A DNA stretch of 64,000 nucleotides from Rickettsiales bacterium. Its GTDB lineage: Bacteria; Pseudomonadota; Alphaproteobacteria; Rickettsiales; SXRF01. The translations under genes and the position numbers were made by a program. The DNA lies in the NCBI GenBank assembly GCA_947459535.1, contig CANHDY010000001.1, positions 4,653 through 68,652 on the forward strand, written 5' to 3'. The notes beneath the pieces were generated by a model that searched no databases, was not told the origin of the DNA, and worked only from the letters and a program-made list of their open reading frames with translations. This document shows positions 1 through 64,000 of the stretch, one piece after another. Numbering within the stretch: position 1 is the first letter of the stretch; the number at the start of each line of letters is the position of its first letter.

Positions 1-1
1 C

Positions 2-604
2 GATGAACAGGCAGTCATACACCTGAAAGACCGCGTGTGCAGCACCTATGGCGGCATTGATATTCTGCACAACAACGCCGCCACCAAACCTGCCGATCTT
101 GCGCGTTTCTTTGATAGCGTGGAAACGTTTCAAGATGATATCTGGCAGGAAGTCATGCGCGTGAATGTTGATGGCATGTTTCTCGTTGCCAAGCATATCG
201 GCGGTGAAATGGCCAGACGTGGTCGTGGCAGCATCATTCAAACGGCTTCCATCTATGGCATTCTAGCGCCCGACCAGCGCATTTATGAAGGGTCAGACTA
301 TCTTGGCCACCACATCAACACCCCCGCCGTCTATAGCGCTTCCAAAGCAGCCGTTGTCGGGCTGACACGCCACCTCGCCACCTATTGGGCAGGGCGCGGC
401 GTGCGCGTGAATACGCTCACACCGGGCGGGGTGGAAAGCGGCCAGAACCAGACCTTCAAGGATCGCTACAGCGCCCGCGTACCCCTTGGCCGAATGGCGC
501 AGCCGCAGGAAATGACTGGTGCGCTGGTGTTTCTGGCTTCCGACGCCTCCAGCTACATCACCGGCCAGAATATCATTGTTGATGGTGGCCTGAGTGCGTG
601 GTAA
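2..604 (+). CDS. SDR-family oxidoreductase, 5' end outside window
   Basis: Frame is open from nt 2. Motifs 'ILHNNAA', 'YSASKAAV' (Y-x3-K) and 'ITGQNIIVDGG' are typical of SDRs. Confidence 0.85.
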   Translation, partial: DEQAVIHLKDRVCSTYGGIDILHNNAATKPADLARFFDSVETFQDDIWQEVMRVNVDGMFLVAKHIGGEMARRGRGSIIQTASIYGILAPDQRIYEGSDYLGHHINTPAVYSASKAAVVGLTRHLATYWAGRGVRVNTLTPGGVESGQNQTFKDRYSARVPLGRMAQPQEMTGALVFLASDASSYITGQNIIVDGGLSAW

Positions 605-668
605 AGGGTTGGCCGATTTGAATTCAATCGGGTTTGCCTGAGAGCAGACCAATCATCTAGGAGGCACC

Positions 669-1514
669 GTGTTTAACCCGCAAGAACAAGATTTTGCAAC
701 CATCCGCGCCTGGGGTCTGGATACCAATCCGCTGCGCGCGCTCGAAGATTTCAAACCCGAGCAGCTCGATCTGCGCTGGAACAACCCCTATCAGCACGAG
801 GCGCATGCCATCTACACGCAGAAGCGCAAAGATTACATGCAGCAGAAAAACTATGATCATTACTACAAAACCGCACATAAGCCGATTGATCGCAAGCGCT
901 GGGAATACCTCAAGGATCGCAAAGCGTGGTACATCGCACCATTGGAGTGGGAACGCTTCGCCGCGCCGGATGTCAGGCGCGTGCTGGATCTTGGGTGCGG
1001 CGATGGTGATGTCACGCAGCGCGTGGCAGACTTTATTGCACAGTGCTGGAAAAAGCAGGGTTATGGCGGACACGCGCTGGAAATTGTCGGCTACGACCTG
1101 AATGCTTCGCGCATCATCAATGCCAGAGAACATTGCACGTCACCGCACCCCATGATCACCCTGCGCTTTGATGAGTGCGATGTCGTGGGCAAGGGCATTG
1201 TTGATGCAGATAAGCACTTTGACTACGCGCTGACCACCGGTGTCTTCGAGATCCTTGAAGATGAACCGGCCGAGCGCTTCATGGCGGAGATCTGCCGTGT
1301 CAGTGCCAAAGGAATTTATGTGGAAGATCTTGCTGATGCTTACCCGGGCGGCTATCCGCGTGATGATTTTGCCAGCATGTTTGCGCGCCAGGGTTTCAAG
1401 CTGGTTCGCGACCACACCATCCTCACCGAGCCGTTCCAGGCTCAGGGCAGTGCGGATCCCATGAAACTCTGGCCGATGCTCAAAGATCGCTTGATGTTTG
1501 CTGTCAGGGCCTGA
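669..1514 (+). CDS. class I SAM-dependent methyltransferase
   Basis: Motif I 'VLDLGCGDGD'. AGGAGG at 659-664 lies 4 nt upstream of the GTG start. Confidence 0.7.
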   Translation: MFNPQEQDFATIRAWGLDTNPLRALEDFKPEQLDLRWNNPYQHEAHAIYTQKRKDYMQQKNYDHYYKTAHKPIDRKRWEYLKDRKAWYIAPLEWERFAAPDVRRVLDLGCGDGDVTQRVADFIAQCWKKQGYGGHALEIVGYDLNASRIINAREHCTSPHPMITLRFDECDVVGKGIVDADKHFDYALTTGVFEILEDEPAERFMAEICRVSAKGIYVEDLADAYPGGYPRDDFASMFARQGFKLVRDHTILTEPFQAQGSADPMKLWPMLKDRLMFAVRA

Positions 1515-1517
1515 GGC

Positions 1518-2798
1518 GTGCCCACACTACTGTTTGTCACTTATGGGGGCGGGCATGCGCGCATGCTCATTCCCGTCATTCAGGCATTACAGCAACATTC
1601 CGCACTGAACATTCAGGTGCTGGCACTCACCACTGCCGCCGCCATGTTCAAGGATCATAACATTGCCTGCCATGGTTTTCTCGATTTTGTGACCGCTGAC
1701 GATACGCAGGCACTGGCCATCGGTGAGCATCTGGCGGCCACCCACCACCGTGATGAAAGCGGTATCGCGAAAGACGAATCAATCGCATATCTCGGGCTAT
1801 CCTACCACGACATGGTGCAGCGTCTGGGGGAGCAGCGCGCGCGCGAGCAATTTGAACGCGAGGGCAGGCAAGCCTTTATTCCTATCAGCGTCATGGAGCG
1901 TGTGCTGGATCGCATCCGGCCGGATCTGGTGGTTGTCACGAACTCTCCACGCAGCGAGCGCGCCGTGGTGGAAGTCGCGCGCCGGCGCAGCATTCCGAGC
2001 ATTGCACTGGTAGATCTTTTTGGCATGCTTCATTTTCATGTGCTGGAGGCAGACTATCTTTTTGTCATGAGCGAGAAGGTCATCGACAATCTCGAGCGCG
2101 AGGGCGTGCGCGTGCCGCGGCAGAACTATCGCCTGATTGGCAACCCGGCGTTTGACGCTGCGTACGATTATCGCGGTAATCGTAACACCGAGTGGCTGCG
2201 CATGCATCTGCCGCAGCTTCCTAACGGTATGAAAACGCTGCTATGGGTGGATATGCCCGCTTACTGGCACGTGCCAAGCCTGACCCTGCATCAACGCAGT
2301 GAAGAAGAAGTCATCCGCGATCTCGAGGACTGGGCTGCGGCCTGCATATCCTGCGATGCAGCGCTGCTTATCAGACCACACCCGTCACAGCCACGCGCGC
2401 CCTATGATCGCTGGCTGAAAAACCGCTCCATGCCACATGCTTACTATGCAGGAAATCTTCCGCTTTATCCGCTGCTGAGCGCTGTGGATGCGGTTTCCAC
2501 CTATACTTCCACGGTTGGTCTGGAAGCTGTGCTGATGGAAAAACCACTCATTCAGCTGCAATATTACGAAGGGCCGTGCGATATGCCGCTTGCAGCATGG
2601 GGCTTGGCATGGCAGGTCAGCAGCCCCAGCGGCATGGCCGCAGCGCTCAAAGGCGCGCTCTATGACACAACAGCCACACGCTCGCATCAGGCCACAGCCA
2701 GAAAGCTACTGCCTCAGGAAAAAGCCGCCCCCGCCGCTGCGCGCGCGATCATCGAGATTCTCTCACGGCACACCGGCAATAAAATTCTTGAGAATTGA
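1518..2798 (+). CDS. putative GT-B / TagF-like transferase of the sugar cluster
   Basis: N-terminus 'LLFVTYGGGHARM' and C-terminal 'RPHP...AVSTYTSTVGLEAVLMEKPLI' resemble GT-B or glycerophosphotransferase folds. Context only; no firm family call. Confidence 0.35.
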   Translation: MPTLLFVTYGGGHARMLIPVIQALQQHSALNIQVLALTTAAAMFKDHNIACHGFLDFVTADDTQALAIGEHLAATHHRDESGIAKDESIAYLGLSYHDMVQRLGEQRAREQFEREGRQAFIPISVMERVLDRIRPDLVVVTNSPRSERAVVEVARRRSIPSIALVDLFGMLHFHVLEADYLFVMSEKVIDNLEREGVRVPRQNYRLIGNPAFDAAYDYRGNRNTEWLRMHLPQLPNGMKTLLWVDMPAYWHVPSLTLHQRSEEEVIRDLEDWAAACISCDAALLIRPHPSQPRAPYDRWLKNRSMPHAYYAGNLPLYPLLSAVDAVSTYTSTVGLEAVLMEKPLIQLQYYEGPCDMPLAAWGLAWQVSSPSGMAAALKGALYDTTATRSHQATARKLLPQEKAAPAAARAIIEILSRHTGNKILEN

Positions 2799-3413
2799 AA
2801 GCCCGCTAGCGCCGCTTTTTTCGGGGTGAAACTGCACCCCATACACCTGCCCTCGCCGCACCGCTGCACAGATGGAAAGCCCATGATATTGAACCTCAGC
2901 CAGGCAATCATCGCCATGGCTGGGCTGCGCCATGTAGGAATGCACAAAATAAACATCGCGCGGCATGTCGCCAGCCAGAGGTGCCAGCGGGGTTTCTGCC
3001 CAATCCTGGCCGCGAGCGGGACAAAGCGGGCTCCAGCCAATATGCGGAATTTTAAGTGACTGGCCGCGGCCATCCTGCGGTGGAATACGCACGACACGGC
3101 CGGCCATGATGCCAAGTCCCTCATGCTCTCCATATTCCTCCCCCACCTCAAACAACACCTGCATGCCAACACAGATGCCAAGGTAAGGCCGGCCGGCCAT
3201 GAGATAAGCGCGCAGTGGTTCCACCAGACTCAGCTGCCTAAGCGCCTGCATGCAATCCGCAAAAGCGCCTACCCCCGGCAGCACCAGCCTATCTGCCGCC
3301 GCGATATCTTCTGCTCGCTGGGTCACGCGCACCTCTGCCCCCACATGCGATAATGCGCGCACGACACTCAGCAGGTTACCTGCGCCATAATCCACCACCG
3401 TGACCTGCGTCAT
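2763..3413 (-). CDS. glutamine amidotransferase, HisH paralog (sugar-cluster type)
   Basis: 'VVDYGAGNL', the nucleophile motif 'GICVGMQ', and 'FHPEKS'. Overlaps the upstream HisF paralog. Confidence 0.85.
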   Translation of the reverse strand: MTQVTVVDYGAGNLLSVVRALSHVGAEVRVTQRAEDIAAADRLVLPGVGAFADCMQALRQLSLVEPLRAYLMAGRPYLGICVGMQVLFEVGEEYGEHEGLGIMAGRVVRIPPQDGRGQSLKIPHIGWSPLCPARGQDWAETPLAPLAGDMPRDVYFVHSYMAQPSHGDDCLAEVQYHGLSICAAVRRGQVYGVQFHPEKSGASGLSILKNFIAGVP

Positions 3414-4168
3414 ACCTTCCTCACCGCCATTCCCCCGCTGCTCAGCGCCTGCTTGATATCGGCAACAGAGCAGCGCTGGTAATGCAGCAGATCAGCCGCC
3501 GCCACCGCATCCACCCCGGCCTGCGCTGCGGCCAGCGCATGCGCCGGTTGCCCCATGCCGCCACTGGCAATCACTGGCACATTCACCGCAGCTGCCACGG
3601 CCGCAAGTAATGCAACATCAAAGCCGCGACGCGTCCCTTCACGATCCACCGAGGTAATGAGCAGCTCACCCGCTCCCAGCGCCACGGCCTGCTGTGCCCA
3701 TGCCACGACATCGCGTCCGCTGCGCTCGCGGCCATTATCCGTGTAGGCCTCCCAGTGTCCGGGGGATTGTTCTTTGGCCTCAATCGAAACCACCACACAT
3801 TGCGCACCAAGATGCTGCGCCAGTTCTGATACCAGCTCTGGCCGGGCTATTGCCGCGGTGTTGATAGCGATTTTATCTGCCCCAGCGCGCAGAACCTGCC
3901 GCGCATCGTCAAGGCTGCGAATGCCACCGCCCACAGTAATCGGCACAAAGACATGCTGCACAGCGCGTTCGATGATATGAGACAGTTGATTACGGCCATA
4001 AAGACTTGCCACCGCATCCATGAACAGCAGCTCATCGGCACCCTGCTCATAATAGCGCACAGCATAGCCATGCGGATCCCCCACCACCCGCAGTCCCTCG
4101 AGATGCACGCCTTTAATCAGGTTGGGTCCTTTAATATCGAGGCGGGGAATCAGCCTGATATGTCGCAT
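3410..4168 (-). CDS. imidazole-glycerol-phosphate-synthase cyclase-like subunit, HisF paralog
   Basis: 'RLIPRLDIKG', 'GADKIAINT', 'GAGELLITSVDREGT'. Start set at the internal ATG at 4168, which overlaps the upstream stop codon (TGATG). Confidence 0.85.
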   Translation of the reverse strand: MRHIRLIPRLDIKGPNLIKGVHLEGLRVVGDPHGYAVRYYEQGADELLFMDAVASLYGRNQLSHIIERAVQHVFVPITVGGGIRSLDDARQVLRAGADKIAINTAAIARPELVSELAQHLGAQCVVVSIEAKEQSPGHWEAYTDNGRERSGRDVVAWAQQAVALGAGELLITSVDREGTRRGFDVALLAAVAAAVNVPVIASGGMGQPAHALAAAQAGVDAVAAADLLHYQRCSVADIKQALSSGGMAVRKV

Positions 4169-5499
4169 CAGGCAGCCGCTCTGTCTTCGTGCCACACTGC
4201 ATGGCGCAGGCGCCAGCCGCCCTGATCATACTCCCACAGGTGCGGCGAACGGAACTGATCGCACAGCGCCATGAAATAATCCTTATCCATGATCGGCTGA
4301 TCAAAACAGCGCGATGCCACCGGAAACTCATTCTCCGGAAGGCTGAGATAGCGCCATAATTCATCCGCAAACCGATCCGGAAATTCGTGGTCAAAGCGCT
4401 TCACCAGCGCAACGCCCTCCTCGCGGGTAATGTCGCCGGAGCGGATTTCCTGCGCGGCATCATACGTCGCGCGGCCAATACCGAACTTAATGCCCGTTGT
4501 GTAGTAATGCAGATCATCGATGCGGTCATCAATGCTGTTATATTTGCTGTAAGTGCCCGGCGTGCGTTCGGGCGATGCCTGAAAACCGCCATGCTCAACC
4601 GCGTAATAATAGCAGCTCTGCGGGTGCCATTTCAGATAATAGCCAAGATAGTGCACCTCGATTTTTTTCTGTTTAATCTGCTCAGGATCCGCGGGAAGAT
4701 ACGGCTGCAGATCATTATCATCGAGCCCGAAATCTGATTTCAGCGAAGCGACAGAAACGCCGCCTAGGTGAATCTTGCTTTGGTCGCTGGCGGCAAAATA
4801 GTTCCAATCACGACGTGATTGTCCGGCATCGGCGATAGGGTTGCCATATTCTGCTTCATTCTCACCATAGATCACCAGTGGAATATCATGCAGCGCAGCC
4901 ATCTTCGGCGCCAGATTCTTCTGCCCAAGAATAAACGGTTGGAACGGGTGCAGCAACACATCCACCGCCAGCCGTGTCAGCAGCCTGTGCACACGGCCGT
5001 TAGGGGTCATCAGATAATTGTCGAACCCGGCATGGATCCAGCTTTGAAAATTCTGCCAGCCCCAGCTGGTGTAGATATGCGGCGCCCAGGTGCAGGTGAG
5101 CGGATGCATGCCATAGCGATGTTTGAGAATATGCGCAGCGTAAAAGCTGTCCTTGCCGCCAGAACCCGGCACCAGACAATCATACCCGCCATCATGACGA
5201 CGAAATCGGTCGCACAGCTCGCGCAGCTCGCGGTCGCGCGCTTCCCAGTCAATCGTCTGGCGTTTGCGTTCACTCAAACGGCAGGCATCACAAACGCCCT
5301 GCTCATCAAAATGAATGGTCGCCTTTTTGCTTTCTATGGTGTGAGAAAATTCAACCGCTGAGTTCGGCCGCTGGTTGGAAATCACGCAGCGCTGGCAGAA
5401 CGCCACATGCCCGGGCAGGCCATATTTGGCCTCGCGGGAGGTGGCAGCTGAAGCAAATCGGCTATAGTCAACAGGTTTGGGTCGGGGGATACGCATCAT
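4168..5499 (-). CDS. N-acetyl sugar amidotransferase (PP-loop; PseA/WbpG-like)
   Basis: PP-loop 'SGGKDS' and N-terminal CxxC pairs. Translationally coupled to the HisF/HisH paralogs. Confidence 0.75.
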   Translation of the reverse strand: MMRIPRPKPVDYSRFASAATSREAKYGLPGHVAFCQRCVISNQRPNSAVEFSHTIESKKATIHFDEQGVCDACRLSERKRQTIDWEARDRELRELCDRFRRHDGGYDCLVPGSGGKDSFYAAHILKHRYGMHPLTCTWAPHIYTSWGWQNFQSWIHAGFDNYLMTPNGRVHRLLTRLAVDVLLHPFQPFILGQKNLAPKMAALHDIPLVIYGENEAEYGNPIADAGQSRRDWNYFAASDQSKIHLGGVSVASLKSDFGLDDNDLQPYLPADPEQIKQKKIEVHYLGYYLKWHPQSCYYYAVEHGGFQASPERTPGTYSKYNSIDDRIDDLHYYTTGIKFGIGRATYDAAQEIRSGDITREEGVALVKRFDHEFPDRFADELWRYLSLPENEFPVASRCFDQPIMDKDYFMALCDQFRSPHLWEYDQGGWRLRHAVWHEDRAAA

Positions 5500-5569
5500 G
5501 GTTTTTTCCTTGCACTTGCCGACTATTAGTCATAATGGGATGGAGCGTCAATTAGTTAGATAGCCCTGC

Positions 5570-6145
5570 ATGCAAATATATCCGATGTTCAAACGGCTGC
5601 TTGATGTCGCGCTGAGCATGGTGGCAATGCTGGCTCTGCTGCCACTATGGCTGCTGGTGGCGCTTCTGGTTCGCCTGAGTTCTCCCGGCCCCGTGCTTTA
5701 CAAACAGCGTCGCACCGGCAGGCACGGCAAGGAGTTCATGCTGTATAAGTTTCGCTCCATGGTTGTAAATGCAGATCAGCTGGGGCCGCTATCCACCCAA
5801 TTGCATGACCCGCGCATCACCCCATTGGGCAGAATCCTGCGCCGCACCGGGCTGGATGAACTACCCCAGCTGCTGAACGTCATCGCCGGGGATATGAGCC
5901 TGATTGGCCCGCGTCCAAACACCCCTTCGCAAGAGCCCACCTATCCGAGCGAAGTATGGGAAAAGCGCCACCATGTGCGCCCGGGCATCACTGGTCTTGC
6001 TCAGGTGAGTGGCCGCAGCAACTTAACCAGCGAGCAGCAATCGACCTATGATCTAGATTATGTAAATCGCCTCGGATTCTGGCTGGATTTTCACATATTG
6101 TGGAAAACTCTATTGGTCGTCCTCAGCGGTCGCGGAGCAAATTGA
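5570..6145 (+). CDS. small monotopic phosphoglycosyl (sugar) transferase, PglC/WbaP-C-like
   Basis: One N-terminal hydrophobic helix, then 'YKFRSM', 'DELPQLLNV' and 'MSLIGPRP' motifs. Confidence 0.85.
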
Positions 6146-6984
6146 TGATGCACACCATCCTGATCACGAATGATACCGCGCTGGCTCATGATGCTGAGAC
6201 CGCTGGTGTCAGCCGTATCATGGTGGATCTGGAATCGATTGGCAAAAAAGAGCGTCAGGCCAGCCGCACTACCTTTATCAGCAGCCACACGCTGCAAGAC
6301 ATTGCCGCAATACGCAGCGCCATCCGCAAGGCAGAGCTGATCGTGCGTATCAACCCTCTGCATGCCGGCTCGCCAGAAGAAATCGAAGCTGCAATCGCAT
6401 CGAAAGCAGACTGGGTCATGCTGCCGATGATCACCGCCACCGCTCAGGTAAAAGAAGCGCTGGCGCTTGTAGCTGGCCGCGCGAAGCTGCTACCGCTGAT
6501 CGAAACCGCCTACTCCATGCAGCATCTGGGGGAGATTCTCTCTGACAATGCTATCGGTGAATATTACATCGGGCTTAATGATCTTCATCTTTCACTCGGC
6601 ATGGATTTTCTGTTCGAGCCGCTGGCGCGCGGCATGGTGGATACCATGGCAGCCGAGCTGAAAGCCCATCACAAACCCTTCGGATTTGGCGGTCTGGGCG
6701 CGCTTTCCGGCACCTCAGAACTACCGGCTCTGCAGGTGCTGGCTGAACATGCGCGTCTGGGGTCTAACTGCGTGATTCTTTCGTCACGTTTTCACAAAGA
6801 TCTCGCCCTGTCGGAGGCTGCGGGAAGAAAAGAACGTCTGGCAAGCGCCGTGCGTGAGATACAGCAGCACTACGAAGCGCTCTGCCGCCGCACGCCAACG
6901 CAGCAGATGCAGGATTTCAGCACCACGCGTCATCGCATCCTTGAACTTGCAGACATGGCGCGCCAGAAAAGGATCAGCGCATGA
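6145..6984 (+). CDS. HpcH/HpaI aldolase / citrate-lyase-beta-like protein
   Basis: 'IMVDLES' and an overall TIM-barrel-like pattern. Start set at the ATG at 6145, which overlaps the upstream stop (TGATG). Confidence 0.45.
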   Translation: MMHTILITNDTALAHDAETAGVSRIMVDLESIGKKERQASRTTFISSHTLQDIAAIRSAIRKAELIVRINPLHAGSPEEIEAAIASKADWVMLPMITATAQVKEALALVAGRAKLLPLIETAYSMQHLGEILSDNAIGEYYIGLNDLHLSLGMDFLFEPLARGMVDTMAAELKAHHKPFGFGGLGALSGTSELPALQVLAEHARLGSNCVILSSRFHKDLALSEAAGRKERLASAVREIQQHYEALCRRTPTQQMQDFSTTRHRILELADMARQKRISA

Positions 6985-8066
6985 CACGCCGCACCTACAT
7001 CATAGCGGAAGCTGGTGTAAACCATAATGGCTCGCTGGATCATGCGATGACGCTGATTGATCTGGCGGTTGACTGCGGTGCGGATGCGGTGAAGTTTCAG
7101 CTGTTTGTGCCCGAGCTGCTGGTCACAGCCAGCGCGAAAACCGCAGAGTATCAAGCCAACAATCTTGCTGACCACCGCGTATCTCAGCGCGAGATGCTGC
7201 GCAGCCTCACACTACCAGAAGGCGCCATGGCCAGTTTAAGCCGCGCCTGTCAGCAGCGTGGCATTGATTTTCTCTGCACCCCGTTTGATCTTCAGAGCCT
7301 GCGGGAATTGCTGGCCACCACCACCATGCGCTATCTGAAACTTGCCTCCGGCGAAGTCACTCATGCACCGTTGCTGCTAGCGGCGGCACAAAGCGGCCTT
7401 CCCGTGATTCTTTCCACCGGCATGTCCAGCCTTGATGAAATCAATACGGCACTTTCCATTCTTCATCATGGCATTAAGCGCGCCTCCGGCTATCCGGATC
7501 CGTCGGCGGTGCTGCGCCCTGATACGCTCTCAGCGCTGGCTGAGCACGTGGTGCTGCTGCATTGTGTCAGCCAATACCCTGCGCCTTATCCAAGCCTGAA
7601 TCTACGTGCGATTGAAACCTTGTCAAAAGCATATGGCCTGCCTGTTGGCTATTCCGATCACAGCATGGGCATTATGGCGCCGGTCGCCGCCGTTGCCATG
7701 GGTGCCTGCATGATTGAAAAACACTTAACCTACGACACCAGCGCACACGGGCCCGATCACAAAGCCTCGCTGGATGCGGCAACCTTCCGTCAGATGGTTG
7801 AGGCCATCCGCAACACTGAAATGGCGCTGGGTGATGGCACCAAGCAATGCCAGCCACAGGAAGAAGATACCCGCCAGATTGCGCGGCGCAGTATCGTCGC
7901 CGCTGCCCCCATTCGCCGCGGCGAGCTTTTTTCAGCGGACAATCTGGTGTGCAAGCGACCGGCAGGGGGCATCAGCCCGAATGATTACTGGTCGCTGCTG
8001 GGCAAAGCTTCCCTGCATGATTACGAGGCCGACACGCCCCTTACCCCCGACGAATCCGCCAGATGA
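6981..8066 (+). CDS. neuB: N-acetylneuraminate / legionaminate synthase (NeuB family)
   Basis: 'IIAEAGVNHNGS', 'GYSDHS', and a C-terminal SAF-like segment. Confidence 0.9.
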   Translation: MTRRTYIIAEAGVNHNGSLDHAMTLIDLAVDCGADAVKFQLFVPELLVTASAKTAEYQANNLADHRVSQREMLRSLTLPEGAMASLSRACQQRGIDFLCTPFDLQSLRELLATTTMRYLKLASGEVTHAPLLLAAAQSGLPVILSTGMSSLDEINTALSILHHGIKRASGYPDPSAVLRPDTLSALAEHVVLLHCVSQYPAPYPSLNLRAIETLSKAYGLPVGYSDHSMGIMAPVAAVAMGACMIEKHLTYDTSAHGPDHKASLDAATFRQMVEAIRNTEMALGDGTKQCQPQEEDTRQIARRSIVAAAPIRRGELFSADNLVCKRPAGGISPNDYWSLLGKASLHDYEADTPLTPDESAR

Positions 8067-9151
8067 GAAACGCCATGCCTGATAGCCCGCCTTTTGCCAT
8101 GATTCCCCCTGAGCGCGCACAGATAAGGCATGACGCCACGCTGATGGAAGCCATTCGCTTCATCGATAGCTCCGAGGCGCGCATCGCGCTTGTGATTGCG
8201 GATGATGGGCGCATGATTGGCTCTGTCACGGATGGTGATATCCGCCGCGGCCTGATCGCTGGCTGCACGCTGGAGTCTCCAGTCAGCAAAGCCATGCATC
8301 CGAACCCGTCGGTCATGGCGGCGAGCAGCACGCGTCAGGATATCATCCACGGCATGCGGCAGGCACAGGTGAAGCAGATGCCGCTGCTCAATCCTGATGG
8401 CACAGTGCATGGCATCGTCACCTACGATGCCCTGACCGGTTTTCTCAAAGTTGATCGCAACAACGATGTCATCATCATGGCAGGCGGCCGCGGGCAGCGT
8501 CTTTTGCCCATCACTGCGGACATCCCCAAACCGATGATCGATGTGGGCGGCAAGCCCATCCTGGAGCACATCCTCAAACAATTTGTTGATCAGGGCTTTT
8601 ATCGCTTTACGCTGGCCGTCAATTATCTCAGCCACATGATCGAATCTCACTTCGGAAACGGTAAGCAGTTCGGCTGCCAGATACGCTACCTGCACGAGCG
8701 CGAATTTCTGGGCACCGCCGGGGCACTCTCGTTACTTGACCCCGCACCGGATTCCAGCATGCTGGTCATCAACGGCGACATTCTCAGCAATGTCAATTTT
8801 GGTGACCTGATGGATTATCATCTGCATAGCGGCGCGATTGCCACTGTTTGTGCCCGTCATCACCGCACCGAAGTTCCCTATGGCGTCATCCGCATGCATG
8901 AAGGCAGGCTGGAAACCATTGTCGAAAAGCCGGTGCATGAAGATTTAATCAGTGCTGGCATTTACGCGCTGCATCCAGAGGCACTGGCTTTCATTCCCAA
9001 GGGTCAGCCGGCAGACATGCCATCGGTGCTGATGTCGCTGGCAAACTCCAACCGCCATGTTGCCGTCTACCCGATGCGCGAGGACTGGCTGGATATTGGC
9101 CGCCATGACGACCTCGAACGCATTCGCCTGCAGATGCACAGCCAGTCATGA
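8063..9151 (+). CDS. CBS-domain nucleotidyltransferase (PtmE-like sugar-1-phosphate NTP transferase)
   Basis: N-terminal CBS pair ('GSVTDGDIRR', 'GIVTYDAL') followed by 'IIMAGGRGQRL'. Confidence 0.8.
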   Translation: MRNAMPDSPPFAMIPPERAQIRHDATLMEAIRFIDSSEARIALVIADDGRMIGSVTDGDIRRGLIAGCTLESPVSKAMHPNPSVMAASSTRQDIIHGMRQAQVKQMPLLNPDGTVHGIVTYDALTGFLKVDRNNDVIIMAGGRGQRLLPITADIPKPMIDVGGKPILEHILKQFVDQGFYRFTLAVNYLSHMIESHFGNGKQFGCQIRYLHEREFLGTAGALSLLDPAPDSSMLVINGDILSNVNFGDLMDYHLHSGAIATVCARHHRTEVPYGVIRMHEGRLETIVEKPVHEDLISAGIYALHPEALAFIPKGQPADMPSVLMSLANSNRHVAVYPMREDWLDIGRHDDLERIRLQMHSQS

Positions 9152-9822
9152 CCATTCTCCTGCTCACCAAAAAAGACCGCTGGTCAGCCCACGCCGCAAG
9201 CCTCACGCAGGCCATGCTGCCATCGCCGGTATTGTGGCATCAGGGACAACCCTCAGATCCCGCGCCAGAGAGCTTTAACCTGCCATCGCTGAAGCTGGTT
9301 ATTTCATTTCTTTCGCCGTGGATTGTGCCTGCCAGCGTGCTTGAAAAAGCTGAGCTTGCCATCAATTTTCACCCGGGATCGTGTGATTACCCCGGCACTG
9401 GCTGCTACAATTTTGCGCTCTATGAAGGTGCTGAAAAGTTTGGCGCGGTGTGCCATCACATGCTGCCGCGTGTGGATACTGGCGCTGTGATTGCCGAAAC
9501 ATTGTTTCCGGTTTTCCCGCACGACACGGTGGAAACGCTCAAACTCAGAACCATGGTCACCATGCTGGAAATGCTGCATGTGCAGCTTGCGCGCTATGCC
9601 AGCGGCGAGCCATTTGCCCATCACCACCGGCAATGGACAAGACCCGCTTTCACACGACGCCAGCTCAACGCGCTGTGCGAAATAACAGAAAACATGCCGC
9701 CGCAGGAAAAGCAGCGCCGCATTCGCGCTACGACCTATCCCGGCTATCCCGGCCCCTACCTGCTCAAAGAAAATGGCGAAAAGATACCCTATCATGTGCC
9801 GCCTGGGCCGCCCCTTGCCTGA
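9148..9822 (+). CDS. formyltransferase-family protein
   Basis: 'INFHPGSCDYPG' and 'HHMLPRVDTGAVI' resemble the formyl_trans_N core. Confidence 0.55.
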   Translation: MTILLLTKKDRWSAHAASLTQAMLPSPVLWHQGQPSDPAPESFNLPSLKLVISFLSPWIVPASVLEKAELAINFHPGSCDYPGTGCYNFALYEGAEKFGAVCHHMLPRVDTGAVIAETLFPVFPHDTVETLKLRTMVTMLEMLHVQLARYASGEPFAHHHRQWTRPAFTRRQLNALCEITENMPPQEKQRRIRATTYPGYPGPYLLKENGEKIPYHVPPGPPLA

Positions 9823-9903
9823 ATAGCCATCAGAGCTGCATAATGCTTGCAGACAGCCCCCCGCTCGGTCTAATCTGGCCACATTGAATCGCCCAGACAC
9901 TCC

Positions 9904-10902
9904 ATGACCACACCACAAACGATCCTCATCACCGGCGCTGAAGGTTTTATTGGCTCGCATCTCGCAGAAGCGCTCGTGCGCCAGGGCAGGCGCGTGCGGG
10001 CGATGGCGCTGTATAATTCTTTTGGGCGCTATGGCTGGCTGGATACGCTGAGCCCCGAGATTCGCTCGCAGCTTGAGCTGGTGATGGGCGATGTGCGCGA
10101 CCCGTTTTCGGTGCGCGAGGCGATGAAAGGCTGCGATGGTGTGATGCATCTCGCCGCGCTGATTGCCATTCCTTATTCTTACGCAGCGCCAGCTTCCTAC
10201 GTCGAAACCAATGTCATGGGCACACTGAATGTCATGCAGGCTGCGCGCGATCTTGGCGTGCAGAAAGTGGTGCATACGTCCACCTCAGAAGTCTATGGCA
10301 CTGCGAGAATCGTGCCGATTCCAGAAAGCCACCCGCTGGTTGGGCAGTCACCTTATTCAGCCAGCAAAATCGGCGCAGATCAGATGGCCTATTCCTACTA
10401 CGCCTCGTTCGGCACCCCCGTTGCCACCGTGCGCCCATTTAACACCTTCGGGCCGCGCCAGAGCCTGCGCGCGGTCATCCCCACCATCATCCTGCAGGCA
10501 CTTGCCGGCAAAGGCGAGCTTTCGCTGGGTGCCACCACCCCCACACGCGACTTTAATTATGTGGATGATACCGTATCCGGAATGATTGCCATACTGGATC
10601 ATCCTGCCGCCATCGGCGAGGTCATCAATATCGGTAGCGGCCGCGAAATCTCCGTGGCAGACACCGTGAAGATGATCGAAACGCTCACCGGTAAAACCCT
10701 GACCATCCACACCGACAGCGCGCGGCTGCGACCGGAAAATAGCGAGGTCGAGCGCCTGTGCTGCGACCATAGCAAAGCCCAAAAGCTGCTTGGCTGGAAG
10801 CCGCGTATCACGCTGGAAGACGGCCTGAGCGAAACCATCCGCTGGTTTGCGGATCCTGCCAACCGCGCACATTACCACGATGTCACGCGCTACACCGTCT
10901 GA
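9904..10902 (+). CDS. NAD-dependent sugar 4,6-dehydratase/epimerase (LegB-like)
   Basis: 'ILITGAEGFIGSHL' Rossmann motif and 'YSASK'. Confidence 0.85.
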   Translation: MTTPQTILITGAEGFIGSHLAEALVRQGRRVRAMALYNSFGRYGWLDTLSPEIRSQLELVMGDVRDPFSVREAMKGCDGVMHLAALIAIPYSYAAPASYVETNVMGTLNVMQAARDLGVQKVVHTSTSEVYGTARIVPIPESHPLVGQSPYSASKIGADQMAYSYYASFGTPVATVRPFNTFGPRQSLRAVIPTIILQALAGKGELSLGATTPTRDFNYVDDTVSGMIAILDHPAAIGEVINIGSGREISVADTVKMIETLTGKTLTIHTDSARLRPENSEVERLCCDHSKAQKLLGWKPRITLEDGLSETIRWFADPANRAHYHDVTRYTV

Positions 10903-12055
10903 AATTCTTGCGGCAACTCTTAAGGTGCTGGGCGAAAGCCCGCGCCCCCATGCGCTGCATGAGCCACTCTTTGCCGGCAATGAAAAAGCCTATGTTGCGT
11001 CCTGTATTGATGAAGGTTGGGTATCATCGGTTGGCAGCTTTGTGGATCGCTTCGAGCGCGAACTGGCGGCAGCCTGCGGCGCGACCCATGCGGTAGTGAT
11101 GGTCAATGGCACCTGCGCGCTGCAGGTGGCGCTGCATCACTGCGGTGTGGCGCCGGGCGATGAGGTGCTCATGCCATCGCTCACCTTTGTGGCCACAGCC
11201 AATGCCGCAAGCCATCTTGGCGCAGTGCCGCACTTTGTGGAGGTGGAGGAAACATCGCTCGGTATTTGCCCAGAAGCGCTGCGGCGCCATCTTGCGCGCG
11301 TTGCCACCACTCAGGCCGGCACCACCATCAACCGCCTCACCGGCCGCCCGCTTCGGGCGCTGATTCCGGTAGATGTGTTTGGTCATCCCTGCCAGCTGGC
11401 AGCGCTGAGACAGGTTGCCGAGGAGTTTTCACTGGCACTGATTGAGGATGCGACCGAAGCGCTGGGCAGCCAGCGTGCGGGCACGCCGGTCGGCAATTCG
11501 GGCGTGGCTGTGCTCAGCTTCAACGGTAATAAAATCATCACCACTGGTGGCGGCGGCGCCATTTTGCTGGAAGATGAAGCCAGTTATCGGCGCATCAAGC
11601 ATCTCACCACCACTGCTAAACAACCGCACCGCTGGGCCTTTGATCACGATGCTGTGGCGTGGAATTACCGCCTGCCGAACCTCAATGCCGCGCTGGGTGT
11701 CGCGCAGCTTGAGCAGCTGCCGCGTTTTGTTGCCGCCAAGCGTTTGCTTGCTGAGCGCTACATTCAGCAGTTTGAAAATGTGCATGGCGTGCGTATTCTG
11801 AAAGAGCCATCAGGCACCAGCAGCAACTACTGGCTGGTGTCATTGCTGCTGGATGAAGCCTCTGGCGAAACGCGCGATGCATGCCTCGCCCAGCTGCATG
11901 ATGAGGGCATTCTCGCCCGCCCGGTCTGGACACCGCTGCACCAGCTCGCCATCTATCAGTCCTGCCCGCGCGATCAGCTCACACTCACCGAATCACTCCA
12001 CCAGCGTCTTATCAGCCTGCCCTCCAGCGCGAAATATGGATTTGCCTATGTCTAG
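10880..12055 (+). CDS. DegT/DnrJ/EryC1 aminotransferase (LegC-like)
   Basis: 'LHEPLF...YV..CI..GWVSS', 'AVLSFNGNKIITTGGGG'. Start set at the internal ATG at 10880. Confidence 0.85.
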   Translation: MSRATPSEILAATLKVLGESPRPHALHEPLFAGNEKAYVASCIDEGWVSSVGSFVDRFERELAAACGATHAVVMVNGTCALQVALHHCGVAPGDEVLMPSLTFVATANAASHLGAVPHFVEVEETSLGICPEALRRHLARVATTQAGTTINRLTGRPLRALIPVDVFGHPCQLAALRQVAEEFSLALIEDATEALGSQRAGTPVGNSGVAVLSFNGNKIITTGGGGAILLEDEASYRRIKHLTTTAKQPHRWAFDHDAVAWNYRLPNLNAALGVAQLEQLPRFVAAKRLLAERYIQQFENVHGVRILKEPSGTSSNYWLVSLLLDEASGETRDACLAQLHDEGILARPVWTPLHQLAIYQSCPRDQLTLTESLHQRLISLPSSAKYGFAYV

Positions 12056-13199
12056 AAAAATAGCCGTCATCACCGCCACCCGCGCCGAATATGGCCTGCT
12101 ACGCTGGACGATGCGTGAAATTCTTGAGCGCGGCGGCGAGCTTCAGCTGATTGCGACCGGCACTCACTTAAGCGCGGCGCATGGCATGACCCTGCGCGAT
12201 ATTGAGGCCGATGGATTTGATGTCACCGCCTCCATCGATATGAAGCAATCCGGCGACCGGCCGAAAGATATCATCCGCGCCATGGTGAGGCTCAGCCAGG
12301 AGCTGGCAAGCCTGCTGCCGAAACTCTCCCCAGACCTGCTGGTCATTCTCGGCGATCGCTATGAAATGCTGGCTGCCGCCAGCAGCGCGCTGATGTTTAA
12401 CCTGCCCATCGCCCATATTCATGGCGGTGAAGTCACGGAAGGAGCCATGGATGAATCCATCCGCCACGCCATCACCAAGCTGAGCTACTGGCATTTTGCC
12501 ACCGCCGAACCTTACGCACGCAGAATCATGCAACTTGGCGAAGAGGCTGGCCGCGTTTTTATTGCTGGTGCGCCGGGTATTGATAACATTTACCGCCTGC
12601 CGCTGCTGCCCCGCGAGGCGCTGGCAGAGGATTTAAAACTGGCACTGAACTCGCCGCTGATACTCCTTACCTACCATCCGGAGACCCTTGCTGCGGTATC
12701 GCCGCTTATGCAGCTGGAAGAGGTACTGGCCGCCCTTGAAAGCAGGCCGGATGCCACGCTGATCATCACCGGCGCGAATGCCGATAGCGGCGGCGCGGCC
12801 ATCAATGATCGCCTGCGCGCCTTCGCTGAGCAGCGCCCACAAACGGTTTTTTCGCCGTCGCTCGGTTCACTTCGCTATTTAAGCGCCATCCGCGCGGCGG
12901 ATGTGGTGCTGGGCAATTCCTCCAGCGGCATGATCGAGGCGCCGGTGCTTGCCACCCCCACGGTCAATATCGGCGATCGCCAGAAGGGTCGCCTGCGTGC
13001 CCCCAGTGTCATCGACTCCGCGTGCGAGCGCAGCGCCATCTCCGCAGCGCTGGCGCAGGCGTTGCTGCCAGCATTCAAACAGGGGCTTGAGCCATGGCAG
13101 GCGCTGGGCAGACCCGGGCAGGTCGCGCCGATGATTGCAGAAAAACTGCTCTCGCTTGAGATACCAGCGCGTCCGGTTAAGCCATTTGTTGATTTTTAG
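12048..13199 (+). CDS. neuC: UDP-N-acetylglucosamine 2-epimerase (hydrolysing), NeuC/LegG-like
   Basis: 'KIAVITATRAEYGLL' and 'HIHGGE'. Start is ATG 12048; ATG 12036 is an alternative. Confidence 0.85.
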   Translation: MSRKIAVITATRAEYGLLRWTMREILERGGELQLIATGTHLSAAHGMTLRDIEADGFDVTASIDMKQSGDRPKDIIRAMVRLSQELASLLPKLSPDLLVILGDRYEMLAAASSALMFNLPIAHIHGGEVTEGAMDESIRHAITKLSYWHFATAEPYARRIMQLGEEAGRVFIAGAPGIDNIYRLPLLPREALAEDLKLALNSPLILLTYHPETLAAVSPLMQLEEVLAALESRPDATLIITGANADSGGAAINDRLRAFAEQRPQTVFSPSLGSLRYLSAIRAADVVLGNSSSGMIEAPVLATPTVNIGDRQKGRLRAPSVIDSACERSAISAALAQALLPAFKQGLEPWQALGRPGQVAPMIAEKLLSLEIPARPVKPFVDF

Positions 13200-13235
13200 C
13201 TTTCCAAGCCACCGAAATTCATTAATAATAAGCGC

Positions 13236-13907
13236 ATGATCAAATTTGAAAACCACGCCTTCAAAGGCCTCGATACCGAGTTCAACAATCTCTACGGTAT
13301 GATTCAGCAGATGGCGGGCATGGTCTCGGAGCAGCTGCGCCTGTTTGATGAAGCACTCAGTGAGCAGATTCGCGACAATGCGGATGCCAAGCAGCTCGAT
13401 AAAAAAATCAATGCGCTTGAAATTGAGATTGAAAATGCTGTCGCTGCCATTTTGTCGCGCTACACCCTGATTGGCGATGAGCTGCGCTTCACCGTCACCA
13501 TGCTCAAGCTCTCCTCCACGCTGGAACGCATGGGTGATATGGCCAAAAACTGCGTCAAGCGCACCGTTCGGCTGGTTCGGCCGGTGCAACCCGCCTTTGT
13601 ATCCGAAGCGCATAGCCTCAAAAAATTGATTGATACGATGCTGATGAGCAGCATGAGCCTTGTGCAGGAATATGATGAAACCAAAGCCGTAGCCCTGCTC
13701 GCGCAGGAGGATGAGGCGGACGGCCTGTATAAGAAAACTCAGCTGCTGCTGCAGCAGGATCTCGGCGATCATGCACAGCTCGTGGAATCAACCCACATGC
13801 TCTTCATCATCAAAAATCTCGAGCGCATGGCGGATCTGGCGCTCGAGATCGTGAAACTCTGCCACTATATCCATCTCGGCAGCAAATTCGAGCGCCCCAC
13901 CCTTTAA
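13236..13907 (+). CDS. phoU: phosphate signalling protein PhoU
   Basis: Two PhoU repeats with 'LERMGDMAKN' and 'LERMADLALE'. Confidence 0.8.
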   Translation: MIKFENHAFKGLDTEFNNLYGMIQQMAGMVSEQLRLFDEALSEQIRDNADAKQLDKKINALEIEIENAVAAILSRYTLIGDELRFTVTMLKLSSTLERMGDMAKNCVKRTVRLVRPVQPAFVSEAHSLKKLIDTMLMSSMSLVQEYDETKAVALLAQEDEADGLYKKTQLLLQQDLGDHAQLVESTHMLFIIKNLERMADLALEIVKLCHYIHLGSKFERPTL

Positions 13908-14395
13908 TCAAATATTTCGTCGGGATAAACGCCCCAGAGGCGTTTTTTTTCTGCCCAGCCGCGGCGTCCTTCCACTTGAAGCCGGCACCAGTCGCGCTCA
14001 CACTCCATCATCGAGGCAATCACCCCCGGCTTGGCTTTCAGTAGCGGCTTGGCATCGGCCTTGCTGTTGTGAAGCAATAGACACGGCTCCTTGCCGATAA
14101 TCATGGCATAGCGGCTGCCATCGATCATCATTTTATGAACCCAGCCGGTGGCGCCTTCTGCATCACGAATCTTGCGCCAGAAATCAAATTCTTCAATCAC
14201 CTCCACCGGCATATTCTGGCGACGATAAATCCATGCGATGGGATAGCGTGTGCCCGGGCCGGTGCGCACATTCGTCTCTTCATTTTTAAGGCTAACAAAA
14301 CGTGGAATCGGCAGGCCGGAATCCGCCAGCGGCGCGGCAAGGGCAGCGCTCGCCGCAAATATCCCAGATATCAGCCAGAAAAAAACAAATCTCAT
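13904..14395 (-). CDS. secreted SH3-like domain protein (DUF1058-like)
   Basis: Signal peptide, then 'PIPRFVSLK...NVRTGPG' and 'GWVH'. Confidence 0.7.
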   Translation of the reverse strand: MRFVFFWLISGIFAASAALAAPLADSGLPIPRFVSLKNEETNVRTGPGTRYPIAWIYRRQNMPVEVIEEFDFWRKIRDAEGATGWVHKMMIDGSRYAMIIGKEPCLLLHNSKADAKPLLKAKPGVIASMMECERDWCRLQVEGRRGWAEKKRLWGVYPDEIFD

Positions 14396-14416
14396 CTTTT
14401 GAATCTACATCACAAG

Positions 14417-15148
14417 CTACTGGTTTACAATAATCTTTATTGTTCTTGCCTGCCCTAAAAGCCCATCATAGCACCATAGCCTGCCCGAAAGCGACTGGCC
14501 GATGCCAAGCAGCTCCTTGATGGCTTCCAGCGCCTGCATGCTGCCGAGCATGCCAGCAAGCGGGCCGGCAATACCTTCCTGCGCGCAAGTAACCTCGCGC
14601 TGGGGCATCTCATGCACCAGATCGCGGTAGCCGGGGTGCGGCGCGCCAAAGTAGGGTTTAAAGGTGGAAAGCTGCGCTTCAAAACCGCTAATAGCGGCAG
14701 AGATCAGCGGCTTTTTTTCTGCCTCGCAGCTATCGGCCACCACAAACCGCGTGGCAAAATTATCCGAGCCATCCAGCACCACATCAAACTCCCGCACCAA
14801 TTCGCGCGCATTCTCCGCGTGGATGCGGCGCGGAAAAAGCGTCAGTTCCACATCGGGATTCAGCTCATTCACGCGATCCGCCGCCGCCTCGATCTTCAGC
14901 CGCCCCAAATCCCCCATCTCATACATCACCTGCCGCTGCAAATTGGAAAGCTCCACACGGTCATGCTCGCAGATGCCAATATGCCCAATGCCTGCTGCCG
15001 CCAGATAGGAAATCGCCGCGCTTCCTAGCCCGCCCGCGCCAATCACCAGCGCCGATGAAGCAAGCAGCTTTTCCTGCCCGGCCTCGCCGATCTCCGGCAA
15101 AACAAGGTGGCGCGCATAGCGGCGTTTTTGATCGTCGGTGAGTGGCAT
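14417..15148 (-). CDS. moeB: ThiF/MoeB/HesA-family adenylyltransferase
   Basis: 'RYARHL.LPEIG..GQ', 'VIGAGGLGS', 'SNLQRQ'. Confidence 0.8.
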   Translation of the reverse strand: MPLTDDQKRRYARHLVLPEIGEAGQEKLLASSALVIGAGGLGSAAISYLAAAGIGHIGICEHDRVELSNLQRQVMYEMGDLGRLKIEAAADRVNELNPDVELTLFPRRIHAENARELVREFDVVLDGSDNFATRFVVADSCEAEKKPLISAAISGFEAQLSTFKPYFGAPHPGYRDLVHEMPQREVTCAQEGIAGPLAGMLGSMQALEAIKELLGIGQSLSGRLWCYDGLLGQARTIKIIVNQ

Positions 15149-15233
15149 AGGTTTCGTAGGTTGCGAAGGTTACGAAGGTTGCGTAAGCTAAACCTACGAA
15201 ACTTACGAAACATACGCAACCTCCGTAACCTCC
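15149..15233. repeat. nonamer array inverted repeat: ~4x GGTTNCGNA then ~5x TNCGNAACC
   Basis: Read directly. Fills the whole spacer between the divergent start codons at 15148 and 15236. Confidence 0.9.
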
Positions 15234-15235
15234 CA

Positions 15236-15754
15236 ATGCCCTACCGCTTCACCCTTCTCTACCTGCTGCTTATTCCGCTGGTAAACTGGGCATTTTCCTG
15301 GACACCGCTCGTCGCGCTGCCGGACGGCGGCATGTGGTCGCCTTTTTCGATTGCAGTGGGGCTGATTCTGGTGGTGCGTGATTTCGCCCAGCGCGAGATC
15401 GGGCAGTATATCTTCATCCCGCTCATCATCGGGGTGGCGATCTCGTTTCTGATGGCGCCGCCGGAAATCGCCGCCGCTAGCGGCATTGCATTTTTCGTCA
15501 GCGAGCTGGTGGACTGGGCGCTTTACACCTTCACCAAAAAACCGCTTTCCACCCGTGTGATGATCTCCAGCCTCGCCAGCGCGCCGGTCGATAGCATCAT
15601 CTACTTATCTGGTGCAAATATGGCCATTCCCGGCCTCTTCAGCTGGTGGACACTGGGCACCATGATCATAAGCAAATTATTGGGCGCGTATGTAGTGTAT
15701 CGCATACTGAGGAAAAGAGAGCGCTCCTCGTCATTCCCCGAATTTCGCCAGTAG
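15236..15754 (+). CDS. VUT-family (YhhQ/DUF165-like) membrane protein
   Basis: Polytopic profile with 'VVRDFAQREIG' and 'APVDSIIY'. Start set at ATG 15236; the ORF-track N-terminus is a translated repeat. Confidence 0.6.
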   Translation: MPYRFTLLYLLLIPLVNWAFSWTPLVALPDGGMWSPFSIAVGLILVVRDFAQREIGQYIFIPLIIGVAISFLMAPPEIAAASGIAFFVSELVDWALYTFTKKPLSTRVMISSLASAPVDSIIYLSGANMAIPGLFSWWTLGTMIISKLLGAYVVYRILRKRERSSSFPEFRQ

Positions 15755-15770
15755 GTGAAATTATAGGGGA

Positions 15771-15879
15771 ATCCATCCAGAAATGTCAGCAGACATTTCT
15801 GGGACGCAAAAGGTCTACTGACCTTTTGCTATTCTGGATCCCGGATAAATTTTTTTACTAAAAAAATTTCCGGGATGAC
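15771..15879. repeat. composite GTCAT/ATCCAG...CTGGAT/ATGAC palindromic element (MITE-like) with two internal GTC..GAC hairpins
   Basis: atccatccag + hairpins at 15777-15802 and 15806-15829 + ctggatcccggataaattttttt..aaaaaaatttccgggatgac. Confidence 0.75.
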
Positions 15880-15880
15880 G

Positions 15881-16840
15881 TCATTCGGCAAACAAATCGG
15901 TAGAAATATACCGCTCCGCCATCGATGCCGCGATGACGACGATCCGCTTGCCTGCCATCTCCGGCCGCGCCGCCACTTCCAGCGCTGCTGCCAGCGTTGC
16001 GCCGGAGGAAATCCCCACCGGCAGCCCCTCAAGCCGCGCGGCTTTGCGGGCGGTGGCAAAGGCGGTGTCGTTTGAAATCGCGATCACTTCATCGAGCAAA
16101 TCACGTATCAGCACATCGGGCACAAACCCCGCGCCGATGCCCTGAATTTTATGCGGCCCCGGCTTGCCGCCGGAGAGCACCGGCGAATCTTCCGGCTCCA
16201 CCGCGATGATTTTAATGGCGGGGTTCTTCGCTTTCAGCACACTGCCCGTGCCGGTGATGCAGCCGCCGGTGCCCACACCGGAAATAAACACATCGAGCGC
16301 GCCGCCCGTATCGCGCCAGATTTCCTCAGCGGTGGTGCGGCGATGAATGGCGGGGTTCGCCTCGTTTTTGAATTGCTGCAGCATCAGCGCATTCGCGTTT
16401 GCCGCCACAATCTCCTCTGCCTTGGCAATTGCGCCTTTCATGCCTTGTTCTTTGGGCGTTAGCACCAATTCGGCGCCCAGAAATTTCAGCATCTTGCGGC
16501 GCTCCAGCGACATGCTCTCAGGCATGGTGAGTGTGAGCCGGTAGCCCTTCGCCGCGCAGACAAAGGCCAGCGCAATACCGGTATTGCCAGAAGTCGGCTC
16601 CACGAGCAGCGTATCTGATTTCAGTTTGCCGCTAGCCTCAGCGGCTTCAATCATTCCGAGGGCGATACGGTCTTTCACCGATGAAAGCGGGTTAAAAAAC
16701 TCGGCCTTCACCAGAATCTCTGCTTTTGCACCAGCATCCTTCGCCAGCGCATTCAGGCGAATCAGCGGCGTGTTGCCAATCGTCGCGAGAATATTCTCAT
16801 AAATCCGGCCGCGGCCGGGCGCGTCAAGCTGAGTGGTCAT
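15881..16840 (-). CDS. cysK: cysteine synthase A
   Basis: 'SVKDR', '[11 protein letters not shown]', 'GVGTGG'. Confidence 0.95.
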
Positions 16841-17298
16841 GGTTTTGCTGCCTTGATGCCGGTGGATCCAAAACCGCCAGCGCCGCGCGCTGTTTCATCC
16901 AGCGCGGAAACCTCCTGCCATGCGGCAGTAGTGACCGGCGCAATCACCAGCTGGGCGATACGCATGCCGCGCTCAATCACAAACGGCTCGTGGCTTAAAT
17001 TCACCAGCAGAACCTTCACCTCACCGCGATAATCCGCATCAATCGTTCCGGGCGCGTTACAAACCGTCACGCCATGCTTGAATGCCAGCCCCGAACGCGG
17101 GCGCACCTGCGCCTCATAGCCTTCCGGCAGCGCCATCGCAAAACCAGCAGGAATCAGCTGGCGCTCCAGCGAACCAAGCGTGAGCTTTCCTTCCACCGCC
17201 GCCATCAGATCCATGCCCGCTGCATGGCCGGTGGCATAGGCCGGCAGCGGCAGATCCGCCCCGTGGGGAAGCTTAGTCATGTGAATTGTGATAGTCAT
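16837..17298 (-). CDS. dut: dUTP diphosphatase
   Basis: 'AAGMDL', 'RSGLA', '[10 protein letters not shown]', '[10 protein letters not shown]'. Confidence 0.95.
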
Positions 17299-17344
17299 TG
17301 TTTTCTCCTTGTCGTCCCAGATGCAGTTAGCGGGGTCTGGTCAT

Positions 17345-17644
17345 TCAATCGCCATCACCACCAAAATCAGAACTATCATCATTGGAGCCATCTTCATCTT
17401 TTTTGCTGTGGGTACTACCAAATGACCAGCGTCCTGTATCATCAACGGTTATATTCTTTGTATCTGCATTATAATTATACTCACCTGTGGAAGACATCAC
17501 TACAATCCATATGATTGCAAATAACACCATCAAAGGAACTAAATAATTGTATGCAATCCAATGCTTCAGCACAAACCAAATTATCACTTCTGCAATTATC
17601 AACCGCCCTGAAAATAGCCATTTCCAATCAAGATTTTTGAGCAT
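17345..17644 (-). CDS. hypothetical small membrane protein, AT-rich orphan
   Basis: Two hydrophobic helices and an acidic tail. Visibly more AT-rich than its neighbours. No family recognised. Confidence 0.45.
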   Translation of the reverse strand: MLKNLDWKWLFSGRLIIAEVIIWFVLKHWIAYNYLVPLMVLFAIIWIVVMSSTGEYNYNADTKNITVDDTGRWSFGSTHSKKDEDGSNDDSSDFGGDGD

Positions 17645-17659
17645 ACTCAACTCTTTTTT

Positions 17660-17689
17660 CTGGATTACTTCGCTTACGCTCGTAATGAC
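17660..17689. repeat. half element CTGGAT...AATGAC
   Basis: ctggattacttcgcttacgctcgtaatgac. Confidence 0.6.
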
Positions 17690-18924
17690 GATAGTATTTC
17701 CTTCACCAGCCTCTCAGCCACTTGGGTTTTACTCTTCTTCGGCCATGGGTGCTGGCCATCTTTGGAAATGAATATCACCCGATTGTCATCATCACCAAAC
17801 ACTTTACCGCCGGAAACATCGTTGGCAAGCACCCAATCAGCGCCCTTGGCGTGATATTTCTTAGCCGCATGGCTTGCAAGCTTCTCGGTTTCTGCCGCAA
17901 AACCAACCACCAGGCGCGGGCGCTTCGTTTTGTGCTGCGCCACGCTTTTTAAAATATCCGGGTTTTCCTCAAGCTCCAGCGCCGGTTTTTTCCCCGTCTG
18001 TTTTTTGATTTTCTGCGCGGCTGGTTTCACATGCCAGTCCCCCACTGCGGCGGCAAACACCGCCACATCCACCGGAAGCAGCCTGTGCACCGCCTCATGC
18101 ATCTCGCGCGCTGTGGTCACATGCACGACCGAAACACCCGCAGGATCAGCAAGCTGCGTCGGCCCCGAAACCAGCGTCACCTTCACACCCACCTTGGCAA
18201 GCGCCGCCGCAATCGCATGCCCCTGCTTGCCGCTGGAGCGATTGGCAATATAGCGCACCGGATCAATCGGTTCATGCGTCGGGCCAGAGGTGACGAGAGC
18301 GGTGATACTCTTTGACCCCCTCTCCCTTTCAGGGAGAGGGTTGGGGTGAGGGTTATGTCTTTTACCCCCCTCACCCTGCCCTCTCCCCGCAGGGGAGAGG
18401 GTTCTAAGCACCACTTCCACAATCTCCTGCGGCTCGGCCATACGCCCGGGGCCTTCTTCGCCGCAGGCCAGCATGCCGACACCCGGCTCGATCACTTCCG
18501 CGCCGTCAGCCTTGAGCTGCGCCACGTTGCGCTGCGTGGCGGGGTGGCGCCACATCTGCGTGTTCATCGCTGGTGCTACGAGCAGTTTTTTATTGTTAGC
18601 AAGCAGCGTGGCGGTTGCCATATCATCGGCAATCCCATGCACCATCTTGGCGATAATATCGGCAGTTGCAGGTGCCACGAGCAGCAAATCCGTTTCGCGT
18701 GAGAAACGAATATGCCACATGTCCTTCTTTTCCTTGGGCGAGAATAAATCCGTGGAAACGGGATTGCCCGAAAGCTTTTCCAGTTCTTTCACATTCACAA
18801 ATTCGCTGCCGCCGCGCGTGACAATGCAGTGCACACCAATCTTCTTTTGACGCAGCAGGCTAATAAGCGCCGGCGCCTTAATCGCCGCAATCGAACCGCT
18901 GATGATGAGGGTAATGGAGGGCAT
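17674..18924 (-). CDS. coaBC: bifunctional phosphopantothenoylcysteine decarboxylase/synthetase
   Basis: 'ISGSIAAIK', 'PAMN..M', 'VTSGPTHEPIDPVRYIANRSSGKQG'. Start set at 'MPSITLII'; upstream codons are a translated repeat. Confidence 0.9.
   Translation of the reverse strand: MPSITLIISGSIAAIKAPALISLLRQKKIGVHCIVTRGGSEFVNVKELEKLSGNPVSTDLFSPKEKKDMWHIRFSRETDLLLVAPATADIIAKMVHGIADDMATATLLANNKKLLVAPAMNTQMWRHPATQRNVAQLKADGAEVIEPGVGMLACGEEGPGRMAEPQEIVEVVLRTLSPAGRGQGEGGKRHNPHPNPLPERERGSKSITALVTSGPTHEPIDPVRYIANRSSGKQGHAIAAALAKVGVKVTLVSGPTQLADPAGVSVVHVTTAREMHEAVHRLLPVDVAVFAAAVGDWHVKPAAQKIKKQTGKKPALELEENPDILKSVAQHKTKRPRLVVGFAAETEKLASHAAKKYHAKGADWVLANDVSGGKVFGDDDNRVIFISKDGQHPWPKKSKTQVAERLVKEILSSLRA
18316..18403. 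repeat. G/C-rich tripartite palindromic element, family A (CCCTCTCCC..GGGAGAGGG / GGGGTGAGGG..CCCTCACCC / CCCTCTCCCC..GGGGAGAGGG)
   Basis: Three consecutive hairpins read directly. Lies inside coaBC. Confidence 0.85.
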
Positions 18925-18942
18925 AGCTACCACATTTAAAGT

Positions 18943-18970
18943 GTCATCCCGAGCTTGTCGAGGGATCTCA
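18943..18970. repeat. GTCATCCCGAGC-type half element
   Basis: gtcatcccgagcttgtcgagggatctca. Gives the spurious 'EIPRQARDDT' N-terminal extension of the coaBC ORF. Confidence 0.6.
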
Positions 18971-19009
18971 AGATCTTTCGACTTCCCCCGCAATAAATGC
19001 CGGGTTCGC

Positions 19010-21763
19010 TCAAGATGACAACTGTTTTAGTTTATACAGTATCTCCAGCGCTTCTTTTGGCGAGAGTGTATCGGGGTTGATGCTTTCTAACTCTGCCAAA
19101 ACCGTCTCTCCTTTTGCGGGAGGTGGCTGATTGGCGGGGGTAGAAGAATAGCTAAAGAGCGGCAAGCTCGCCGGCACCTCCTGCGAATGTTCTGCCTCAA
19201 GCTGGCGCAGAATCTCGCTGGCGCGGCTTATCACCGGCTCAGGCAGCCCCGCCAGCTTCGCCACGTGAATACCGTAGGAACGATCCGCCGTGCCGCTCGT
19301 CACCTCATGCAGAAACACCAGCTCGCCCTTCCATTCCTTCACTTTCATCGTGTAGCAGGCAAGCGCTGGCAGCGTGCCCGTCAGCTGGGTCAGCTCGTGG
19401 TAGTGGGTGGCAAAAAGTGCGCGCGCTTTGGTCACATGGTGCAGATGCTCCACCACCGCCCACGCGATGGAAAGACCATCAAACGTCGCGGTGCCACGCC
19501 CAATTTCATCAAGGATAATCAGCGAGCGCGAGGTGGCCTGATTCAAAATGGTGGCGGTTTCCACCATCTCCACCATGAAGGTGGATTGCCCGCGCGCCAA
19601 ATCATCCGCCGCGCCCACGCGTGAAAACAGCTTATCCACGATGCCAACACGCGCCGATTCCGCCGGCACAAAACCGCCCATCTGCGCCATGATGGCGATC
19701 AACGCATTCTGGCGCAGGAAGGTTGATTTACCGGCCATGTTCGGGCCGGTGAGCAACCACAAATGCTTATCGGGTGCAAGGCTGGTATCATTGCCGATGA
19801 AAGGTTGCTGGCTGGTTTTGGCCAGCGCCGCCTCCACCACCGGATGACGCCCCTTTCGAATCTCAAACTCCAGCGATCCGTTGATTTCCGGGCGAACATA
19901 ACGGCGTTTGGCGGCAAGCTCAGCCAACGCCGCCACCACATCAAGATGCGCCAGCGCACGTGCGGACGCCACCACGCGCGGCGCGGCGTCAAGCACCTCA
20001 GCGACCAGCTCCGCAAAAATCTCAAGCTCCAGTTTCAGCGCCTTATCACCCGCTTCGCTGATGCTGCGCTCCAGCTCAGAAAGCTCCACGGTGGTGTAGC
20101 GCAGATTATTCGCCAGCGTCTGGCGGTGGATAAAATCCTGCGTCACCTTACTCTGGTGCGCCTGCGTAATTTCAATGTAATAACCAAGAATGTTGTTATA
20201 GCGAATCTTCAGTGTATTGATGCCGGTGGCGTCAATGTAGCGCTGCTGCAGCGCCGCGATGCGCCGCGCGCCCTCATGCTTCAGCGAGCGCAGCTCGTCG
20301 AGCGCCGCATGGTAGCCGCTGGCGATAAAATCACCGTCGCGCGCAAACAGCCCCGCCTCCGGTTTGATCGCGGACTTAAGCCGCTGGATGAGTGTTTCAT
20401 GGCCGCCCAGCTCGCCGCGCTTCTGCGCCAGCTCCTCTGGTAGTGCTGACGAGTCCTGCAGCTCCAGTGCCATGCGAATCTGCTGCGCGGCGTCCAGCGC
20501 CTGAGCAATGGAGAGTAAATCCCTTGGCCCACCGCGCGCAAGCGACAGCCGTGCCAGTGCCCGCTCCATATCTGGCGCATTCTTGAGCTGTTCGCGCACG
20601 GCGCTGCGAAGGCTGGCTTCATCTTTAAACAGCATCACCTGCTCCTGCCGGCGAAGAATCGCCTGTGGGTCGGTCAGCGGCGCGCATAGCCAGCTGGCCA
20701 GCAGCCTTGCGCCGCTGGCGGTGACGGTCTCATCCATTACCCAAAACAGGCTACCCCGGCGCTCGGCGGATAAGGTCTGCATCAGCTCAAGGTTGCGCAG
20801 GCTCGCCGCATCAATCTGCATGTGGCTGGCTGGCAGCTGACGCGTGGGTGCATCCAGACGCGGCATCGCGGTTTTCTGCGTGAGGCGCACATAATCCAGC
20901 AGCACGCCACACGCCGCCAGCTCGCCCGGCATGAAATCCCCAAACACACTCAGCGTCGCCACGGCGTAATACTCGGTCATGATGCGCGTAGCGCGCGCCG
21001 GATCAAACAGATGGGCGGGCAGCCGCGTCAGCTGGCTCTGCCACATCGGCTGCCATGCACTTTGCTCGCCGTCTGCCAGCAGAATCTCGCGCGGGGCAAT
21101 GCGCGAAAGTTCGGCGGCGATCTGCTCCGGCGCCACCATCGCCACACGAAACTCACCGGTGGTGATGTCCAGCCAGGCAAGGCTTGCCGACGCCTGCCCG
21201 CGAGCTGGCGCCACCAACGCGCATAAATACTGCGAACTGCGGCCATCAAGCAGCGTGTCTTCAGTAATCGTTCCCGGCGTCACAATACGCACCACATCGC
21301 GCGCCACCACTGCTTTGTAACCGCGTTTTTTGGCTTCTTCCGGTGTTTCCAGCTGCTCGGCAATGGCCACGCGCAGCCCGGCGCGGATCAGCTTTTCAAG
21401 GTAAGTATCATAGGCATGCACCGGCACGCCGCACATCGGAATATCCTCGCCGGCATGCTTGCCACGCTTGGTCAGCGCAATATCCAGTACCTGCGACGCC
21501 ACCGCTGCATCCTCAAAAAACAGCTCGTAAAAATCGCCCATGCGATAAAACAGCAGACAGTCCGGATGCGCCGCCTTCAGCGCCAGATATTGCGCCATGG
21601 CGGGCGTCGTTTTTTCCTCCCCCCCTTGAGGGAGGAGGTTAGGAGGGGGGGTGACAACTGTTCTGCCTGAGCGTATGTCACCCCCCACCCCGCCCTCCCC
21701 CTCAAGGGGGGAGGGAGAAATATCTTCCAAAACAACTGCTTGTTTAGCCATACCCATTGTCAC
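19010..21763 (-). CDS. mutS: DNA mismatch repair protein MutS
   Basis: 'TPAMAQYL..K....[14 protein letters not shown]', 'GPNMAGKST', 'DEIGRGT'. The N-terminus contains a repeat element, so the start is uncertain. Confidence 0.92.
21616..21716. repeat. tripartite palindromic element, family B (C7/G7 type)
   Basis: cctcccccccttgagggaggagg / gggggggtgaca..tgtcacccccc / ccctccccctcaagggggggaggg. Lies inside the mutS 5' region. Confidence 0.85.
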
Positions 21764-21831
21764 AAAAACTTAATTTTTATTTATGCCGATGGGTACTATA
21801 CTAGCAGCTATCGTCATGACAAAGGAAAAAC

Positions 21832-22402
21832 CATGAGCGCCATCAGCCCGGATCATTTCAGACCCAAACAAACTGCGGCGCAAATCGCCATCACTATCAA
21901 ACATTACCGGCTGGACGGCGAAAATTCATCGGCCATGCCAAGAGCAAACGCAGCCAGCGCAAAACCACACCGTGAAAGCTTTGGCAGAGCGCTGGATGAT
22001 GATGCACCACTTAACTCGGAGGCACAGCAACTTGCAGAACAACTAGACGCCCTGATTCGCGGTGAAAATCTCAGAGATGAGCAGGGATTTATGATAGCTG
22101 CCCGCGCGTTTATTGATGCCAAAATAGAAGCTGAGCAGCATCTGATAGAAGAAAAAAATAGTGGCGTTAGCAATGAGGTACAGAGCTTACTTATTGGCAG
22201 CACTGATGCCAATTCGGAAAGTAAAGCCCCGCGAGAAGTAATGGTAAAGAGATCTGCCAGTCTTGACCAGCGCGCAGCCGCAGAAATCGAAAGCGGCGAA
22301 AAACGAATTGAAAATTACCGAGCCGTTCAAACGCTATTCAATGATCTTTCTGCGGTATTAGAAAATGGCCGCGAGCAATCCGGCGGGCGCGGCGTCGCCT
22401 GA
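21832..22402 (+). CDS. hypothetical protein
   Basis: AAGGA lies upstream of ATG 21832. Helical and charged composition. No family recognised. Confidence 0.45.
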
Positions 22403-22494
22403 GCCGGTTCGATTTTCCTTGCCTTTCGCCTGTTCTTGTGCGATGCACATTTTTCCTTTGTAAAACACCAACTTATGCTGCGGTGCAGCATAAG

Positions 22495-22584
22495 CACGTG
22501 GTTATCGTGGCTCGTGGTTATCGTGGTTGAATAAAATTTTCACGACAATCACGATAGTCACGACAATCACGGCCATCACGAGCC
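22495..22584. repeat. CGTGGTT-unit array (arm 1), AT loop, CACGA-unit array (arm 2)
   Basis: cgtggttat cgtggct cgtggttat cgtggttg / aataaaatttt / cacgacaat cacgatagt cacgacaat cacggccat cacgagcc. Confidence 0.9.
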
Positions 22585-22589
22585 TTAAA

Positions 22590-24908
22590 ATGACCAAATA
22601 CGAAAAAGAACCGATCACCGACGCCGAAGCCCTCGCCTACCACGCGGAAGGCCAGCCCGGCAAGCTCTCCATCCTGCCGACCAAGCCGCTGATGACGCAG
22701 CGCGATCTGTCGCTGGGCTATTCGCCGGGTGTGGCGGTGCCCTGCCTTGAGATTGAGAAAGACCCTTCCAAAGCCTACGACTACACCGCGCGCGGCAATT
22801 TTGTGGCGGTGGTATCAAACGGCACCGCCGTGCTCGGCCTTGGTAATCTTGGCGCGCTCGCCAGCAAACCGGTGATGGAAGGCAAGGCGATTTTGTTTAA
22901 GCGCTTTGCGGATATTGATGCGATTGACCTTGAGGTTGATACGCGCGATGCGGACGAATTCATCAACTGTGTGAAGCTGCTCGGGCCCAGCTGGGGCGGC
23001 ATTAATCTGGAAGATATTGCGGCGCCGGAATGTTTCATCATCGAGCAGAAGCTGCGCGAGGTAATGGATATTCCCGTGTTCCACGATGACCAGCACGGCA
23101 CCGCCATCATCACCGCCGCCGGCCTCATCAACGCGGCGCACCTGACCGGCCGTGATTTTAAAGATATTAAAATGGTGGTGCTCGGCGCCGGCGCGGCGGG
23201 CATAGCGTGCCTGGAGCTGGTCAAGCGCATGGGCATTAAGCACGAGAATGCTCTGCTCGTCGATAAATCCGGCGTCATTTACGAAGGCCGCACCGAAGGC
23301 ATGAACCAGTGGAAATCCGCCCATGCGGTCAAAACCAGCAAACGCACGCTGGCAGACGCGATGGAAGGCGCGGACATGTTCATGGGACTGGCCGCGAAAG
23401 GCGCCGTCACTAAAGAGATGGTGAAATCGATGGCGAAGAACCCGATTATTTTCGCCATGGCGAATCCCGATCCGGAGATCACGCCGGAAGATGTGCGCTC
23501 GGTCAGAAGCGATGCGATTATTGCCACCGGCCGCAGCGACTATCCGAACCAGGTCAATAATGTGATGGGCTTTCCATACATCTTCCGCGGTGCGCTGGAT
23601 TGCCGTGCCTCGCAGATCAATGAGGAGATGAAAATCGCGGCCGCTGAAGCCATCGCCGCGCTCGCGCGTGAAGATGTGCCGGAAGAAGTACTTGCCGCCT
23701 ATGCTGGCCGCCAGATGGAATATGGCCCGGAATACATCATTCCCGCGCCGTTTGACCCAAGGCTGATGACCACCGTGCCGGTGGCCGTGGCGCAGGCCGC
23801 GATGCGCACCAAAGTGGCACGCAAACCGATCATCGATATTGGCGCTTATAAAAAAGAGCTGGCCGCCCGCCGCGACCCGACCGCCAACTCCATGCAGCAG
23901 ATTTTCGATAAAGTACGCGAAAATCCGCAGCGTGCGATTTTTGCTGAAGGCGAAGAAGAAAAAATCATCCGCGCTGCCGTACAGTGGCGTGATAATGGCT
24001 ACGGCCAGCCGATCTTAGTGGGCCGCGAAGAGCGCATCCACGAGCTGATGAAAAAAATGGGCGTGGTCGATTATAACAATATCGAAGTCGCCAATGCCGC
24101 GAAAAGCAAGCATGTCGATGAGTATATTGACTATCTCTACCCTCGCCTCAACCGTCAGGGCTTCCTCTACCGCGACGTCGCGCGCATGGTGAAAAATGAT
24201 CGCAATATCTTCGCTGCCTGCATGTTGCAGGCGGGGCATGGCGACCTGATGATCACCGGTATGACGCGCAACTATAGCATGTCGCTCGATAACATCACCC
24301 GCGTGATTGATGTGAAAAAGGACGAGTTCCTGTTTGGCATCACCATGGTGATGGCCAAGGGTAAAACCCTGTTCTTCGGCGACACTGCCGTGCAGGAACT
24401 GCCGGAAGCGGAAAAGCTTGCCAAGATCGCTGTTTCCATGGCAACCAAAGCGCGCAAAATGGGTCATGACCCGCGCGTAGCGCTGCTTTCCTACTCCACC
24501 TTCGGCAACCCGATGCGCGAGAAATCCGCGCGTATCCGCGACGCCGTGAAAGTGCTCGATAACATGAAGGTCGATTTCGAATATGACGGCGAGATGTCCG
24601 CTGAAGTGGCGCTGAACAAAGAGCTGATGAGCCTCTATCCGTTCTGCCGCCTCTCGGCACCCGCCAACGTGCTGGTCATGCCGGCGCTGCATTCGGCGCA
24701 TATCGCCTCAAACCTGCTGCAGGAGCTTTCCGACAACGTCACCATCGGGCCGATCACCATGGGGCTTTCGCGCCCGGCGCAGATTGTGCAGATGTCGGCA
24801 ACGATTTCGGAAATCTTAAACCTTGCCGCCATCGCTGCGATGGAAGCGATCGAGGAGCAGCAATCCAAAATCGCACCGATCAAAAAAGGCAAAAAGGCGA
24901 AAGCTTAA
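22590..24908 (+). CDS. maeB: NADP-dependent malic enzyme (with PTA-like C-terminal domain)
   Basis: 'DLSLGYSPGVA', 'FHDDQHGTA', 'GAGAAG', and a long PTA-like C-terminal domain. Confidence 0.92.
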   Translation: MTKYEKEPITDAEALAYHAEGQPGKLSILPTKPLMTQRDLSLGYSPGVAVPCLEIEKDPSKAYDYTARGNFVAVVSNGTAVLGLGNLGALASKPVMEGKAILFKRFADIDAIDLEVDTRDADEFINCVKLLGPSWGGINLEDIAAPECFIIEQKLREVMDIPVFHDDQHGTAIITAAGLINAAHLTGRDFKDIKMVVLGAGAAGIACLELVKRMGIKHENALLVDKSGVIYEGRTEGMNQWKSAHAVKTSKRTLADAMEGADMFMGLAAKGAVTKEMVKSMAKNPIIFAMANPDPEITPEDVRSVRSDAIIATGRSDYPNQVNNVMGFPYIFRGALDCRASQINEEMKIAAAEAIAALAREDVPEEVLAAYAGRQMEYGPEYIIPAPFDPRLMTTVPVAVAQAAMRTKVARKPIIDIGAYKKELAARRDPTANSMQQIFDKVRENPQRAIFAEGEEEKIIRAAVQWRDNGYGQPILVGREERIHELMKKMGVVDYNNIEVANAAKSKHVDEYIDYLYPRLNRQGFLYRDVARMVKNDRNIFAACMLQAGHGDLMITGMTRNYSMSLDNITRVIDVKKDEFLFGITMVMAKGKTLFFGDTAVQELPEAEKLAKIAVSMATKARKMGHDPRVALLSYSTFGNPMREKSARIRDAVKVLDNMKVDFEYDGEMSAEVALNKELMSLYPFCRLSAPANVLVMPALHSAHIASNLLQELSDNVTIGPITMGLSRPAQIVQMSATISEILNLAAIAAMEAIEEQQSKIAPIKKGKKAKA

Positions 24909-24914
24909 CCTATT

Positions 24915-24946
24915 CCCTCTGCCTTTGGGAGAGGGTTAGGGGTGAG
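24915..24946. repeat. family A element, partial
   Basis: ccctctgcctttgggagagggttaggggtgag, located between the maeB and relE stop codons. Confidence 0.7.
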
Positions 24947-24951
24947 CGCTT

Positions 24952-25215
24952 TTACTCATACACATCCTTGCGATGATCAATCGCAGTGATGACGACGCAT
25001 CGTCGCATCGGATCGATGAGATAGATCACGCGATAATCACCAACGCGCAGGCTGCGTAGACCCGAGAGGTTATGCCTGAGTGGCTTGCCAAACATTAAGG
25101 GTTCGCTGCCAAGTTTTTTTTCGATTGCATCAGCAACCTGCTGCCTAACTGCTTTCGGGAGTAACGGAATATCGACCTCTATGACGTCCGGTCGATATTC
25201 AATCGGCCAGCTCAT
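24952..25215 (-). CDS. RelE/ParE-family type II toxin
   Basis: 87 aa with 'LRSLRVGDYRVIY.I'. Overlaps the upstream antitoxin by 4 nt. Confidence 0.75.
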   Translation of the reverse strand: MSWPIEYRPDVIEVDIPLLPKAVRQQVADAIEKKLGSEPLMFGKPLRHNLSGLRSLRVGDYRVIYLIDPMRRCVVITAIDHRKDVYE

Positions 25216-25433
25216 TTCCAGGCATCTTTATGTGGAATATTTTTGCCGCCTTTGGCGAGTCGCTCATCCGACAATCTTGAAAAGTATAAATCTTCCTGAA
25301 GCTCAAGCCCCAACTCAATCAAATCTTTCGCCGCCATGGAGACACTCTTGCCCTCATGCTTGGCAAAGAGCGACAGCATCTCATGTAAATCCTTGTTCAT
25401 GGTGATGTTCACGCGCGGCTGGTTGGTGGGCAT
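25212..25433 (-). CDS. ribbon-helix-helix antitoxin
   Basis: 73 aa. The N-terminal 'RVNITMNKDLHEML' fits a beta-strand plus helices pattern. Paired with the toxin. Confidence 0.65.
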   Translation of the reverse strand: MPTNQPRVNITMNKDLHEMLSLFAKHEGKSVSMAAKDLIELGLELQEDLYFSRLSDERLAKGGKNIPHKDAWK

Positions 25434-25454
25434 AGCAATCTCCTTTCATTAAAC

Positions 25455-25470
25455 GTTACACTAGTGTAAC
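25455..25470. promoter_or_regulatory. perfect 16-bp palindrome GTTACACTAGTGTAAC, candidate TA operator
   Basis: Lies about 20 nt upstream of the antitoxin start on the transcribed side. Confidence 0.5.
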
Positions 25471-25572
25471 ACCTGCGTCAAGCAACAAAGATTCTCGAAA
25501 GGCATGCAGCACATTTACCGCTGCCCCGGAAGAGGAAATATTTTCTCATCCCATTGATATAATGGATAAAAT

Positions 25573-25588
25573 TGTTTCACGTGAAACA
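25573..25588. repeat. palindrome TGTTTCACGTGAAACA (copy 1)
   Basis: Perfect 16-bp palindrome with a CACGTG core. Confidence 0.9.
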
Positions 25589-25605
25589 TTTTTCTTGCCC
25601 TCAAT

Positions 25606-25689
25606 CCCCTCTCCCCTCCGAGGAGAGGGTTAGGGTGAGGGGGACAGCGGTTTAGGCCTCTCCCTTCCAGGGAGAGGGTTAGCGGAGGG
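25606..25689. repeat. two family A elements in tandem
   Basis: cccctctcccctccgaggagagggttagggtgaggggg and cctctcccttccagggagagggttagcggaggg. Confidence 0.8.
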
Positions 25690-25698
25690 TTATCTCAA

Positions 25699-25718
25699 AT
25701 TGTTTCACGTGAAACAAT
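25699..25718. repeat. palindrome ATTGTTTCACGTGAAACAAT (copy 2)
   Basis: Perfect 20-bp palindrome. Shares AAATTGTTTCACGTGAAACA with copy 1. Confidence 0.9.
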
Positions 25719-25819
25719 TTTGACAGTGAATGTCACAAATCATCAATACAATTTCACCGACTTTTCACATTCCTTGCCATCGCAGCCTGCTATAATGGGC
25801 GGTATAAAGGAGATACCCC

Positions 25820-26188
25820 ATGTCCCACCCGGCTTTTAACCAGAATTCTGAAATGTCCGCCATGCGCGAGGACTTAGCCAATCGTGCCTTTCGAATCAAA
25901 ATGGTGGGGTCTGTGCTTACCTTAGGGCTGGTGGCATTAGCGATCGTAATGCCCGGACTAGGTGTAACGGGAATGCTACTGACACTAGGCACTTCTGCGC
26001 TGACGGCATTGATCACCACTCGAGCAGCCAAACGCCTGGAAATAGACCAGGAGTTTCTGGAAAGCCGCATGCAAGGGCGCAACTGGTGGAACGGCTATAA
26101 AATGGAAATTGGCGGACAGCCCGATATCAGCATCGCCGCGCCGAGCTTGCCCAGCATTGCTGAAAAATCAGTAGGTCGTAAGCAGTAG
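25820..26188 (+). CDS. hypothetical membrane protein
   Basis: AGGAG lies 6 nt upstream of the start. Two predicted TM helices. Confidence 0.5.
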   Translation: MSHPAFNQNSEMSAMREDLANRAFRIKMVGSVLTLGLVALAIVMPGLGVTGMLLTLGTSALTALITTRAAKRLEIDQEFLESRMQGRNWWNGYKMEIGGQPDISIAAPSLPSIAEKSVGRKQ

Positions 26189-26509
26189 CTACTCTTTAAA
26201 ATCCCACGGCTTCACGCGGTACTGCATTTGAATCAGCATCGCCTTACCGATGCGCAGGCTGAAAAGCGCCCCAAAGATAATGAACGGCAGCCAGATCGCC
26301 GCGTGCACCCAGTAGGGCGGCTGGAGCTTGATGTCGAGTATCGCCGCGCCCACGGCCGCCAGCGCACCCACAATCACAATCCCGAAGAAAGCAGGCCCAT
26401 CCCCCTGCTCATGCTCCTTAAGCGGCAGGGCGCACACACCGCAGCGATCCACCACCGTGGTCAGGCCAGAAAAAAGCCTACCCTTGCCGCAGCGTGGGCA
26501 AGCGAGCAT
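26189..26509 (-). CDS. DUF983-family zinc-ribbon membrane protein
   Basis: 'CPRCGKG.LF........C..C' followed by TM helices. Stop/start overlap with ctaE. Confidence 0.75.
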   Translation of the reverse strand: MLACPRCGKGRLFSGLTTVVDRCGVCALPLKEHEQGDGPAFFGIVIVGALAAVGAAILDIKLQPPYWVHAAIWLPFIIFGALFSLRIGKAMLIQMQYRVKPWDFKE

Positions 26510-27474
26510 CAGTGATGGCTTGCGATCTTGGCAAAGCCGCCGCTTTTCACAAAGCGCGCGCCAAACACCACCGCCGCGACCAGCATGCCTACCATGAAAA
26601 AAATGGACATCAGTAGCATGAAATCGAGCACACCCGGCTTATTGGCAAAATCGATGTAGATAAAGATGAACAGAAACAGCCACACCGCATCAACAAAATG
26701 CCAGTACCACGCAGCAAACTCAAAACCGAGATGTTTTTGCGGAGAGAAATGTCCCTTGTAAGCGCGCACAAGGCACACAGCGAGGAAGATGGTGCCAACA
26801 ATCACATGGAAGCCATGAAAACCAGTCGCCAGATAGAAATTCGTGGCATACACGCCGTCTTTGAAGCCAAACGCGGCATGCGAATATTCATAGGCCTGGC
26901 AGATGGTGAAAATCACGCCCAGAATCACCGTATACCACAGTGCCTGAATGGTTCCTTTCTGGTCATTCTGCAGAATGCACCAGTGCGCCCAGGTAACGGT
27001 CGTGCCGGAAAGCAGCAGAATCAGTGTATTCAGAAATGGCAGATGAAACGGATCAAACGGTACAATGCCAGCCGGCGGCCACACACCATGCGCGATTGCC
27101 CAGATATCGTCCTGCGTCACAGGCAGCTTGGGCAGTGTGCTGGCGTTGAAGAATGACCAGAAAAATGCCGCGAAAAAGAGCAGCTCCGACACGATAAACA
27201 GCACCATGCCAACGCGCAGACCATGGCTCACAGGCGCGGTGTGCGCCTTGTCTACCACTGATTCTTTCACCACATCTCTCCACCAGCCATACATGGTGTA
27301 AAGCGAAAGCGTGAATCCGCCGAGCAACACCACAAACCCGATCTGATGCTTGTGAAACGCGAGCGCCGCGCCGATCGCCAGCGTCATCAGCGATAATGCG
27401 CCAAGTAGCGGCCACGGGCTGGGATTCACCAGATGATACGGATGGGTCTGACCGCTGTGATGATGATGCGCCAT
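26509..27474 (-). CDS. ctaE: cytochrome c oxidase subunit III, with C-terminal extension
   Basis: 'HPYHLVNPSPWP' and 'AAWYWHFVDAVWLFLF'. About 45 extra C-terminal residues include one hydrophobic helix. Confidence 0.9.
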   Translation of the reverse strand: MAHHHHSGQTHPYHLVNPSPWPLLGALSLMTLAIGAALAFHKHQIGFVVLLGGFTLSLYTMYGWWRDVVKESVVDKAHTAPVSHGLRVGMVLFIVSELLFFAAFFWSFFNASTLPKLPVTQDDIWAIAHGVWPPAGIVPFDPFHLPFLNTLILLLSGTTVTWAHWCILQNDQKGTIQALWYTVILGVIFTICQAYEYSHAAFGFKDGVYATNFYLATGFHGFHVIVGTIFLAVCLVRAYKGHFSPQKHLGFEFAAWYWHFVDAVWLFLFIFIYIDFANKPGVLDFMLLMSIFFMVGMLVAAVVFGARFVKSGGFAKIASHH

Positions 27475-27511
27475 AGCAAATAGCTCCTTAGATTCAGTGA
27501 TGTTCTAGCGA

Positions 27512-28027
27512 TTACTTATTAAGAAAAAATGTATAGGACAAGGTAATTGTATTCACGTGCTTGAGGTCAGGATCATCCATGATTTTGGGGTCGATAAAGA
27601 ACGACACTGGCATATCGACTTTCTGGCGCGCCTCAAGGGTTTGCTCTTCAAAGCAGAAACAGGCGATTTTCACAAAATACTGCCCGGCGCGATGCGGCAC
27701 GACATTGTACGTGGCCATGCCAACCAGCGGTTTATCGGTCTTATTTTCCGCGACATAATAGGTCAGGCCGTGCTCCCCTACCCTCACGGTGCGCTTCGCC
27801 TCGCCCGGCTTGAAACCCCACGGCAGATTGAGATCAGTATCCGCATTAAAGGTCACGGTAATAGCGCGGTCATAGACTTTATCCGGAAGCTGCGTGGCGG
27901 TTTGTGTGGTGCCGCCATAGCCGGTGACCTGACAAAACAGACGGTAGAGCGGCACGGATGCATAGGCCATCATGAACATGCCAAGCGCAATCGCGGCGCT
28001 GTTAATCACTAAAGAACGATGTTTCAT
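27512..28027 (-). CDS. ctaG: cytochrome c oxidase assembly protein CtaG/Cox11
   Basis: 'PLYRLFCQVTGYGGT', 'CFCF'. Confidence 0.9.
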   Translation of the reverse strand: MKHRSLVINSAAIALGMFMMAYASVPLYRLFCQVTGYGGTTQTATQLPDKVYDRAITVTFNADTDLNLPWGFKPGEAKRTVRVGEHGLTYYVAENKTDKPLVGMATYNVVPHRAGQYFVKIACFCFEEQTLEARQKVDMPVSFFIDPKIMDDPDLKHVNTITLSYTFFLNK

Positions 28028-28153
28028 AAGTTTTATTGCGGCGACATCTTCATGAGCGTCATACCATAAAACAGCACCATCAATACCAGCAAAATAACCA
28101 GCATGAAGATATTTTTGCGTCGCTGCGTGCGATGCGCGGGACCATGGGGCACG

Positions 28154-28315
28154 TTATTGCTCGGTTTTATTGCGCCGTACGAAATCCAGCACCAGCAGCA
28201 AAAACAGCGTAAACAAGCTGCCGAGCACAAAGCTCGCCCCCATCAGGTAGATCACATTCTGTGAAAACTCCAGCAGCGCTTGGGATTTTTCAGGAGTGAG
28301 AGGAACTTTTTCCAT
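28154..28315 (-). CDS. small single-TM protein between ctaB and ctaG (not in ORF track)
   Basis: My own translation: MEKVPLTPEKSQALLEFSQNVIYLMGASFVLGSLFTLFLLLVLDFVRRNKTEQ*. GGAG lies 8 nt upstream of the start. Confidence 0.45.
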   Translation of the reverse strand: MEKVPLTPEKSQALLEFSQNVIYLMGASFVLGSLFTLFLLLVLDFVRRNKTEQ

Positions 28316-28330
28316 GACGGTAACTCCAGC

Positions 28331-29248
28331 TTACAAAATAATCAGCGGCTGAAACCATAGATGATCTGCCACCAATATCGAGAATAACATAAACAGATAT
28401 AGGATCGAAAAGCCAAAGGTTTTTTTCGCCCAGCCGTGGGTGGGATCGGTGAGTACGCCATACACATGATAGAGAAAAACCGCGCCAAGCAGCAGCGCCG
28501 ACACCGCATAGAGCACCCCTGAGAAACCCAGCAGCGGCAGCGATAACGTCGTCGCAGCGAGCAGCCAGGTATACAACATCATCATGGTTTTGGTTTTAGC
28601 ATCACCGCACACCACTGGCATCATCGGCACGCCAGCCTTGGTGTAGTCTTCATTTTTATACAGCGCCAGTGCCCAGAAATGCGGCGGCGTCCAGAGAAAA
28701 ATAATAGCGAAAAGAATGATCGGATACAGCGTGACATCGCCCGTCACCGCCGCCCAGCCGATCAGCGGTGGAAACGAACCCGCCGCACCGCCGATCACGA
28801 TATTCTGCGGCGTCGAGCGCTTGAGCCACATGGTGTAGACCACCGCATAAAAGAAGATCGCAAAGGCGAGAATGCCCGCCGCCAGCCAGTTCAGTGCAAG
28901 CCCCATCAGCATAACGGACAGCGCCGCCATAAACAGACCAAGCGCCAGCGCATCATCCGGAGCGATGCGTCCCGCCGCCACTGCGCGATGCTGCGTGCGG
29001 CGCATGATCGCATCGATATCGCGGTCATACCACATGTTGATCGCCGCGCCAGCACCACTGGCCAGCGCAATGCACGCCAGCGCCATCACATATTGAAACG
29101 GATGCAGGCTACCGGGCGCCACCGCCATACCGGCGAAGCCGGTGAAGACGACCAGCGACATCACCCCCGGCTTCATCAGCGAGACATAATCGCGGATGGT
29201 GGAGGTGGTGGATAGAGGAATGGGTGAAAGCTGAGCGGATGAGTGCAT
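28331..29248 (-). CDS. ctaB: heme o synthase (protoheme IX farnesyltransferase)
   Basis: UbiA-type motifs 'NMWYDRDID' and 'LWTPPHFWALA'. Confidence 0.92.
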   Translation of the reverse strand: MHSSAQLSPIPLSTTSTIRDYVSLMKPGVMSLVVFTGFAGMAVAPGSLHPFQYVMALACIALASGAGAAINMWYDRDIDAIMRRTQHRAVAAGRIAPDDALALGLFMAALSVMLMGLALNWLAAGILAFAIFFYAVVYTMWLKRSTPQNIVIGGAAGSFPPLIGWAAVTGDVTLYPIILFAIIFLWTPPHFWALALYKNEDYTKAGVPMMPVVCGDAKTKTMMMLYTWLLAATTLSLPLLGFSGVLYAVSALLLGAVFLYHVYGVLTDPTHGWAKKTFGFSILYLFMLFSILVADHLWFQPLIIL

Positions 29249-29275
29249 GGCAATAGTTATACACCAGCCATTTTT

Positions 29276-30667
29276 CTACGCTACAGAATTTGGTGTAGGG
29301 CTAGTTAAAGCAAGCGACGTTTTTGCAGAAAAGCTTAGATTGTGCATGATGGTATTATCAGCGGATAACTCAACCCCCTTTGAAATTGGCGTTCCGGTCA
29401 CTTCTTTAGCCGCCTCTTTTGCATCATTGTTAGCTTTTTCCTTGGCTTTCCTTACCTGCACTTCTGCATTAAATTCACTAACATTCCTCCGGATGGCTTC
29501 TTCGTCCTTGGCAAAATCCGTCGTATGTGGCGCCGCCATATCCTGGCCACCATAAGCCATGCGCATAAGCCCCTCTGGCGTTTCTGTGATAGCTGTTTTA
29601 CCCCTTATTATGATGTCCTCAGCCGTTACTCCGTTGATGATCGGAACGTAAGCCTCACGAATGCGTCCTTCCGGGGTGATATCGCGCTCTTTTAACCCCG
29701 CAGTCGTGCCCTCAACCACGGCATTACCCTCTTTGGTAATCACATAGGCATGAGGAGATATATGGTGTTTCCAGTTCTTGTCCCACCCCGATTCCGTGAG
29801 TATTTTATTGATGTAAGTTTCATCGATCAGGTACTCGCCATTTCTATGCCGAACCATGCAAATGTTTGAAATCATCATATGGTTGGGCACGCGCGCATCA
29901 TCAAGCAAGATACTCATGATCGGCGCATAATGGCGGCAGACCAGCTCGCCTTTTTGCATTTCGGCGAAATCTACCGGCTTTCCGCCGATAAACTGCCGTT
30001 TGGGATGGTAAACGGCTTCGTACTCTGCCGAATTTGCCTTACTATTCCCAAGCGTGTGGTGGCCATAAGCGCCGTAAGCAGCATAAACATCGGCGACAAT
30101 CAGGTTAGTGATTTTCCTTTCACGCTGATGCACATCCGCAATAAATTCCGGCGATTCTTTGACAGCGTAACGATCGCCATATTCTTTCGCCTTGATGCGT
30201 AGTTCTTTGAGCCTCGGATCGCGTGAAAGATCATATTCCACAAACGGATCAAGCGCTCTCCTCTCCTGATAACCCAGCATCACTTCTGTAGACGTTGCAC
30301 TCTTTACGCTCCCATGCACTTGAGCAGTTTTTGCTAAAACAGCTGAATCTGCTTTATACCAGTAAGCGTCAGGATTTAGCGCGCTATACCCTTCCGGTAT
30401 AGTTTTTGGTTTGAAGCGATTGCCAACTGCTTTGACTACGCCGTGATCGCCAAACACCATGCCGTCTTTTTTGACAAAGTCTCCGATGAGACTACCGGCC
30501 ATCGCCGCAGCCGGAATCGCCAGCCACGCAAGCCAACCCGATGTCATACCGCTGAATAATCCAACAATCGCAAGCCCGGCGCCCACCAAAGCGCCTAAGG
30601 GCGCACCGGTTCCTAATTGCCCGGCAACCTCTGAAATCCCCGTTTCTTCAACCCACGATTTGGCCAT
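29276..30667 (-). CDS. hypothetical protein: N-terminal glycine-zipper TM pair plus transglutaminase-like Cys/His core
   Basis: 'GTGAPLGALVGAGLAIVGLFSGMTSG' near the N-terminus. 'GELVCRHYAP' (C244) and 'PHAYVITKEGNAVVEGT' (H306) further in. More AT-rich than the flanking cta genes. Confidence 0.6.
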   Translation of the reverse strand: MAKSWVEETGISEVAGQLGTGAPLGALVGAGLAIVGLFSGMTSGWLAWLAIPAAAMAGSLIGDFVKKDGMVFGDHGVVKAVGNRFKPKTIPEGYSALNPDAYWYKADSAVLAKTAQVHGSVKSATSTEVMLGYQERRALDPFVEYDLSRDPRLKELRIKAKEYGDRYAVKESPEFIADVHQRERKITNLIVADVYAAYGAYGHHTLGNSKANSAEYEAVYHPKRQFIGGKPVDFAEMQKGELVCRHYAPIMSILLDDARVPNHMMISNICMVRHRNGEYLIDETYINKILTESGWDKNWKHHISPHAYVITKEGNAVVEGTTAGLKERDITPEGRIREAYVPIINGVTAEDIIIRGKTAITETPEGLMRMAYGGQDMAAPHTTDFAKDEEAIRRNVSEFNAEVQVRKAKEKANNDAKEAAKEVTGTPISKGVELSADNTIMHNLSFSAKTSLALTSPTPNSVA

Positions 30668-30718
30668 ACCACACCTGCATTTGTTTAACTATTTTAAGCA
30701 AAAAGACTCAAAATAACA

Positions 30719-30784
30719 AATGACAGTATGGTGACACTTATAAGACAGGATAATGACAGTATGGTGACACTTATAAGACAGGAT
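30719..30784. repeat. perfect 2 x 33-bp tandem repeat
   Basis: aatgacagtatggtgacacttataagacaggat occurs twice. Lies in the AT-rich region upstream of the 463-aa orphan. Confidence 0.95.
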
Positions 30785-30817
30785 AATATAATGATATATA
30801 TATCTTTATTTTACCAA

Positions 30818-30857
30818 CTGGATCCCCGGATCGCGCTTACGCGCGTCCGAGGATGAC
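30818..30857. repeat. half element CTGGAT...GGATGAC
   Basis: ctggatccccggatcgcgcttacgcgcgtccgaggatgac. Confidence 0.7.
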
Positions 30858-30860
30858 AGA

Positions 30861-30889
30861 AATCTAAGCGGCGAATCCGCTAAGATTTA
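30861..30889 (-). terminator. hairpin after ctaD (possible terminator/attenuator, no T-run)
   Basis: aaatctaagcgg-cgaat-ccgctaagattt, a 12-bp stem with one mismatch. Confidence 0.35.
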
Positions 30890-30892
30890 CAG

Positions 30893-32503
<1,611 letters not shown>

Positions 32504-32530
32504 CTAGTTTAAATCTGACTCTGATTAGTG

Positions 32531-33361
32531 TTAGTTCGTTGCTTTGGCTTCGGCCGGCTTGAGTGCTGCCGGGTCGATGCCCGCTTTTTTCTGCTGAGCG
32601 CTCACCCAGCTTGCAAATTCTTCCTTGCTCACCACGCGCACCTCAATCGGCATGAACCCATGACCCACGCCGCACAGCTCCGAGCACTGACCATAGAAGG
32701 TGCCAGTTCTGGTGGCTTTAAACCATGTTTCATTCAGGCGGCCGGGCATGGCGTCGCGCTTCACACCAAAAGCAGGCATCGCCCAGGAATGAATCACATC
32801 CGCACCGGTCAGCAGCACGCGCACCTTGGTGTCTACCGGCACCACCACCGGATTATCCACCGAAAGAAGGCGCACCTGTCCTTCTTTAATGTCCTTATCT
32901 GGAATCATGCGCGACTCGAATTCAAAACCGCCGTGGCTCGGGTACTTATATCCCCAGTACCATTGATAGCCGGTCACTTTCAGATCCATCTCCGCCTGCT
33001 CGGTATCTTCCATAAAGTAATGCACACGCAGGCTGGGGATCGCAATCGCCACCAGGATGATGATCGGCACCACCGTCCAGATAATTTCGAGCTTGGTATT
33101 GTGGGCGGTTTTGCTGGGAACGGGGTTGGCCTTGCGGTTAAACTTCACGATAATAACCACCAGCAGCGCCAGCACAAACAGCGTGATGGCAGTAATGATG
33201 ACCAGCAGCAGGTTGTGATCGGCGTTCAGGCGCTCCATCACCGGCGTCGCGGCCTGCTGGAAGCCAAGCTGCCATGGCTCAGCAAGGCCAATGGTTTCCG
33301 CCATTGCGGGAGCAGAGAAACATGCGACAAGTGAAGCTAAAATAAAGCGAAGCTTAGTCAT
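32531..33361 (-). CDS. ctaC: cytochrome c oxidase subunit II
   Basis: Signal peptide, and the CuA motif 'HSWAMP...CSELCGVGHGFM'. Confidence 0.95.
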   Translation of the reverse strand: MTKLRFILASLVACFSAPAMAETIGLAEPWQLGFQQAATPVMERLNADHNLLLVIITAITLFVLALLVVIIVKFNRKANPVPSKTAHNTKLEIIWTVVPIIILVAIAIPSLRVHYFMEDTEQAEMDLKVTGYQWYWGYKYPSHGGFEFESRMIPDKDIKEGQVRLLSVDNPVVVPVDTKVRVLLTGADVIHSWAMPAFGVKRDAMPGRLNETWFKATRTGTFYGQCSELCGVGHGFMPIEVRVVSKEEFASWVSAQQKKAGIDPAALKPAEAKATN

Positions 33362-33478
33362 GATAACCTTATCAAATGTAATGAAATGAGAGCCAGCGAC
33401 TATGTAACGCGCTTTGTACTTGCTTGCAACCGTTTTTCACGGCAATCTTAGCATATTGCAGCCAATAAATCTAGACTG

Positions 33479-34924
33479 ATGAGTATGAATAGCACCACCC
33501 CGGAATCGCTTTTCTTTTCAGGAACCAGCCTCGACCAGGTTCGGGCGCAGCAGCTAGTCTCGTCCGCCCTTGACGGCATGGATGACGGCGAGCTGTTTTT
33601 GGAATACATCCAGTCGGAATCGCTGGCTTTTGATGATGGCCGCCTGAAAAATGCCAGCTTTAATACCGCGCAGGGCTTTGGGCTTCGCAGCGTACTCGGC
33701 GAGGCCACCGCCTATGCCCACGCCTCGGAAATCAGCGAAGCAGCGCTTGCCCGCGCTGCCCAGACCGTACGCGCCGTGAACCATGGCCAGAAACCCGTTC
33801 ATGCCAGCATGGCGCCCGCCTTTGGCACCAACCGCAAGCTCTACCGCGATATCAACCCGCTGAAGGAAGTGGCGTTTGAGGTGAAAGTAGCGCTGCTGCA
33901 GGAGATTGATGCTTACCTGCGCGGCAAGGATGCGCGTGTGAAGCAGGTTTCCGCCTCCATTTCGGGGCAGTGGCAGGCGGTGCATATTATGAAAGCAGAC
34001 GGCAGCGCCGCAAGCGACATCCGCCCGCTGGTGCGCGTGAATGTCAGCGTGATTGTCGAAGAACATGGCCGCCGCGAATCCGGCTCCAGCGGCGCGGGCG
34101 GCCGCGTGGCTTATGCACAATATATAGGCGAAGGCGGCTGGAAAAAGCTGGCGGATGAAGCGCTGCGGCAAGCGCTGGTGAACCTTGAGTCCATCCCCGC
34201 CCCGGCCGGCGAAATGCCGGTGGTGCTGGGGAATAGCTGGTGCGGCGTTTTGCTGCATGAAGCGATCGGCCACGGGCTGGAAGGTGATTTCAACCGCAAA
34301 GGAACCTCGGCATTTGCCGGGCTTATGGGCAAACAGGTCGCAAGTAAAGGCGTCACCATCGTCGATGATGGCACGATTGTTGATAAGCGCGGCTCGCTCT
34401 CGATTGATGATGAAGGCACCCCAACCTCACGGACCACGCTAATTGAGGATGGCATCCTTGTTGGCTATATTCAGGACAGGCTAAATGCCCGCCTGATGAA
34501 CATGCGCGCCACCGGCAATGGCCGCCGCGAAAGCTTCGCTCACCAGCCCATGCCGCGCATGACCAACACCTATATGTTAAATGGTGAAGGCACACGCGAA
34601 TCGATGATCGCCTCGGTGAAGCGCGGTATTTATGCGGCGCATTTTGGCGGCGGCCAGGTGGATATCACCTCCGGCAAATTCGTGTTTTCTGCTTCCGAAG
34701 CCTACCTGATTGAAAACGGCAAAATCACCGCGCCGCTGAAAGGCGCAACCCTGATTGGCAACGGCCCCGACTGTCTCACCAAAATTCGCGCCATCGGGAA
34801 TGACACGGCGCTGGATGATGGCGTCGGCACCTGCGGCAAAGCCGGCCAGTCTGTGCCCGTCGGCGTCGGCCAGCCCTCCCTTCTCATTGATGCAATGACG
34901 GTGGGTGGGACGGCTGTCGGATGA
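33479..34924 (+). CDS. tldD: metalloprotease TldD
   Basis: 'HEAIGHGLEGD', 'GNGRRESF', 'VGTCGKAGQ'. Confidence 0.92.
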   Translation: MSMNSTTPESLFFSGTSLDQVRAQQLVSSALDGMDDGELFLEYIQSESLAFDDGRLKNASFNTAQGFGLRSVLGEATAYAHASEISEAALARAAQTVRAVNHGQKPVHASMAPAFGTNRKLYRDINPLKEVAFEVKVALLQEIDAYLRGKDARVKQVSASISGQWQAVHIMKADGSAASDIRPLVRVNVSVIVEEHGRRESGSSGAGGRVAYAQYIGEGGWKKLADEALRQALVNLESIPAPAGEMPVVLGNSWCGVLLHEAIGHGLEGDFNRKGTSAFAGLMGKQVASKGVTIVDDGTIVDKRGSLSIDDEGTPTSRTTLIEDGILVGYIQDRLNARLMNMRATGNGRRESFAHQPMPRMTNTYMLNGEGTRESMIASVKRGIYAAHFGGGQVDITSGKFVFSASEAYLIENGKITAPLKGATLIGNGPDCLTKIRAIGNDTALDDGVGTCGKAGQSVPVGVGQPSLLIDAMTVGGTAVG

Positions 34925-35016
34925 CGGCTGACGGCTCACGAAAAAATCAGAAATTCATAGAAAACCTAGTCGATTCCGCCCATTTTCTTACTTGTCATCC
35001 GCCATCCGTCATCCGT
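34909..35016. repeat. CGGATGA/CGGCTGA heptamer arm (34909-34940) and TCATCCG arm (34993-35016), ~52-nt spacer
   Basis: Read directly. Arm 1 overlaps the last tldD codons and the stop codon. Confidence 0.8.
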
Positions 35017-35133
35017 TTATGACAGTTCCATGACAGTTCGGTTACGGAACCGTGAAGATTGCATCCACGGGCGTTTTAGCATTTGTGCTCTGTTTGGTTT
35101 TCGATAAGATGAGTACATAGAGGAACACAAATT

Positions 35134-35319
35134 ATGAGTCTCGATATGCCACACCTTCCCCTTGATCAGCTGACCTTCTCCAATGTGGATAGTGCATTGG
35201 TAGCCGGTGGCACCAACCTTGCTATCAGCCAAGCTTCAGTCGGTGGCGGCATGGATGCAACAACCACTTTTGCACAAAATATTGGCATGGCTCGCCGGGA
35301 TGATGGTTTAGGCATCTAA
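35134..35319 (+). CDS. small hypothetical protein (61 aa), monocistronic
   Basis: GAGGA lies 9-10 nt upstream of the start. Followed by a strong intrinsic terminator at 35341-35370. Confidence 0.5.
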   Translation: MSLDMPHLPLDQLTFSNVDSALVAGGTNLAISQASVGGGMDATTTFAQNIGMARRDDGLGI

Positions 35320-35340
35320 CCTATTCAGCTACATGTAACA

Positions 35341-35370
35341 AAAAAGCGGCCTTCGAGCCGCTTTTTTTGT
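35341..35370 (+). terminator. rho-independent terminator
   Basis: aaaaAGCGGCcttcgaGCCGCTttttttt: GC stem followed by a T-run. Confidence 0.75.
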
Positions 35371-35381
35371 GTTTACGTGCC

Positions 35382-35470
35382 GTCATGCCCGTGAAAACGG
35401 GCATCCAGCGCGCCGCGTCTGCGGCGAAATGGTATTAAGTAGACTGGATTCCCGCTTTCGCGGGAATGAC
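35382..35470. repeat. composite element: GTCATGCCCGTGAAAACGGGCATCCAG - spacer hairpin - CTGGATTCCCGCTTTCGCGGGAATGAC
   Basis: Read directly. The spacer holds the hairpin cgccgc-gtct-gcggcg. Confidence 0.8.
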
Positions 35471-35577
35471 GAAATAAATAACCCTCTCAGAGCACCCAGA
35501 AAACGCTTTTCATTTACATTCCATGCTTTTTCAGTATAGTATCAATCTATTGCGCACAAAACGGGCGATAGACTAGC

Positions 35578-35934
35578 ATGTCCACAAAATGGAGCTCCCA
35601 GATACTCGGTCGCGGCTCGGTCAATTTCGATGACCTGCTGAAGGACGAGTATTCCATTATTCTGCTGCAGGGCAAGAACACCTTCGGCGACATGATCTAT
35701 TGCTACGTGAAAGTGACCCTACCTAATATGCAGAAACTTCAGGCTGCGCTGAAAATGGGGGGCAATTTCAGTCCCAGTGATTTCGGCGAGGTGATCGCTG
35801 CAGCCAAAGGCCAGCCCAGCGCCGAGGTGAAAGCGGAGATCGGCCGGCTTTACCCGATGCTCGACACCCCGCAAGTCATGCATGAGGCCGTTGCCGCAGC
35901 AGCCTCTGAAAAAAAAGCGTGGGATGAATTCTAA
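35578..35934 (+). CDS. hypothetical protein (118 aa)
   Basis: Intact ORF with coding-like composition. No clear SD and no family recognised. Confidence 0.45.
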   Translation: MSTKWSSQILGRGSVNFDDLLKDEYSIILLQGKNTFGDMIYCYVKVTLPNMQKLQAALKMGGNFSPSDFGEVIAAAKGQPSAEVKAEIGRLYPMLDTPQVMHEAVAAAASEKKAWDEF

Positions 35935-35935
35935 T

Positions 35936-36022
35936 CGGATGACGGATGACGGTTGTCGGATGACGAAGCATCTGCTTTAGTGTTTTTTGTCATCTGTCAT
36001 CCGTCATCTGTCATCCGCCACC
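35936..36022. repeat. CGGATGA heptamer arm, loop, GTCATCY heptamer arm
   Basis: cggatga cggatga cggttgt cggatga ... gtcatct gtcatcc gtcatct gtcatcc gccacc, then the lgt ATG. Confidence 0.9.
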
Positions 36023-36850
36023 ATGCTCACCTTCCCCAATATCGACCCCATCGCGCTTGAGCTAGGACCGCTTGCCATTCGCTGGTATTCGCTGGCTTAT
36101 ATTGCAGGGATATTGCTGGGCTGGTGGATTATCGTGCGCGAGCTGGCCGCCCGCCCGCTGGAAAACTTAAATAAAAAAGCCATCGATGACATGATCGTCT
36201 GGGCGATTATCGGCATCATGCTAGGCGGCAGGCTGGGCTACTGCCTGTTTTATAAACCATCTTACTACCTCGAAAATCCGCTGGAAATCCTTCAGCTCTG
36301 GCAGGGCGGCATGTCGTTCCATGGCGGCTTTGCCGGCTTTGTGCTCGCTTTTTATCTTTTCTGCCGCAAATACAACGTACGCTTCCTCGCGCTGATGGAT
36401 CTGATGGCCTGCGTCGCGCCGATTGGCATCGGGCTTGGCCGCCTCGCCAACTTCATCAATGGTGAACTTTATGGCCGCGTTACCGATTCACCGCTCGGCA
36501 TGATCTTCCCACACAGTGACGGCCAGCCGCGCCACCCCAGCCAGCTTTATGAGGCTTTTTCCGAAGGGCTGATTTTATTCATGATCATGATGTGCTTGCT
36601 GAAATTGTCCACACTCCGCGACCGCGCGGGAGCCTTGTCCGGCCTGTTTTGTATCGGTTACGGAACTGCCCGCATTATTTGTGAGTTTTTCCGCGAGCCG
36701 GATGCTTATCTGGGTTTCCTCTTTGCCGGTGCCACCATGGGGCAGCTGCTGAGTCTGCCGATGATTTTCATCGGTATATATCTGATATGGAAATCATCCC
36801 CCTCACCCGCCGCTTCGCGTCCTCCCTCTCCCCGTCGGGGAGAGGGTTAG
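36023..36850 (+). CDS. lgt: prolipoprotein diacylglyceryl transferase
   Basis: 'IRWYSLAYI' and 'GGMSFHGG'. The last ~17 codons and the stop codon lie inside a palindromic element. Confidence 0.9.
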   Translation: MLTFPNIDPIALELGPLAIRWYSLAYIAGILLGWWIIVRELAARPLENLNKKAIDDMIVWAIIGIMLGGRLGYCLFYKPSYYLENPLEILQLWQGGMSFHGGFAGFVLAFYLFCRKYNVRFLALMDLMACVAPIGIGLGRLANFINGELYGRVTDSPLGMIFPHSDGQPRHPSQLYEAFSEGLILFMIMMCLLKLSTLRDRAGALSGLFCIGYGTARIICEFFREPDAYLGFLFAGATMGQLLSLPMIFIGIYLIWKSSPSPAASRPPSPRRGEG

Positions 36851-36860
36851 GGTGAGGGGG
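36798..36860. repeat. family A element (nested hairpins)
   Basis: cccccctcaccc...ccctctccccgtcggggagagggttagggtgaggggg, spanning the lgt 3' end. Confidence 0.85.
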
Positions 36861-36865
36861 TAAAT

Positions 36866-37942
36866 ATGAACGATTTACTTTCCATCATCAAGGAACGCAT
36901 CGCTGAAAACGGGCCGATTCCGGTTTCGGAATATATGAGCCTGTGCCTTGCCCATCCTGAGCATGGCTATTACATGAAACGCGACCCGCTGGGCAAGGAT
37001 GGCGATTTTATTACGTCACCGGAAATCTCTCAGGTTTTTGGGGAATTGCTGGGTCTTTGGATCGCAAACCAGTGGGAAAAGCAAGGAAAGCCAAACGCCA
37101 CCCTGCTTGAAATGGGCCCCGGGCGCGGCACACTGATGAATGACGCCCTGCGCGCCACTAAAAAAATTAAGGGATTGCATGATGCGGTCTCGGTTCGTCT
37201 GCTGGAAATCAGCCCGGCGCTGAAGCAAAAACAATGGCAGCTGCTGGCGGGCAAGCACCATGATCTCGGCTGGCTGGAATCACTCGATTCACTGCCGCTA
37301 GAGCCCCTTTTTGTGGTGGCCAATGAGTTTTTTGACGCCCTGCCAATCAGGCAGTTTGTATGGCAAAATGAGAAGTGGCATGAGCGTTATGTTGGAATGG
37401 ACGGCGATCAACTTAAGTTCGTCATCGCGAGTGAGCGAAGCGAGCGTGGCGATCCAGACTGGATTGCTTCACCTTCGGCTCGCAATGACGGTGAGATTAA
37501 AGAAATTTGTGAACCAGCAACTGAAATCATTTCAAAGATCTCAAGCCATATTAAAACCTATGGCGGCGCGGCGCTCATCATTGATTACGGCTACAATGAA
37601 GGCAACGGCGACACGCTCCAGGCCATGCGTCGCCACCAGTATTTTGAAATATTTTCAAAGCCCGGTAGCGCCGACATCACCGCCCATGTCGATTTCGCCG
37701 CCCTCAAAGAAGCGGCAGAAAAAGCAGGCGCCAAAGTATTTGGCGCGACGCCGCAAGGGCGTTTCCTGATGAAGATCGGCGCCGGCCAGCGCACCCAGAA
37801 ACTCTGCGGAAGCGCCTCGCAGGAACAAAGCAGAGAGCTGATCTCGGGTCTCGATCGCCTCGCTTCCCCGGAAAAAATGGGCGAACTATTCAAAGTGCTG
37901 GCGATATTGCCGCCAGATGCCATGCATGCGGAGGGTTTTTAA
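36866..37942 (+). CDS. MidA/NDUFAF7-family SAM-dependent methyltransferase (DUF185)
   Basis: 'DFITSPEISQVFGEL', 'EMGPGRGTLM'. Carries a 69-bp palindromic element in frame. Confidence 0.8.
   Translation: MNDLLSIIKERIAENGPIPVSEYMSLCLAHPEHGYYMKRDPLGKDGDFITSPEISQVFGELLGLWIANQWEKQGKPNATLLEMGPGRGTLMNDALRATKKIKGLHDAVSVRLLEISPALKQKQWQLLAGKHHDLGWLESLDSLPLEPLFVVANEFFDALPIRQFVWQNEKWHERYVGMDGDQLKFVIASERSERGDPDWIASPSARNDGEIKEICEPATEIISKISSHIKTYGGAALIIDYGYNEGNGDTLQAMRRHQYFEIFSKPGSADITAHVDFAALKEAAEKAGAKVFGATPQGRFLMKIGAGQRTQKLCGSASQEQSRELISGLDRLASPEKMGELFKVLAILPPDAMHAEGF
37421..37489. repeat. compact composite element GTCATCGCGAG...ATCCAGaCTGGAT...CTCGCAATGAC
   Basis: 69 bp. Lies inside the midA-like CDS. 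Confidence 0.85.
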
Positions 37943-38781
37943 TGCTCTTTCCCCTCACCTCTTCCAATCTCGACTTACCACACATCCGCCACGGCTTTTT
38001 CAGCCGCAGTGGCGGCGTGAGTCAGGGTATCTACGCATCGCTGAACTGCGGCCCCGGCTCCGGCGATAATCTGGAACATGTGGGCAAAAACCGCCAGCGC
38101 GTAAGCAGCCACATGGGTGCACCGCTCATCACCTGCCATCAGGTTCACAGCAGCGAGGTGGTGACGGTTGAGATGCCATGGCAGCAAGGGCAGGCACCGC
38201 AGGCCGATGCGATGGTAACGAATCAGCCCGGCATCGCGCTGGGTATCCTGACGGCGGATTGCCTGCCGGTACTTTTTGCTGATCGCAGCCAGCGCATCAT
38301 CGGCGCGGCGCATGCCGGCTGGAAGGGTGCCTTCACCGGCGTACTGGAAAACACCATTGCCGCCATGAAAGCCCTTGGCGCCAGCGACATTGCCTGCGCC
38401 ATTGGCCCCGCCATTTCGCAGCCCTCTTATGAAGTCGGCCCGGAATTTTATGAGCGTTTCACGAAAATATACTCCCCCAGCTTGCGGGGGGAGATAGAGG
38501 GGGGTGATCATGCAACACTGCAAACTCACCCCCCCTACCCCCCCGCAAGCGGGGGGGTAATAAACAATGACCAATTCTTCATCCCCTCTTCCCGCGAAGG
38601 CCATCACCTCTTCGACCTCAAGGGCTATGCGCTGGCGCGGCTCAAAAATGCGGGCGTTGAGGCGGAACTTCTTGACCGCGATACCTGTTTTGAAGATGAT
38701 AGCTTCTTCAGCTTCCGCCGCGCCACCTTAATCGGCGAACGTGGCTATGGCAGGCAGGTTTCGGTAATATCATTAGTATAG
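37942..38781 (+). CDS. pgeF: peptidoglycan editing factor PgeF (YfiH/laccase-domain family)
   Basis: 'QVHSSEVV', 'ADAMVT', 'TADCLPV', 'HAGWKG'. Carries an ~87-bp element in frame. Confidence 0.85.
   Translation: MLFPLTSSNLDLPHIRHGFFSRSGGVSQGIYASLNCGPGSGDNLEHVGKNRQRVSSHMGAPLITCHQVHSSEVVTVEMPWQQGQAPQADAMVTNQPGIALGILTADCLPVLFADRSQRIIGAAHAGWKGAFTGVLENTIAAMKALGASDIACAIGPAISQPSYEVGPEFYERFTKIYSPSLRGEIEGGDHATLQTHPPYPPASGGVINNDQFFIPSSREGHHLFDLKGYALARLKNAGVEAELLDRDTCFEDDSFFSFRRATLIGERGYGRQVSVISLV
38472..38558. repeat. tripartite palindromic element, family B
   Basis: ctcccccagcttgcggggggag / ggggggtga..tcacccccc / acccccccgcaagcgggggggt. Lies inside pgeF. Confidence 0.85.
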
Positions 38782-38783
38782 CT

Positions 38784-38897
38784 GTCATCCCCGCGAAAGC
38801 GGAGATCCAGTTATAAACTTGACGAAAAATGTCTACTGACATTTTTCTTCTCTGGATCCCGGATAAATTTTTCTACTGAAAAATTTTCCGGGATGAC
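38784..38897. repeat. composite element with GTCTACTGAC hairpin
   Basis: gtcatccccgcgaaagcggagatccag + gaaaaatgtctactgacatttttc + ctggatcccggataaattttt..aaaattttccgggatgac. Confidence 0.85.
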
Positions 38898-38913
38898 AAC
38901 AAAGGATAATTCT

Positions 38914-39786
38914 ATGACTCTCATTCCCTTTGACGATCGTGATGGATGGATCTGGTTTAACGGCACGATGGTGCCGTGGCGCGATGCCAAGGTTCATGTG
39001 CTGACACATGGCCTGCATTATGGTTCCTGCGTGTTCGAAGGGGAGCGGGCGTATGGCGGCAAAATTTTCAAAAGCCGCGAGCATGCTGAGCGACTATATA
39101 AATCCGGTGAACTGCTTGGCTTCAAAATCCCCTTTGATGTTGAAACGCTGATGCAGGCGAAAGAAGAAGTGATTTCGAAAAATAATCTGGTGGATGCGTA
39201 CCTGCGCCCGGTGGCGTGGCGTGGCAGCGAAATGATGGCCGTTTCAGCGCAGCAGACAAAAATCCATGTCGCCATCGCCGCATGGCAGTGGCCGAGCTAT
39301 TTCGGCAAAGAAGCGAAAGAAAAAGGCCTGCGCCTGCAGGTAGCGCGCTGGGCACGCCCCGCGCCCAACACCGCCCCCACCGCCAGCAAAGCGGCCGGAC
39401 TTTACATGATCTGCACCATCAGCAAACACGAAGCCGAGGCCGCCGGCTACAATGATGCGCTGATGTATGATTATCGCGGCTTTGTTGCGGAAGCCACCGG
39501 CGCGAATGTGTTTTTCATGATGGACGGCAAGCTCCACACCCCGAAACCGGATTGCTTCCTGGACGGCATCACGCGCCGCACGGTGATCGATCTCGCGCGG
39601 CAGCATAAGATCGAGGTCGTTGAGCGCCATATCAAGCCGGACGAGCTGGCGCATGCGACCGAGGCCTTCCTCACCGGCAGCGCCGCCGAGGTCATGCCCA
39701 TTGGCAGCATCGAAGGGCAGCATTTCGTTGTCGGCGAGGCAACCAAGATGTTGATGGGGGCTTATCAGCAAGCTGTAAGCAATTAA
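38914..39786 (+). CDS. ilvE: branched-chain amino acid aminotransferase
   Basis: 'HGLHYGSCVFEGERAY'. AAGGA lies upstream of ATG 38914. The earlier ATG at 38893 lies in a repeat terminus. Confidence 0.9.
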   Translation: MTLIPFDDRDGWIWFNGTMVPWRDAKVHVLTHGLHYGSCVFEGERAYGGKIFKSREHAERLYKSGELLGFKIPFDVETLMQAKEEVISKNNLVDAYLRPVAWRGSEMMAVSAQQTKIHVAIAAWQWPSYFGKEAKEKGLRLQVARWARPAPNTAPTASKAAGLYMICTISKHEAEAAGYNDALMYDYRGFVAEATGANVFFMMDGKLHTPKPDCFLDGITRRTVIDLARQHKIEVVERHIKPDELAHATEAFLTGSAAEVMPIGSIEGQHFVVGEATKMLMGAYQQAVSN

Positions 39787-40190
39787 CCCACCTCTTGCCC
39801 GCCGTTTCTTTCAGTAAAAACTTCTGTCATTCTTTTCAGCTCGGCTTTTGTATGTTCGCCCATTTCCGGCTTGATCGCGTTATTAATACCTAGAGATTGT
39901 TTTATTAAATCTTGATCAACATTATTTTTATTCATGATTCCATAGGTTTCCATCGTTGCTAGTGCAGCGACAAGATCCTCTTTATTATATTGACTATATA
40001 GCTTGGAATCTCCGCTTTGAATCGCTTTTAGAATTAACTCTGCAGCAAAAATCCTTCTTTTTTCTTCTTCCGTATAATGATTCATGTATTTTTGATTGTT
40101 TAGCTCGTCTATCAGATTAGCATTTTCTCGATAAGCCGCTGCATTAATCAAAAACCCATCAATATCTTCTCTTTTAAACTGCGTTCCCAT
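39783..40190 (-). CDS. hypothetical protein, AT-rich orphan (135 aa)
   Basis: GGAG lies 5 nt upstream of the ATG at 40190. Visibly AT-rich. No family recognised. Confidence 0.45.
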   Translation of the reverse strand: MGTQFKREDIDGFLINAAAYRENANLIDELNNQKYMNHYTEEEKRRIFAAELILKAIQSGDSKLYSQYNKEDLVAALATMETYGIMNKNNVDQDLIKQSLGINNAIKPEMGEHTKAELKRMTEVFTERNGGQEVG

Positions 40191-40315
40191 GGTTACTCCG
40201 TGCAAATAATTTAGAAATTAACGTTGCGATTCTAGCTACAGTTAATAGCGATTGAATAGACCAATATAGGGTTTTTATTCAAAATTCACAGAACTGTAAT
40301 AATTCCGATTTCACC

Positions 40316-40882
40316 CTAATTCAAATATTTCCACCCGGTTTTCACATATGCATAGCCGGTGACCAGCGTCAGGATCGCAGCGAGCCAGAGGAAAAAGCGC
40401 CCCAGCGTTTCCGCGTGCAGCCACTCAGGCCCGCCCGCCCCCAGCAGTAGCAGGAAGATCGCAGTCATCTGCACGGCGGTTTTCCATTTGGCAAGCTTCG
40501 AAACCGGCACACTCACGCGGATTTCCGCCAGAAACTCGCGTAGCCCCGACACCAGAATCTCGCGGCATACAATCGCAATCGCCGGAATAATATCAGCGCG
40601 GGTCGTATCGTCGGTGTTGGACTGCACCAGTAGCAAGAGGGCAGTCGCCACCAACAGCTTATCAGCAATGGGATCAAGAAACCGCCCCACGGCGGATTCC
40701 ACCTGCCATTTACGCGCCACATAGCCATCCAGCCAATCGGTGATGCAGGCGAGCAGAAACAGCCCGGACGATAGCCAGAAACCCCAGTTGCCTTTAAGAA
40801 AAAACACCAGCACCAGCGCCGGTATCACCGCGATGCGGAAATAGGTGAGGTAATTGGGAAGGTTCTTCTTAAATGTGGTCAT
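40316..40882 (-). CDS. pgsA: CDP-diacylglycerol--glycerol-3-phosphate 3-phosphatidyltransferase
   Basis: CDP-alcohol transferase motif 'DWLDGYVARK...GRFLDPIADK'. Confidence 0.9.
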   Translation of the reverse strand: MTTFKKNLPNYLTYFRIAVIPALVLVFFLKGNWGFWLSSGLFLLACITDWLDGYVARKWQVESAVGRFLDPIADKLLVATALLLLVQSNTDDTTRADIIPAIAIVCREILVSGLREFLAEIRVSVPVSKLAKWKTAVQMTAIFLLLLGAGGPEWLHAETLGRFFLWLAAILTLVTGYAYVKTGWKYLN

Positions 40883-40959
40883 CGTGGTTCGTGGTTATCG
40901 TGGCTCGTGATAAACGGCTACCACGATACTTAACCACGACGGCCACGGCAACCACGATC
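40883..40959. repeat. CGTGGTT-unit array inverted repeat
   Basis: Fills the complete spacer between the cysA stop (40960) and the pgsA start (40882). Confidence 0.9.
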
Positions 40960-42144
40960 TTACTCGAAAACCCTGACCTGCTTCGGTCTGACATACAGCT
41001 TATCATGCTTGCTAATCGCCAGCTGGTCAATAATCGCTTTGGGCACCTCCGCCTGAATGATGCTGCCATTGCTGCGCTGCATCTCCAGCTTGGCAAGCGA
41101 GCCGGCGGGGTTGATGTGAATCACACTCGCCGGAATATATTCATGATCGCCTTCCGGCTCCTTAGTCACAAACATCTCGTGCGGGCGCGCATACATTTTC
41201 ACCGGCACCCCGCGCTCTTTGAGCGCCGCGCGCACCTTGCCACGCGCGCTGGCTTTTTTGGTGATCTCCGGCATCGGCAGCAGCATATCCGGCACGATTT
41301 TTCGTAGTGACCCCAGCCAGCCTTCCTGCTTTGCCACCTGCATCGCGGCTGGCTTTGCTTCCCATAAATCATCTTCGGCGAGGTGAGTATTGCCCGCAGC
41401 ATCACGCCAGCCGAGAAACTCGTTATAATTGCCAAGAAAATCATACACAAAACCATTGGCGGGGGTGTGATACACCTCATCCGGCGTGCCGGTCTGCTCG
41501 ATTTTTCCTGCGTTCATTACCACCACACGGTCGGCCACTTCCATCGCCTCTTCCTGATCGTGCGTGACAAACAGGGTGGTGATGTGCAGCTCGTCATGCA
41601 GCCTTCTCAGCCAGCGCCGCAGCTCTTTGCGCACCTTGGCATCCAGCGCACCAAACGGCTCATCAAGCAGCAGCAGCTTCGGCTCCACGGCAAGCGCGCG
41701 TGCGAGCGCCACACGCTGGCGCTGGCCGCCGGAAAGCTGGCTGGGGTAGCGATCATAAAAATTATCAAGATGCACAAGGCGCAGCAGGTTCATCACCCGC
41801 TCGGTAATCTGCTCGTAAGGCAGGCGCTCGCGCTTTGGCCGCACACGCAGGCCAAATGCCACATTCTCAAACACCGTCATGTGGCGAAACAGCGCATAAT
41901 GCTGAAACACAAACCCGACTTTACGTTCACGCACATGCTGGTGGGTGGTGTCGATGCCATGCACCAGCACCTTGCCGCTATCCGGCATATCCAGCCCGGC
42001 GATCATGCGCAGCAGCGTGGTCTTGCCGGAACCAGAAGGCCCGAGCAGCGCCACCAGCTCGCCATCTTTCACGCTCAGGTCAACGCCAGCCAGCGCATGA
42101 AAGTCGCCAAATGATTTATGAATCTGGATTAGTTCAATGGTCAT
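40960..42144 (-). CDS. cysA: sulfate/thiosulfate ABC transporter ATP-binding protein
   Basis: Walker A 'GPSGSGKTT', signature 'LSGGQRQR', Walker B 'LLLDEP'. Downstream of cysTW. Confidence 0.9.
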
Positions 42145-43024
42145 GGTTTGCCTTTAGTTCCTTCGCATACCTAGCCTCAACTGCGTATTTTAGCAACAAA
42201 GTGAGCACGGCCAGTAAGGTCAGCAGCGACGCGACCGCAAACGCCGCTACGAAATTATATTCATTATACAGAATCTCCACATGCAGCGGCACAGTGTTCG
42301 TCTGCCCCTTGATATGGCCGGAAACGACTGACACTGCGCCAAACTCGCCCATCGCCCGTGCATTGCACAGCAGTACGCCGGAGAGCAGCGCCCATTTGAT
42401 ATTGGGCAGCGTCACGCTGATGAAGGTACGAAAGCCCGATGCGCCAAGCAGAATCGCCGCTTCCTCTTCTTCGCTGCCCTGCTCTTCCATCAGCGGAATC
42501 AGCTCACGCGCCACAAACGGAAAGGTGACAAAGATGGTGGCAATCACCAGGCCGGGCACCGCAAAAATAATCTGGATATCGTGTGCAGCGAGCCACTCGC
42601 CCAGCGCCGAATGCGCGCCAAACAGCAGCACATAAATCAGGCCGGAAATCACCGGCGAGACGGAAAACGGCAAATCAATGAAGGTGATGAGCAGGCGCTT
42701 GCCGGCAAATTCATATTTGGCAATCGCCCAGGAGGCGCAGAGGCCAAACACCACATTAAACGGCACCGCAATCGCCGCCACCAGCAACGTGAGCTCGATG
42801 GCCGACAGCGCATGGCGGTGGGCAAGCGCATCTGCGTAAGCCTCCCAGCCCTTTGCAAACGCTTCTGCAAAAACCACCGCCAGCGGCAACGCCACCAGCG
42901 CCAGCATGAAGCCAAGCGCGACAGCAATGAGCACCAACTTCACCCACCATGGCTCTCCTAAAATCTCCCTCTCCCTTTTAGGGAGAGGGTTGGGGTGAGG
43001 GTTATCAGTCCAAATGACGCTCAT
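42134..43024 (-). CDS. cysW: sulfate ABC transporter permease CysW
   Basis: Permease EAA-type region '[15 protein letters not shown]'. The first ~20 codons lie in a repeat element, so the start is uncertain. Confidence 0.85.
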
Positions 43025-43062
43025 AAAACCCCCCTCCTAACCTCTCCCCTTAAGGGGGGAGG
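42967..43062. repeat. family A-like tripartite element at the cysT/cysW junction
   Basis: ccctctcccttttagggagagggttggggtgaggg ... cctctccccttaaggggggagg. Confidence 0.85.
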
Positions 43063-43876
43063 AATATCTGGATTGTAACCAGTTAATGAGTAGCAGCAAC
43101 GCGAATGATGCAAGCAGCATCACGCAGGCGATGGCGGTGGCGCCTGCCACATCATATTGCTCCAGCTTCACAACAATCAGAAGCGGCACAATTTCCGACA
43201 CGCCGGGAATATTGCCCGCGATAAAAATCACCGAGCCATATTCGCCGAGCGCGCGGGCAAAGGCCATGGCAAAGCCGGTCGCGAGCGCCGGTAGCACCGA
43301 AGGCAATAACACGCGCGTAAAAAGCTGCCAGCGCGAAGCGCCAAGGCTCACCGCCGCCTCTTCCACCTCGCGGTCAATGTCTTTTAAGACCGGCTCCACC
43401 GTGCGCACGACAAACGGCAGCCCGACAAATACCAGCGCTGCAAAAATCCCCAGCGGCGTGAACGCCACCTTGATGCCAAGCTCATTAAGCGGAGCGCCGA
43501 GCCAGCCGCTGGGGCCATAAAGCGTCGCCAGCGCGATGCCAGCCACCGCCGTCGGCAGGGCAAAGGGTAAATCCACCATCGCATCTAACATTTTGCGACC
43601 GGCAAAACGGTAGCGCACCAGCACCCACGCGAGAATCAGCCCGAAACATGCGTTCACCGCCGCCGCCGCCAGCGCAAGGCCAAAGCTTATTTTATAAGCA
43701 TGCACCACGCGATCAGAGGTCACGGCTTTCATGATCTCCGGCCAGCTGAGCGTGGCTGTTTTCACAAACAGTCCGGCCAGCGGAATCACCACCACCAGCA
43801 GCAGCGCCGCCAGCGTAAACGCCATGGTGATGCCAAAGCCCGGCAGAATGGAAGGTTGTTTGAGTTTCATATACAT
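43037..43876 (-). CDS. cysT: sulfate ABC transporter permease CysT
   Basis: 'EEAAVSLGASRWQLF'. The last 8 codons and the stop codon lie in a repeat element. Confidence 0.85.
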   Translation of the reverse strand: MYMKLKQPSILPGFGITMAFTLAALLLVVVIPLAGLFVKTATLSWPEIMKAVTSDRVVHAYKISFGLALAAAAVNACFGLILAWVLVRYRFAGRKMLDAMVDLPFALPTAVAGIALATLYGPSGWLGAPLNELGIKVAFTPLGIFAALVFVGLPFVVRTVEPVLKDIDREVEEAAVSLGASRWQLFTRVLLPSVLPALATGFAMAFARALGEYGSVIFIAGNIPGVSEIVPLLIVVKLEQYDVAGATAIACVMLLASFALLLLINWLQSRYSSPLKGRG

Positions 43877-43878
43877 AC

Positions 43879-43956
43879 GTCATGGCGAGCGTAGCGAAGC
43901 CATCCAGTTTGGCAAGTCTGGATTGCCGCGTCGGCCTTTGGCCTCCTCGCAATGAC
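43879..43956. repeat. compact composite element GTCATGGCGAG...ATCCAG..CTGGAT...CTCGCAATGAC
   Basis: Read directly. Lies between the cysT start and the recJ stop. Confidence 0.85.
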
Positions 43957-43960
43957 GGAA

Positions 43961-45769
43961 CTATGACGCAAGCGATACATCTTCGATCATCAGCTGCGCG
44001 GTGATGTTGCCGTTATAGTGGTTTTCCTTAAGGTGGCCAATCAGCGAAATCTCCTTGCCGCGTGAAGAAAGTAGGCTGTCGCCCAGCTTGGTACCCACCG
44101 CGCGAAAGGCAATGGCGTTCAGGCGGGCGTTACTCAGGCGGTCGATCAGCAGCGTGCGGATATGCTGCTCGCCCACAATCTCCGGCTTCAAATTCACGGC
44201 ATGATCCACCATCAGCCGCACCGAAGGGTTGCCCTGCCCGAACGGCTCCAGCTGTTTCAGAGTATCGATCAGCTGGGTGGTCGCGCCGCCCACCGCCACA
44301 CGCGCATCAATTCGGTAGTGACGCTTTCGCGATATGTCGCCCACTTGGCGGCGAATATGATCACCAAGGAATTGTTCCAGCTGCGGAATATATTCTTCTT
44401 TGACCGTAAAGCCAGCCGCCATGGCATGACCACCGCCCGCAACCAAAAGGCCGCTGCCCAGCGCCGCAATCACCGCCGCGCCCAGATCCACCCCGCTCAC
44501 ACTGCGCGCCGAGGCCTTGCCCACACCATCTTTCAGAGCGATCACCGCGCACGGCACATTAAAACGTTCCTTCACCCTGCCCGCGACAATGCCGATTACC
44601 CCCGGGTGCCAGCCCTCGCCGGAAAGCAGCAGCACCGGCGCATTCTGCGGCGCGCACTCAGCAAGCGCCATGGCTTCTTCCAGCACACCCGCCTCAATGG
44701 CGCGGCGCTCTTCGTTGTAGCGCTCCAGCTCAGCGGCAAGCATCGTTGCCTCTTCTTCATTCTCGCTGGTGAGAATACGCACACCAAGATCCGACTTGCC
44801 CACGCGCCCGCCAGCATTGATGCGCGGCCCCAGAATAAAACCGCAATGATAGGCCGCAAGCTGACCATCGGCGCGCGCGGTCTGCAGCAGCGTGCGAATG
44901 CCGATATTCTGCTTAGCTGCCATCACTTTCAGCCCTTGCGCGACCAGTGCGCGGTTAGCGCCGATAAGCGGCACCACATCCGCCACCGTGCCCAGCGCGA
45001 CAATATCGAGGAGTTGTTTCAGGTCAGGTAAAGGTCGTGGTTCGTGGTTCGTGGTTCGTGGTTCGTGATTTCGCAGCACTCGATTCACCGCCACACACAG
45101 GAGGAATGCCACGCCCACCGCTGCAAGGTACGTATGCGGTGAGGTTTCATCGAGCCGGTTGGGGTTCACCAGCGCAAGGCATTTAGGTTTTTTCGCCTCA
45201 CCCTGATGATGATCCACCACCACCACATCCAGCCCCGCGTCATGCGCTGCCTCCAGCGGAGCAAAGGAAAGTGTGCCGCAATCCACCGTAATGACAAGGC
45301 TGGCGCCCTGCTCTTTCAGCAAAAGCAGGCCAGCGCTATTAGGGCCATAACCCTCCTTCATACGATCCGGAATATAAACCAATGGCTCGCTGCCCAGCGC
45401 ACGCAAATAGCGCACCAGCAGCGCAGAAGACGTCGCGCCATCCACATCATAATCGCCCCAGATGGCGATGGTTTCCCCCGCCAGCACCGCCGCCGCCACA
45501 CGCTCTGCCGCCACCTCCATATCCAGCAAATGTGCTGGATCCGGCAAAGATGATTTAAGGCTGGGATTAAGGAAATCATGAACCTGCTCAGTGGTAACAC
45601 CGCGCGCTACCAGAATTCGTGAGAGTATCTCTGGTAGATCATGCGCGTGCATCACCTGCTGCACCAGATGCTCAGGGGCTTGGCTAAATTGCCATGAAGC
45701 GCCGGTCGCGGAAACGAGGTGAGAGGATGATTGGATGATTGGATGATGAAGTGAGTTTGTGCTATGCAT
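43961..45769 (-). CDS. recJ: single-stranded-DNA-specific exonuclease RecJ
   Basis: DHH motifs 'IWGDYDVDGATS', 'VVVDHH', 'GGGHAMAAG'. Contains an in-frame heptamer tract. Confidence 0.92.
   Translation of the reverse strand: MHSTNSLHHPIIQSSSHLVSATGASWQFSQAPEHLVQQVMHAHDLPEILSRILVARGVTTEQVHDFLNPSLKSSLPDPAHLLDMEVAAERVAAAVLAGETIAIWGDYDVDGATSSALLVRYLRALGSEPLVYIPDRMKEGYGPNSAGLLLLKEQGASLVITVDCGTLSFAPLEAAHDAGLDVVVVDHHQGEAKKPKCLALVNPNRLDETSPHTYLAAVGVAFLLCVAVNRVLRNHEPRTTNHEPRPLPDLKQLLDIVALGTVADVVPLIGANRALVAQGLKVMAAKQNIGIRTLLQTARADGQLAAYHCGFILGPRINAGGRVGKSDLGVRILTSENEEEATMLAAELERYNEERRAIEAGVLEEAMALAECAPQNAPVLLLSGEGWHPGVIGIVAGRVKERFNVPCAVIALKDGVGKASARSVSGVDLGAAVIAALGSGLLVAGGGHAMAAGFTVKEEYIPQLEQFLGDHIRRQVGDISRKRHYRIDARVAVGGATTQLIDTLKQLEPFGQGNPSVRLMVDHAVNLKPEIVGEQHIRTLLIDRLSNARLNAIAFRAVGTKLGDSLLSSRGKEISLIGHLKENHYNGNITAQLMIEDVSLAS
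45036..45070. repeat. direct heptamer tract (CGTGGTT)x4 + CGTGATT inside recJ
   Basis: Read directly. Translated on the minus strand as RNHEPRTTNHEPRP. Confidence 0.95.
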
Positions 45770-45817
45770 GAAATATGATTATCACCTAAACATTCAAATA
45801 TCCATCCATCCAACTGA

Positions 45818-45844
45818 CAGGATCCCCGCTTTCGCGGGGATGAC
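45818..45844. repeat. half element CAGGATCCCCGCTTTCGCGGGGATGAC
   Basis: Read directly. Its ATGAC terminus supplies the first ATG of the O-methyltransferase ORF. Confidence 0.75.
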
Positions 45845-46502
45845 AAACGTGCCCCGCGAACATATCACCCCGAACATCGACTATATCCGCAAGCTCTACG
45901 CGCCGCAAGACAGCTTGCTAGCCAGCATTGCCGACACATTGAAAAAGCTGGATATCGCGTGGCAGGTAGGCCCCGAAGAGGGCAAGCTGCTGCAGCTGCT
46001 CATTCGCCTAAGCGGCGCGCGGCGCGTGGTGGAAATCGGCACGCTTGTTGGCTATTCCACGATCTGGATGGCGCGCGCCCTGCCAGATGGCGGCCAGATT
46101 TTCACCATCGGCAAAGACCCTGAGCATAATGCCATGGCGAAACATTTTTTTGACCAGTCCGATGTGGCTGAGCGCATCACCCTGCTCGAGGGCGACGCGC
46201 ACCTGATCCTGCCGGTGCTTTCCAAACAAGCGCCTTACGATATGGTGTTTATCGATGCCGATAAAATCAGCTATCCGGATTATCTGGATTGGGCAGAGGA
46301 AAATATCCGCCCCGGCGGGCTGATTGTGGCAGATAACACGCTGCTGTTTGATGCCGCTTCGCTGGATGCACCGCCGCCCGGCATTGCCCCCAAAACATGG
46401 CAGGCCATGCGCCGCTTTAACGAACGCTTAGCCGATAAAAATAAATTCTTCGGGCTGATTATTCCGACCGCGGAAGGAATGAGCGTGGCGGTGAAAATGT
46501 GA
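45840..46502 (+). CDS. class I O-methyltransferase (caffeoyl-CoA OMT/YrrM-like)
   Basis: 'VVEIGTLVGYSTIWMA', 'FIDADK'. The start ATG lies in the GGGATGAC repeat terminus, so the start is uncertain. Confidence 0.8.
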   Translation: MTNVPREHITPNIDYIRKLYAPQDSLLASIADTLKKLDIAWQVGPEEGKLLQLLIRLSGARRVVEIGTLVGYSTIWMARALPDGGQIFTIGKDPEHNAMAKHFFDQSDVAERITLLEGDAHLILPVLSKQAPYDMVFIDADKISYPDYLDWAEENIRPGGLIVADNTLLFDAASLDAPPPGIAPKTWQAMRRFNERLADKNKFFGLIIPTAEGMSVAVKM

Positions 46503-46504
46503 CT

Positions 46505-46667
46505 GTCATCCCGGAAAATTTTGCAGGAGCAAAATTTATCCGGGATCCAGTGAAGCAAAAAGTCAAAAGACTTTTTGTGTTTTACTATTTGACGACCAAA
46601 GTCTACTGACTTTGATCTTTTCTGGATCCCGTGCTCGCTACGCTACTGCTTCGCTCCACGGGATGAC
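46505..46667. repeat. composite element with two internal GTC..GAC hairpins
   Basis: gtcatcccggaaaatttt..aaaatttatccgggatccag + hairpins at 46555-46577 and 46597-46614 + ctggatcccgtgctcgc..gctccacgggatgac. Confidence 0.85.
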
Positions 46668-46671
46668 GGCT

Positions 46672-47217
46672 TCAATACCCAAGCACGTCCAGAATTTCTT
46701 CGAGCTCATCAACCACATGATAATAGGTCGCGACTTCGGTTTTGGCGAATTTCTGCTCGATGATGTTTTTCATCAGCGCAATCAGCGGATCCCAGTAGCC
46801 CTGATAGTTAAAAATAATGACCGGCTTATCGTGCAGCAGCAGCTGCTTCCACGTTAAAATCTCAAACATCTCATCCATGGTGCCGAAGCCGCCGGGGAAC
46901 ACAATAAAGGCATCCGAGCGGTCAAACATGTTCTGTTTGCGCTCGTGCATGGTGTTCACGATGATGATTTCAGTGAGCGACTGATGCTCGTTTTCGATGT
47001 TGCGAAGTGATACTGGGAATACACCCGTCACATGGCCGCCGGCCTTCATGGTCGAGTTCGCCACCGCGCCCATCACACCGCAATCACCGCCGCCATAAAC
47101 GAGCGTGATGCCGCGCGAGGCAAGCAGCTTTCCGAATTCAGCACCGATATCGAGGAATTTTTTATCAACCGCATTGGATGCGCCGCAAAAGACGCACAGA
47201 GATTTGTTTTGTTTCAT
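46672..47217 (-). CDS. LOG-family (TIGR00730) nucleotide phosphoribohydrolase
   Basis: 'VYGGG..GVMG', 'PGGFGTMDE'. Confidence 0.85.
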   Translation of the reverse strand: MKQNKSLCVFCGASNAVDKKFLDIGAEFGKLLASRGITLVYGGGDCGVMGAVANSTMKAGGHVTGVFPVSLRNIENEHQSLTEIIIVNTMHERKQNMFDRSDAFIVFPGGFGTMDEMFEILTWKQLLLHDKPVIIFNYQGYWDPLIALMKNIIEQKFAKTEVATYYHVVDELEEILDVLGY

Positions 47218-47286
47218 TGGCTTCCTGCTAGTATTTTTCCATCTTCTCGTACACTATTATTCTACGTCCGCAAAGGTTACTTTTTC

Positions 47287-48069
47287 GTGAAAAACATTAA
47301 AACTATTGTGATTACAGGGGCTAGCAGCGGCCTAGGGGCGGCGCTGGCCAGAGCTTACGCGCGCCCGGGGGCGCAGCTGCACCTGCTTGGCCGAAACGAG
47401 GAAAGGCTGCAAGAAATCGCCAATCTTTGCATGGAAAACGAGGCGAGCGTTCGTACTTATGCGGTGGATGTCACCAGCCGCGAGGCAATGGCCGCCTGCC
47501 TGCATGCCATTGACCGCGAAAGCCCAGTTGATCTGGTAATTGCCAATGCCGGCATCTCCGCGGGCACCGGCGGCGGCACCGAAGATGACGAGCAGGTGCG
47601 CCGTATCTTTGCCACCAATGTGGATGGCGTTTTAAATACCATACAGCCGCTGATTGAACCGATGGCCGCACGAAAGCGCGGGCAGATCGTCATCATCAGC
47701 TCGCTCGCGGGCATCCGCGGCCTGCCCTCCTGTCCGGCCTACAGCGCCTCGAAAGCCGCGGTGCGTTATTATGGCGAGGCACTGCGCGGTGTTTTAGGCA
47801 AACATGGCGTGCGGGTGAATGTGGTCTGCCCCGGCTATATCGATACGCCGATGACCAAGGTGAATGACTTCCCGATGCCGCTGATGATGAGCGCGGATAA
47901 AGCAGCCTCCACCATTATGCGTGGCTTGGAAAAAAACCGCTCGCGCATCGCTTTTCCACTGGCGCTGCATGCGCCGCTCTGGCTTCTTTCCTGTTTTTCA
48001 CCAACACTTACCGACTGGTTTTTCGCCAGACTTCCGGCTAAACCAATGGCAGCTTCATCAGCGCGCTGA
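47287..48069 (+). CDS. SDR-family oxidoreductase
   Basis: 'ITGASSGLG', 'YSASKAAV'. GTG start chosen to avoid overlapping the LOG gene. Confidence 0.8.
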   Translation: MKNIKTIVITGASSGLGAALARAYARPGAQLHLLGRNEERLQEIANLCMENEASVRTYAVDVTSREAMAACLHAIDRESPVDLVIANAGISAGTGGGTEDDEQVRRIFATNVDGVLNTIQPLIEPMAARKRGQIVIISSLAGIRGLPSCPAYSASKAAVRYYGEALRGVLGKHGVRVNVVCPGYIDTPMTKVNDFPMPLMMSADKAASTIMRGLEKNRSRIAFPLALHAPLWLLSCFSPTLTDWFFARLPAKPMAASSAR

Positions 48070-49366
48070 TGCGGGCGAGAATGGCGCGGCAGCGGTGATA
48101 AAGCTCAGGATTGCCAATCATGGCCGGGGTGAGTTCGCCGGGGTAATCGCTGGCGATGATGGCCTCGAGCCCAGCTATCAGCGCATCGTCCGCCAGCACA
48201 TTCACACGGGCTTTCATCGCGGCGATCTGCGCTTCATCCATCACCACACGCAGGCGCAGGCAGGCAGGCCCGCCGCCATTATTCATGCTCTGGCGCAGGT
48301 CTGCAAAGCGAATATCATCAATCGGATTGGTTGCATCCTGGCGCAGCCGCTCCATCACACGCGCCGCCTTGCCGGCGTATAAATCGCGCGTTTCCGTGGG
48401 GGCAATCACCGTCATACCGCCATCCGGCCGCGTGATAATCTGGCTGTTGAAAAAATAAGTATGCACCGCCTCTTCAACCTCAAGTTCGCCGCGCGGAATC
48501 ATGAGCGTCGTCAAGCGTTGGTTGGTCGCTCGGTGGTAGGCGGCGCGAATGCGCTCGATATCATCAGCGCCGCTTACATAGGCCGACTCATGCGCGAGGA
48601 GCACATGCTGGTTAGAAACCGCAATCACATCATTGTGAAACACCCCCTGCTTAATCACCTCCGGATGTTGCTTCACATACAATGCACGCTCGTTTGCGAC
48701 ATGATGCTGCCTGCGAATCTCATCAAAAGCGGATAAGGGCTGGCGCGCGCTTGGCGGGTCATCCGCACGACCATCCGTGCCGTAAACATAGACATTCAGG
48801 CCGGGTGAATCATGGCGCGAGCTGAGGCGCATATGGTTTGCCGCACCTTCATCACGAAAACCCTTGCTTGCATCCAGCGGCGCGTGCACGTGCGTGCGCG
48901 GTACATCCTTGAACATGGCGGCAAGCACGCGGTAAGTATCCGCCGCCTCAATACGCCGGTGCAGGTTGGTGTGAAGATTAGCAACGGTCAGATGCAGCTG
49001 GCCGTCGCCGCTATCGCTGGCGGTGGTCACGGTCGCGGCGTTGGCCGTCCACATCGCAGAGCTGGAGGTCATTTTTTCCAGCAGCTCTGGCTTTTCACGC
49101 GCAGCGGTGCGAATCACCTCATCATCGCTGCCGGAGAAAAACTCCCGCAAGACCGGCAGATGCGGGCGAAGCTGCGGCGGCATGATGCCCGCCGTGATGC
49201 CCAGCGAGCGAAGGAGAGAAACCAGAGCCAAGGCTTGAAACGCTGCCTGTTTTGGGCTAGAGCTTAGTCCGCGGTTAAGGTTTGAGGCGACATTGTCGCC
49301 AGAAAGCCCACCGTAATTATGGGTGGGGCCAGGCAGCCCCACAAAGATCACTTCTTCTGCACGCAT
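48038..49366 (-). CDS. astB: N-succinylarginine dihydrolase
   Basis: 'VGLPGPTHNYGGLS'. Length and overall pattern match AstB. ATG at 49372 is an alternative start. Confidence 0.85.
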   Translation of the reverse strand: MRAEEVIFVGLPGPTHNYGGLSGDNVASNLNRGLSSSPKQAAFQALALVSLLRSLGITAGIMPPQLRPHLPVLREFFSGSDDEVIRTAAREKPELLEKMTSSSAMWTANAATVTTASDSGDGQLHLTVANLHTNLHRRIEAADTYRVLAAMFKDVPRTHVHAPLDASKGFRDEGAANHMRLSSRHDSPGLNVYVYGTDGRADDPPSARQPLSAFDEIRRQHHVANERALYVKQHPEVIKQGVFHNDVIAVSNQHVLLAHESAYVSGADDIERIRAAYHRATNQRLTTLMIPRGELEVEEAVHTYFFNSQIITRPDGGMTVIAPTETRDLYAGKAARVMERLRQDATNPIDDIRFADLRQSMNNGGGPACLRLRVVMDEAQIAAMKARVNVLADDALIAGLEAIIASDYPGELTPAMIGNPELYHRCRAILARISALMKLPLV

Positions 49367-49370
49367 ACTC

Positions 49371-50711
49371 ATGAGCTCTACCACACACCTGCTTGAGACA
49401 ATTTTCAACCACGATTTTGCACGCCTTGAGAAACCTCAGGATTTTCAGCATATTTTCTTTGATACGGCGCTGGATCTGGAGGAGCTGGAGCAGGTATTTG
49501 CTCATATTCAGCCACAAACCCTGACGATCGGCGGCCGCGACATCACCTCAGCGATGACCATCAAGGGCAAGAAATCACCCACTGCGCCCTTTTGCATCCT
49601 CGCGCAGCTGCACGGCAACGAGCCAGCAGGCCTTGCTGGCATCCTCATGGCCATGGCGCTGTCTGAAGCAGGGCTTTTGGAAGAAGATGTGGTGGCGGTG
49701 ATTGGTAACCCGCTGGCAGCCGCGCAATATTTCAAAGCACGCAAAGATGCGCCCGAGGCACGTCAGGAAACGCGAGATGCGTTTCGCTGCGGCGTGGCGG
49801 ATGACGGCTCGCTGCTGCCGGACATGAACCGTATTCCGACCGATTTTCTGTCGCGCACAGCGGATTCGCATCACATCAAACGCGCGCAGGAGCTTTATCA
49901 TATCGGCCAGCATATTTCCGGCATCGCCGATATCCACACCGCGCGCGGCAACATGATTCTCATCACCGATCATAAGCGCGATCAGGATTTAAAATTTTCG
50001 CCGATTCGTAGCGTGCTGATTGGTCTTGCTGACGCAATTTCTGCTCACGCCTCCGGCGCTGTGACGCTGCAAACGCTCAAAACCATCCTCGCGCCACTGC
50101 CAAATATTGGCTATCAGGTTGGCATCGAAGCCGGTCGCCACGAAGAGCCCTATGCGCCGCACGTGGCCGCCTCGTTCATTCTTTCGGCGCTTCACACGCT
50201 GGGGCTGACCGCGGTCAAACCGCTGCACGAAAAAGAAAACGGCGCTTTCACGGGTTATCATGTCAAACCACGCATCACCTACGCCGACCTGACGACAAGC
50301 GGCAACGCCCGGCCAGATGATGAGATTTACATGGTCACCGAATGCCACTCGGCGGATGCCATCCCTAAACAAAGCGACCGTGTGGTGGTGAAGCTGAAAG
50401 ATGGTAGCTACCAAGTCCAGACTATTTTAGAAAATATCATCAGCCCCAAGGGCGAGCTGGCATATGCCATCTATCAGTACGATGAGATGGTGCATATCAA
50501 GAAAGACCATGTCGTGGCACTCGCCGTTCCTTCGGGCGTGACCTACCGCACGCCATTTGACCTGTGGGGCATTTTCTTTTCCAAATCCAGCTCGCTCTAT
50601 GACAAAGACCCCGCCGTGGGCCCCTGGCCGCTTACGCCGGATAAACTCGCCAGCACCAAATTCTGCTATCCGTGCCAGCTGGAAAAACTGAAGATTGCAT
50701 TCACTAGCTAA
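49371..50711 (+). CDS. succinylglutamate desuccinylase/aspartoacylase-family zinc hydrolase (AstE-like, long form)
   Basis: 'QLHGNEPAG' zinc motif. Adjacent to astB. Longer than AstE proteins as I recall them. Confidence 0.6.
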   Translation: MSSTTHLLETIFNHDFARLEKPQDFQHIFFDTALDLEELEQVFAHIQPQTLTIGGRDITSAMTIKGKKSPTAPFCILAQLHGNEPAGLAGILMAMALSEAGLLEEDVVAVIGNPLAAAQYFKARKDAPEARQETRDAFRCGVADDGSLLPDMNRIPTDFLSRTADSHHIKRAQELYHIGQHISGIADIHTARGNMILITDHKRDQDLKFSPIRSVLIGLADAISAHASGAVTLQTLKTILAPLPNIGYQVGIEAGRHEEPYAPHVAASFILSALHTLGLTAVKPLHEKENGAFTGYHVKPRITYADLTTSGNARPDDEIYMVTECHSADAIPKQSDRVVVKLKDGSYQVQTILENIISPKGELAYAIYQYDEMVHIKKDHVVALAVPSGVTYRTPFDLWGIFFSKSSSLYDKDPAVGPWPLTPDKLASTKFCYPCQLEKLKIAFTS

Positions 50712-50732
50712 ATTAGCTATAATAATAGCTAA
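50712..50732. promoter_or_regulatory. inverted repeat TTAGCTAT-aata-ATAGCTAA overlapping TATAAT, candidate TA operator/promoter
   Basis: Lies directly upstream of the phd-like gene. GGAG lies 7 nt before ATG 50748. Confidence 0.45.
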
Positions 50733-50747
50733 TATTGGAGATGACGA

Positions 50748-50999
50748 ATGCTTAATATTTCCGCGACAGAAGCCAAAAATCACCTTGCTGGAGTCATGGA
50801 AAATGCTCTGAAAGAGCCGGTGGTGATTGAAAAAAATGGAAGACCCTATGTGGTGATGATGTCTGTTGCAGAATTTGAAAAAAGCGCTTCCAGGCGTCAC
50901 AAGGAATCCTTCCTTCGCCTTTGCCATGAGCTTGGCAAACGTGCCGAGAAGCGCGGCATGACGCCAAAAATTCTGCAATCAATCCTACGCGACGCCTAA
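50748..50999 (+). CDS. Phd/YefM-family antitoxin
   Basis: 'ATEAKNHLAGVMENALKEPVVIEKNGRP.VVMMS..EF'. Confidence 0.8.
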   Translation: MLNISATEAKNHLAGVMENALKEPVVIEKNGRPYVVMMSVAEFEKSASRRHKESFLRLCHELGKRAEKRGMTPKILQSILRDA

Positions 51000-51388
51000 T
51001 GCGTCTGGTCATTGATACCAATGTTTTAATCAGCGCATTGTTTTGGCCAACTTCAATCGTCAGCGAGCATATTTTCAATCTGCTCCAGAATCACACTATT
51101 CTGCGCTCCAGTGAAACTTACGCTGAGCTTGCTGAAGTCATCATGCGACGTAAATTTGATGATTATTTATCAACCGCTGAGCGCGAATTATTTCTTGCCT
51201 CATTTCTAGAAATCAGCGAGCCGATACTGATCACCAAACGCGTCAGCAAGTGCCGTGATCCACGCGATAACAAGTTTCTGGAACTCGCCGTTTGCGGCAA
51301 GGCAAGCAGTATCATCACAGGTGACAAGGATTTACTCGCGCTGCATCCGTTTAGACGCATCAAGATCATGAATCCTGCATCGCTATGA
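50999..51388 (+). CDS. PIN-domain toxin (VapC-like)
   Basis: 'LVIDTNVLISA' and 'IITGDKDLL'. Start overlaps the antitoxin stop codon. Confidence 0.8.
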   Translation: MRLVIDTNVLISALFWPTSIVSEHIFNLLQNHTILRSSETYAELAEVIMRRKFDDYLSTAERELFLASFLEISEPILITKRVSKCRDPRDNKFLELAVCGKASSIITGDKDLLALHPFRRIKIMNPASL

Positions 51389-52852
51389 CATGACCACATC
51401 TTTGTTCTGCGCAATGCGGCGGAAATGGGTCTGGCGCGTAAACGCCGCCAGTGGATCAGCGCTGTTTAAAATCTCGCCGCAGCCGGAATGTTTATTGCCG
51501 CCAAAACCCATGCCATAAGCCGGGGTGCCGGTTCCCTTCGGCGAATTAATGAGGATGTGGCCTGCCTCCGCGCGCGCCGCAAACAAATCTGCTTCGCTTT
51601 GGCTCTGGGTATAAAACGCTGCGACCAGCCCGCTATTTTCCGGCGCATTCACCATGCTGATGGCCTCATCCAGCGTCTCATACGGCACCACATAAAGCAG
51701 CGGCGCAAACGTTTCTTCATGCATCGCAGCCGTCTGGGTAGAAAGCAGCACCAGCGCCGGCTCCGTGCGATACACGCCAGCGGGGCTATCTAGTTTCGCG
51801 CCCATCACAATCCGCCCGCCTTCCTTCTGTGCCTTAGCCTTCGCCGCCTCAAAGCGCCTGTAGCCATCTTCATCAATCAATACTGCATAGCCATAAGCAT
51901 TCTCAGGATCGCTGGCCTGCGCAGCCATAAATTGCCTGAGCAATTGTTCCAGAATCGAAACGGACTCATCGTAAAGGCTGCGCTGGATAAACAGACGGCG
52001 CGTGTTGGTGCAGCGCTGGCCGGTGGTGCCAAGAAACGAGGTTAGAATGGCGGCAAGCGACCAGTTTAAATGCTCTTTGCTGACATGGTTTGAAATAACA
52101 ACGCCGTTATTGCCGCCCAGCTCCAGAATCGGAGGTATGCTGTTGTTCTTCTTGGCGGCCAGTAGTTTTTTAATGCCCATGCCCATCCCAACACTGCCGG
52201 TGGCCGATACCATATCCACCGATTCATGCGCCACCAGCGCCTCGCCCACCTCGCGCCCGCCAATCGCCACCTCGAGCAGGCCCGCATCTGCGCCCATCAC
52301 ACGGTCAAACACGGCTTTAACCGCCAGCGCCGTGAGCGGTGTTTTTTCCGATGGCTTCCACAGCACGCTATTGCCCGCAAGCAGCGCCGGCGCCAGACTC
52401 CAATGCGCCACAGCAATAGGAAAATTAAACGATGTAATCAGCCCCACCACCCCCACTGGCGGGCGCTCCTTGCGGCGGCTCATACCGCCCTGCTCGGGCA
52501 GCGTCGCCTGCTTGATGGTGTTCGTGATGGTAGCCTCCGCGCTGTCGGTTTCGGCGAGCGCTTCTTTCATGGTTTTGCCAGCTTCCTCCGACAAAATCGC
52601 TGCAATCACCTCGCGCTGCTCTTTAAGTGCAGCGGCGTATTGCACGAGTTTTTTCTCACGCTCGCTGGCCGCAAGCGCCGCCCATGCGCCCTGCGCACGG
52701 GTCAGCTTGCTGAGTTTGTCAGAAATGGTGGCGGGTAAATCCAGTGGGATCGTCGCAATCAGCGCGCCGTGGTGCGGGCTGTGCACCGCAAGGCCGGAAG
52801 GCGCTGTCTTGATCGCGAGTTGATGCATGGCATCGGCAAACGAATGTGGCAT
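51383..52852 (-). CDS. aldehyde dehydrogenase (AstD position; ALDH7-like active-site motifs)
   Basis: 'ELGGNN', 'GQRCTNTRRLFI'. Start set at 'MPHSFADAM'. Confidence 0.8.
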   Translation of the reverse strand: MPHSFADAMHQLAIKTAPSGLAVHSPHHGALIATIPLDLPATISDKLSKLTRAQGAWAALAASEREKKLVQYAAALKEQREVIAAILSEEAGKTMKEALAETDSAEATITNTIKQATLPEQGGMSRRKERPPVGVVGLITSFNFPIAVAHWSLAPALLAGNSVLWKPSEKTPLTALAVKAVFDRVMGADAGLLEVAIGGREVGEALVAHESVDMVSATGSVGMGMGIKKLLAAKKNNSIPPILELGGNNGVVISNHVSKEHLNWSLAAILTSFLGTTGQRCTNTRRLFIQRSLYDESVSILEQLLRQFMAAQASDPENAYGYAVLIDEDGYRRFEAAKAKAQKEGGRIVMGAKLDSPAGVYRTEPALVLLSTQTAAMHEETFAPLLYVVPYETLDEAISMVNAPENSGLVAAFYTQSQSEADLFAARAEAGHILINSPKGTGTPAYGMGFGGNKHSGCGEILNSADPLAAFTRQTHFRRIAQNKDVVMS

Positions 52853-52875
52853 AGGCACCGCCTGAAAGTTTTTGC

Positions 52876-62174: not shown

Positions 62175-62633
62175 TCAGGCAGAGAAACTAACAGAACCTT
62201 CTGCCGCAGGAGCAATAGGCGCCGTGGTGGTGGCCGGCGCAGCCGCCGGTTCACTGGCAGGCAATGTGCCCTGATCGATATCGTGCCAGACATCGCGCAT
62301 CTGCTTTAATTCGGCAATGATTTCATCGCAGCCCTCAAGGCTGGCCGAACGATGGATAGCAAAAATGCGGCTGTCGATGGAAGAATAGAACTGGTAGAGA
62401 ATCTTCGCAATATCGCGGCCATTTTCAAAATCAAGGCAGGATTGTAGACCAAAGATAATCTCGCTTGCCTTGATGAGCAGATGATAGCGATCTTCAATGC
62501 GTTTTTCCGCAATCGCCTCTTTGACCTGCTGGAGATAGCGAATGGCGGCATCATACAGCATGACAATCTGCTTAGTGCGCGCCACCGTCTGCGTGGCTGA
62601 GGCGTAGGCCTGATATTTCTGCCTGCTGGTCAT
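62175..62633 (-). CDS. fliS: flagellar export chaperone FliS
   Basis: 'MLYDAAIRYL' and 'I..GL...LDFE.G..IA..L..FY'. Confidence 0.88.
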   Translation of the reverse strand: MTSRQKYQAYASATQTVARTKQIVMLYDAAIRYLQQVKEAIAEKRIEDRYHLLIKASEIIFGLQSCLDFENGRDIAKILYQFYSSIDSRIFAIHRSASLEGCDEIIAELKQMRDVWHDIDQGTLPASEPAAAPATTTAPIAPAAEGSVSFSA

Positions 62634-62638
62634 GCCAG

Positions 62639-64000
62639 TTAGTTTTCTCCATTCATCGCGCGCTGGTTGGCATCAAGGCTCTGAAGCAGCGTGTTAACAC
62701 GCGTAATAGCCTGCTCGAGCGCACTGAATTTAGCAAGCAGTTCTTCACGATAGCGCTCGACCTGAGCATCAATGCGCTTGATATCTTCCTGCAGCTTGGT
62801 ATCGGAGGTTTTGATGCTTTCAAGCTCAATTTCGAGCGCACCCACATCTTGTTTAAGAATTTCATCGCTGAGATTATAAATGCGATCCGCAATGCCCTGC
62901 GTAGCACTGACCGCAATACTGGAAGAAAGCGTGCCTGCATATACCATCACCAGCCCTTCCAGCGCCGTGCCCCTTTGCCCCTCAAGGCGAATACCGCTGG
63001 GGCTGTTGCCTGAACCCAGCACAAAAGAACCTGTCAAATCAAGAGTCACTGGGCCACCTGAGCCTGCATAAGTCGCTTTGTAGCTGGCGGTTGCGGTAAT
63101 GCCTGCATCACTGAATACGCCATTAGGATTCACACTTGACGAGAGAAGGTTAGTATCAACACCATTGACAGTGCTGGTGAATTTAAGGCGGAACTTATTC
63201 GGTGCTGTCTCTACCACTTCAGCAGTTACACCGGTGGTTGCACTCACCGCATTAAACTTATCGCGAATCTGGTTCAACGAGTCACCCGCCACCAGATCAA
63301 TCGCCACGCTATTGATGATCACCGCACCGGCTTTAATCTGATTACTATCCGGGCTGGCAGCCACGACGGGCGCATTCGCGTCCACAATCTCGTAGATTTT
63401 AGTCTGCTGCACGGCGTAGGGGTTGACTTCCAGCGTAAAATTATTCGCGGTCAGTGCATTGGTGCGTGAAAAAACACGCAGATTCTGGTTGTTTGAAACA
63501 AAATCAAACTCAAAGAGCCGTCGCACCTGATCAAAGTTACTGGAGATTGCCTCGGTGAGCTTACCTTCATCAACATTCAAAATATTGCGCACCAGCGGGT
63601 TTTCATCCGACTCCGGAAGATCCGCCGACACCACACCAATATCCGCAAGGCGGCTAAAACCGCTGCCAAGACCGGATACAATCGTGGAAAGCTGCGAGGA
63701 AACGCTACTTAGGCTGCTGCGTAGCACCGAGCTGTTGCTCAGCACTGCCGTATCAGCATACGTACCATCAGGATTTACCTGCGTCTGCTTGGCGGCAAAA
63801 ACTTTCAGATCATTATAGGCATTGATGAAATTAATGATGCCGCCCTTGACCACCTGCGCATCCGGACTGATATTGATGGTGATTTCAGTGGGATCCGGCT
63901 CTGGCGGCGTGGTGGTGAGAATATTCAGCGTCAACCCGGGCACGAGATCGGTCACGCTGTTGGACTGCCTGGTAATTTCCGTGCCATTGAACTTGAAAAC
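62639..64000 (-). CDS. fliD: flagellar filament cap protein FliD, N-terminus outside window
   Basis: Frame is open to nt 64000. C-terminal coiled coil 'RYREELLAKFSALEQAITRVNTLLQSL'. Confidence 0.85.
   Translation of the reverse strand, partial: VFKFNGTEITRQSNSVTDLVPGLTLNILTTTPPEPDPTEITINISPDAQVVKGGIINFINAYNDLKVFAAKQTQVNPDGTYADTAVLSNSSVLRSSLSSVSSQLSTIVSGLGSGFSRLADIGVVSADLPESDENPLVRNILNVDEGKLTEAISSNFDQVRRLFEFDFVSNNQNLRVFSRTNALTANNFTLEVNPYAVQQTKIYEIVDANAPVVAASPDSNQIKAGAVIINSVAIDLVAGDSLNQIRDKFNAVSATTGVTAEVVETAPNKFRLKFTSTVNGVDTNLLSSSVNPNGVFSDAGITATASYKATYAGSGGPVTLDLTGSFVLGSGNSPSGIRLEGQRGTALEGLVMVYAGTLSSSIAVSATQGIADRIYNLSDEILKQDVGALEIELESIKTSDTKLQEDIKRIDAQVERYREELLAKFSALEQAITRVNTLLQSLDANQRAMNGEN

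Follow-up and report, generated by a model that had tools for sequence, protein, structure and literature searches.

The window, meaning the whole 64-kb stretch of DNA analysed, contains an intact pgeF gene whose ORF reads straight through a G/C-rich palindrome of 87–88 nt (...YSPSLRGEIEGGDHATLQTHPPYPPASGGV...). The inserted part is 87 nt in frame, or 29 codons, in agreement with the ~87 bp and 29 codons proposed from the letters alone (the sequence-only reading) and with a 29-residue surplus of the protein over the solved Caulobacter homologue 1xfj. The three sub-palindromes described in that reading are present in the element, as listed here with the other features of the locus.

37942..38781, forward strand: pgeF (YfiH/PgeF, Pfam PF02578), intact ORF of 279 aa
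38472..38559, forward strand: pgeF element, an inverted dimer of triplex-type units with mirror blocks inward, encoding SPSLRGEIEGGDHATLQTHPPYPPASGGV
38472-38493: sub-palindrome 1, CTCCCCC-agcttgcg-GGGGGAG
38499-38534: sub-palindrome 2, GGGGGGTGA-N18-TCACCCCCC
38537-38558: sub-palindrome 3, ACCCCCCCGC-aa-GCGGGGGGGT
38472..38507, forward strand: left unit, found by triplex-motif scan, 8/8 compatible triads
38472-38478: left-unit pyrimidine arm, CTCCCCC
38479-38485: left-unit first loop, with an inner GC/GC stem
38486-38493: left-unit purine arm, GGGGGGAG
38494-38496: left-unit second loop, ATA
38497-38504: left-unit mirror block, GAGGGGGG, with TGA next
38508..38525, forward strand: variable centre, 18 nt, TCATGCAACACTGCAAAC, with its own small hairpin TGCA-ACAC-TGCA
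38526..38559, reverse strand: right unit, CCCCCCC-gcttgc-GGGGGGG-ta-GGGGGGG-TGA, 7/7 compatible triads

The host, which serves in peptidoglycan editing, is a PgeF/YfiH gene by family, fold and active site. Its homologues carry PF02578 (homologue search); Foldseek matched the PgeF model best to 1xfj (TM 0.87) and next to E. coli YfiH structures, with 1xfj, 1z9t and 7w1g all matched at TM 0.83–0.87; and the His-Cys-His active-site residues H69, C107 and H124 are invariant in a 20-sequence alignment. The surplus lies at residues 175–209, which number 35 against 6 in 1xfj. AlphaFold gives pLDDT < 50 for residues 178–206, between helix 167–175 and helix 209–212, and the insert models as a disordered, Gly/Pro/Ser-rich surface loop of ~29 residues, which answers the question put by the suggested structure check. 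A dN/dS of 0.12 (dS 0.147) against the sister genome (L001) indicates that pgeF is still under purifying selection despite the insert. The gene can stay open and selected because the insertion point is a short connecting loop, the inserted length is a multiple of three and the frame used is free of stops; three of the six reading frames of the element are open.

The three-hairpin architecture proposed for the element holds in that the sub-palindromes are real, but they are better read as two inverted units, and the minimum-energy fold is one long hairpin across the whole element. Both descriptions are valid because the element is a palindrome built of palindromes, and the central G7-TGA...TCA-C7 hairpin appears because the two mirror blocks of the inverted units face each other. 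Folding energies, which cover Watson-Crick and G-U pairs only, are −73.1 kcal/mol as RNA (z = −10.5, 0/200 shuffles) and −38.9 kcal/mol as ssDNA (z = −8.7). The window has two matches to GGGGGGTGA-N5-30-TCACCCCCC, one in pgeF and one in mutS, where 0 would be expected. No Rfam family reached threshold, either over the whole window at gathering thresholds or over 38400-38950 at a permissive E-value, the matches being generic microRNA-precursor hairpins below threshold only.

In each unit a loop separates a pyrimidine arm from a purine arm, and a second loop of 2–3 nt leads from the purine arm to its exact mirror copy. The published intrastrand purine-triplex motif, which goes by the names BoxC, PIT and TM-ECO, has this layout (Holder 2015, PMC4666352, citing earlier BoxC and PIT descriptions). 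By the ITxF definition a pyrimidine arm is followed by the purine arm that pairs with it in Watson-Crick fashion and then by a third block that runs antiparallel to this purine arm as its mirror, with triads G*G-C and A/T*A-T, stems of 6–15 nt with at most one mismatch, and loops of 1–6 nt (PMC4666352). All three blocks are found in both pgeF units: eight of eight triads on a 7-bp Watson-Crick stem at the left, and seven of seven at the right. The second loops (3 nt and 2 nt) lie within the 1–6 nt range, and the first loop of the right unit is 6 nt; that of the left unit is 8 nt on a count of the seven perfect pairs alone, or 2 nt (TT) once the inner GC/GC pairs across an A.G mismatch are included. 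As an oligonucleotide the B-type unit would be CTCCCCCAGCTTGCGGGGGGAGATAGAGGGGGG. Triplex formation was demonstrated by CD/NMR for TM-ECO oligonucleotides, single-stranded only and not in vivo (Holder et al., PMC4666352).

The purine arm and the third block covary. In 121 kb that were not selected on the motif we tabulated 32 units of at least nine stem types, and at least nine purine arms carry A at differing positions, mirrored in the third block by A or T. Nearly every G/C-rich pyrimidine/purine hairpin in those 121 kb has a mirrored third block on one side. A permutation test of purine arms against the third blocks of other units did not discriminate because all arms are G-rich, and the stem-type tabulation was used instead. 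The mirror block, which turned out to be the key feature, is non-Watson-Crick and is not representable in the Infernal covariance model. The suggestion that structure, not sequence, defines these elements is borne out by the covariation of the three blocks across stem types, but within a type the sequence is strongly conserved. This comparative evidence suggests that triplex-forming potential, or recognition of the mirror repeat, is preserved by selection or by the copying mechanism.

An ITxF-like scan of the window gave 11 matches against 0.03 in Markov simulations. The repeats that the sequence-only reading had called family A fit the published pattern CCCTCNCCC-N3-6-GGGNGAGGG-N3-GGGNGAGGG letter for letter (PMC4666352), and copies at 18318, 18379, 36824, 42967 and elsewhere in the window match its strict TM-ECO/BoxC form. 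The pgeF units do not match the strict form, their stems being CTCCCCC/GGGGGGAG/GAGGGGGG and C7/G7/G7 in place of CCCTCNCCC/GGGNGAGGG; going by block layout, family B, pgeF copy included, is a stem-sequence variant of the published triplex motif. By its sequence pattern the pgeF insert belongs to the BoxC/PIT/TM class, as two inverted G/C-rich units of the intrastrand-triplex type, and is not native PgeF sequence. The likeness extends to a first loop of 3–6 nt and a second of ~3 nt, to a second loop of TTA or TTG in many copies, to the coexistence of single units and inverted pairs (the latter also known in E. coli) and to loci that are hypervariable between close relatives, with partial deletions leaving a hairpin. 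The differences concern place and density: the 23 TM-ECO motifs of E. coli K-12 are all intergenic (PMC4666352), whereas the pgeF copy lies in frame inside a conserved gene, and the window has about one unit per 5 kb against about one per 200 kb in K-12.

Triplex units occupy seven loci of the window, three of them inside conserved genes, and total 12–13. The loci other than pgeF are the following.

21615..21717, reverse strand: B+B dimer at the 5' end of mutS (ORF 19010..21763, reverse strand), read as a 37-residue peptide
18318..18401, reverse strand: A+A dimer with the literal TM-ECO pattern, in frame in coaBC/dfp (17674..18993, reverse strand), a 27-residue peptide
42967..43075, no strand assigned: A(+)/B(−) heterodimer at the junction of two ABC-permease ORFs, with an orthologous pair in L001 (15090/15164)
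36797..36859, forward strand: A unit and a CCCCCTCACCC remnant of its inverted partner, overlapping the lgt 3' end
25607..25690, forward strand: intergenic A unit, then a degenerate second unit
24915..24948, forward strand: single A unit directly after the stop of a malic-enzyme ORF

The proposed sharing of one architecture by the pgeF element, the mutS copy and family A is confirmed, and the separation into families A and B as distinct elements is not: A and B units pair as heterodimers at 42967-43075 and in the sister genome, where such pairs lie at 9402/9528 and 15090/15164. Units also occur singly. Elsewhere, in-frame copies lie in rsmE, two radical-SAM genes and a DUF5131 gene. A methyltransferase gene of the sister genome also carries an in-frame repeat.

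The element is missing from pgeF of the sister genome, where the flanks are 93–95% identical at the nucleotide level on both sides. The closest orthologue (P0002, locus L001; 94% identity over aligned columns) lacks it, and so do P0003–P0007, P0009–P0011 and other orthologues, P0008 excepted. This comparison places the entry or origin of the element in the window's lineage after its split from the sister genome, and upholds the earlier claim of an in-frame repeat-family insertion. The orthologue alignment that had been suggested as a check came out largely as expected, the insert being absent from almost all, but P0008 (locus L002; 64% identical) carries a related element in its pgeF, placed at precisely this codon position. 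That shared position is not what a model of random passengers predicts, and occupation of one site in two such divergent orthologues could reflect a homing-like site preference. The codons beside the insert differ from those of L001 (KIY/INN versus NNQQPTTNN), so that there is no clean cut-and-paste footprint, and no flanking direct repeat of the target-site-duplication kind was found at the pgeF, mutS, L151, L193 or L242–L248 copies. Other units also show presence/absence differences and partial deletions between the sister genomes (hairpin module 36826-36845 of the lgt copy is missing in L001), matching the instability reported for triplex motifs. We infer that the pgeF insert is a tolerated passenger rather than an enzyme adaptation.

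The ends of the pgeF element are ~90% identical to those of elements in unrelated genes of other bacteria, holC (L151) and rsmE (L193). In L151 holC a unit, a DUF559 gene (PF04480, E = 1.5e-36) and an inverted unit lie in frame as a 476-bp element, each end of which matches the pgeF element at 41/52 positions (~90% across the core). Centres vary in length and sequence (L002, L193), that of L151 being 336 nt including the DUF559 ORF. From these common ends the pgeF copy may be an ORF-less miniature. The whole endonuclease domain of L151 is translated as part of DNA polymerase III chi.

A unit abuts or overlaps the start codon, or lies at most 70 nt upstream of it, in all six further DUF559 genes, which were selected solely for long contigs; an inverted unit lies at the stop in five of the six, L244 having at most a degenerate trace. 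In these cassettes the mirror block contains or adjoins the start codon and the inverted unit contains the stop codon, and unit-encoded peptides stand at the termini of many DUF559 proteins. In L246 and L247 the inverted repeats run for ~55 nt, past the triplex unit and up to the ORF. The stop codon of E. coli ycjD falls within a degenerate unit, with TM-ECO no. 9 165 nt downstream. In E. coli K-12, ycjD is a neighbour of the original fabI/envM BoxC. DUF559 identity gave a weak signal of following unit type (54–55% within types versus 43–51% between types, n=8). By tblastn neither the 64-kb window nor the 20.8 kb of sister-genome sequence has a DUF559 gene, and across the window and L001–L241 the only matches were L151 and an unlinked gene in L016. 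The association with DUF559 is equally compatible with an endonuclease gene landing in pre-existing dimers.

We consider it probable, taking the explanation as a whole, that the pgeF insert is a dispersed repeat of triplex units, tolerated in its host gene and most likely a miniature of a DUF559 cassette. The inward mirror blocks would give the central hairpin, and the whole element would extrude as one long hairpin or cruciform. Its most likely origin would be as an ORF-less, MITE-like miniature of a cassette of ~0.45–0.5 kb in which the same two inverted units appear to bracket a gene for a DUF559 (Vsr-like PD-(D/E)XK) endonuclease. The DNA break may come from that endonuclease, and the ends would then spread through repair of the break or through template copying. 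More broadly, BoxC/PIT repeats in general may be the terminal inverted repeats of widespread, so far unrecognised DUF559 cassettes of this size, with the short dimers as their ORF-less miniatures, a generalization we hold tentatively, at a little under an even chance. If it is true, the start and stop codons of DUF559, the sole cassette gene, are embedded in the repeats, and cassettes and miniatures both lodge in frame inside essential genes. We know of no account of the origin and means of spread of BoxC/PIT/triplex repeats since BoxC was first noted in the 1990s. Holder et al. looked in vain for a connection between triplex motifs and mobile elements, finding none (PMC4666352).

Two known kinds of element bear on this proposal. 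Like a MITE, the pgeF element is short and ORF-less, and both its ends match the inverted ends of a longer, enzyme-bearing element, that of L151; in-frame fusions with host ORFs are also known for MITEs (PMC10969869). It differs from a MITE in having no target-site duplication, in that the putative parent encodes a PD-(D/E)XK Vsr-like endonuclease and not a DDE or Y1 transposase, and in that this parent, of putative autonomy, comes from another organism. A known homing endonuclease belongs to the Vsr/DUF559 clade (PMC3424549). With I-Bth0305I-type homing endonucleases the cassettes share the superfamily, the plan of a small selfish gene inside conserved host genes (PMC3424549) and a site that is occupied in divergent orthologues, here the pgeF genes of the window and of L002, but there is no intron or intein, the L151 cassette being translated through as part of HolC, and the insertion sites are very diverse, with no defined recognition site.

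The converse order of events would have the dimers act as landing pads: they spread by slippage, template switching or non-B DNA recombination, free-standing DUF559 genes home into them, and the pgeF copy was never part of a cassette. ORF-less units and dimers do appear far commoner than DUF559 genes (23 TM-ECO motifs in E. coli K-12, where the one DUF559 gene looked at was ycjD; 12–13 units and no DUF559 gene in the window), the centres of dimers are unrelated in sequence, and hairpin modules are gained and lost as blocks between the sister genomes. REPs, to judge by the reference list of PMC3733652, are known targets of insertion sequences. However, the placement of DUF559 start and stop codons within the units looks like one integrated module and not like random insertion into a spacer, and the L246 and L247 inverted repeats extend beyond the triplex unit to the ORF. 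We think the landing-pad order doubtful.

A REP/REPIN origin, with a head-to-head REP doublet copied by a RAYT acting on single-stranded hairpins, seems distinctly improbable. The pgeF element is a doublet of short hairpins that folds as one long hairpin, single units and dimers coexist, and the missing target-site duplication fits Y1 transposases. Intragenic GTAG/CGTC REP dimers resemble it: they are head-to-head hairpins that encode 20–30 residues, often in DNA-repair genes (here mutS), whose components fold separately or as one stem-loop, in homodimers and heterodimers (Di Nocera et al. 2013, PMC3733652). But the GTAG/CGTC tag is not conserved among our copies, and membership was rejected on its absence: the tetranucleotide between purine arm and mirror block varies (ATAG, TTAG, TCAG, CCAG, AAAG...) and lies 3' of the hairpin, not 5'. 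REPs have no counterpart of the conserved mirror block, and the gene that recurs between units is DUF559 and not the Y1 transposase RAYT.

The palindromic elements (RPEs) of Rickettsia, also an alphaproteobacterium, are likewise in-frame insertions in housekeeping genes unrelated to one another, add peptides that fit the host fold and are polymorphic between relatives (PMC10969869; PMC3733652). There is no sequence similarity to them, however, and no mirror block on their side: RPE-1, at ~150 bp, is rich in A/T and codes for a conserved peptide, RPE-4 and RPE-6 belong to the REPs with a CGTC tag, and the host here is flagellated, has ~55% G+C and is not Rickettsia. Membership in RPE-1 to RPE-10 is implausible because of base composition (G/C- versus A/T-rich) and length, and the likeness is one of function alone.

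A lineage-specific functional addition to PgeF, such as an interaction loop or a selected RNA or DNA structure (pause site, mRNA stabiliser, attenuator), would account for the recurrence at one codon position in P0008, for the great stability of the hairpin and for arms that differ less between the window and L002 than the gene around them does. We rate it very unlikely, as the sister genome and six other close orthologues do without the element while gene order is kept and the gene is intact, the same kind of element stands in unrelated genes and in intergenic DNA, and the peptide models as disordered. The pgeF element is, moreover, as close to the rsmE and holC elements of other organisms as to the L002 pgeF element, and neither an Rfam family match nor a terminator-like site on its sense strand was found.

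The chance that assembly or binning produced the insert, through a chimeric join or a mis-assembled repeat, is next to negligible even though the source appears to be a MAG and repeats are classic mis-assembly sites, since the frame is exactly preserved between gene sequences 93–95% identical on both sides, two contigs on record encode the identical 279-aa PgeF, a related element occupies this site in an independent assembly (Logan SRR22250830), and the element is shorter than a sequencing read.

The repeats noticed as families A and B can thus be re-identified as intrastrand-triplex (BoxC/PIT) repeats, known for decades with function and spread unexplained. They are dense in this alphaproteobacterial lineage, and lie in frame in housekeeping genes (pgeF, mutS, coaBC), a habit documented until now mainly for Rickettsia RPEs and tagged REPs. 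The bracketing of DUF559 by the units offers a concrete candidate enzyme for BoxC repeats, those of E. coli K-12 included. In annotation, such inserts can be expected to lengthen conserved proteins by ~30 disordered residues and to create spurious small ORFs.

Broader scans were noisier. In a metagenome scan with GGGGAGNNAGAGGGGGGTGA, about three-quarters of the matches are G/A-rich low-complexity noise, much of it probably eukaryotic; of 107 unique metagenome matches to the purine half of the motif, 25 carry the complementary CTCCCC arm, against ~0.5 expected. Scanning genome contigs for GGGGGGTGA-N5-35-TCACCCCCC gave at least 119 loci, a pattern too generic for a count of copies in the source genome, and most of these proved to be ordinary terminator-like hairpins. 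Among the matches listed, Rhodoplanes (L010) and L100 have copies with the full architecture, and three alphaproteobacterial MAGs carry a different palindrome family of ~130 nt with the same core.

The G/C-rich palindrome of pgeF (87-88 nt, window 38472-38559) is real, and its in-frame insertion is confirmed. All three sub-palindromes described in the sequence-only reading lie within this stretch, and the reading frame 37942..38781 (+) is open across them, with the translation YSPSLRGEIEGGDHATLQTHPPYPPASGGV.

Components of the pgeF element
38472-38493, sub-palindrome 1: CTCCCCC...GGGGGAG
38499-38534, sub-palindrome 2: GGGGGGTGA-N18-TCACCCCCC
38537-38558, sub-palindrome 3: ACCCCCCCGC-aa-GCGGGGGGGT
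Left unit: CTCCCCC / GGGGGGAG / ata / GAGGGGGG
Right unit, minus strand: CCCCCCC / GGGGGGG / ta / GGGGGGG

Single-stranded, the element folds into one long imperfect hairpin spanning its entire length (RNA, -73.1 kcal/mol, z = -10.5; DNA, -38.9 kcal/mol, z = -8.7), and no shuffle matched either energy. Two instances of the core pattern lie in the window (pgeF and mutS), where zero are expected. A search for a terminator-like site on the sense strand found none.

The three-hairpin architecture first proposed is better replaced by a triplex-type design. Scanning for a hairpin with a G-run after it showed the true module to be a unit of ~35 nt, made of a pyrimidine arm, a loop, a purine arm, a 2-4 nt loop and a mirror image of the purine arm; the supposed long central hairpin arises because two mirror blocks face each other. 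In 121 kb of sequence not chosen by motif we tabulated 32 units with at least nine stem types. Essentially every G/C-rich pyrimidine/purine hairpin there is accompanied, on one side, by a mirrored third block that places A or T at the mirror position of each A in the purine arm; this is three-way covariation. The earlier proposal that structure rather than sequence defines these elements thus stands as to architecture, but sequence is conserved too: elements in different genes of other bacteria share ~90% identity with the ends of the pgeF element.

A literature search with family A strings led to the BoxC/PIT/'TM-ECO' motif, 5'-CCCTCNCCC N3-6 GGGNGAGGG N3 GGGNGAGGG, a class II purine intrastrand triplex formed in vitro and counted 3610 times across 262 proteobacterial genomes (Holder et al. 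2015, PMC4666352). In that study the E. coli K-12 copies are intergenic without exception, some copies form inverted pairs, and the loci are locally hypervariable, with no link made to mobile elements (PMC4666352). Family A copies in the window match the TM-ECO pattern exactly, and an ITxF-like scan of the window gave 11 matches versus 0.03 in Markov simulations. Family B keeps the design but has different stems. Since A units pair with B units (window 42967-43075; 9402/9528 and 15090/15164 in L001, the sister-genome locus), the two families are not separate elements. The pgeF element is a stem-sequence variant within a known intrastrand-triplex/BoxC-type class. Its high-density, in-frame residence in housekeeping genes is previously unreported for this class. 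The window holds 12-13 units at seven loci.

Unit loci in the window
coaBC, in frame
mutS, 5' end
pgeF, in frame
lgt, 3' end
Junction of permease genes
Two intergenic loci

The pgeF product (PgeF/YfiH, PF02578) has 279 aa, its closest relatives 245-253 aa. When 20 sequences are aligned, the extra residues are flanked by the conserved EVGPEFYERF helix and the FFIPS strand. They are missing from 18 of the 19 other sequences, and the catalytic His, Cys and His are the same in all 20. Residues 175-209 stand in place of residues 184-189 of the solved Caulobacter homologue 1xfj. In the AlphaFold model (pTM 0.79), whose core matches YfiH structures at TM 0.83-0.87, residues 178-206 have pLDDT < 50 and lie between helices 167-175 and 209-212. 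Outside the loop, dN/dS is 0.12 (dS = 0.147). Because the element is 3n in length, occupies a surface loop and leaves three of six frames without a stop, such an insertion is easily tolerated, and selection needs only to purge incompatible ones. In another homologue, P0030, a different loop (alignment columns ~259-276) carries an unrelated 18-residue insertion, GSTRGSINNKMDPPIKSE; it resembles the translation of a repeat from another family and suggests that PgeF loops repeatedly accept such inserts.

A PgeF at 64% identity (P0008, locus L002) has a related element at the identical codon position. Shared descent of the two inserts is not required, since the rsmE (L193) and holC (L151) elements resemble the pgeF element at least as closely as the L002 copy does.

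L001 (sister MAG GCA_033763775.1) is syntenic with the window at 90-95% identity across about 19 kb, and lacks the pgeF element, having a short NNQQPTTNN loop at the site. Between the two genomes entire elements were gained or lost, and the hairpin module 36826-36845 was lost singly, leaving a simpler hairpin, as in the 'palindrome effect' of Holder et al. The Methyltransf_28 gene (DUF185/NDUFAF7-like, ORF 36866..37942) holds different elements at one place: in the window (~37420-37492) an in-frame palindromic repeat GTCATCGCGAGTGAGCGAAGCGAGCGTGGCGATCC...CTCGCAATGACGG with peptide ASERSERGDPDWIASPSARNDG, and in L001 (9397-9552) an A unit paired with an inverted B unit, with ~80 nt of host coding sequence between them. 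These intervening host codons are unusually diverged, the rest of the protein being >92% identical.

A metagenome scan with the B-unit purine half gave 107 unique matches, 25 of them with a complementary CTCCCC arm upstream (~0.5 expected), and the inner stems of these 25 covary. Several copies elsewhere are in frame within bona fide genes.

In-frame copies elsewhere
rsmE: dimer, peptide SSPRLRGEKEGGDHYPHPASPTSPASGGG
Two radical-SAM genes
DUF5131 gene

In behaviour the pgeF element resembles RPEs and intragenic REP dimers. GTAG/CGTC REPs and RPEs include intragenic palindromic dimers that encode 20-30 residues, frequently in repair genes (PMC3733652, PMC10969869), but the present units are without GTAG/CGTC tags. 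Palindromes of ~130 nt, ccgagaggcccctggacccc...GGGGGGTGAGGAG...CTCCTCACCCCCC...ggggtccaggggcctctcgg, are multi-copy in three alphaproteobacterial MAGs (L008, L012, L013, L015, L025, L030, L041, L052, L069, L078 and other loci); they share the GGGGGGTGA/TCACCCCCC core of the pgeF element and differ in the outer arms.

The most novel outcome is an association with DUF559 endonucleases. holC of L151 (metagenome contig JADMIO010841905.1, ~370-850) contains, in frame and midway through DNA polymerase III chi, a B unit, then an entire DUF559/Vsr-like domain (PF04480, E = 1.5e-36), then an inverted unit; all three are translated, and the DNA_pol3_chi match falls into two stretches. The position is intein-like, but there is no splicing domain. 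Each end of the 476-bp element agrees with the pgeF element at 41/52. Six further DUF559 homologues (including Hyphobacterium, Undibacterium and four others) were selected solely for long contigs. All six have a unit against or overlapping the start codon or within 70 nt upstream, and five have an inverted unit at or across the stop codon, L244 retaining only a degenerate trace; the inverted repeats of L246 and L247 reach ~55 nt. Unit-encoded peptides occur at the termini of ~15 of 24 DUF559 proteins, 19 of which were chosen for extra length. E. coli K-12 ycjD (DUF559) ends in a degenerate unit overlapping its stop codon, and TM-ECO no. 9 (Holder Table 1) lies 165 nt downstream, beside fabI. 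In the ycjD-fabI interval (L245, NC_000913.3 1351040-1351830), the degenerate unit and TM-ECO no. 9 are accompanied by a leftover duplicate of the 3' end of ycjD. BoxC was first noticed at fabI (envM). Upstream of the L244 DUF559 gene (782-1453), at least six triplex units, forward and inverted in alternation, form an array that repeats roughly every 230-280 nt.

We searched for literature linking DUF559 to these repeats and found none; DUF559 is known fused to a SPOUT methyltransferase in Bradyrhizobium (PMC1829167), and a homing endonuclease falls within its clade (PMC3424549). The pgeF insert and similar dimers would be miniature DUF559 cassettes without the ORF. Conversely, DUF559 genes may insert into dimers already present. 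No DUF559 gene was found in the window or L001, no target-site duplications were seen, and co-variation of DUF559 protein with unit type is weak.

At least two more palindromic repeat families, of the GTCATCCCCGCGAAAGCGG...GGATCC and GTCATGGCGAGCG...CTCGCAATGAC types, occur in the window (38785-38900, 15731-15840, 46541-46631, 45819-45847, 43872-43953). They may be relatives of CGTC-tagged REPs, and give peptides such as IPAFAGMT and EIPRQARDD in ORF translations. Several copies are polymorphic for presence: 43872-43953 is missing in L001, and L001 14165-14263 in the window. Around the intergenic triplex-unit locus 25607-25690 is a 25-nt inverted repeat, AAAATTGTTTCACGTGAAACATTTT (25568-25592/25697-25721, 96% complementary), whose arms are each palindromic around CACGTG, so it could be a binding site for a regulator, or a further repeat. 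Two intergenic regions (34918-35015, 35938-36008) have heptamer-like GATGACGG/CCGTCATC runs that form inverted repeats and differ in length from L001, and 30719-30751 is a perfect 33-nt tandem duplication, AATGACAGTATGGTGACACTTATAAGACAGGAT, relative to L001. An Rfam scan of the 64-kb window gave no tRNA, rRNA or other family at threshold. Its ORF translations include proteins resembling flagellar hook/filament-associated proteins and nonulosonic-acid synthesis enzymes, and cytochrome oxidase genes have Pfam matches in the syntenic L001 stretch. This gene content points to a motile and respiring alphaproteobacterium of ~55% G+C rather than to a reduced endosymbiont.

Follow-up and report, generated by a model that had tools for sequence, protein, structure and literature searches.

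Inverted heptanucleotide repeat arrays at the cysA-pgsA junction of an alphaproteobacterial genome and its relatives

Inverted pairs of GGGAATC heptamers occur 70-75 times per genome in Xanthomonas, and Nostoc carries GGGGAYT repeats (Rehm et al. 2015, PMC4692102). The Xanthomonas arrays are intergenic, lie mostly less than 50 bp from a start or stop codon, are transcribed and can form stem-loops (PMC4692102); heptamer repeats of the cyanobacterium Calothrix are cited in the same work. Long simple-sequence repeats (SSRs, with units of 5-11 nt) of prokaryotes are, according to Mrazek et al. 2007 as cited in PMC4679880, most commonly heptamers, appear sporadically across taxa and have been proposed to arise by polymerase slippage. 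In marine Beggiatoaceae, TAACTGA direct repeats are found a few nucleotides upstream of start codons without a canonical ribosome binding site (RBS) (MacGregor 2015, PMC4679880), but also inside open reading frames, and a role in translation is suspected (PMC4679880). A mechanism has been worked out for the (ATCTTTC)n repeat in the 5'-UTR of H. influenzae hmw1A, where RNase III cleaves the hairpin and thereby raises expression (Rapun-Araiz et al. 2025, PMC12721329). Moreover, REP/BIME elements tagged with CGTC or GTAG are small hairpins that follow stop codons, sit sometimes in frame in repair genes, and are abundant in Alphaproteobacteria (Di Nocera et al. 2013, PMC3733652).

Here we describe the spacer between cysA and pgsA in a 64-kb stretch of alphaproteobacterial DNA, the whole of which is called the window below, together with arrays of the same kind elsewhere in the window, in related genomes, and in metagenome and viral contigs.

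The cysA-pgsA spacer and its predicted fold

The open reading frames cysA (40960-42144; Pfam ABC_tran and TOBE_3) and pgsA (40316-40882; Pfam CDP-OH_P_transf) follow each other on the minus strand, with the TAA stop of the former at 40960-40962 and the ATG start of the latter at 40880-40882. The 77 bp between them (40883-40959, minus strand) read TAA-GATCGTGGTTGCCGTGGCCGTCGTGGTTAAGTATCGTGGTAGCCGTTTATCACGAGCCACGATAACCACGAACCACG-ATG in mRNA sense, and both the coordinates and the reading of this segment in a preliminary description of the DNA proved right. The ATG is the sole in-frame start past the upstream stop, and the N-terminus that it gives (..KKNLPNYLTYFRI) matches those of homologues.

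The spacer is an inverted pair of short tandem-repeat arrays, that is, a hairpin simple-sequence repeat, built from a unit of approximately 7-9 nt (CGTGGTT in one arm, AACCACG in the other). Tandem Repeats Finder (TRF) detected arrays with a period of 7-9 in both arms, with 2.9-3.7 copies each, in which the units are degenerate (64-78% matches for the 7- and 9-nt rows, 89% for the 16-nt row). The spacer thus holds at least three head-to-tail units of 5-11 nt, above chance, as expected of a heptanucleotide SSR, and also a nearby reverse-complement array able to pair with the first, as expected of an inverted-pair SSR. CGTGGTT occurs 18 times in the window as compared to 5.9 +/- 2.5 times in shuffled sequence, an excess of about 3-fold (none of 100 shuffles reached 18), and four of these 18 copies fall within the 77 bp. 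The complementary motif CCACGA is likewise in excess, with 46 copies where 27 +/- 5 would be expected, and six of these copies lie in the spacer or at its edge. No mention of the CGTGGTN unit was found in the literature searched.

Folding of the spacer region as RNA (106 nt) gave -43.1 kcal/mol (z = -4.66), and none of 200 shuffles was as stable; as DNA, the spacer folds with -23 kcal/mol (z = -6.25). The predicted stem has 31 pairs (27 Watson-Crick and four G-U; -41.5 kcal/mol as RNA) and begins 1 nt 3' of the cysA stop codon. Its 5' arm (40918-40958, minus strand; fold and TRF) is G/T-rich, with CGTGG-type units spaced 7-13 nt apart, and reads AUCGUGGUU-GC-CGUGG-CC-GUCGUGGU-UAAGUA-UCGUGGUAG in mRNA sense. 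The apical loop of the minimum-free-energy fold is CCGU (40914-40917, minus strand), and the 3' arm (40881-40913, minus strand; UUAUCACGAGCCACGAU-AA-CCACGAACCACGAU in mRNA sense) is C/A-rich and poor in G. The last two bases of the 3' arm are the A and the U of the pgsA AUG, which pair at the stem base with bases adjoining the cysA UAA. The arm had been described as abutting the pgsA ATG; it does adjoin it, but that account is incomplete, as part of the start codon belongs to the stem itself. With the start codon paired in this way, an effect of the hairpin on pgsA translation is plausible. The observation that pgsA has no Shine-Dalgarno (SD) motif was also correct, as the 20 nt 5' of its ATG are without GGAG, GAGG or AGGA. 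SD motifs are absent from many alphaproteobacterial mRNAs, so that the missing motif alone is not unusual.

Kindred arrays and other repeats in the window

The window contains five further arrays of spacer-like build, which use three different units. A paired-array detector returned five inverted array pairs, and a more tolerant detector of an array plus a partner gave many false positives among GC-rich hexamers. Two of the further arrays belong to the CGTGGTT family. The first lies upstream of maeB (22497-22589, plus strand; TRF and fold) and consists of CGTGGTTAT x3.8, a loop and TCACGACAA x4.7, followed by ..CCTTAAA-ATG, with the last repeat unit ending 10 nt 5' of the maeB ATG (22590); the kinship of this array with the spacer, already pointed out in the preliminary description, was borne out. 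The second is a single-armed, perfect (ACCACGA)x4.7 array (45035-45067, minus strand; TRF), which lies in frame in recJ and encodes HEPRTTNHEPR. The three copies of this family in the window have only the short unit in common, with no relation in loop, arm length or order of units.

The other three arrays are paired and built from other units. The array AGGTTNCGN x4 / NCGNAACCT x5 (15149-15235) makes up the entire spacer between the start codons of the divergent ThiF-family and Vut_1 genes; CGGATGA x4.3 / GTCATCY x4 (35935-36022, plus strand) extends from the stop of a 118-aa open reading frame to 6 nt before the lgt ATG; and GGATGAC/GTCATCC (34909-35016, plus strand) takes in part of the tldD stop codon with its 5' arm, its 3' arm stopping short of the ATGACAGTT element described below. 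All window arrays begin with the G/T-rich arm and finish with the C/A-rich one, whichever strand of such a palindrome is read. Altogether, inverted heptanucleotide arrays like the spacer form a class that is strewn over this genome and its relatives. As such arrays are also found in recJ, behind a stop codon and in the gap of a divergent gene pair, the position of the array in the spacer does not indicate operon-specific control.

The ACCACGA tract of recJ (43961-45769, minus strand) occupies a variable loop of RecJ (..NRVLRNHEPRTTNHEPRPLPDLKQLL..), and gain or loss of one unit would shift the reading frame of this repair exonuclease. In this loop, the relative L081 carries two REP-like inserts in place of the heptamer tract of the window, and the relative L086 carries none.

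In addition, CGTC-tagged, REP-like palindromes of the form cGTCATCCCgg...ccGGGATGACg, with CCAG tails, are present in the window at 15755-15880, 38782-38892, 43877-43960, 46503-46611 and about 35400-35470. Their terminal heptamer, CGTCATC, recurs as the unit of the arrays near tldD (34909-35016) and lgt (35935-36022), a hint that REP ends and array units may be connected. A second repeat family, cctctcccc...ggggagagggttagggtgaggg, also described by its ends as 'cctctcccc...ggggagagg', occurs at 18318-18401, 21611-21720, 24915-24945, 25600-25690, 36825-36862 and 42981-43003; one copy of it sits in the N-terminal coding part of a cysW-like gene, and recJ of L081 carries inserts that resemble the family. 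Given both the CGTC palindromes and this second family, hairpin repeats are abundant in this genome generally. We also observed a perfect 33-bp direct repeat x2.1 (AATGACAGTATGGTGACACTTATAAGACAGGAT; 30719-30787) in an AT-rich gap of 225 bp between two minus-strand open reading frames, one of 463 aa (29276-30667) and a cox1-like one of 532 aa (30893-32491).

Close to the spacer, a 140-aa open reading frame adjoining pgsA (39783-40205) has a low GC3 (0.32) and no Pfam match, and L081 (8197-8728) and L085 (357-888), unlike the window, have a BrnT/BrnA toxin-antitoxin pair in the interval from cysW to cysA. The cys-pgsA neighbourhood appears to show signs of frequent small insertions.

Orthologous junctions and contigs beyond the clade

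The host genome is alphaproteobacterial, and PgsA of the nearest species representative is 74% identical to that of the window; neither a record with exactly the window PgsA nor a near-identical strain was found. Relatives were taken as a graded series of PgsA homologues, and their DNA was compared at the junction, giving a set of 13 genomes (the window, L001, L002, L004, L081, L085, L086, L329, L330, L331, L333, L335 and L336). Seven of the 13 (L329, L330, L335, L336, L086, L002 and L004) have no spacer at all, the cysA stop and the pgsA start overlapping by four bases or one base as ATGA, GTGA or TAATG. A CGTGGT(T) hairpin array is present in two, the window (CGTGGTT) and L001 (CGTGGT). The remaining four carry, respectively, an RGTGGTT array with a 60-nt loop (L331), an AGTCGCC array (L085), a GGTRACR array (L333) and two REP-like GC hairpins (L081). 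L081 is the closest relative, with 96% PgsA identity and about 85% nucleotide identity, and even at that nucleotide identity the arrays of the two genomes are entirely different. The 3' ends of the inserts are located 0 to 18 nt from the ATG. This comparison, with overlapping genes in the majority and different inserts in the others, essentially goes against the regulatory structure suggested in the preliminary description.

A neighbour-joining tree of two proteins, CysA and PgsA (556 gap-free columns), grouped the window with L081 (bootstrap 100), these two with L085 (96), and the array-less L330 with the array-bearing L331 (92). As array-bearing and array-less genomes are sisters in this tree, at least five changes of state must have occurred at the junction. 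The inserts of L001 and L331 are flanked by an exact ATGA...ATGA duplication, the window having TAA and ATG instead. Such duplications permit precise excision as well as insertion, so that gains and losses cannot be told apart at the junction. Whether by gain or by loss, the cysA|pgsA junction is, on the sequences compared, highly dynamic and its array is not conserved, and its ancestral state appears to be a 4-base overlap of the cysA stop and the pgsA start. By comparison, one pair of strains that are 99.92% identical over 18 kb (L081 and L082) has the same number of units in a related array.

Regarding the predicted folds in the clade, the stem begins 0-1 nt past the stop codon in all eight clade arrays (8/8). 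Flush closure with both the stop and the start codon is seen in the window and L001, the 3' arms of other clade arrays ending as far as 18 nt before the ATG. Folding of the sense strand was better than that of the antisense strand in eight of ten clade arrays, and G-U pairs numbered 45 versus 24, a difference that is not significant. Better sense folding could mean selection at the RNA level, and hence function, but is suggestive only, as a transcription-linked C-to-T bias could also produce this pattern of folding and G-U pairs.

Three further sites turn over like the cysA|pgsA junction, namely the sequence upstream of lgt, the 3' side of tldD, and the Methyltransf_28|Cu-oxidase_4 junction. 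The spacer upstream of lgt has a hairpin array in five genomes, each with a different-looking unit, although common descent is clear for those of L333 and L086 and possible for those of L081 and L335. On the 3' side of tldD, the window has its GGATGAC arrays, L333 an 8-mer array of 4 and 13 units, L081 unrelated non-array sequence, and L335 nothing. Directly 3' of this variable sequence, all relatives examined have the ATGACAGTT element. It forms part of a conserved element at 35019-35050 of the window, ATGACAGTTC(C/G)ATGACAGTT(C/T)GGTTACGGAAC, which is also found in L081, L333 and L335 and may be a promoter or operator, or else mark where a small gene or RNA begins. At the Methyltransf_28|Cu-oxidase_4 junction, the window (37940-37944) and L333 have a TAATG overlap, L331 (11970-12085) has a GTTACGT/ACGTAGC array hairpin running into the ATG, and L081 (12872-12962) has a CGTC REP; an SD-like GGAGGG precedes the stop codon in every genome.

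Beyond the clade, metagenomes were scanned with the pattern CGTGGTNCGTGGT...ACCACG...ACCACG, in which the G-rich arm comes first. CGTGGTN hairpin arrays were found in at least 120 contigs, with a GC content of 0.45-0.72; among the matches listed, the unit was CGTGGTG, CGTGGTC, CGTGGTA or CGTGGTT, loops and flanks were unrelated save in evident orthologues, and the clade of the window was not represented. Across 686 kb of the listed contigs, period 7 accounted for 243 of approximately 340 tandem arrays, and other heptamer units co-occurred. According to crude calls of open reading frames, the arrays among the matches listed lay between co-directional genes in 33 cases, convergent genes in 12 and divergent genes in 12, and 20 of the 33 co-directional ones began at most 11 nt past the upstream stop. 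For the same listed matches, the sense strand folded better in 14 cases and the antisense strand in 18 (p = 0.8), and the scan criterion assigned T-rich tails to 32 of 240 array ends, about ten of which were true T-runs by eye. In viral contigs, a flexible pattern (CGTGGT N1-3, three times) yielded mostly period-9 matches, judged likely to be coding repeats, so that the period-7 matches alone were informative, and the G-arm-first and C-arm-first patterns yielded one match each. Four viral contigs (L093, L111, L150 and L163; GC 0.44-0.72) carry a single (AACCACG/ACCACGG)n array of 3-13 units, 3-14 nt 5' of an ATG, the sense strand always being C/A-rich. Overall, the recurrence of CGTGGTN in many unrelated environmental and viral contigs suggests a sequence preference of a mutational or binding process.

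Possible origin and function of the insert, and its known counterparts

We lean, with moderate confidence, towards explaining the spacer as a lineage-specific, hairpin-forming SSR with fast turnover, which is a tolerated structural insert rather than a purpose-built regulator. Since it changes fast and is specific to its lineage, and since relatives have overlapping genes in its place, the hairpin is not a conserved regulatory switch. Its tandem units may have been built by slippage during DNA replication, and fold-back template switching or correction of quasi-palindromes may have made the second arm and kept the two arms matched, while selection would only filter the sites where such a hairpin survives. 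Two notions about the units were discarded. That they carry stop triplets as back-up stops in all frames fits GGATGAC, TCGTAAG and GGTRACR and fails for CGTGGTN; that they were seeded from local junction sequence found no convincing match in the array-less orthologous sequence.

As to why the insert is tolerated, coupling of termination to reinitiation occurs at ATGA overlaps, and in phage T4 genes 25 and 38 hairpins bring separated translation signals together. On a polycistronic cys-pgsA mRNA, the insert would fold such that the base of the stem juxtaposes the cysA UAA and the pgsA AUG. De novo initiation at pgsA would be disfavoured by the missing SD motif and the paired AUG, and a ribosome that terminates at the UAA would open the lower part of the stem and could then start again at the AUG thus released. 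Under this model, which we put forward by inference, pgsA would stay translationally coupled to cysA, as in the relatives with an ATGA overlap; the insert is probably tolerated because its stem reunites stop and start and so preserves the coupling.

A more direct function at the RNA level has also to be considered. The preliminary description saw in the spacer a combined terminator/attenuator and initiation structure. The initiation part of that claim holds insofar as the start codon lies in the stem and an effect on pgsA is plausible, but the terminator part is not supported: the stem is followed by AUGACCACAUUU and not by a U-tract, a terminator scan of 40300-42200 placed no site in the spacer, no Rfam family reached threshold over the whole window, and the element fails the conservation expected of an intrinsic terminator or attenuator, being absent in 7 of 13 genomes and replaced by unrelated sequence in four others. 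A dedicated terminator/attenuator that also controls pgsA initiation, and so uncouples or tunes pgsA relative to the sulfate-transport genes, would explain a very stable stem with a sequestered AUG between two cistrons, and the roughly ten true T-runs at the 240 listed metagenome array ends mean that some members could terminate; nevertheless, with neither an alternative anti-terminator pairing nor a leader peptide evident, and with like arrays between divergent genes and in recJ, such a device is very unlikely here. The main functional alternative, by analogy, would be that RNase III cuts the long stem. As a processing or stability module, the stem of about 30 bp could be an RNase III substrate or a protective 3' hairpin like that of REPs, and in the former case cleavage might part the pgsA message from that of cysA and leave it with a G-poor, unstructured leader, at which initiation could proceed independently of an SD motif. 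The hmw1A (ATCTTTC)n hairpin, the closest experimentally studied case, works in this manner (PMC12721329), the 31 pairs are of adequate length, the listed co-directional arrays that begin shortly past a stop (20/33) sit at the usual site of 3' stabilisers, and the sense strand folds better in 8/10 clade arrays. However, the larger set of listed metagenome arrays has no strand asymmetry, convergent and divergent gene pairs are equally common in it (12 each), and the element is dispensable in most relatives; we regard this module as unlikely.

Other explanations concern the DNA rather than the message. A small non-autonomous mobile element (MITE- or REP-like) that enters stop/start overlaps and duplicates an ATGA target would agree with the ATGA...ATGA flanks in L001 and L331, with the REP-like hairpins that occupy identical junctions in L081, with the recurrence of the CGTGGTN family both within one genome, where it has several loci, and among many unrelated organisms, and with the CGTC-tagged REPs typical of Alphaproteobacteria, which also insert in repair genes (PMC3733652). 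Against it, the copies have only the short unit in common, loops, arm lengths and order being unrelated in more than 100 metagenome copies outside orthologous loci; neither a GTAG or CGTC tag nor a linked transposase is present; and selection to keep both codons would by itself also yield an ATGA duplication. A MITE was rejected for its copies without a conserved interior and for the missing ATGA flanks in the window, and a GTAG/CGTC REP because the 77-bp spacer consists of tandem units and has no terminal tag, genuine CGTC REPs (e.g., 43877-43960) looking different. We regard a mobile element as quite unlikely. Heptad iterons are known as operators, as the ribbon-helix-helix protein omega of pSM19035 binds runs of WATCACW in direct and inverted orientation. 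By that analogy, the spacer could be an operator for a cooperative DNA-binding protein, and the 7-bp period, the direct-plus-inverted heptads, ATCACGA-like units that by reading resemble the omega heptads, and one array between divergent genes, where promoters are expected, would suit it. Even between genomes of about 85% nucleotide identity, though, orthologous sites differ in their unit, a single genome contains several units unrelated to each other, the spacer is internal to an operon, and the arrays hold no promoter-like sites that we could find; we consider a protein operator very unlikely. Least credible is a contingency locus, at which changes in unit number would switch pgsA expression by phase variation, as heptamer repeats upstream of Haemophilus genes do (PMC12721329). 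We rejected it, because the degenerate units of the spacer slip poorly, pgsA is a housekeeping gene, and the array that can be compared in the single pair of 99.9% identical strains (L081/L082) has one length.

Returning to the tolerated, fast-turnover SSR, the unchanged unit number in that same pair gives no sign of slippage. Moreover, random origin in situ would not by itself lead one to expect that CGTGGTN recurs in unrelated organisms, and one unit family at several sites of this genome hints at some form of spread. A bolder view would treat CGTGGTN-type and related inverted heptamer arrays as a so far unrecognised, cross-phylum class of self-renewing hairpin microsatellites, which an active process, either replication-linked fold-back synthesis or an enzyme, makes or implants with a preference for stop codons and stop/start overlaps, and whose stems serve as interchangeable modules for coupling or RNase III cleavage. 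This view seems rather doubtful to us; if true, it would explain how a hairpin persists at the junction while its unit sequence is swapped.

For annotation, spacers of this type should not be taken for conserved elements resembling riboswitches or attenuators, and gene callers wrongly extend starts into them: PgsA of two relatives is annotated with 199 aa (P0001) and 207 aa (P0003) as compared to 188 aa in the window, with spurious N-terminal extensions (MELNKEPDPAIRRGW.. and MLIPGFAGDWRPETDDF..) read from the repeat spacer. Furthermore, a junction with at least five changes of state among close relatives, at which every insert is a hairpin, is a clean natural experiment, which shows how far tightly coupled genes tolerate insertions and bears on the origin of hairpin microsatellites.

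Among the known systems, the inverted GGGAATC pairs of Xanthomonas share with the spacer the convergent heptamer arrays, the G-rich arm coming first on either strand, and the location near start or stop codons. Xanthomonas, however, has one G-quadruplex-forming unit per genome, whereas several units that do not form G-quadruplexes (CGTGGTT, GGATGAC, AGGTTNCGN) coexist here; the host is alphaproteobacterial, and the arrays, which are not the same in close relatives, exactly fill the interval from stop to start. The turnover documented at orthologous junctions is a further difference. The long SSRs and the Calothrix repeats, as far as the works citing them relate, are similar in the dominant 7-nt period, the sporadic taxonomic occurrence and the slippage proposed; in the same accounts, the long-SSR surveys deal with single direct arrays, and a paired inverted build with turnover at junctions lies outside their subject. 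The TAACTGA repeats of Beggiatoaceae are likewise heptamers next to starts without an RBS and occur also in open reading frames, but they comprise 169 direct sets and one indirect set of one unit and form no hairpin, from which the spacer differs. REPs resemble the spacer in being hairpins after stop codons, and in relatives they occupy junctions identical to those of the arrays; they differ in being 20-40 bp long and in having a tag and a sequence conserved across the family instead of tandem units; the spacer has no tag. The stem loops out RNA as the hairpins of phage T4 genes 25 and 38 do, here bringing a stop codon beside an AUG, although the T4 hairpins are conserved, functional and experimentally supported and the geometry of the spacer is predicted. 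Finally, in hmw1A a heptamer repeat also contributes an arm to a long RNA hairpin that directly precedes a gene, but the other arm is a non-repeat, G-rich sequence, the locus encodes a phase-variable adhesin, and the pyrimidine-rich arm is 5', that is, in the opposite orientation. It is the only case compared for which a mechanism, cleavage by RNase III, has been demonstrated.

Follow-up and report, generated by a model that had tools for sequence, protein, structure and literature searches.

The junction between cysT and cysW, adjacent genes for sulfate ABC transporter permeases, appears to have been rebuilt by an inverted pair of BoxC repeat units that settled on what was formerly an overlap between the two genes. 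We consider it reasonably probable (about 60%) that this is what happened and that CysW is now made from the ATG at 43024, probably by ribosomes that have just terminated on cysT. Coordinates refer to the whole 64,000-nt stretch of DNA that was analysed, called the window below.

Both genes lie on the minus strand. The product of cysT (43037..43876, 279 aa) matches the TIGR02139 CysT profile with 388.8 bits (cut-off 246.1), and the match stops at Y271; the 3' end of the gene reads ...INWLQSRY-SSPLKGRG-TAG, in which the final eight codons (SSPLKGRG) and the TAG stop codon (43037..43039) are repeat-unit sequence. Twelve nucleotides, GAGGGGGGTTTT, separate this stop from the cysW ATG (43022..43024), which is in the same reading frame, and a Shine-Dalgarno-like AGGAGG (43033..43038) overlaps the TAG and ends 8 nt before the ATG, so that gap and AGGAGG together have the spacing of a coupled gene pair. 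The product of cysW (42134..43024, 296 aa) scores 392.5 bits against the TIGR02140 profile (cut-off 329.1), with residues 28-286 matched. Spanning the junction is an imperfect palindrome of 96 nt (43062..42967, minus strand) that takes in, in order, the cysT codons, the TAG, AGGAGGGGGG, the cysW ATG and about 20 cysW codons. All of these parts, from the eight cysT codons and TAG to the 12-nt gap, the ATG at 43024 and the cysW codons, were found exactly where the original prediction had placed them.

The palindrome is a real feature and not the product of chance: its hairpin core, CCCTCTCCC-N4-GGGAGAGGG with at most three mismatches, matched 14 times in the window (7 sites, each found on both strands), whereas 0.00 were expected from shuffled sequences. 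The prediction of a palindrome thus held, but that of a single element did not, as the palindrome divides into two inverted units of ~35 nt, with their tails inward, around a 27-nt spacer. Judged by its sequence, it is an inverted pair of units of the known BoxC/PIT/"TM_ECO" (triplex motif) family, and no new element. BoxC has been known from E. coli since the 1990s, and BoxC/PIT/TM repeats are present in hundreds of bacterial genomes, so far described as intergenic; we know of no accepted function or mobility mechanism for them. They are G/C-rich intrastrand triplex-motif repeats (Holder et al. 2015, NAR 43:10126; PMC4666352), of which E. coli K-12 has 23 copies, all intergenic (PMC4666352). 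In earlier studies the family showed neither promoter nor terminator activity, and its copies are associated with local instability.

The cysW-side unit (42967..43001, plus strand) is type-B-like and reads CCCTCTCCC-TTTTA-GGGAGAGGG-TTG-GGGTGAGGG. All three of its blocks are identical to entries for E. coli K-12 TM_ECO in Table 1 of PMC4666352, and with the TTAT that follows, it matches the unit at 18318-18356 over 39 nt with 97% identity; its mRNA strand is translated in frame, giving 11 residues following an (N). The cysT-side unit (43029..43062, minus strand), CCTCCCCCC-TTAA-GGGGAGAGG-TTA-GGAGGGGGG, is a type-A-like variant whose arms are complementary at 8/9 positions and whose third block mirrors the purine block at 8/9; among the copies it is most like the left unit of a pair in the MutS ORF (79%). 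The frame read through this unit ends on the TAG, which is composed of the TA of the TTA linker and the first G of the third block. Between the units, the spacer TTTTATGAGCGTCATTTGGACTGATAA (43002..43028, minus strand) contains the cysW ATG and codons 1-8. The order of pyrimidine block, 3-5 nt loop, purine block, 3-nt linker and G-rich third block is that of the family, and the symmetry of the blocks would be compatible with an intrastrand triplex. A search of the whole window against Rfam at gathering thresholds gave no hit.

The window holds 10 BoxC units at six loci in 64 kb, and further copies occur in two related genomes, L081 and L087. Many dispersed copies and inverted type-A/type-B pairs are both found here, as they are in E. 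coli, where the units have the same three blocks (CCCTCTCCC, loop, GGGAGAGGG, a TTA or xxG linker, and GGGTGAGGG) and the loci are likewise hypervariable among close relatives. Each of the three window pairs (at 18318, 21616 and 42967) joins a TTA-linker (or TTA-like) unit to an xxG-linker unit with the tails inward, the geometry of the E. coli pairs, and the spacers are 13, 29 and 27 nt, respectively, compared with 29, 29, 28 and 18 nt in E. coli (a range of 18-29 nt, all below 30 nt). Since the halves of every window pair are only ~67-68% alike, a mixed pair is normal here as in E. coli, and an argument from subfamilies for two independent insertions at cysT-cysW was dropped. The window differs from E. 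coli in that its spacers vary from copy to copy, in its degenerate cysT-side variant (CCTCCCCCC / GGGGAGAGG / GGAGGGGGG) and in location: whereas the E. coli K-12 copies are 'always' intergenic, four of the six window loci (CoaBC, MutS, the Lgt end and cysT/cysW) overlap ORFs, in which the units are translated or donate stop signals. As intergenic location characterises the copies in E. coli and is no part of a sequence definition, the units are still filed under the BoxC family.

Three of the other loci are sister cases that involve coding sequence. An 84-nt pair (18318..18401, minus strand) lies in frame within coaBC and splits the TIGR00521 match in two, and another (21616..21715, minus strand) falls inside codons 1-52 of the MutS ORF, the MutS profiles beginning at residue 53. 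At 36800..36865 (plus strand) a BoxC unit forms the C-terminus of Lgt (…PSPRRGEG), its TAG (36848-36850) and GGTGAGGGGG; the next gene begins after 5 nt more, with an ATG at 36866. Lgt ends on a TAG at the same position of the unit as does CysT. L087 shares this unit, and in L090, a relative without the element, the two genes simply overlap by ATGA. The L081 lgt/MT28 junction was considered as a clean empty site and rejected, other small palindromes being present in it. The two remaining loci are a pair of tandem (head-to-tail) units in intergenic DNA (25607..25690, plus strand) and a single degenerate unit that begins 7 nt past the stop of a 793-aa ORF (24915..24948, plus strand).

Comparison with relatives shows that the pair at cysT-cysW is a derived insertion. 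In L084, L090 and L093 (88-91% identity) the two genes overlap by 14-17 nt and there is no element, whereas L081 (96%) has the same BoxC pair in the same place, and L082 and L087 (93-95%) have a different palindromic element, of 79 nt, at this junction; the pair itself was found in only two genomes, that of the window and L081. More distant junctions were collected by a contig scan with CysW, in which the best of the matches listed was 81% identical; among the 77 loci so listed, 29 had an ATGA overlap, 21 overlapped in some other way, 26 had a gap of 0-30 nt and one had a gap of more than 30 nt, and by this spread of gaps and overlaps the 12-nt gap of the window is a normal one. An exact-match protein look-up with the CysW and CysA of the window returned no record, and yet an identical CysW (P0001) was present in the homology search.

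The insertion was not a simple one. The relatives' CysT proteins end in ...LQKRMLRATRG*, ...KRMLRAAS* or ...KRMLR*, and thus the residues past LQ are KRML in all of them as against SRY here, which implies that more than a simple insertion occurred. Furthermore, in silico excision of all 96 nt left cysW without a start codon, so a single clean insertion is insufficient, and either an additional deletion or two separate insertions are needed. It is therefore a serious alternative, which we rate a little short of even odds, that two single units inserted independently around native junction DNA; the ATG and the first ~7 cysW codons would then be host sequence from an ancestral ATGA overlap, and the element would provide only the cysT tail, stop and Shine-Dalgarno sequence and a 13-codon in-frame insert in cysW. 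Excision of the 34-nt cysT-side unit alone gives ...LQSRYFL* with a TGA that overlaps the ATG as ATGA, and excision of the 39-nt cysW-side unit (with TTAT) keeps the frame; the loss of the start on removal of the whole 96 nt also speaks for this alternative. Precedents are also at hand: inverted units in L081, tails inward, flank ~66 nt of genuine MT28 coding sequence, the lgt junction has a single unit upstream of a retained native ATG, and the three spacers of the window are mutually unrelated. An in-frame GTCATTT is also found at the 5' end of cysW in L093, though with p = 0.17.

Several observations count against two separate insertions. In E. coli the pair and its conserved 28-29 nt spacer make up one repeated element, and all three window pairs share the E. 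coli A+B geometry with tails inward. The ends of the cysT-cysW spacer (UUAUGAG / CUGAUAA in the RNA) are complementary at 6/7 positions (p ~0.011 against shuffles), and the first two bases of the ATG fall within a TTAT that comes after the tail in 4/10 units. The restored ATGA has a prior of 1 in 3, and a 35-nt excision also yields a natural-looking overlap; the presence of SRY in place of KRML after LQ also counts against this alternative. Comparison of the spacer with E. coli BoxC spacers, the other window spacers and the relatives' native junctions gave no significant similarity (p 0.11 to 0.99). A search for the spacer translation in other proteins with a 40-aa query gave no match, but as it missed even the identical P0001, its positive control, it carries no information; AACTGGTTACAATCCAGATAT, representing a cysT end of the window type without the unit, had just one unrelated, low-GC chance match in metagenome contigs.

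Whichever way the pair arrived, the ATG at 43024 is most likely the true cysW start. It is the only ATG, GTG or TTG in frame between the TAG and E24, and the sole canonical in-frame start before the motif E24-P25-x-W27; it was also the start chosen by the source's gene caller for the identical protein P0001. The motif (E24-P25-W26-W27, 42944..42955, minus strand) is conserved, E24, P25 and W27 being kept in 111/120, 97/120 and 99/120 of the closest CysW homologues, respectively, and at least six residues precede E24 in 117/120. The codons for E24 and P25 differ between the window and L081 by two synonymous changes (GAG/GAA and CCA/CCC), and in relatives the Shine-Dalgarno sequence precedes a start that is upstream of the motif. 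The suggestion that translation begins further downstream, at the in-frame GTG of V28 (42941..42943, minus strand), so that the cysW-side unit and the spacer would be ~93 nt of untranslated intercistronic RNA, is on this sequence evidence very unlikely. A start at residue 28 was called by one annotation pipeline for the L081 orthologue (P0005), in which this codon is ATG, and in one annotation of the element-free L091; there is also a GGAG upstream of the GTG. However, the GGAG is 11 nt away, a gap of more than 30 nt was seen in only 1 of the 77 relatives among the matches listed, and homologues with normal N-termini have M, I or L at this residue. Residue 28 is, moreover, position 1 of the TIGR02140 profile, and the calls made there, among them a relative's annotation of 269 aa, are probably annotation artefacts; in the NF008620 alignment CysW residue 27 corresponds to profile position 17. 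Conservation upstream of the GTG, together with the coincidence of the annotated start with the first profile position, leads us to judge that the GTG is not a start.

Folding of a 126-nt junction RNA gave -53 kcal/mol (z = -2.7). In the predicted structure the AGGAGG pairs with CCCUCACCCC (43001-42992), the anti-Shine-Dalgarno sequence being CCCTCACCCC, with a mean P(unpaired) of 0.21, and placing a ribosome footprint over the UAG frees it. The cysW AUG is not in an open hairpin loop, as had been proposed; in the model it sits where the stem continues inward through weak A/U-rich pairing, beside an apical loop of ~13 nt, with P(unpaired) ~0.43. A scan for terminator-like sites found none in the element. 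Because the predicted fold hides the Shine-Dalgarno sequence, translation of cysW is plausibly coupled to termination on cysT, and we infer that the AGGAGG functions in this structure-dependent way. The original prediction that the element had been co-opted as a coupling module is supported in so far as the stop, AGGAGG and start all lie in the pair and the predicted fold hides the AGGAGG; against it, the ancestral overlap of 14-17 nt was already tightly coupled and the repeat belongs to a dispersed family that is selfish or associated with instability and has copies within other ORFs of the window, while the spacer with the ATG may not be element DNA at all. The pair may have been tolerated because it replaces the signals it destroyed, as opposed to having been selected for coupling, which would be adaptive co-option.

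It is also possible, though on balance unlikely, that the pair is a tolerated passenger, with ordinary de novo initiation of cysW at AGGAGG-N8-ATG, a structure that is irrelevant or mildly harmful, and rare loss of the element. The family is dispersed, its lack of promoter and terminator activity in earlier work and its association with instability fit this idea, and ribosomes translating cysT would melt the structure in any case. The sister lineages have different elements at the same junction, and conservation of the element is unexceptional in that the 91-nt run identical to L081 in which it falls is only the 12th longest in 12 kb. However, the model has the AGGAGG mostly paired in free mRNA, the 12 nt between stop and start are a distance over which termination-reinitiation is usual, and there are no changes in 78 nt despite a neutral divergence of 19%.

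That divergence was measured at four-fold sites between the window and L081 (19% different; 18-21% in cysT/cysW), against which the element shows three differences in 96 nt, each of which falls in the hairpin on the cysT side; among windows of 78 nt, 4.9% are likewise identical between the two. This conservation excludes neutrality, and ordinary coding constraint or a recombination tract could account for it. The genes themselves appear to be functional. An unrelated 'family-2' palindromic element (GTCATTGCGAGG...CTCGCCATGAC, 43879..43957, minus strand) fills the gap between recJ and cysT, which form an ATGA overlap in L090, so that repeats have inserted at both ends of cysT as well as at the 5' end of cysW, and such an accumulation might be expected of a transporter that has been inactivated and of permease genes decaying into pseudogenes. 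We regard this as highly improbable, since no ORF is disrupted, both CysT and CysW comfortably exceed the curated cut-offs of their families, and their protein identity to L081 of 96-97% in the face of 18-21% four-fold change indicates purifying selection.

Other repeat systems offer parallels to parts of this arrangement. REP elements, which are palindromes tagged with GTAG/CGTC (Di Nocera et al. 2013, PMC3733652), resemble the BoxC units in being short, GC-rich and palindromic and in pairing up as head-head or tail-tail dimers across spacers of 20-100 bp, and the spacers of their tail-tail dimers likewise tend to vary; their termini often give a flanking ORF a TAG stop, and certain copies lie entirely within ORFs (PMC3733652). 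They differ in the tag, and in that REP has no third G-rich block (triplex arm): an alignment of the 10 window units showed no GTAG/CGTC tag at the unit ends, CGTC occurring only in one loop (the 36824 copy). To our knowledge, no RAYT transposase has been linked to BoxC. Considered as a MITE, the pair is itself an inverted repeat, and its flanks (…AGATATT / AGATTTT…) are without a direct duplication, the boundaries being uncertain by a few nt. There is also a likeness in behaviour to the Rickettsia palindromic elements (RPEs, PMC10969869), which are also tolerated in frame in housekeeping proteins of a compact alphaproteobacterial genome; the palindromic insertions seen in frame here are in CoaBC and the CysW N-terminus in the window, RecJ in L087 and MT28 in L081. 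The comparison is of behaviour only; RPEs are ~100-150 bp long, A/T-richer, given as unrelated in sequence and without described rebuilding of operon junctions.

With respect to the predicted RNA structure, coupling gated by structure at operon junctions is a general mechanism (atp, trp and phage MS2), in which stop and start are a few nt apart, the upstream ORF has a Shine-Dalgarno sequence at its end, and the helix that sequesters this sequence must be opened by the terminating ribosome. The cysT-cysW junction would share these features, the difference being that helix and Shine-Dalgarno sequence come from a repeat element and that the coupling is a prediction. A stable helix that starts at the stop codon could instead lower the output of CysT and not help CysW. 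In E. coli, according to the account in PMC12306157 of Liang, Rudd and Deutscher (2015), ribosomes are stalled by REPs that lie within 15 nt of a stop; on that account the likeness is a stable repeat structure that starts no more than 15 nt past the stop, and the difference is that stalling lowers expression of the upstream gene, whereas here a downstream gene starts 12 nt past the stop, inside the structure.

Taken as the rebuilding of a former overlap, the history of the junction would run as follows. In the common ancestor of the window genome and one sequenced relative, the pair would have come to occupy the overlapping cysT-cysW junction, its arrival destroying both the old end of cysT and the old overlapping start of cysW. 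A unit read from hairpin to tail stops two of the three frames in the linker or third block (GGT-TAG or GGG-TGA), and the G-rich third block that follows resembles a Shine-Dalgarno sequence; it is on these grounds that the operon could still work. CysT would thereby have gained a replacement tail of eight residues and a TAG, an AGGAGG would have been placed 8 nt before an ATG in the spacer, and CysW would start at this ATG and continue in frame through the second unit, for ~13 extra residues, into E-P-x-W and the first membrane helix. Pairing between the tails in the mRNA would hide the AGGAGG, so that initiation of CysW would depend, in the model, mainly on ribosomes that had just terminated on the cysT UAG 12 nt upstream. 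The coupling once given by the overlap would then have been preserved by other means. A bolder proposal, that BoxC/TM units are portable 'stop codon + Shine-Dalgarno (+ start)' cassettes that, by their sequence, can colonise overlapping junctions in compact genomes and leave the operon alive, and that the tail-tail helix of a pair is a selected gate which makes the downstream gene strictly termination-dependent, seems to us improbable; were it true, it would give a translational role to a widespread and long-unexplained repeat family.

The locus is a neat, though not very unusual, example of genes that tolerate selfish repeats within them. It also reveals an annotation trap, as profile-guided start calling cuts CysW to residue 28 and so hides an N-terminus encoded by a repeat. 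The graded series of relatives, with an overlap, a BoxC pair or a different element at the same place, amounts to a natural experiment on how operon junctions survive invasion by repeats. This compact alphaproteobacterial lineage tolerates BoxC in and between essential genes much as Rickettsia tolerates RPEs, and the ground for that tolerance may be a simple one, namely that a unit stops two of the three frames and then would offer a ribosome-binding site.

The original prediction held that a single palindromic element makes up the whole cysT/cysW junction, and this was borne out by the minus-strand sequence and the ORF list. Positions 43062..42967 (minus strand) form an imperfect palindrome with a predicted RNA fold of -53 kcal/mol (z = -2.7), the hairpin core of which has seven matching sites in the window where 0.00 were expected. 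All of the claimed parts were present: cysT (43876..43037, minus strand) ends …INWLQSRYSSPLKGRG-TAG, with its stop at 43039-43037, and is followed by a 12-nt gap (GAGGGGGGTTTT) and by the cysW ATG at 43024, this TAG and ATG sharing one reading frame. The products were identified with NCBIfam as CysT (TIGR02139, 388.8 bits) and CysW (TIGR02140, 392.5 bits), with CysA encoded downstream of cysW.

The element consists of two inverted units separated by a 27-nt spacer. In each unit a loop of 4-5 nt separates a pyrimidine from a purine block, and a linker of 3 nt leads from the purine block to a third, G-rich one; on the plus strand the cysW-side unit reads CCCTCTCCC-TTTTA-GGGAGAGGG-TTG-GGGTGAGGG. 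A full-text literature search with the unit blocks identified the family: the unit sequence also appears (e.g. CCCTCTCCCTTGAGGGAGAGGGTTAGGGTGAGGGT) in Table 1 of Holder et al. (2015; PMC4666352), which lists 23 'TM_ECO' motifs of E. coli K-12. According to that study, the motif is the long-known 'BoxC' repeat (alias PIT), occurs in more than 260 genomes, is linked to local sequence instability, was reported by earlier work to show neither promoter nor terminator activity, and folds into an intrastrand triplex when isolated as single-stranded DNA. A scan of the element in the window found no terminator-like sites. E. coli has inverted pairs at five loci, always of type A plus type B (PMC4666352); in the four that we fetched the tails point inward, as they do in three pairs of the window, and the spacers are 29, 29, 28 and 18 nt long, three of the four showing clear homology among themselves.

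The window holds 10 BoxC units at six loci: inverted pairs at 18318-18401, 21616-21715 and 42967-43062, a tandem pair at 25607-25690, and single units at 24915 and 36824. Whereas BoxC in E. coli is 'always located intergenically' (PMC4666352), copies here also occur within genes. The 18318 pair adds 84 in-frame nucleotides to coaBC (17674..18993, minus strand) and splits the TIGR00521 match, and the 21616-21715 pair lies inside the first 52 codons of a MutS ORF (19010..21763, minus strand), in which MutS profiles begin at residue 53; this pair may be translated or may belong to the 5' leader. The 36824 unit provides the Lgt C-terminus …PSPRRGEG, the TAG and GGTGAGGGGG, with the ATG of the next gene (MT28, a Methyltransf_28 gene) 5 nt later. 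The other two loci are intergenic, one beginning 7 nt past a stop codon. Among relatives, recJ of locus L087 carries a BoxC pair (641 aa against 596-602 aa) and MT28 of locus L081 carries two units. The coaBC pair sits in the linker joining the CoaC and CoaB domains and is read in the same frame as BoxC in CysW; the N-terminal extension of this ORF ('LEIPRQARDD') also looks repeat-derived. The lgt/MT28 junction (window 36800-36866; L087 17640-17705; L090 17690-17705) parallels cysT/cysW with a single unit; L090 has a plain ATGA overlap there, and the L081 site has different small palindromes.

As had been proposed with the original prediction, the cysT/cysW junctions of relatives were compared, using syntenic loci collected by protein searches with CysW and CysT and by exact look-ups. 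Overlaps without BoxC were found in L084 and L090-L093. In L084 and L090-L092 (CysW 90%, CysT 88%) cysT terminates in …LQKRMLRATRG* and the cysW start is a GTG lying 17 nt before the cysT stop (MRRVDRIAEPWWVK); these 20-kb loci held no BoxC unit, and nearly all of their adjacent genes overlap. The overlap in L093 (91%) is 14 nt. The junction in L082/L083 and L087-L089 (93-95%) holds an unrelated 79-nt palindromic element, termed here family-2, and its removal in silico gave an ATGA overlap and in-frame MTQNYGAMAMSKLTTEPW. L081 (96%, MAG GCA_033763775.1) carries the same BoxC pair at the same position. To judge from this graded series of sequences, the BoxC pair is derived, by insertion in the lineage of the window and L081, and the junction has been struck at least twice, by different repeats. 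Of 77 more distant loci among the matches listed, 29 have an ATGA overlap, 21 another overlap, 26 a gap of 0-30 nt and one a longer gap, so the 12-nt gap of the window is ordinary.

The L090-L092 loci (JGI metagenomes; NCBI label 'Rickettsiales bacterium' MAG) are free of elements and strikingly compact, with overlaps of 4-17 nt at recJ/cysT, cysT/cysW, cysW/cysA, cysA/pgsA and lgt/MT28. In the window lineage repeats are inserted at three such junctions (recJ/cysT, cysT/cysW and lgt/MT28), and cysW and cysA still overlap. L087 (11803-12334), L088 and L089 have a brnT/brnA toxin-antitoxin pair inserted between cysW and cysA, a further sign that cys operon junctions are permissive to insertions. 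The recJ-cysT gap of the window (recJ stop 43961, cysT start 43876) is filled by a family-2 element of ~79 nt (43879-43957, minus strand; GTCATTGCGAGGAGG…CTCGCCATGAC), and recJ/cysT in L090 is an element-free ATGA overlap. Besides the cysT/cysW junction of L082 and L087, family-2 is found within MT28 in the window, in frame with that ORF (~37421-37489, 'VIASERSERGDPDWIASPSARNDG'). One loop of the MT28 protein (window ~37400-37500; L081 11500-11670; L087; L090) holds a different repeat-derived peptide in each of the four: the window has family-2, L081 has two BoxC units, L087 has 'VIPAKAGIQ…RFRGDDG' and L090 a decayed form. The loop looks like a hotspot at which insertion or replacement has recurred. 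Short palindromic repeats are unusually abundant in this genome segment: a 77-nt repeat (…GGATCCCGGATAAATTTTT…) occurs at 15803-15879, 38821-38897 and 46591-46667, and further families (35442-35473, 45816-45847; 38474-38556) include a GGATTCCCGCTTTCGCGGGAATGAC-type palindrome and G/C-rich palindromes (CCCCCCGCAAGCGGGGGG). At 30719-30784 an A/T-rich unit of 33 nt is duplicated perfectly in tandem (AATGACAGTATGGTGACACTTATAAGACAGGAT ×2).

In an alignment of the 120 closest CysW homologues, E24 was kept in 111, P25 in 97 and W27 in 99, and at least six residues preceded E24 in 117 (median 10, maximum 38). The original prediction had offered, as an alternative, a CysW start downstream at a GTG. Such a start at the internal GTG (V28, 42943) would agree with the 269-aa CysW annotations in L081 (6001-6810; P0005) and L091 (10863-11672), which begin at that codon; however, it lies downstream of the three conserved residues, and on this comparative evidence we reject it as improbable. 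Both annotations start where TIGR02140 begins, at residue 28, and are best read as a profile-guided trimming artefact. They are without the conserved E-P-x-W motif, and such trimming looks systematic for the family. The E24 and P25 codons differ between the window and L081 only synonymously. ATG 43024 is the sole in-frame ATG, GTG or TTG from the TAG to E24 and is preceded by AGGAGG at a spacing of 8 nt; in relatives, too, an SD precedes a cysW start upstream of the conserved motif. We therefore place the start of CysW at ATG 43024, with a probability of roughly 0.85.

That this ATG came with the element or from host DNA has, on sequence comparison, roughly even odds. In silico excision speaks for host DNA: removal of the 34-nt cysT-side unit alone gives …LQSRYFL*, the TGA overlapping the ATG as ATGA, and removal of the 39-nt cysW-side unit (including a TTAT extension, and 97% shared with the 18318 unit) keeps the frame, but once the full 96 nt are taken out …SRY*ILGEPWW remains and a start is lacking. 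A host origin is also favoured by MT28 of L081, where two inward-facing units surround genuine coding sequence, and by the native ATG retained at the lgt junction. An origin in the element is about equally probable: the E. coli pairs have a conserved spacer of their own, the ends of the window spacer are complementary at 6/7 positions (p about 0.011), and in 4 of 10 units the tail is followed by TTAT, a sequence that here includes the A and T of this ATG. The 27-nt spacer had no significant similarity to the other sequences compared. After LQ, CysT reads SRY in the window and KRML in all relatives, so that either origin involves an extra rearrangement.

Known BoxC repeats, as a pair, have taken the place of a junction that was coupled before, and workable signals happen to lie in them or between them. 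Of the co-opted coupling module originally envisaged, the stop, SD and start signals stood; to call it co-opted goes further than the evidence. In the predicted free-mRNA ensemble AGGAGGGGGG pairs for the most part with CCCUCACCCC (cysW codons 9-12), its P(unpaired) being 0.21, and the cysW AUG is half-paired (P(unpaired) 0.43); a ribosome footprint imposed on the UAG freed the SD in the predicted ensemble. At a stop-start distance of 12 nt, termination-reinitiation or facilitated binding would be the natural expectation, and the coupling of the ancestral overlap would have outlasted its replacement by BoxC. We infer from this modelling that cysT/cysW coupling is probably retained. In E. coli, ribosomes stall at REP structures that lie no more than 15 nt from a stop codon (Liang et al. 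2015, cited by PMC12306157), and by analogy the BoxC structure near the cysT stop may carry a cost to expression. Between the window and L081, coding DNA shows 92.5% identity and four-fold sites differ by 19%; only three differences fall in the element, all in the cysT-side hairpin, and it lies in a 91-nt run identical in both. Within 12 kb this run ranks 12th in length, and the same degree of identity is seen in 4.9% of 78-nt windows. Conservation of the element, by this comparison, is compatible with constraint, with neutrality excluded and ordinary coding constraint a possible source.

Read from hairpin to tail, a BoxC unit has one open frame; a stop (GGT-TAG or GGG-TGA) closes the other two within the linker/third block, and the G-rich block after the stop (GGTGAGGGGG, or AGGAGGGGGG in the cysT-side variant) is SD-like. 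Both cysT and lgt terminate on that unit TAG. In the neighbouring REP class, according to Di Nocera et al. (2013; PMC3733652), the termini frequently provide adjacent ORFs with a TAG, certain copies are located inside ORFs, and spacer length or sequence varies among tail-tail dimers, so features such as the TAG donation shared by the BoxC units here were already known for that class. BoxC has so far been described as intergenic and functionless, and the stop-plus-SD design of its unit offers a testable reason for the tolerance of these repeats at operon junctions.

Follow-up and report, generated by a model that had tools for sequence, protein, structure and literature searches.

The heptamer tract inside recJ of an uncultured Rickettsiales bacterium is best explained, with a probability of about 0.6, as a tolerated in-frame intragenic member of the tandem-heptamer arrays dispersed in this lineage, located in an insertion-prone loop and seen in those forms that survived selection on recJ. 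The tract would arise by replication slippage, by copying from sister arrays, or by both, and would encode a neutral peptide; heptamers are over-represented among bacterial simple sequence repeats, for which slippage has been proposed as the cause (PMC4692102). Purifying selection on recJ would let only length states in multiples of three bases persist. Changes of one or two units would arise at a low rate, give a truncated and inactive RecJ, and be purged as frameshift alleles. Such variants are probably rare, deleterious by-products and not a regulated switch. We analysed a stretch of 64,000 nucleotides, hereafter the window, whose relevant features are collected in Table 1.

Table 1. Positions in the window of recJ, its heptamer tract and the other tandem arrays.
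Feature	Positions	Strand	Description
recJ	43961..45769	minus	ssDNA-specific 5'-3' exonuclease, 602-aa ORF
Tract-encoded segment	45029..45070	minus	codons for RecJ residues 234-247, RNHEPRTTNHEPRP
Heptamer tract	45036..45070	minus (coding)	+ strand (CGTGGTT)x4 + CGTGATT; coding strand AATCACG(AACCACG)x4
CGTGGTT / AACCACG array pair, intergenic	40883..40957	minus	period 7-9; hairpin -41.5 kcal/mol (z = -6.7)
CGTGGTT / AACCACG array pair, intergenic	22494..22581	+	hairpin -38.1 kcal/mol (z = -6.1)
Second-family array pair, CGGATGA / TGTCATC	35936..36020	+	hairpin -51.9 kcal/mol (z = -9.3)
Second-family array pair, GACGGCT / GTCATCC	34909..35016	+	left arm overlaps 3' end of PmbA/TldD gene
9-mer array pair	15142..15231	.	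occupies entire spacer between two divergent start codons

The gene that contains the tract is, as judged from domain content and similarity to a solved structure, a bona fide recJ. Its ORF carries the Pfam domains DHH (E = 1e-22), DHHA1 (E = 1.4e-15) and RecJ_OB (E = 5.7e-19), matches the solved RecJ PDB 8y30 over residues 25-600 (E = 6e-76), and has the DYDVDG, DHH and GGGH sequences that are invariant across RecJ alignments. The public annotation uses a later Met start, giving 567 aa. In an AF2 model of the protein (pLDDT 89.4, pTM 0.87), residues 236-249 form a coil that separates helix 217-235 from helix 250-263, and the mean pLDDT is 71-73 in the 10-residue blocks over 231-250, compared with 85-97 in neighbouring blocks. 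The loop is gapped when aligned to 8y30, the segment being absent from the solved RecJ. This surface loop of the DHH domain, the location of the tract, looks disordered and tolerant of insertions.

An earlier note on this DNA had described a perfect fourfold 7-bp repeat with one degenerate unit inside recJ, and both direct reading and Tandem Repeats Finder (TRF) bear this out. On the + strand, 45036-45063 consists of four CGTGGTT units and 45064-45070 is CGTGATT; TRF reported 45035-45067 with period 7, 4.7 copies, 100% matches and a score of 66, and looser parameters extended it to 45035-45070 (5.1 copies, 96% matches). The five coding-strand units and the A that follows them encode the peptide R-NHEPRTT-NHEPR-P, directly before LPDLKQLLDIVALGTVADVVPL, in agreement with the order of elements given previously. 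The tract lies at 39-41% of the ORF, about 700 nt inside it, with no start codon after it. The mRNA around it is less structured than shuffled sequences (z = +2.4), and no reverse-complement arm was found within 350 nt on either side, as had also been noted before.

Whichever of the three codon phases a unit falls in, its sequence is the same, and the period is 7 nt, not 21; the repetition therefore exists at the DNA level and does not reflect selection for a peptide. It is very improbable that (NHEPRTT)2 functions as a linker or an interaction motif, the DNA periodicity being secondary: the outgroup L082 does retain NHEPR with different codons, but the model confidence is lowered in the loop, and unrelated sequences replace it in relatives 93-94% identical in RecJ. 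An assembly or sequencing artefact, in the form of a collapsed or chimeric repeat, is more improbable still. Short repeats can mis-assemble in metagenomes, but the 35-bp tract is far below read length and the ORF is intact. In addition, L081, an independent assembly of the window's strain, is identical over 14,132 bp except for 2 SNPs elsewhere and has a tract of equal length, so that the tract is not a one-off assembly artefact; both assemblies apparently come from one BioSample, since the L081 record name carries SAMN08331096. The recJ tract is 100% perfect whereas the intergenic arrays have only 76-90% matches, from which it follows that the tract is probably young and slippage-prone. The same difference argues, counter to the preferred reading, for very recent or ongoing length change, and instability could be appreciable.

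Comparison of homologous sequences indicates that the RecJ loop is hypervariable. About 100 RecJ homologues have a short loop of the form E.G[FWY]F....EPDL[RK]QW (E-G-F-F...EPDLRQW), and long REP-like in-frame insertions are present at this loop in at least 5 lineages. At the tract site, relatives 93-94% identical in RecJ have either a heptamer array of another kind or a REP-like insertion. L084 and L085 carry an ancestral-like loop plus an 87-bp REP-like element, without a heptamer array. The loop of L001 reads AGTCGTC/AGTTGCC/AGTCGTC/AGTCATC and that of L002 (AGTCGCC)3.3, both belonging to a unit family, (AGTCGYC)n, that is unlike the window's; the two differ by one unit plus 2 nt (7+2 nt), which could reflect a past compensated frameshift. 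The outgroup L082 has RNHEPRALPDL, encoded non-periodically and with codons that differ from those of the window. The tract is thus not retained among recJ orthologues, the comparison that had been proposed as a check. The frame is intact in all 6 recJ genes compared, and loop types do not track the recJ tree of the close clade. The window allele and the RNHEPR-x-LPDL allele type, as in L082, lie exactly three units (21 bp) apart; a stepwise passage from 2 to 5 units would traverse null alleles. When metagenomes were scanned with anchors from the recJ flanks and a gap of variable length, 0 matches were obtained, the only related JGI contigs having a long REP-type loop or an altered anchor.

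In-frame repeats in a loop also occur, by the same kind of sequence comparison, in an unrelated housekeeping gene that is YfiH-like. In L096 this gene contains an in-frame (ACCAACA)4.7 array, with similar sequence in L089, and at the same site an in-frame, REP-like insertion of 81 bp is present in the window. An 18-bp in-frame presence/absence difference was observed at this site between strains 99.25% identical. Rickettsia palindromic elements (RPEs) are a dispersed family of palindromes of about 100-150 bp; conserved proteins accommodate them in frame, in permissive surface loops, and stay active. The REP-like in-frame insertions in the L084 and L085 recJ loops and in the window's YfiH-like gene resemble RPEs. 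The recJ tract resembles them in being an in-frame repeat in a permissive loop (a low-confidence coil, the segment missing from most homologues, an intact ORF), but it is a 35-bp direct, non-palindromic tandem array.

The intergenic hairpin arrays are the more interesting feature of this DNA. With at most 2 mismatches allowed, the window contains 6 occurrences of the 14-mer CGTGGTTCGTGGTT, where shuffled sequences predict 0.2; none of 100 shuffles reached 6. The earlier note had assigned the recJ unit to the arrays at 22.5 kb and 40.9 kb, rightly so: 9 of the 10 + strand copies of CGTGGTT fall in these two arrays and the recJ tract. The tract and the intergenic CGTGGTT arrays have strings of 15-21 nt and the same CGTGAT end in common; for the array at 40883..40957, which takes up all the space between the preceding stop codon and the pgsA ATG, these include TCGTGGTTCGTGGTT. 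The array at 22494..22581 ends 5-8 nt upstream of the ATG of the malic-enzyme gene (maeB), and that at 35936..36020 begins at the stop codon of the gene preceding lgt and ends 3 nt short of the lgt ATG. All five other arrays in the window are intergenic hairpins, and the recJ copy, intragenic and without a partner arm, is an atypical, solo member of the tandem-heptamer family. Searching Rfam with the window and the arrays returned no family, only chance hairpin matches. A metagenome scan for (ACGAACC)x3 found more than 120 contigs, none of them the window's recJ, which shows only that arrays of the heptamer ACGAACC occur in many unrelated organisms.

At orthologous sites the intergenic arrays swap like cassettes among relatives with 85-95% identical flanks. 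A rival to growth in place is that gene conversion, transposition-like spread or recombination with a divergent allele brought a copy of one arm of a CGTGGTT/AACCACG hairpin into the recJ loop, where it would have replaced an L084-like REP-containing loop. We consider this unlikely. In its flanks the window's loop matches that of L084, a bearer of the REP-type loop whose RecJ is 93% identical to the window's; the left arm upstream of pgsA has 15-nt strings and the CGTGAT terminus in common with the tract; and the discordance between loop types and the recJ tree is in line with such a transfer. However, L082 encodes RNHEPR-A-LPDL at the same place, which suggests that the flanks and the reading frame of the peptide were inherited and that a plain length change of 3 units separates the two. 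Nor was a second arm, a target duplication or a mobility gene seen at the tract.

In all five intergenic pairs, the arm nearer the start codon places the C/A-rich strand in the mRNA, the same sense as the recJ copy. This orientation would suit a functional nucleic-acid element, in which (CACGAAC)n in recJ mRNA or DNA is bound by a putative trans factor, or pairs with G-rich arms, as would the arrays upstream of the maeB and pgsA starts, with coupled recJ expression as the outcome. Shine-Dalgarno-like motifs, found in 0 of 6 array-adjacent genes and in 31 of 80 genes overall, might also favour it, but the contrast (p about 0.05) is too weak and was dropped as an argument. Such an element is improbable, given that the array is absent or different in recJ of the closest relatives, that the tract lies deep in the ORF with no start codon downstream, and that Rfam contains no matching family.

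The arrays of the window resemble the cyanobacterial STRR, Xanthomonas (GGGAATC) and Nostoc heptamer arrays (PMC4692102) in having tandem 7-nt units, with one family recurring over many loci. All are mostly intergenic, sometimes form inverted pairs capable of stem-loops, and differ widely in length and sequence at the same intergenic sites between close relatives. The recJ tract belongs here by its recurring unit (22.5 kb, 40.9 kb and recJ) but not by arrangement, as it is no intergenic inverted pair. Unlike those systems, the window's genome has several unit families, nearly always as inverted pairs filling the spacer from stop codon to ATG; exchange of whole units is seen among relatives with flanks of 85-95% identity; the recJ copy is a single arm in a conserved enzyme; and the host is an uncultured alphaproteobacterium. 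The TAACTGA repeats of marine Beggiatoaceae (PMC4679880) likewise form heptamer arrays a few nt from starts, near few canonical ribosome-binding sites, with a minority inside ORFs at insertion-tolerant positions, most of the intra-ORF copies being at permissive ones (PMC4679880). TAACTGA, however, is one conserved unit in direct repeats without a complementary arm, in contrast to the diverse, hairpin-forming units of the window.

Taken alone, the recJ tract is a modest curiosity, a coding simple sequence repeat held in frame by selection. More can be learned from its context: in an uncultured freshwater lineage of alphaproteobacteria, genome-specific families of tandem 7-9-mer hairpins fill the spacers ahead of start codons, with cassette-like exchange between near-identical relatives and an occasional in-frame landing in housekeeping enzymes. 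The long-standing, unexplained excess of heptamers in bacteria thereby becomes testable in a new group, and the alternative loop alleles of recJ and the YfiH-like gene are natural experiments on the origin and movement of arrays and on their tolerance by proteins.

The tract had been proposed to act as a slippage-driven on/off switch, and the mechanical premise of that proposal stands. When -2, -1, +1 or +2 units were introduced in silico, RecJ ended at residues 243-254 and lacked DHH motif IV, DHHA1 and the OB fold, whereas the frame was kept with -3 units, which gives RNHEPRPLPDL, or +3 units; the predicted effects of one-, two- and three-unit changes were thus reproduced. An evolved switch, on the other hand, has no direct support. 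No length heterogeneity among strains, the expected sign of slippage, was seen: the L081 tract equals the window's, and the L002-type RecJ is 100% identical on 7 contigs, although these are clonal samples of low power. Between L085 and L086 (0.33% divergent), a comparison of arrays on conspecific contigs showed no indels; neither this comparison nor that of the identical L002-type contigs is informative about slippage rate. With sampling so clonal (one BioSample, seven 100% identical contigs), absent polymorphism says little, also as regards the preferred reading. Since the tests had low power, with one population of the window's strain sampled, the switch is unsupported and not refuted.

A true contingency locus, in which high-frequency reversible slippage turns RecJ off (by truncation near residue 250) and on to produce subpopulations that differ in recombination, repair or repeat stability, is a doubtful reading and, we judge, quite unlikely. 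As in the contingency loci of Haemophilus, Neisseria and Campylobacter, a non-triplet repeat lies in an ORF and a one-unit slip abolishes the product; the array is perfect, every state of one or two units more or fewer is a clean null, and a shift of three restores the frame. The copy number, 4 perfect units and 1 degenerate, is at or below the cut-off of at least 5 units used in PhasomeIt-type screens for long-unit phase variation (PMC6321876), and thus at the margin. The 7+2 nt difference between L001 and L002 is compatible with a compensated frameshift. A recJ switch could also reinforce itself in a repeat-rich genome, RecJ being among the single-strand exonucleases reported to stabilise tandem repeats in a statement of PMC3942315 that cites Feschenko et al. 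2003. Unlike the known loci, however, the tract has only about 5 copies, targets a housekeeping gene, has no observed length polymorphism and is not conserved in sister lineages, even those 93-94% identical in RecJ; its mid-gene position also contrasts with the enrichment near N-termini of repeats tuned for phase variation (PMC3315296). None of the 6 compared recJ genes is out of frame or truncated, and the same repeat phenomenon appears in the unrelated YfiH-like loop.

A protein database search with the N-terminal 197 aa found no truncated RecJ from the window's clade, the closest match having 74% identity. This match (P0248/L219) was rejected as a frameshifted RecJ: on a contig of 4x coverage, it stops at a TAA that lies in frame within the loop and has nothing to do with heptamers. 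Should the recJ copy switch after all, a repeat-stabilising nuclease would be linked to repeat instability. In a self-referential mutator switch, set in a genome colonised by tandem-heptamer hairpins of fast turnover, an out-of-frame slip would remove this exonuclease and transiently allow more expansion, contraction and copying of arrays, including reversion of the switch itself, while arrays would spread among loci by an undescribed copying mechanism; this is distinctly improbable. An 8-bp repeat at the 5' end of recJ was considered as a better switch and set aside: TRF counted 3.4 copies in L084 and 2.9 in the window, yet the two are of equal length and the frame is intact.

Direct reading of the window gave four perfect CGTGGTT units at 45036-45063 followed by one CGTGATT at 45064-45070. 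Tandem Repeats Finder placed the tract at 45035-45067 (period 7, 4.7 copies, 100% identity) or, under looser settings, at 45035-45070 (5.1 copies), which bears out the earlier note's perfect fourfold repeat plus degenerate unit within the recJ CDS. Double CGTGGTT units with two or fewer mismatches numbered six in the window, where dinucleotide shuffles predicted 0.2, and nine of the ten plus-strand copies of CGTGGTT lie within three arrays (22.5 kb, 40.9 kb and recJ). The tract is real and non-random. Read as CGTGGTT, it lies opposite the coding strand of a 602-aa ORF (43961..45769, minus strand) that carries DHH, DHHA1 and RecJ_OB domains, matches solved RecJ 8y30 at E = 6e-76, and is RecJ by every test applied. 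The coding strand, AATCACG(AACCACG)x4 A, yields the peptide RNHEPRTTNHEPRP ahead of LPDLKQLLDIVALGTVADVVPL, as had been claimed. A perfect 8-bp repeat, (GGATGATT)x2.9, is also present at 45725-45747, at the 5′ end of the long recJ ORF; its minus-strand translation is HHPIIQSS, and it showed no polymorphism, with length and frame equal in the related records L001 and L084.

We then considered the proposal that the tract is a slippage-driven on/off switch, that is, a phase-variable contingency locus. In silico, changes of −2, −1, +1 and +2 units stopped RecJ at residues 243-254, without motif IV, DHHA1 and the OB fold, and such products would be expected to be inactive from what is known of RecJ structure and function. 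The −3 and +3 states retained the frame. The premise of the switch, including the predicted effect of one, two or three units, is therefore mechanically sound, but the tests run yielded no evidence of switching itself. The tract is perfect as against the 76-90% regularity of unconstrained arrays, which suggests recent change, and between the L001 and L002 recJ loops there is a difference of one unit plus 2 nt, possibly the trace of a compensated frameshift. Tandem repeats are reportedly stabilised by single-strand exonucleases, RecJ among them (PMC3942315), so a recJ-null state could also feed back on repeats. The remaining tests lent phase variation no support. The copy number is at or under the cut-off of at least five units used for long units (PMC6321876), and the tract lies mid-gene, unlike phase-variation-tuned repeats, which are enriched near N-termini (PMC3315296). 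Its length is equal in a second assembly of the window strain (L081, ENA ERZ28613074), identical and gap-free over 14,132 bp save two SNPs in pgsA. L002-type RecJ shows no difference among seven contigs, which are 100% identical overall and hence have no bearing on slippage. Two metagenome scans gave no further alleles of the window recJ, and a query of the protein database with the 197 N-terminal residues returned no truncated RecJ from the clade. The best match in that search (74% identity) was rejected as not heptamer-related, since it is cut off by an unrelated TAA in frame, on a contig with 4x coverage; this codon, in the tract loop at L219 4745-4760 (EARL*PDPRLWLDIVALGT), reflects a pseudogene or else a sequencing error. 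The tract is built as a contingency locus would be, but it lacks, or has yet to show, the evolutionary features of one, and we regard phase variation as improbable.

An AlphaFold2 model of RecJ built on 60 homologues was confident overall (pLDDT 89.4, pTM 0.87). In it, residues 236-249 form a coil between helices 217-235 and 250-263, with pLDDT 71-73 in the tract loop block against 85-97 in its surroundings, and the tract-encoded segment falls in a gap when aligned to solved RecJ. On these grounds the peptide is a loop of surface type within the DHH domain, between DHH motifs III and IV. About 100 homologues (57-67% identity) have a short loop, E.G[FWY]F....EPDL[RK]QW, and REP-like insertions of 25-35 residues sit exactly at this loop in at least five lineages (proteins P0004, P0017, P0060, P0079 and P0097). 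An GGGAGAGGGTTG-type REP-like element was found at window positions 42981-43003 and 18332-18354; it is translated in frame near the N-terminus of an ABC permease, and also occurs in the recJ loops of L084, L085 and several more distant RecJ homologues. In L085, a BrnT/BrnA toxin-antitoxin pair absent from the window lies between ABC permease and ATPase genes (13898-14429).

Repeat-bearing sites of the window and the contents of compared sites in relatives
Site	Genome and position	Content
Tandem-repeat hairpin	window 15142-15231	
Tandem-repeat hairpin	window 22494-22581	uses recJ unit
Tandem-repeat hairpin	window 34909-35016	weaker RNA fold, z = −2.2
Tandem-repeat hairpin	window 35936-36020	
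Tandem-repeat hairpin	window 40883-40957	uses recJ unit
YfiH/Cu-oxidase_4 gene	window 37942-38781	variable-loop insertion in 38443-38604 region
recJ loop	window	(AACCACG)5
recJ loop	L001 (94% aa)	AGTCGTC AGTTGCC AGTCGTC AGTCATC
recJ loop	L002 (85%)	(AGTCGCC)3.3
recJ loop	L084 (93%), L085 (88%)	ancestral-like QQGVFSSRQ / ESGHFSSPQ + 87-bp REP-like element
recJ loop	L082 (67%)	RNHEPRALPDL from non-periodic AATCACGAGCCGCGCGCC
Upstream of lgt	window	CGGATGA / TGTCATC
Upstream of lgt	L001 genome (L096)	TTAGGGA / CCCTAAT
Upstream of lgt	L085	TTAGGGA / CCCTAAT
Upstream of lgt	L002 genome (L089)	GCAGTTG / CAACTGC
Upstream of pgsA	window	CGTGGTT type
Upstream of pgsA	L001 genome (L096)	8-mer GGTTATAG
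Upstream of pgsA	L085	simple hairpin
Upstream of pgsA	L002 genome (L089)	no array, TGAATG overlap
Upstream of pgsA	L082	GTGGTTA / CACCATC

The comparison of orthologues suggested in the earlier note gave the switch no support, as the heptamer tract is not conserved in recJ of sister lineages. The reading frame is intact in all six recJ genes compared. Loop types are discordant with the clade tree from recJ nucleotide identity, (((window, L001, L084), L085), L002), L082, meaning that replacement or recombination has affected the segment several times. When three units were deleted in silico, the window allele read RNHEPRPLPDL, one residue off L082, and the simplest relation between the window and RNHEPR-x-LPDL alleles would be a 21-bp (three-unit) in-frame length difference.

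Five intergenic tandem-repeat hairpins lie in the window, each a 7-9-mer array followed by its inverted array, and four have strong RNA folds (z = −4.4 to −9.3). Four of the five span the entire gap between a stop codon (or a divergent start) and the following ATG, with the C/A-rich arm stopping 0-8 nt short of the start codon; the 34.9-kb pair stops some 118 nt short of the following called gene. The 22.5- and 40.9-kb pairs, correctly said to use the unit of the recJ tract, match it in strings such as TCGTGGTTCGTGGTT and in the ...CGTGAT end. The recJ copy has the sense orientation of the start-proximal arms but is a single arm: no inverted partner was found within ±350 nt, in agreement with the earlier reading, and the surrounding mRNA folds more weakly than shuffles (z = +2.4). 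By its sequence, the recJ tract is a member of a genome-wide repeat family, for which an Rfam search gave no match. A conserved non-coding block (ATGACAGTTCC x2 then GGTTACGGAACCGTGAAGATTGCATCC...) at 35019-35110, upstream of a 61-aa ORF and also without Rfam match, is common to the window, L096, L089 and L085. The top Tandem Repeats Finder score in the window belongs to a perfect 33-bp tandem duplication (30719-30787, 2.1 copies) that includes ATGACAG motifs, in the AT-rich spacer from the COX1 gene to a 463-aa gene.

At orthologous sites arrays are exchanged wholesale while adjoining genes remain 85-95% identical; the lgt site was compared in the window, L096, L085 and L089, L082 having no coverage there. 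Array unit families are genome-specific, and relatives swap them in the manner of cassettes. In-situ slippage alone is unable to produce such exchange, which requires either copying from one locus to another or recombination with alleles that have diverged.

A second intragenic case was found in another housekeeping gene, YfiH/Cu-oxidase_4. In L096 (9629-9661) its variable loop holds an (ACCAACA)4.7 array that is in frame and translates to TNNQQPTTNNQ. L089 has similar sequence, and at the same site in the window, at about 38470-38560, lies an 81-bp palindromic REP-like insertion in frame. L085 (18039) and a strain 99.25% identical to it (L098) differ there by the presence or absence of 18 bp in frame, the sole indel in 5.8 kb. 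Permissive loops with in-frame repeat alleles are thus a general property of the lineage, beyond recJ.

We therefore favour, with a probability of about 0.6, the reading that slippage or copying gave rise to a member of the heptamer-array family in a permissive RecJ loop, where it would be tolerated in frame, frameshift variants being rare, deleterious by-products. The closest known kinds are, first, the STRR repeats of cyanobacteria together with the heptamer arrays of Xanthomonas and Nostoc (PMC4692102) and, second, the TAACTGA repeats of Beggiatoaceae, which adjoin start codons, a few lying inside ORFs at permissive positions (PMC4679880). The window arrays differ from all of these in that a genome has several unit families, inverted pairing is near-obligatory and turnover is cassette-like, and also in their host, an uncultured alphaproteobacterium whose MAG relatives carry the label 'Rickettsiales'. 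Rickettsia palindromic elements likewise colonise protein loops in frame, but they are palindromic and 100-150 bp long, and the recJ tract is neither. The interest lies mainly in the heptamer-array family and less in the recJ tract itself. More than 120 unrelated metagenome contigs (L099-L218) also have (ACGAACC)n arrays, 3-37 copies long; about half of these are within long stop-free frames, and 26 of 125 have an inverted partner no more than 200 nt away.
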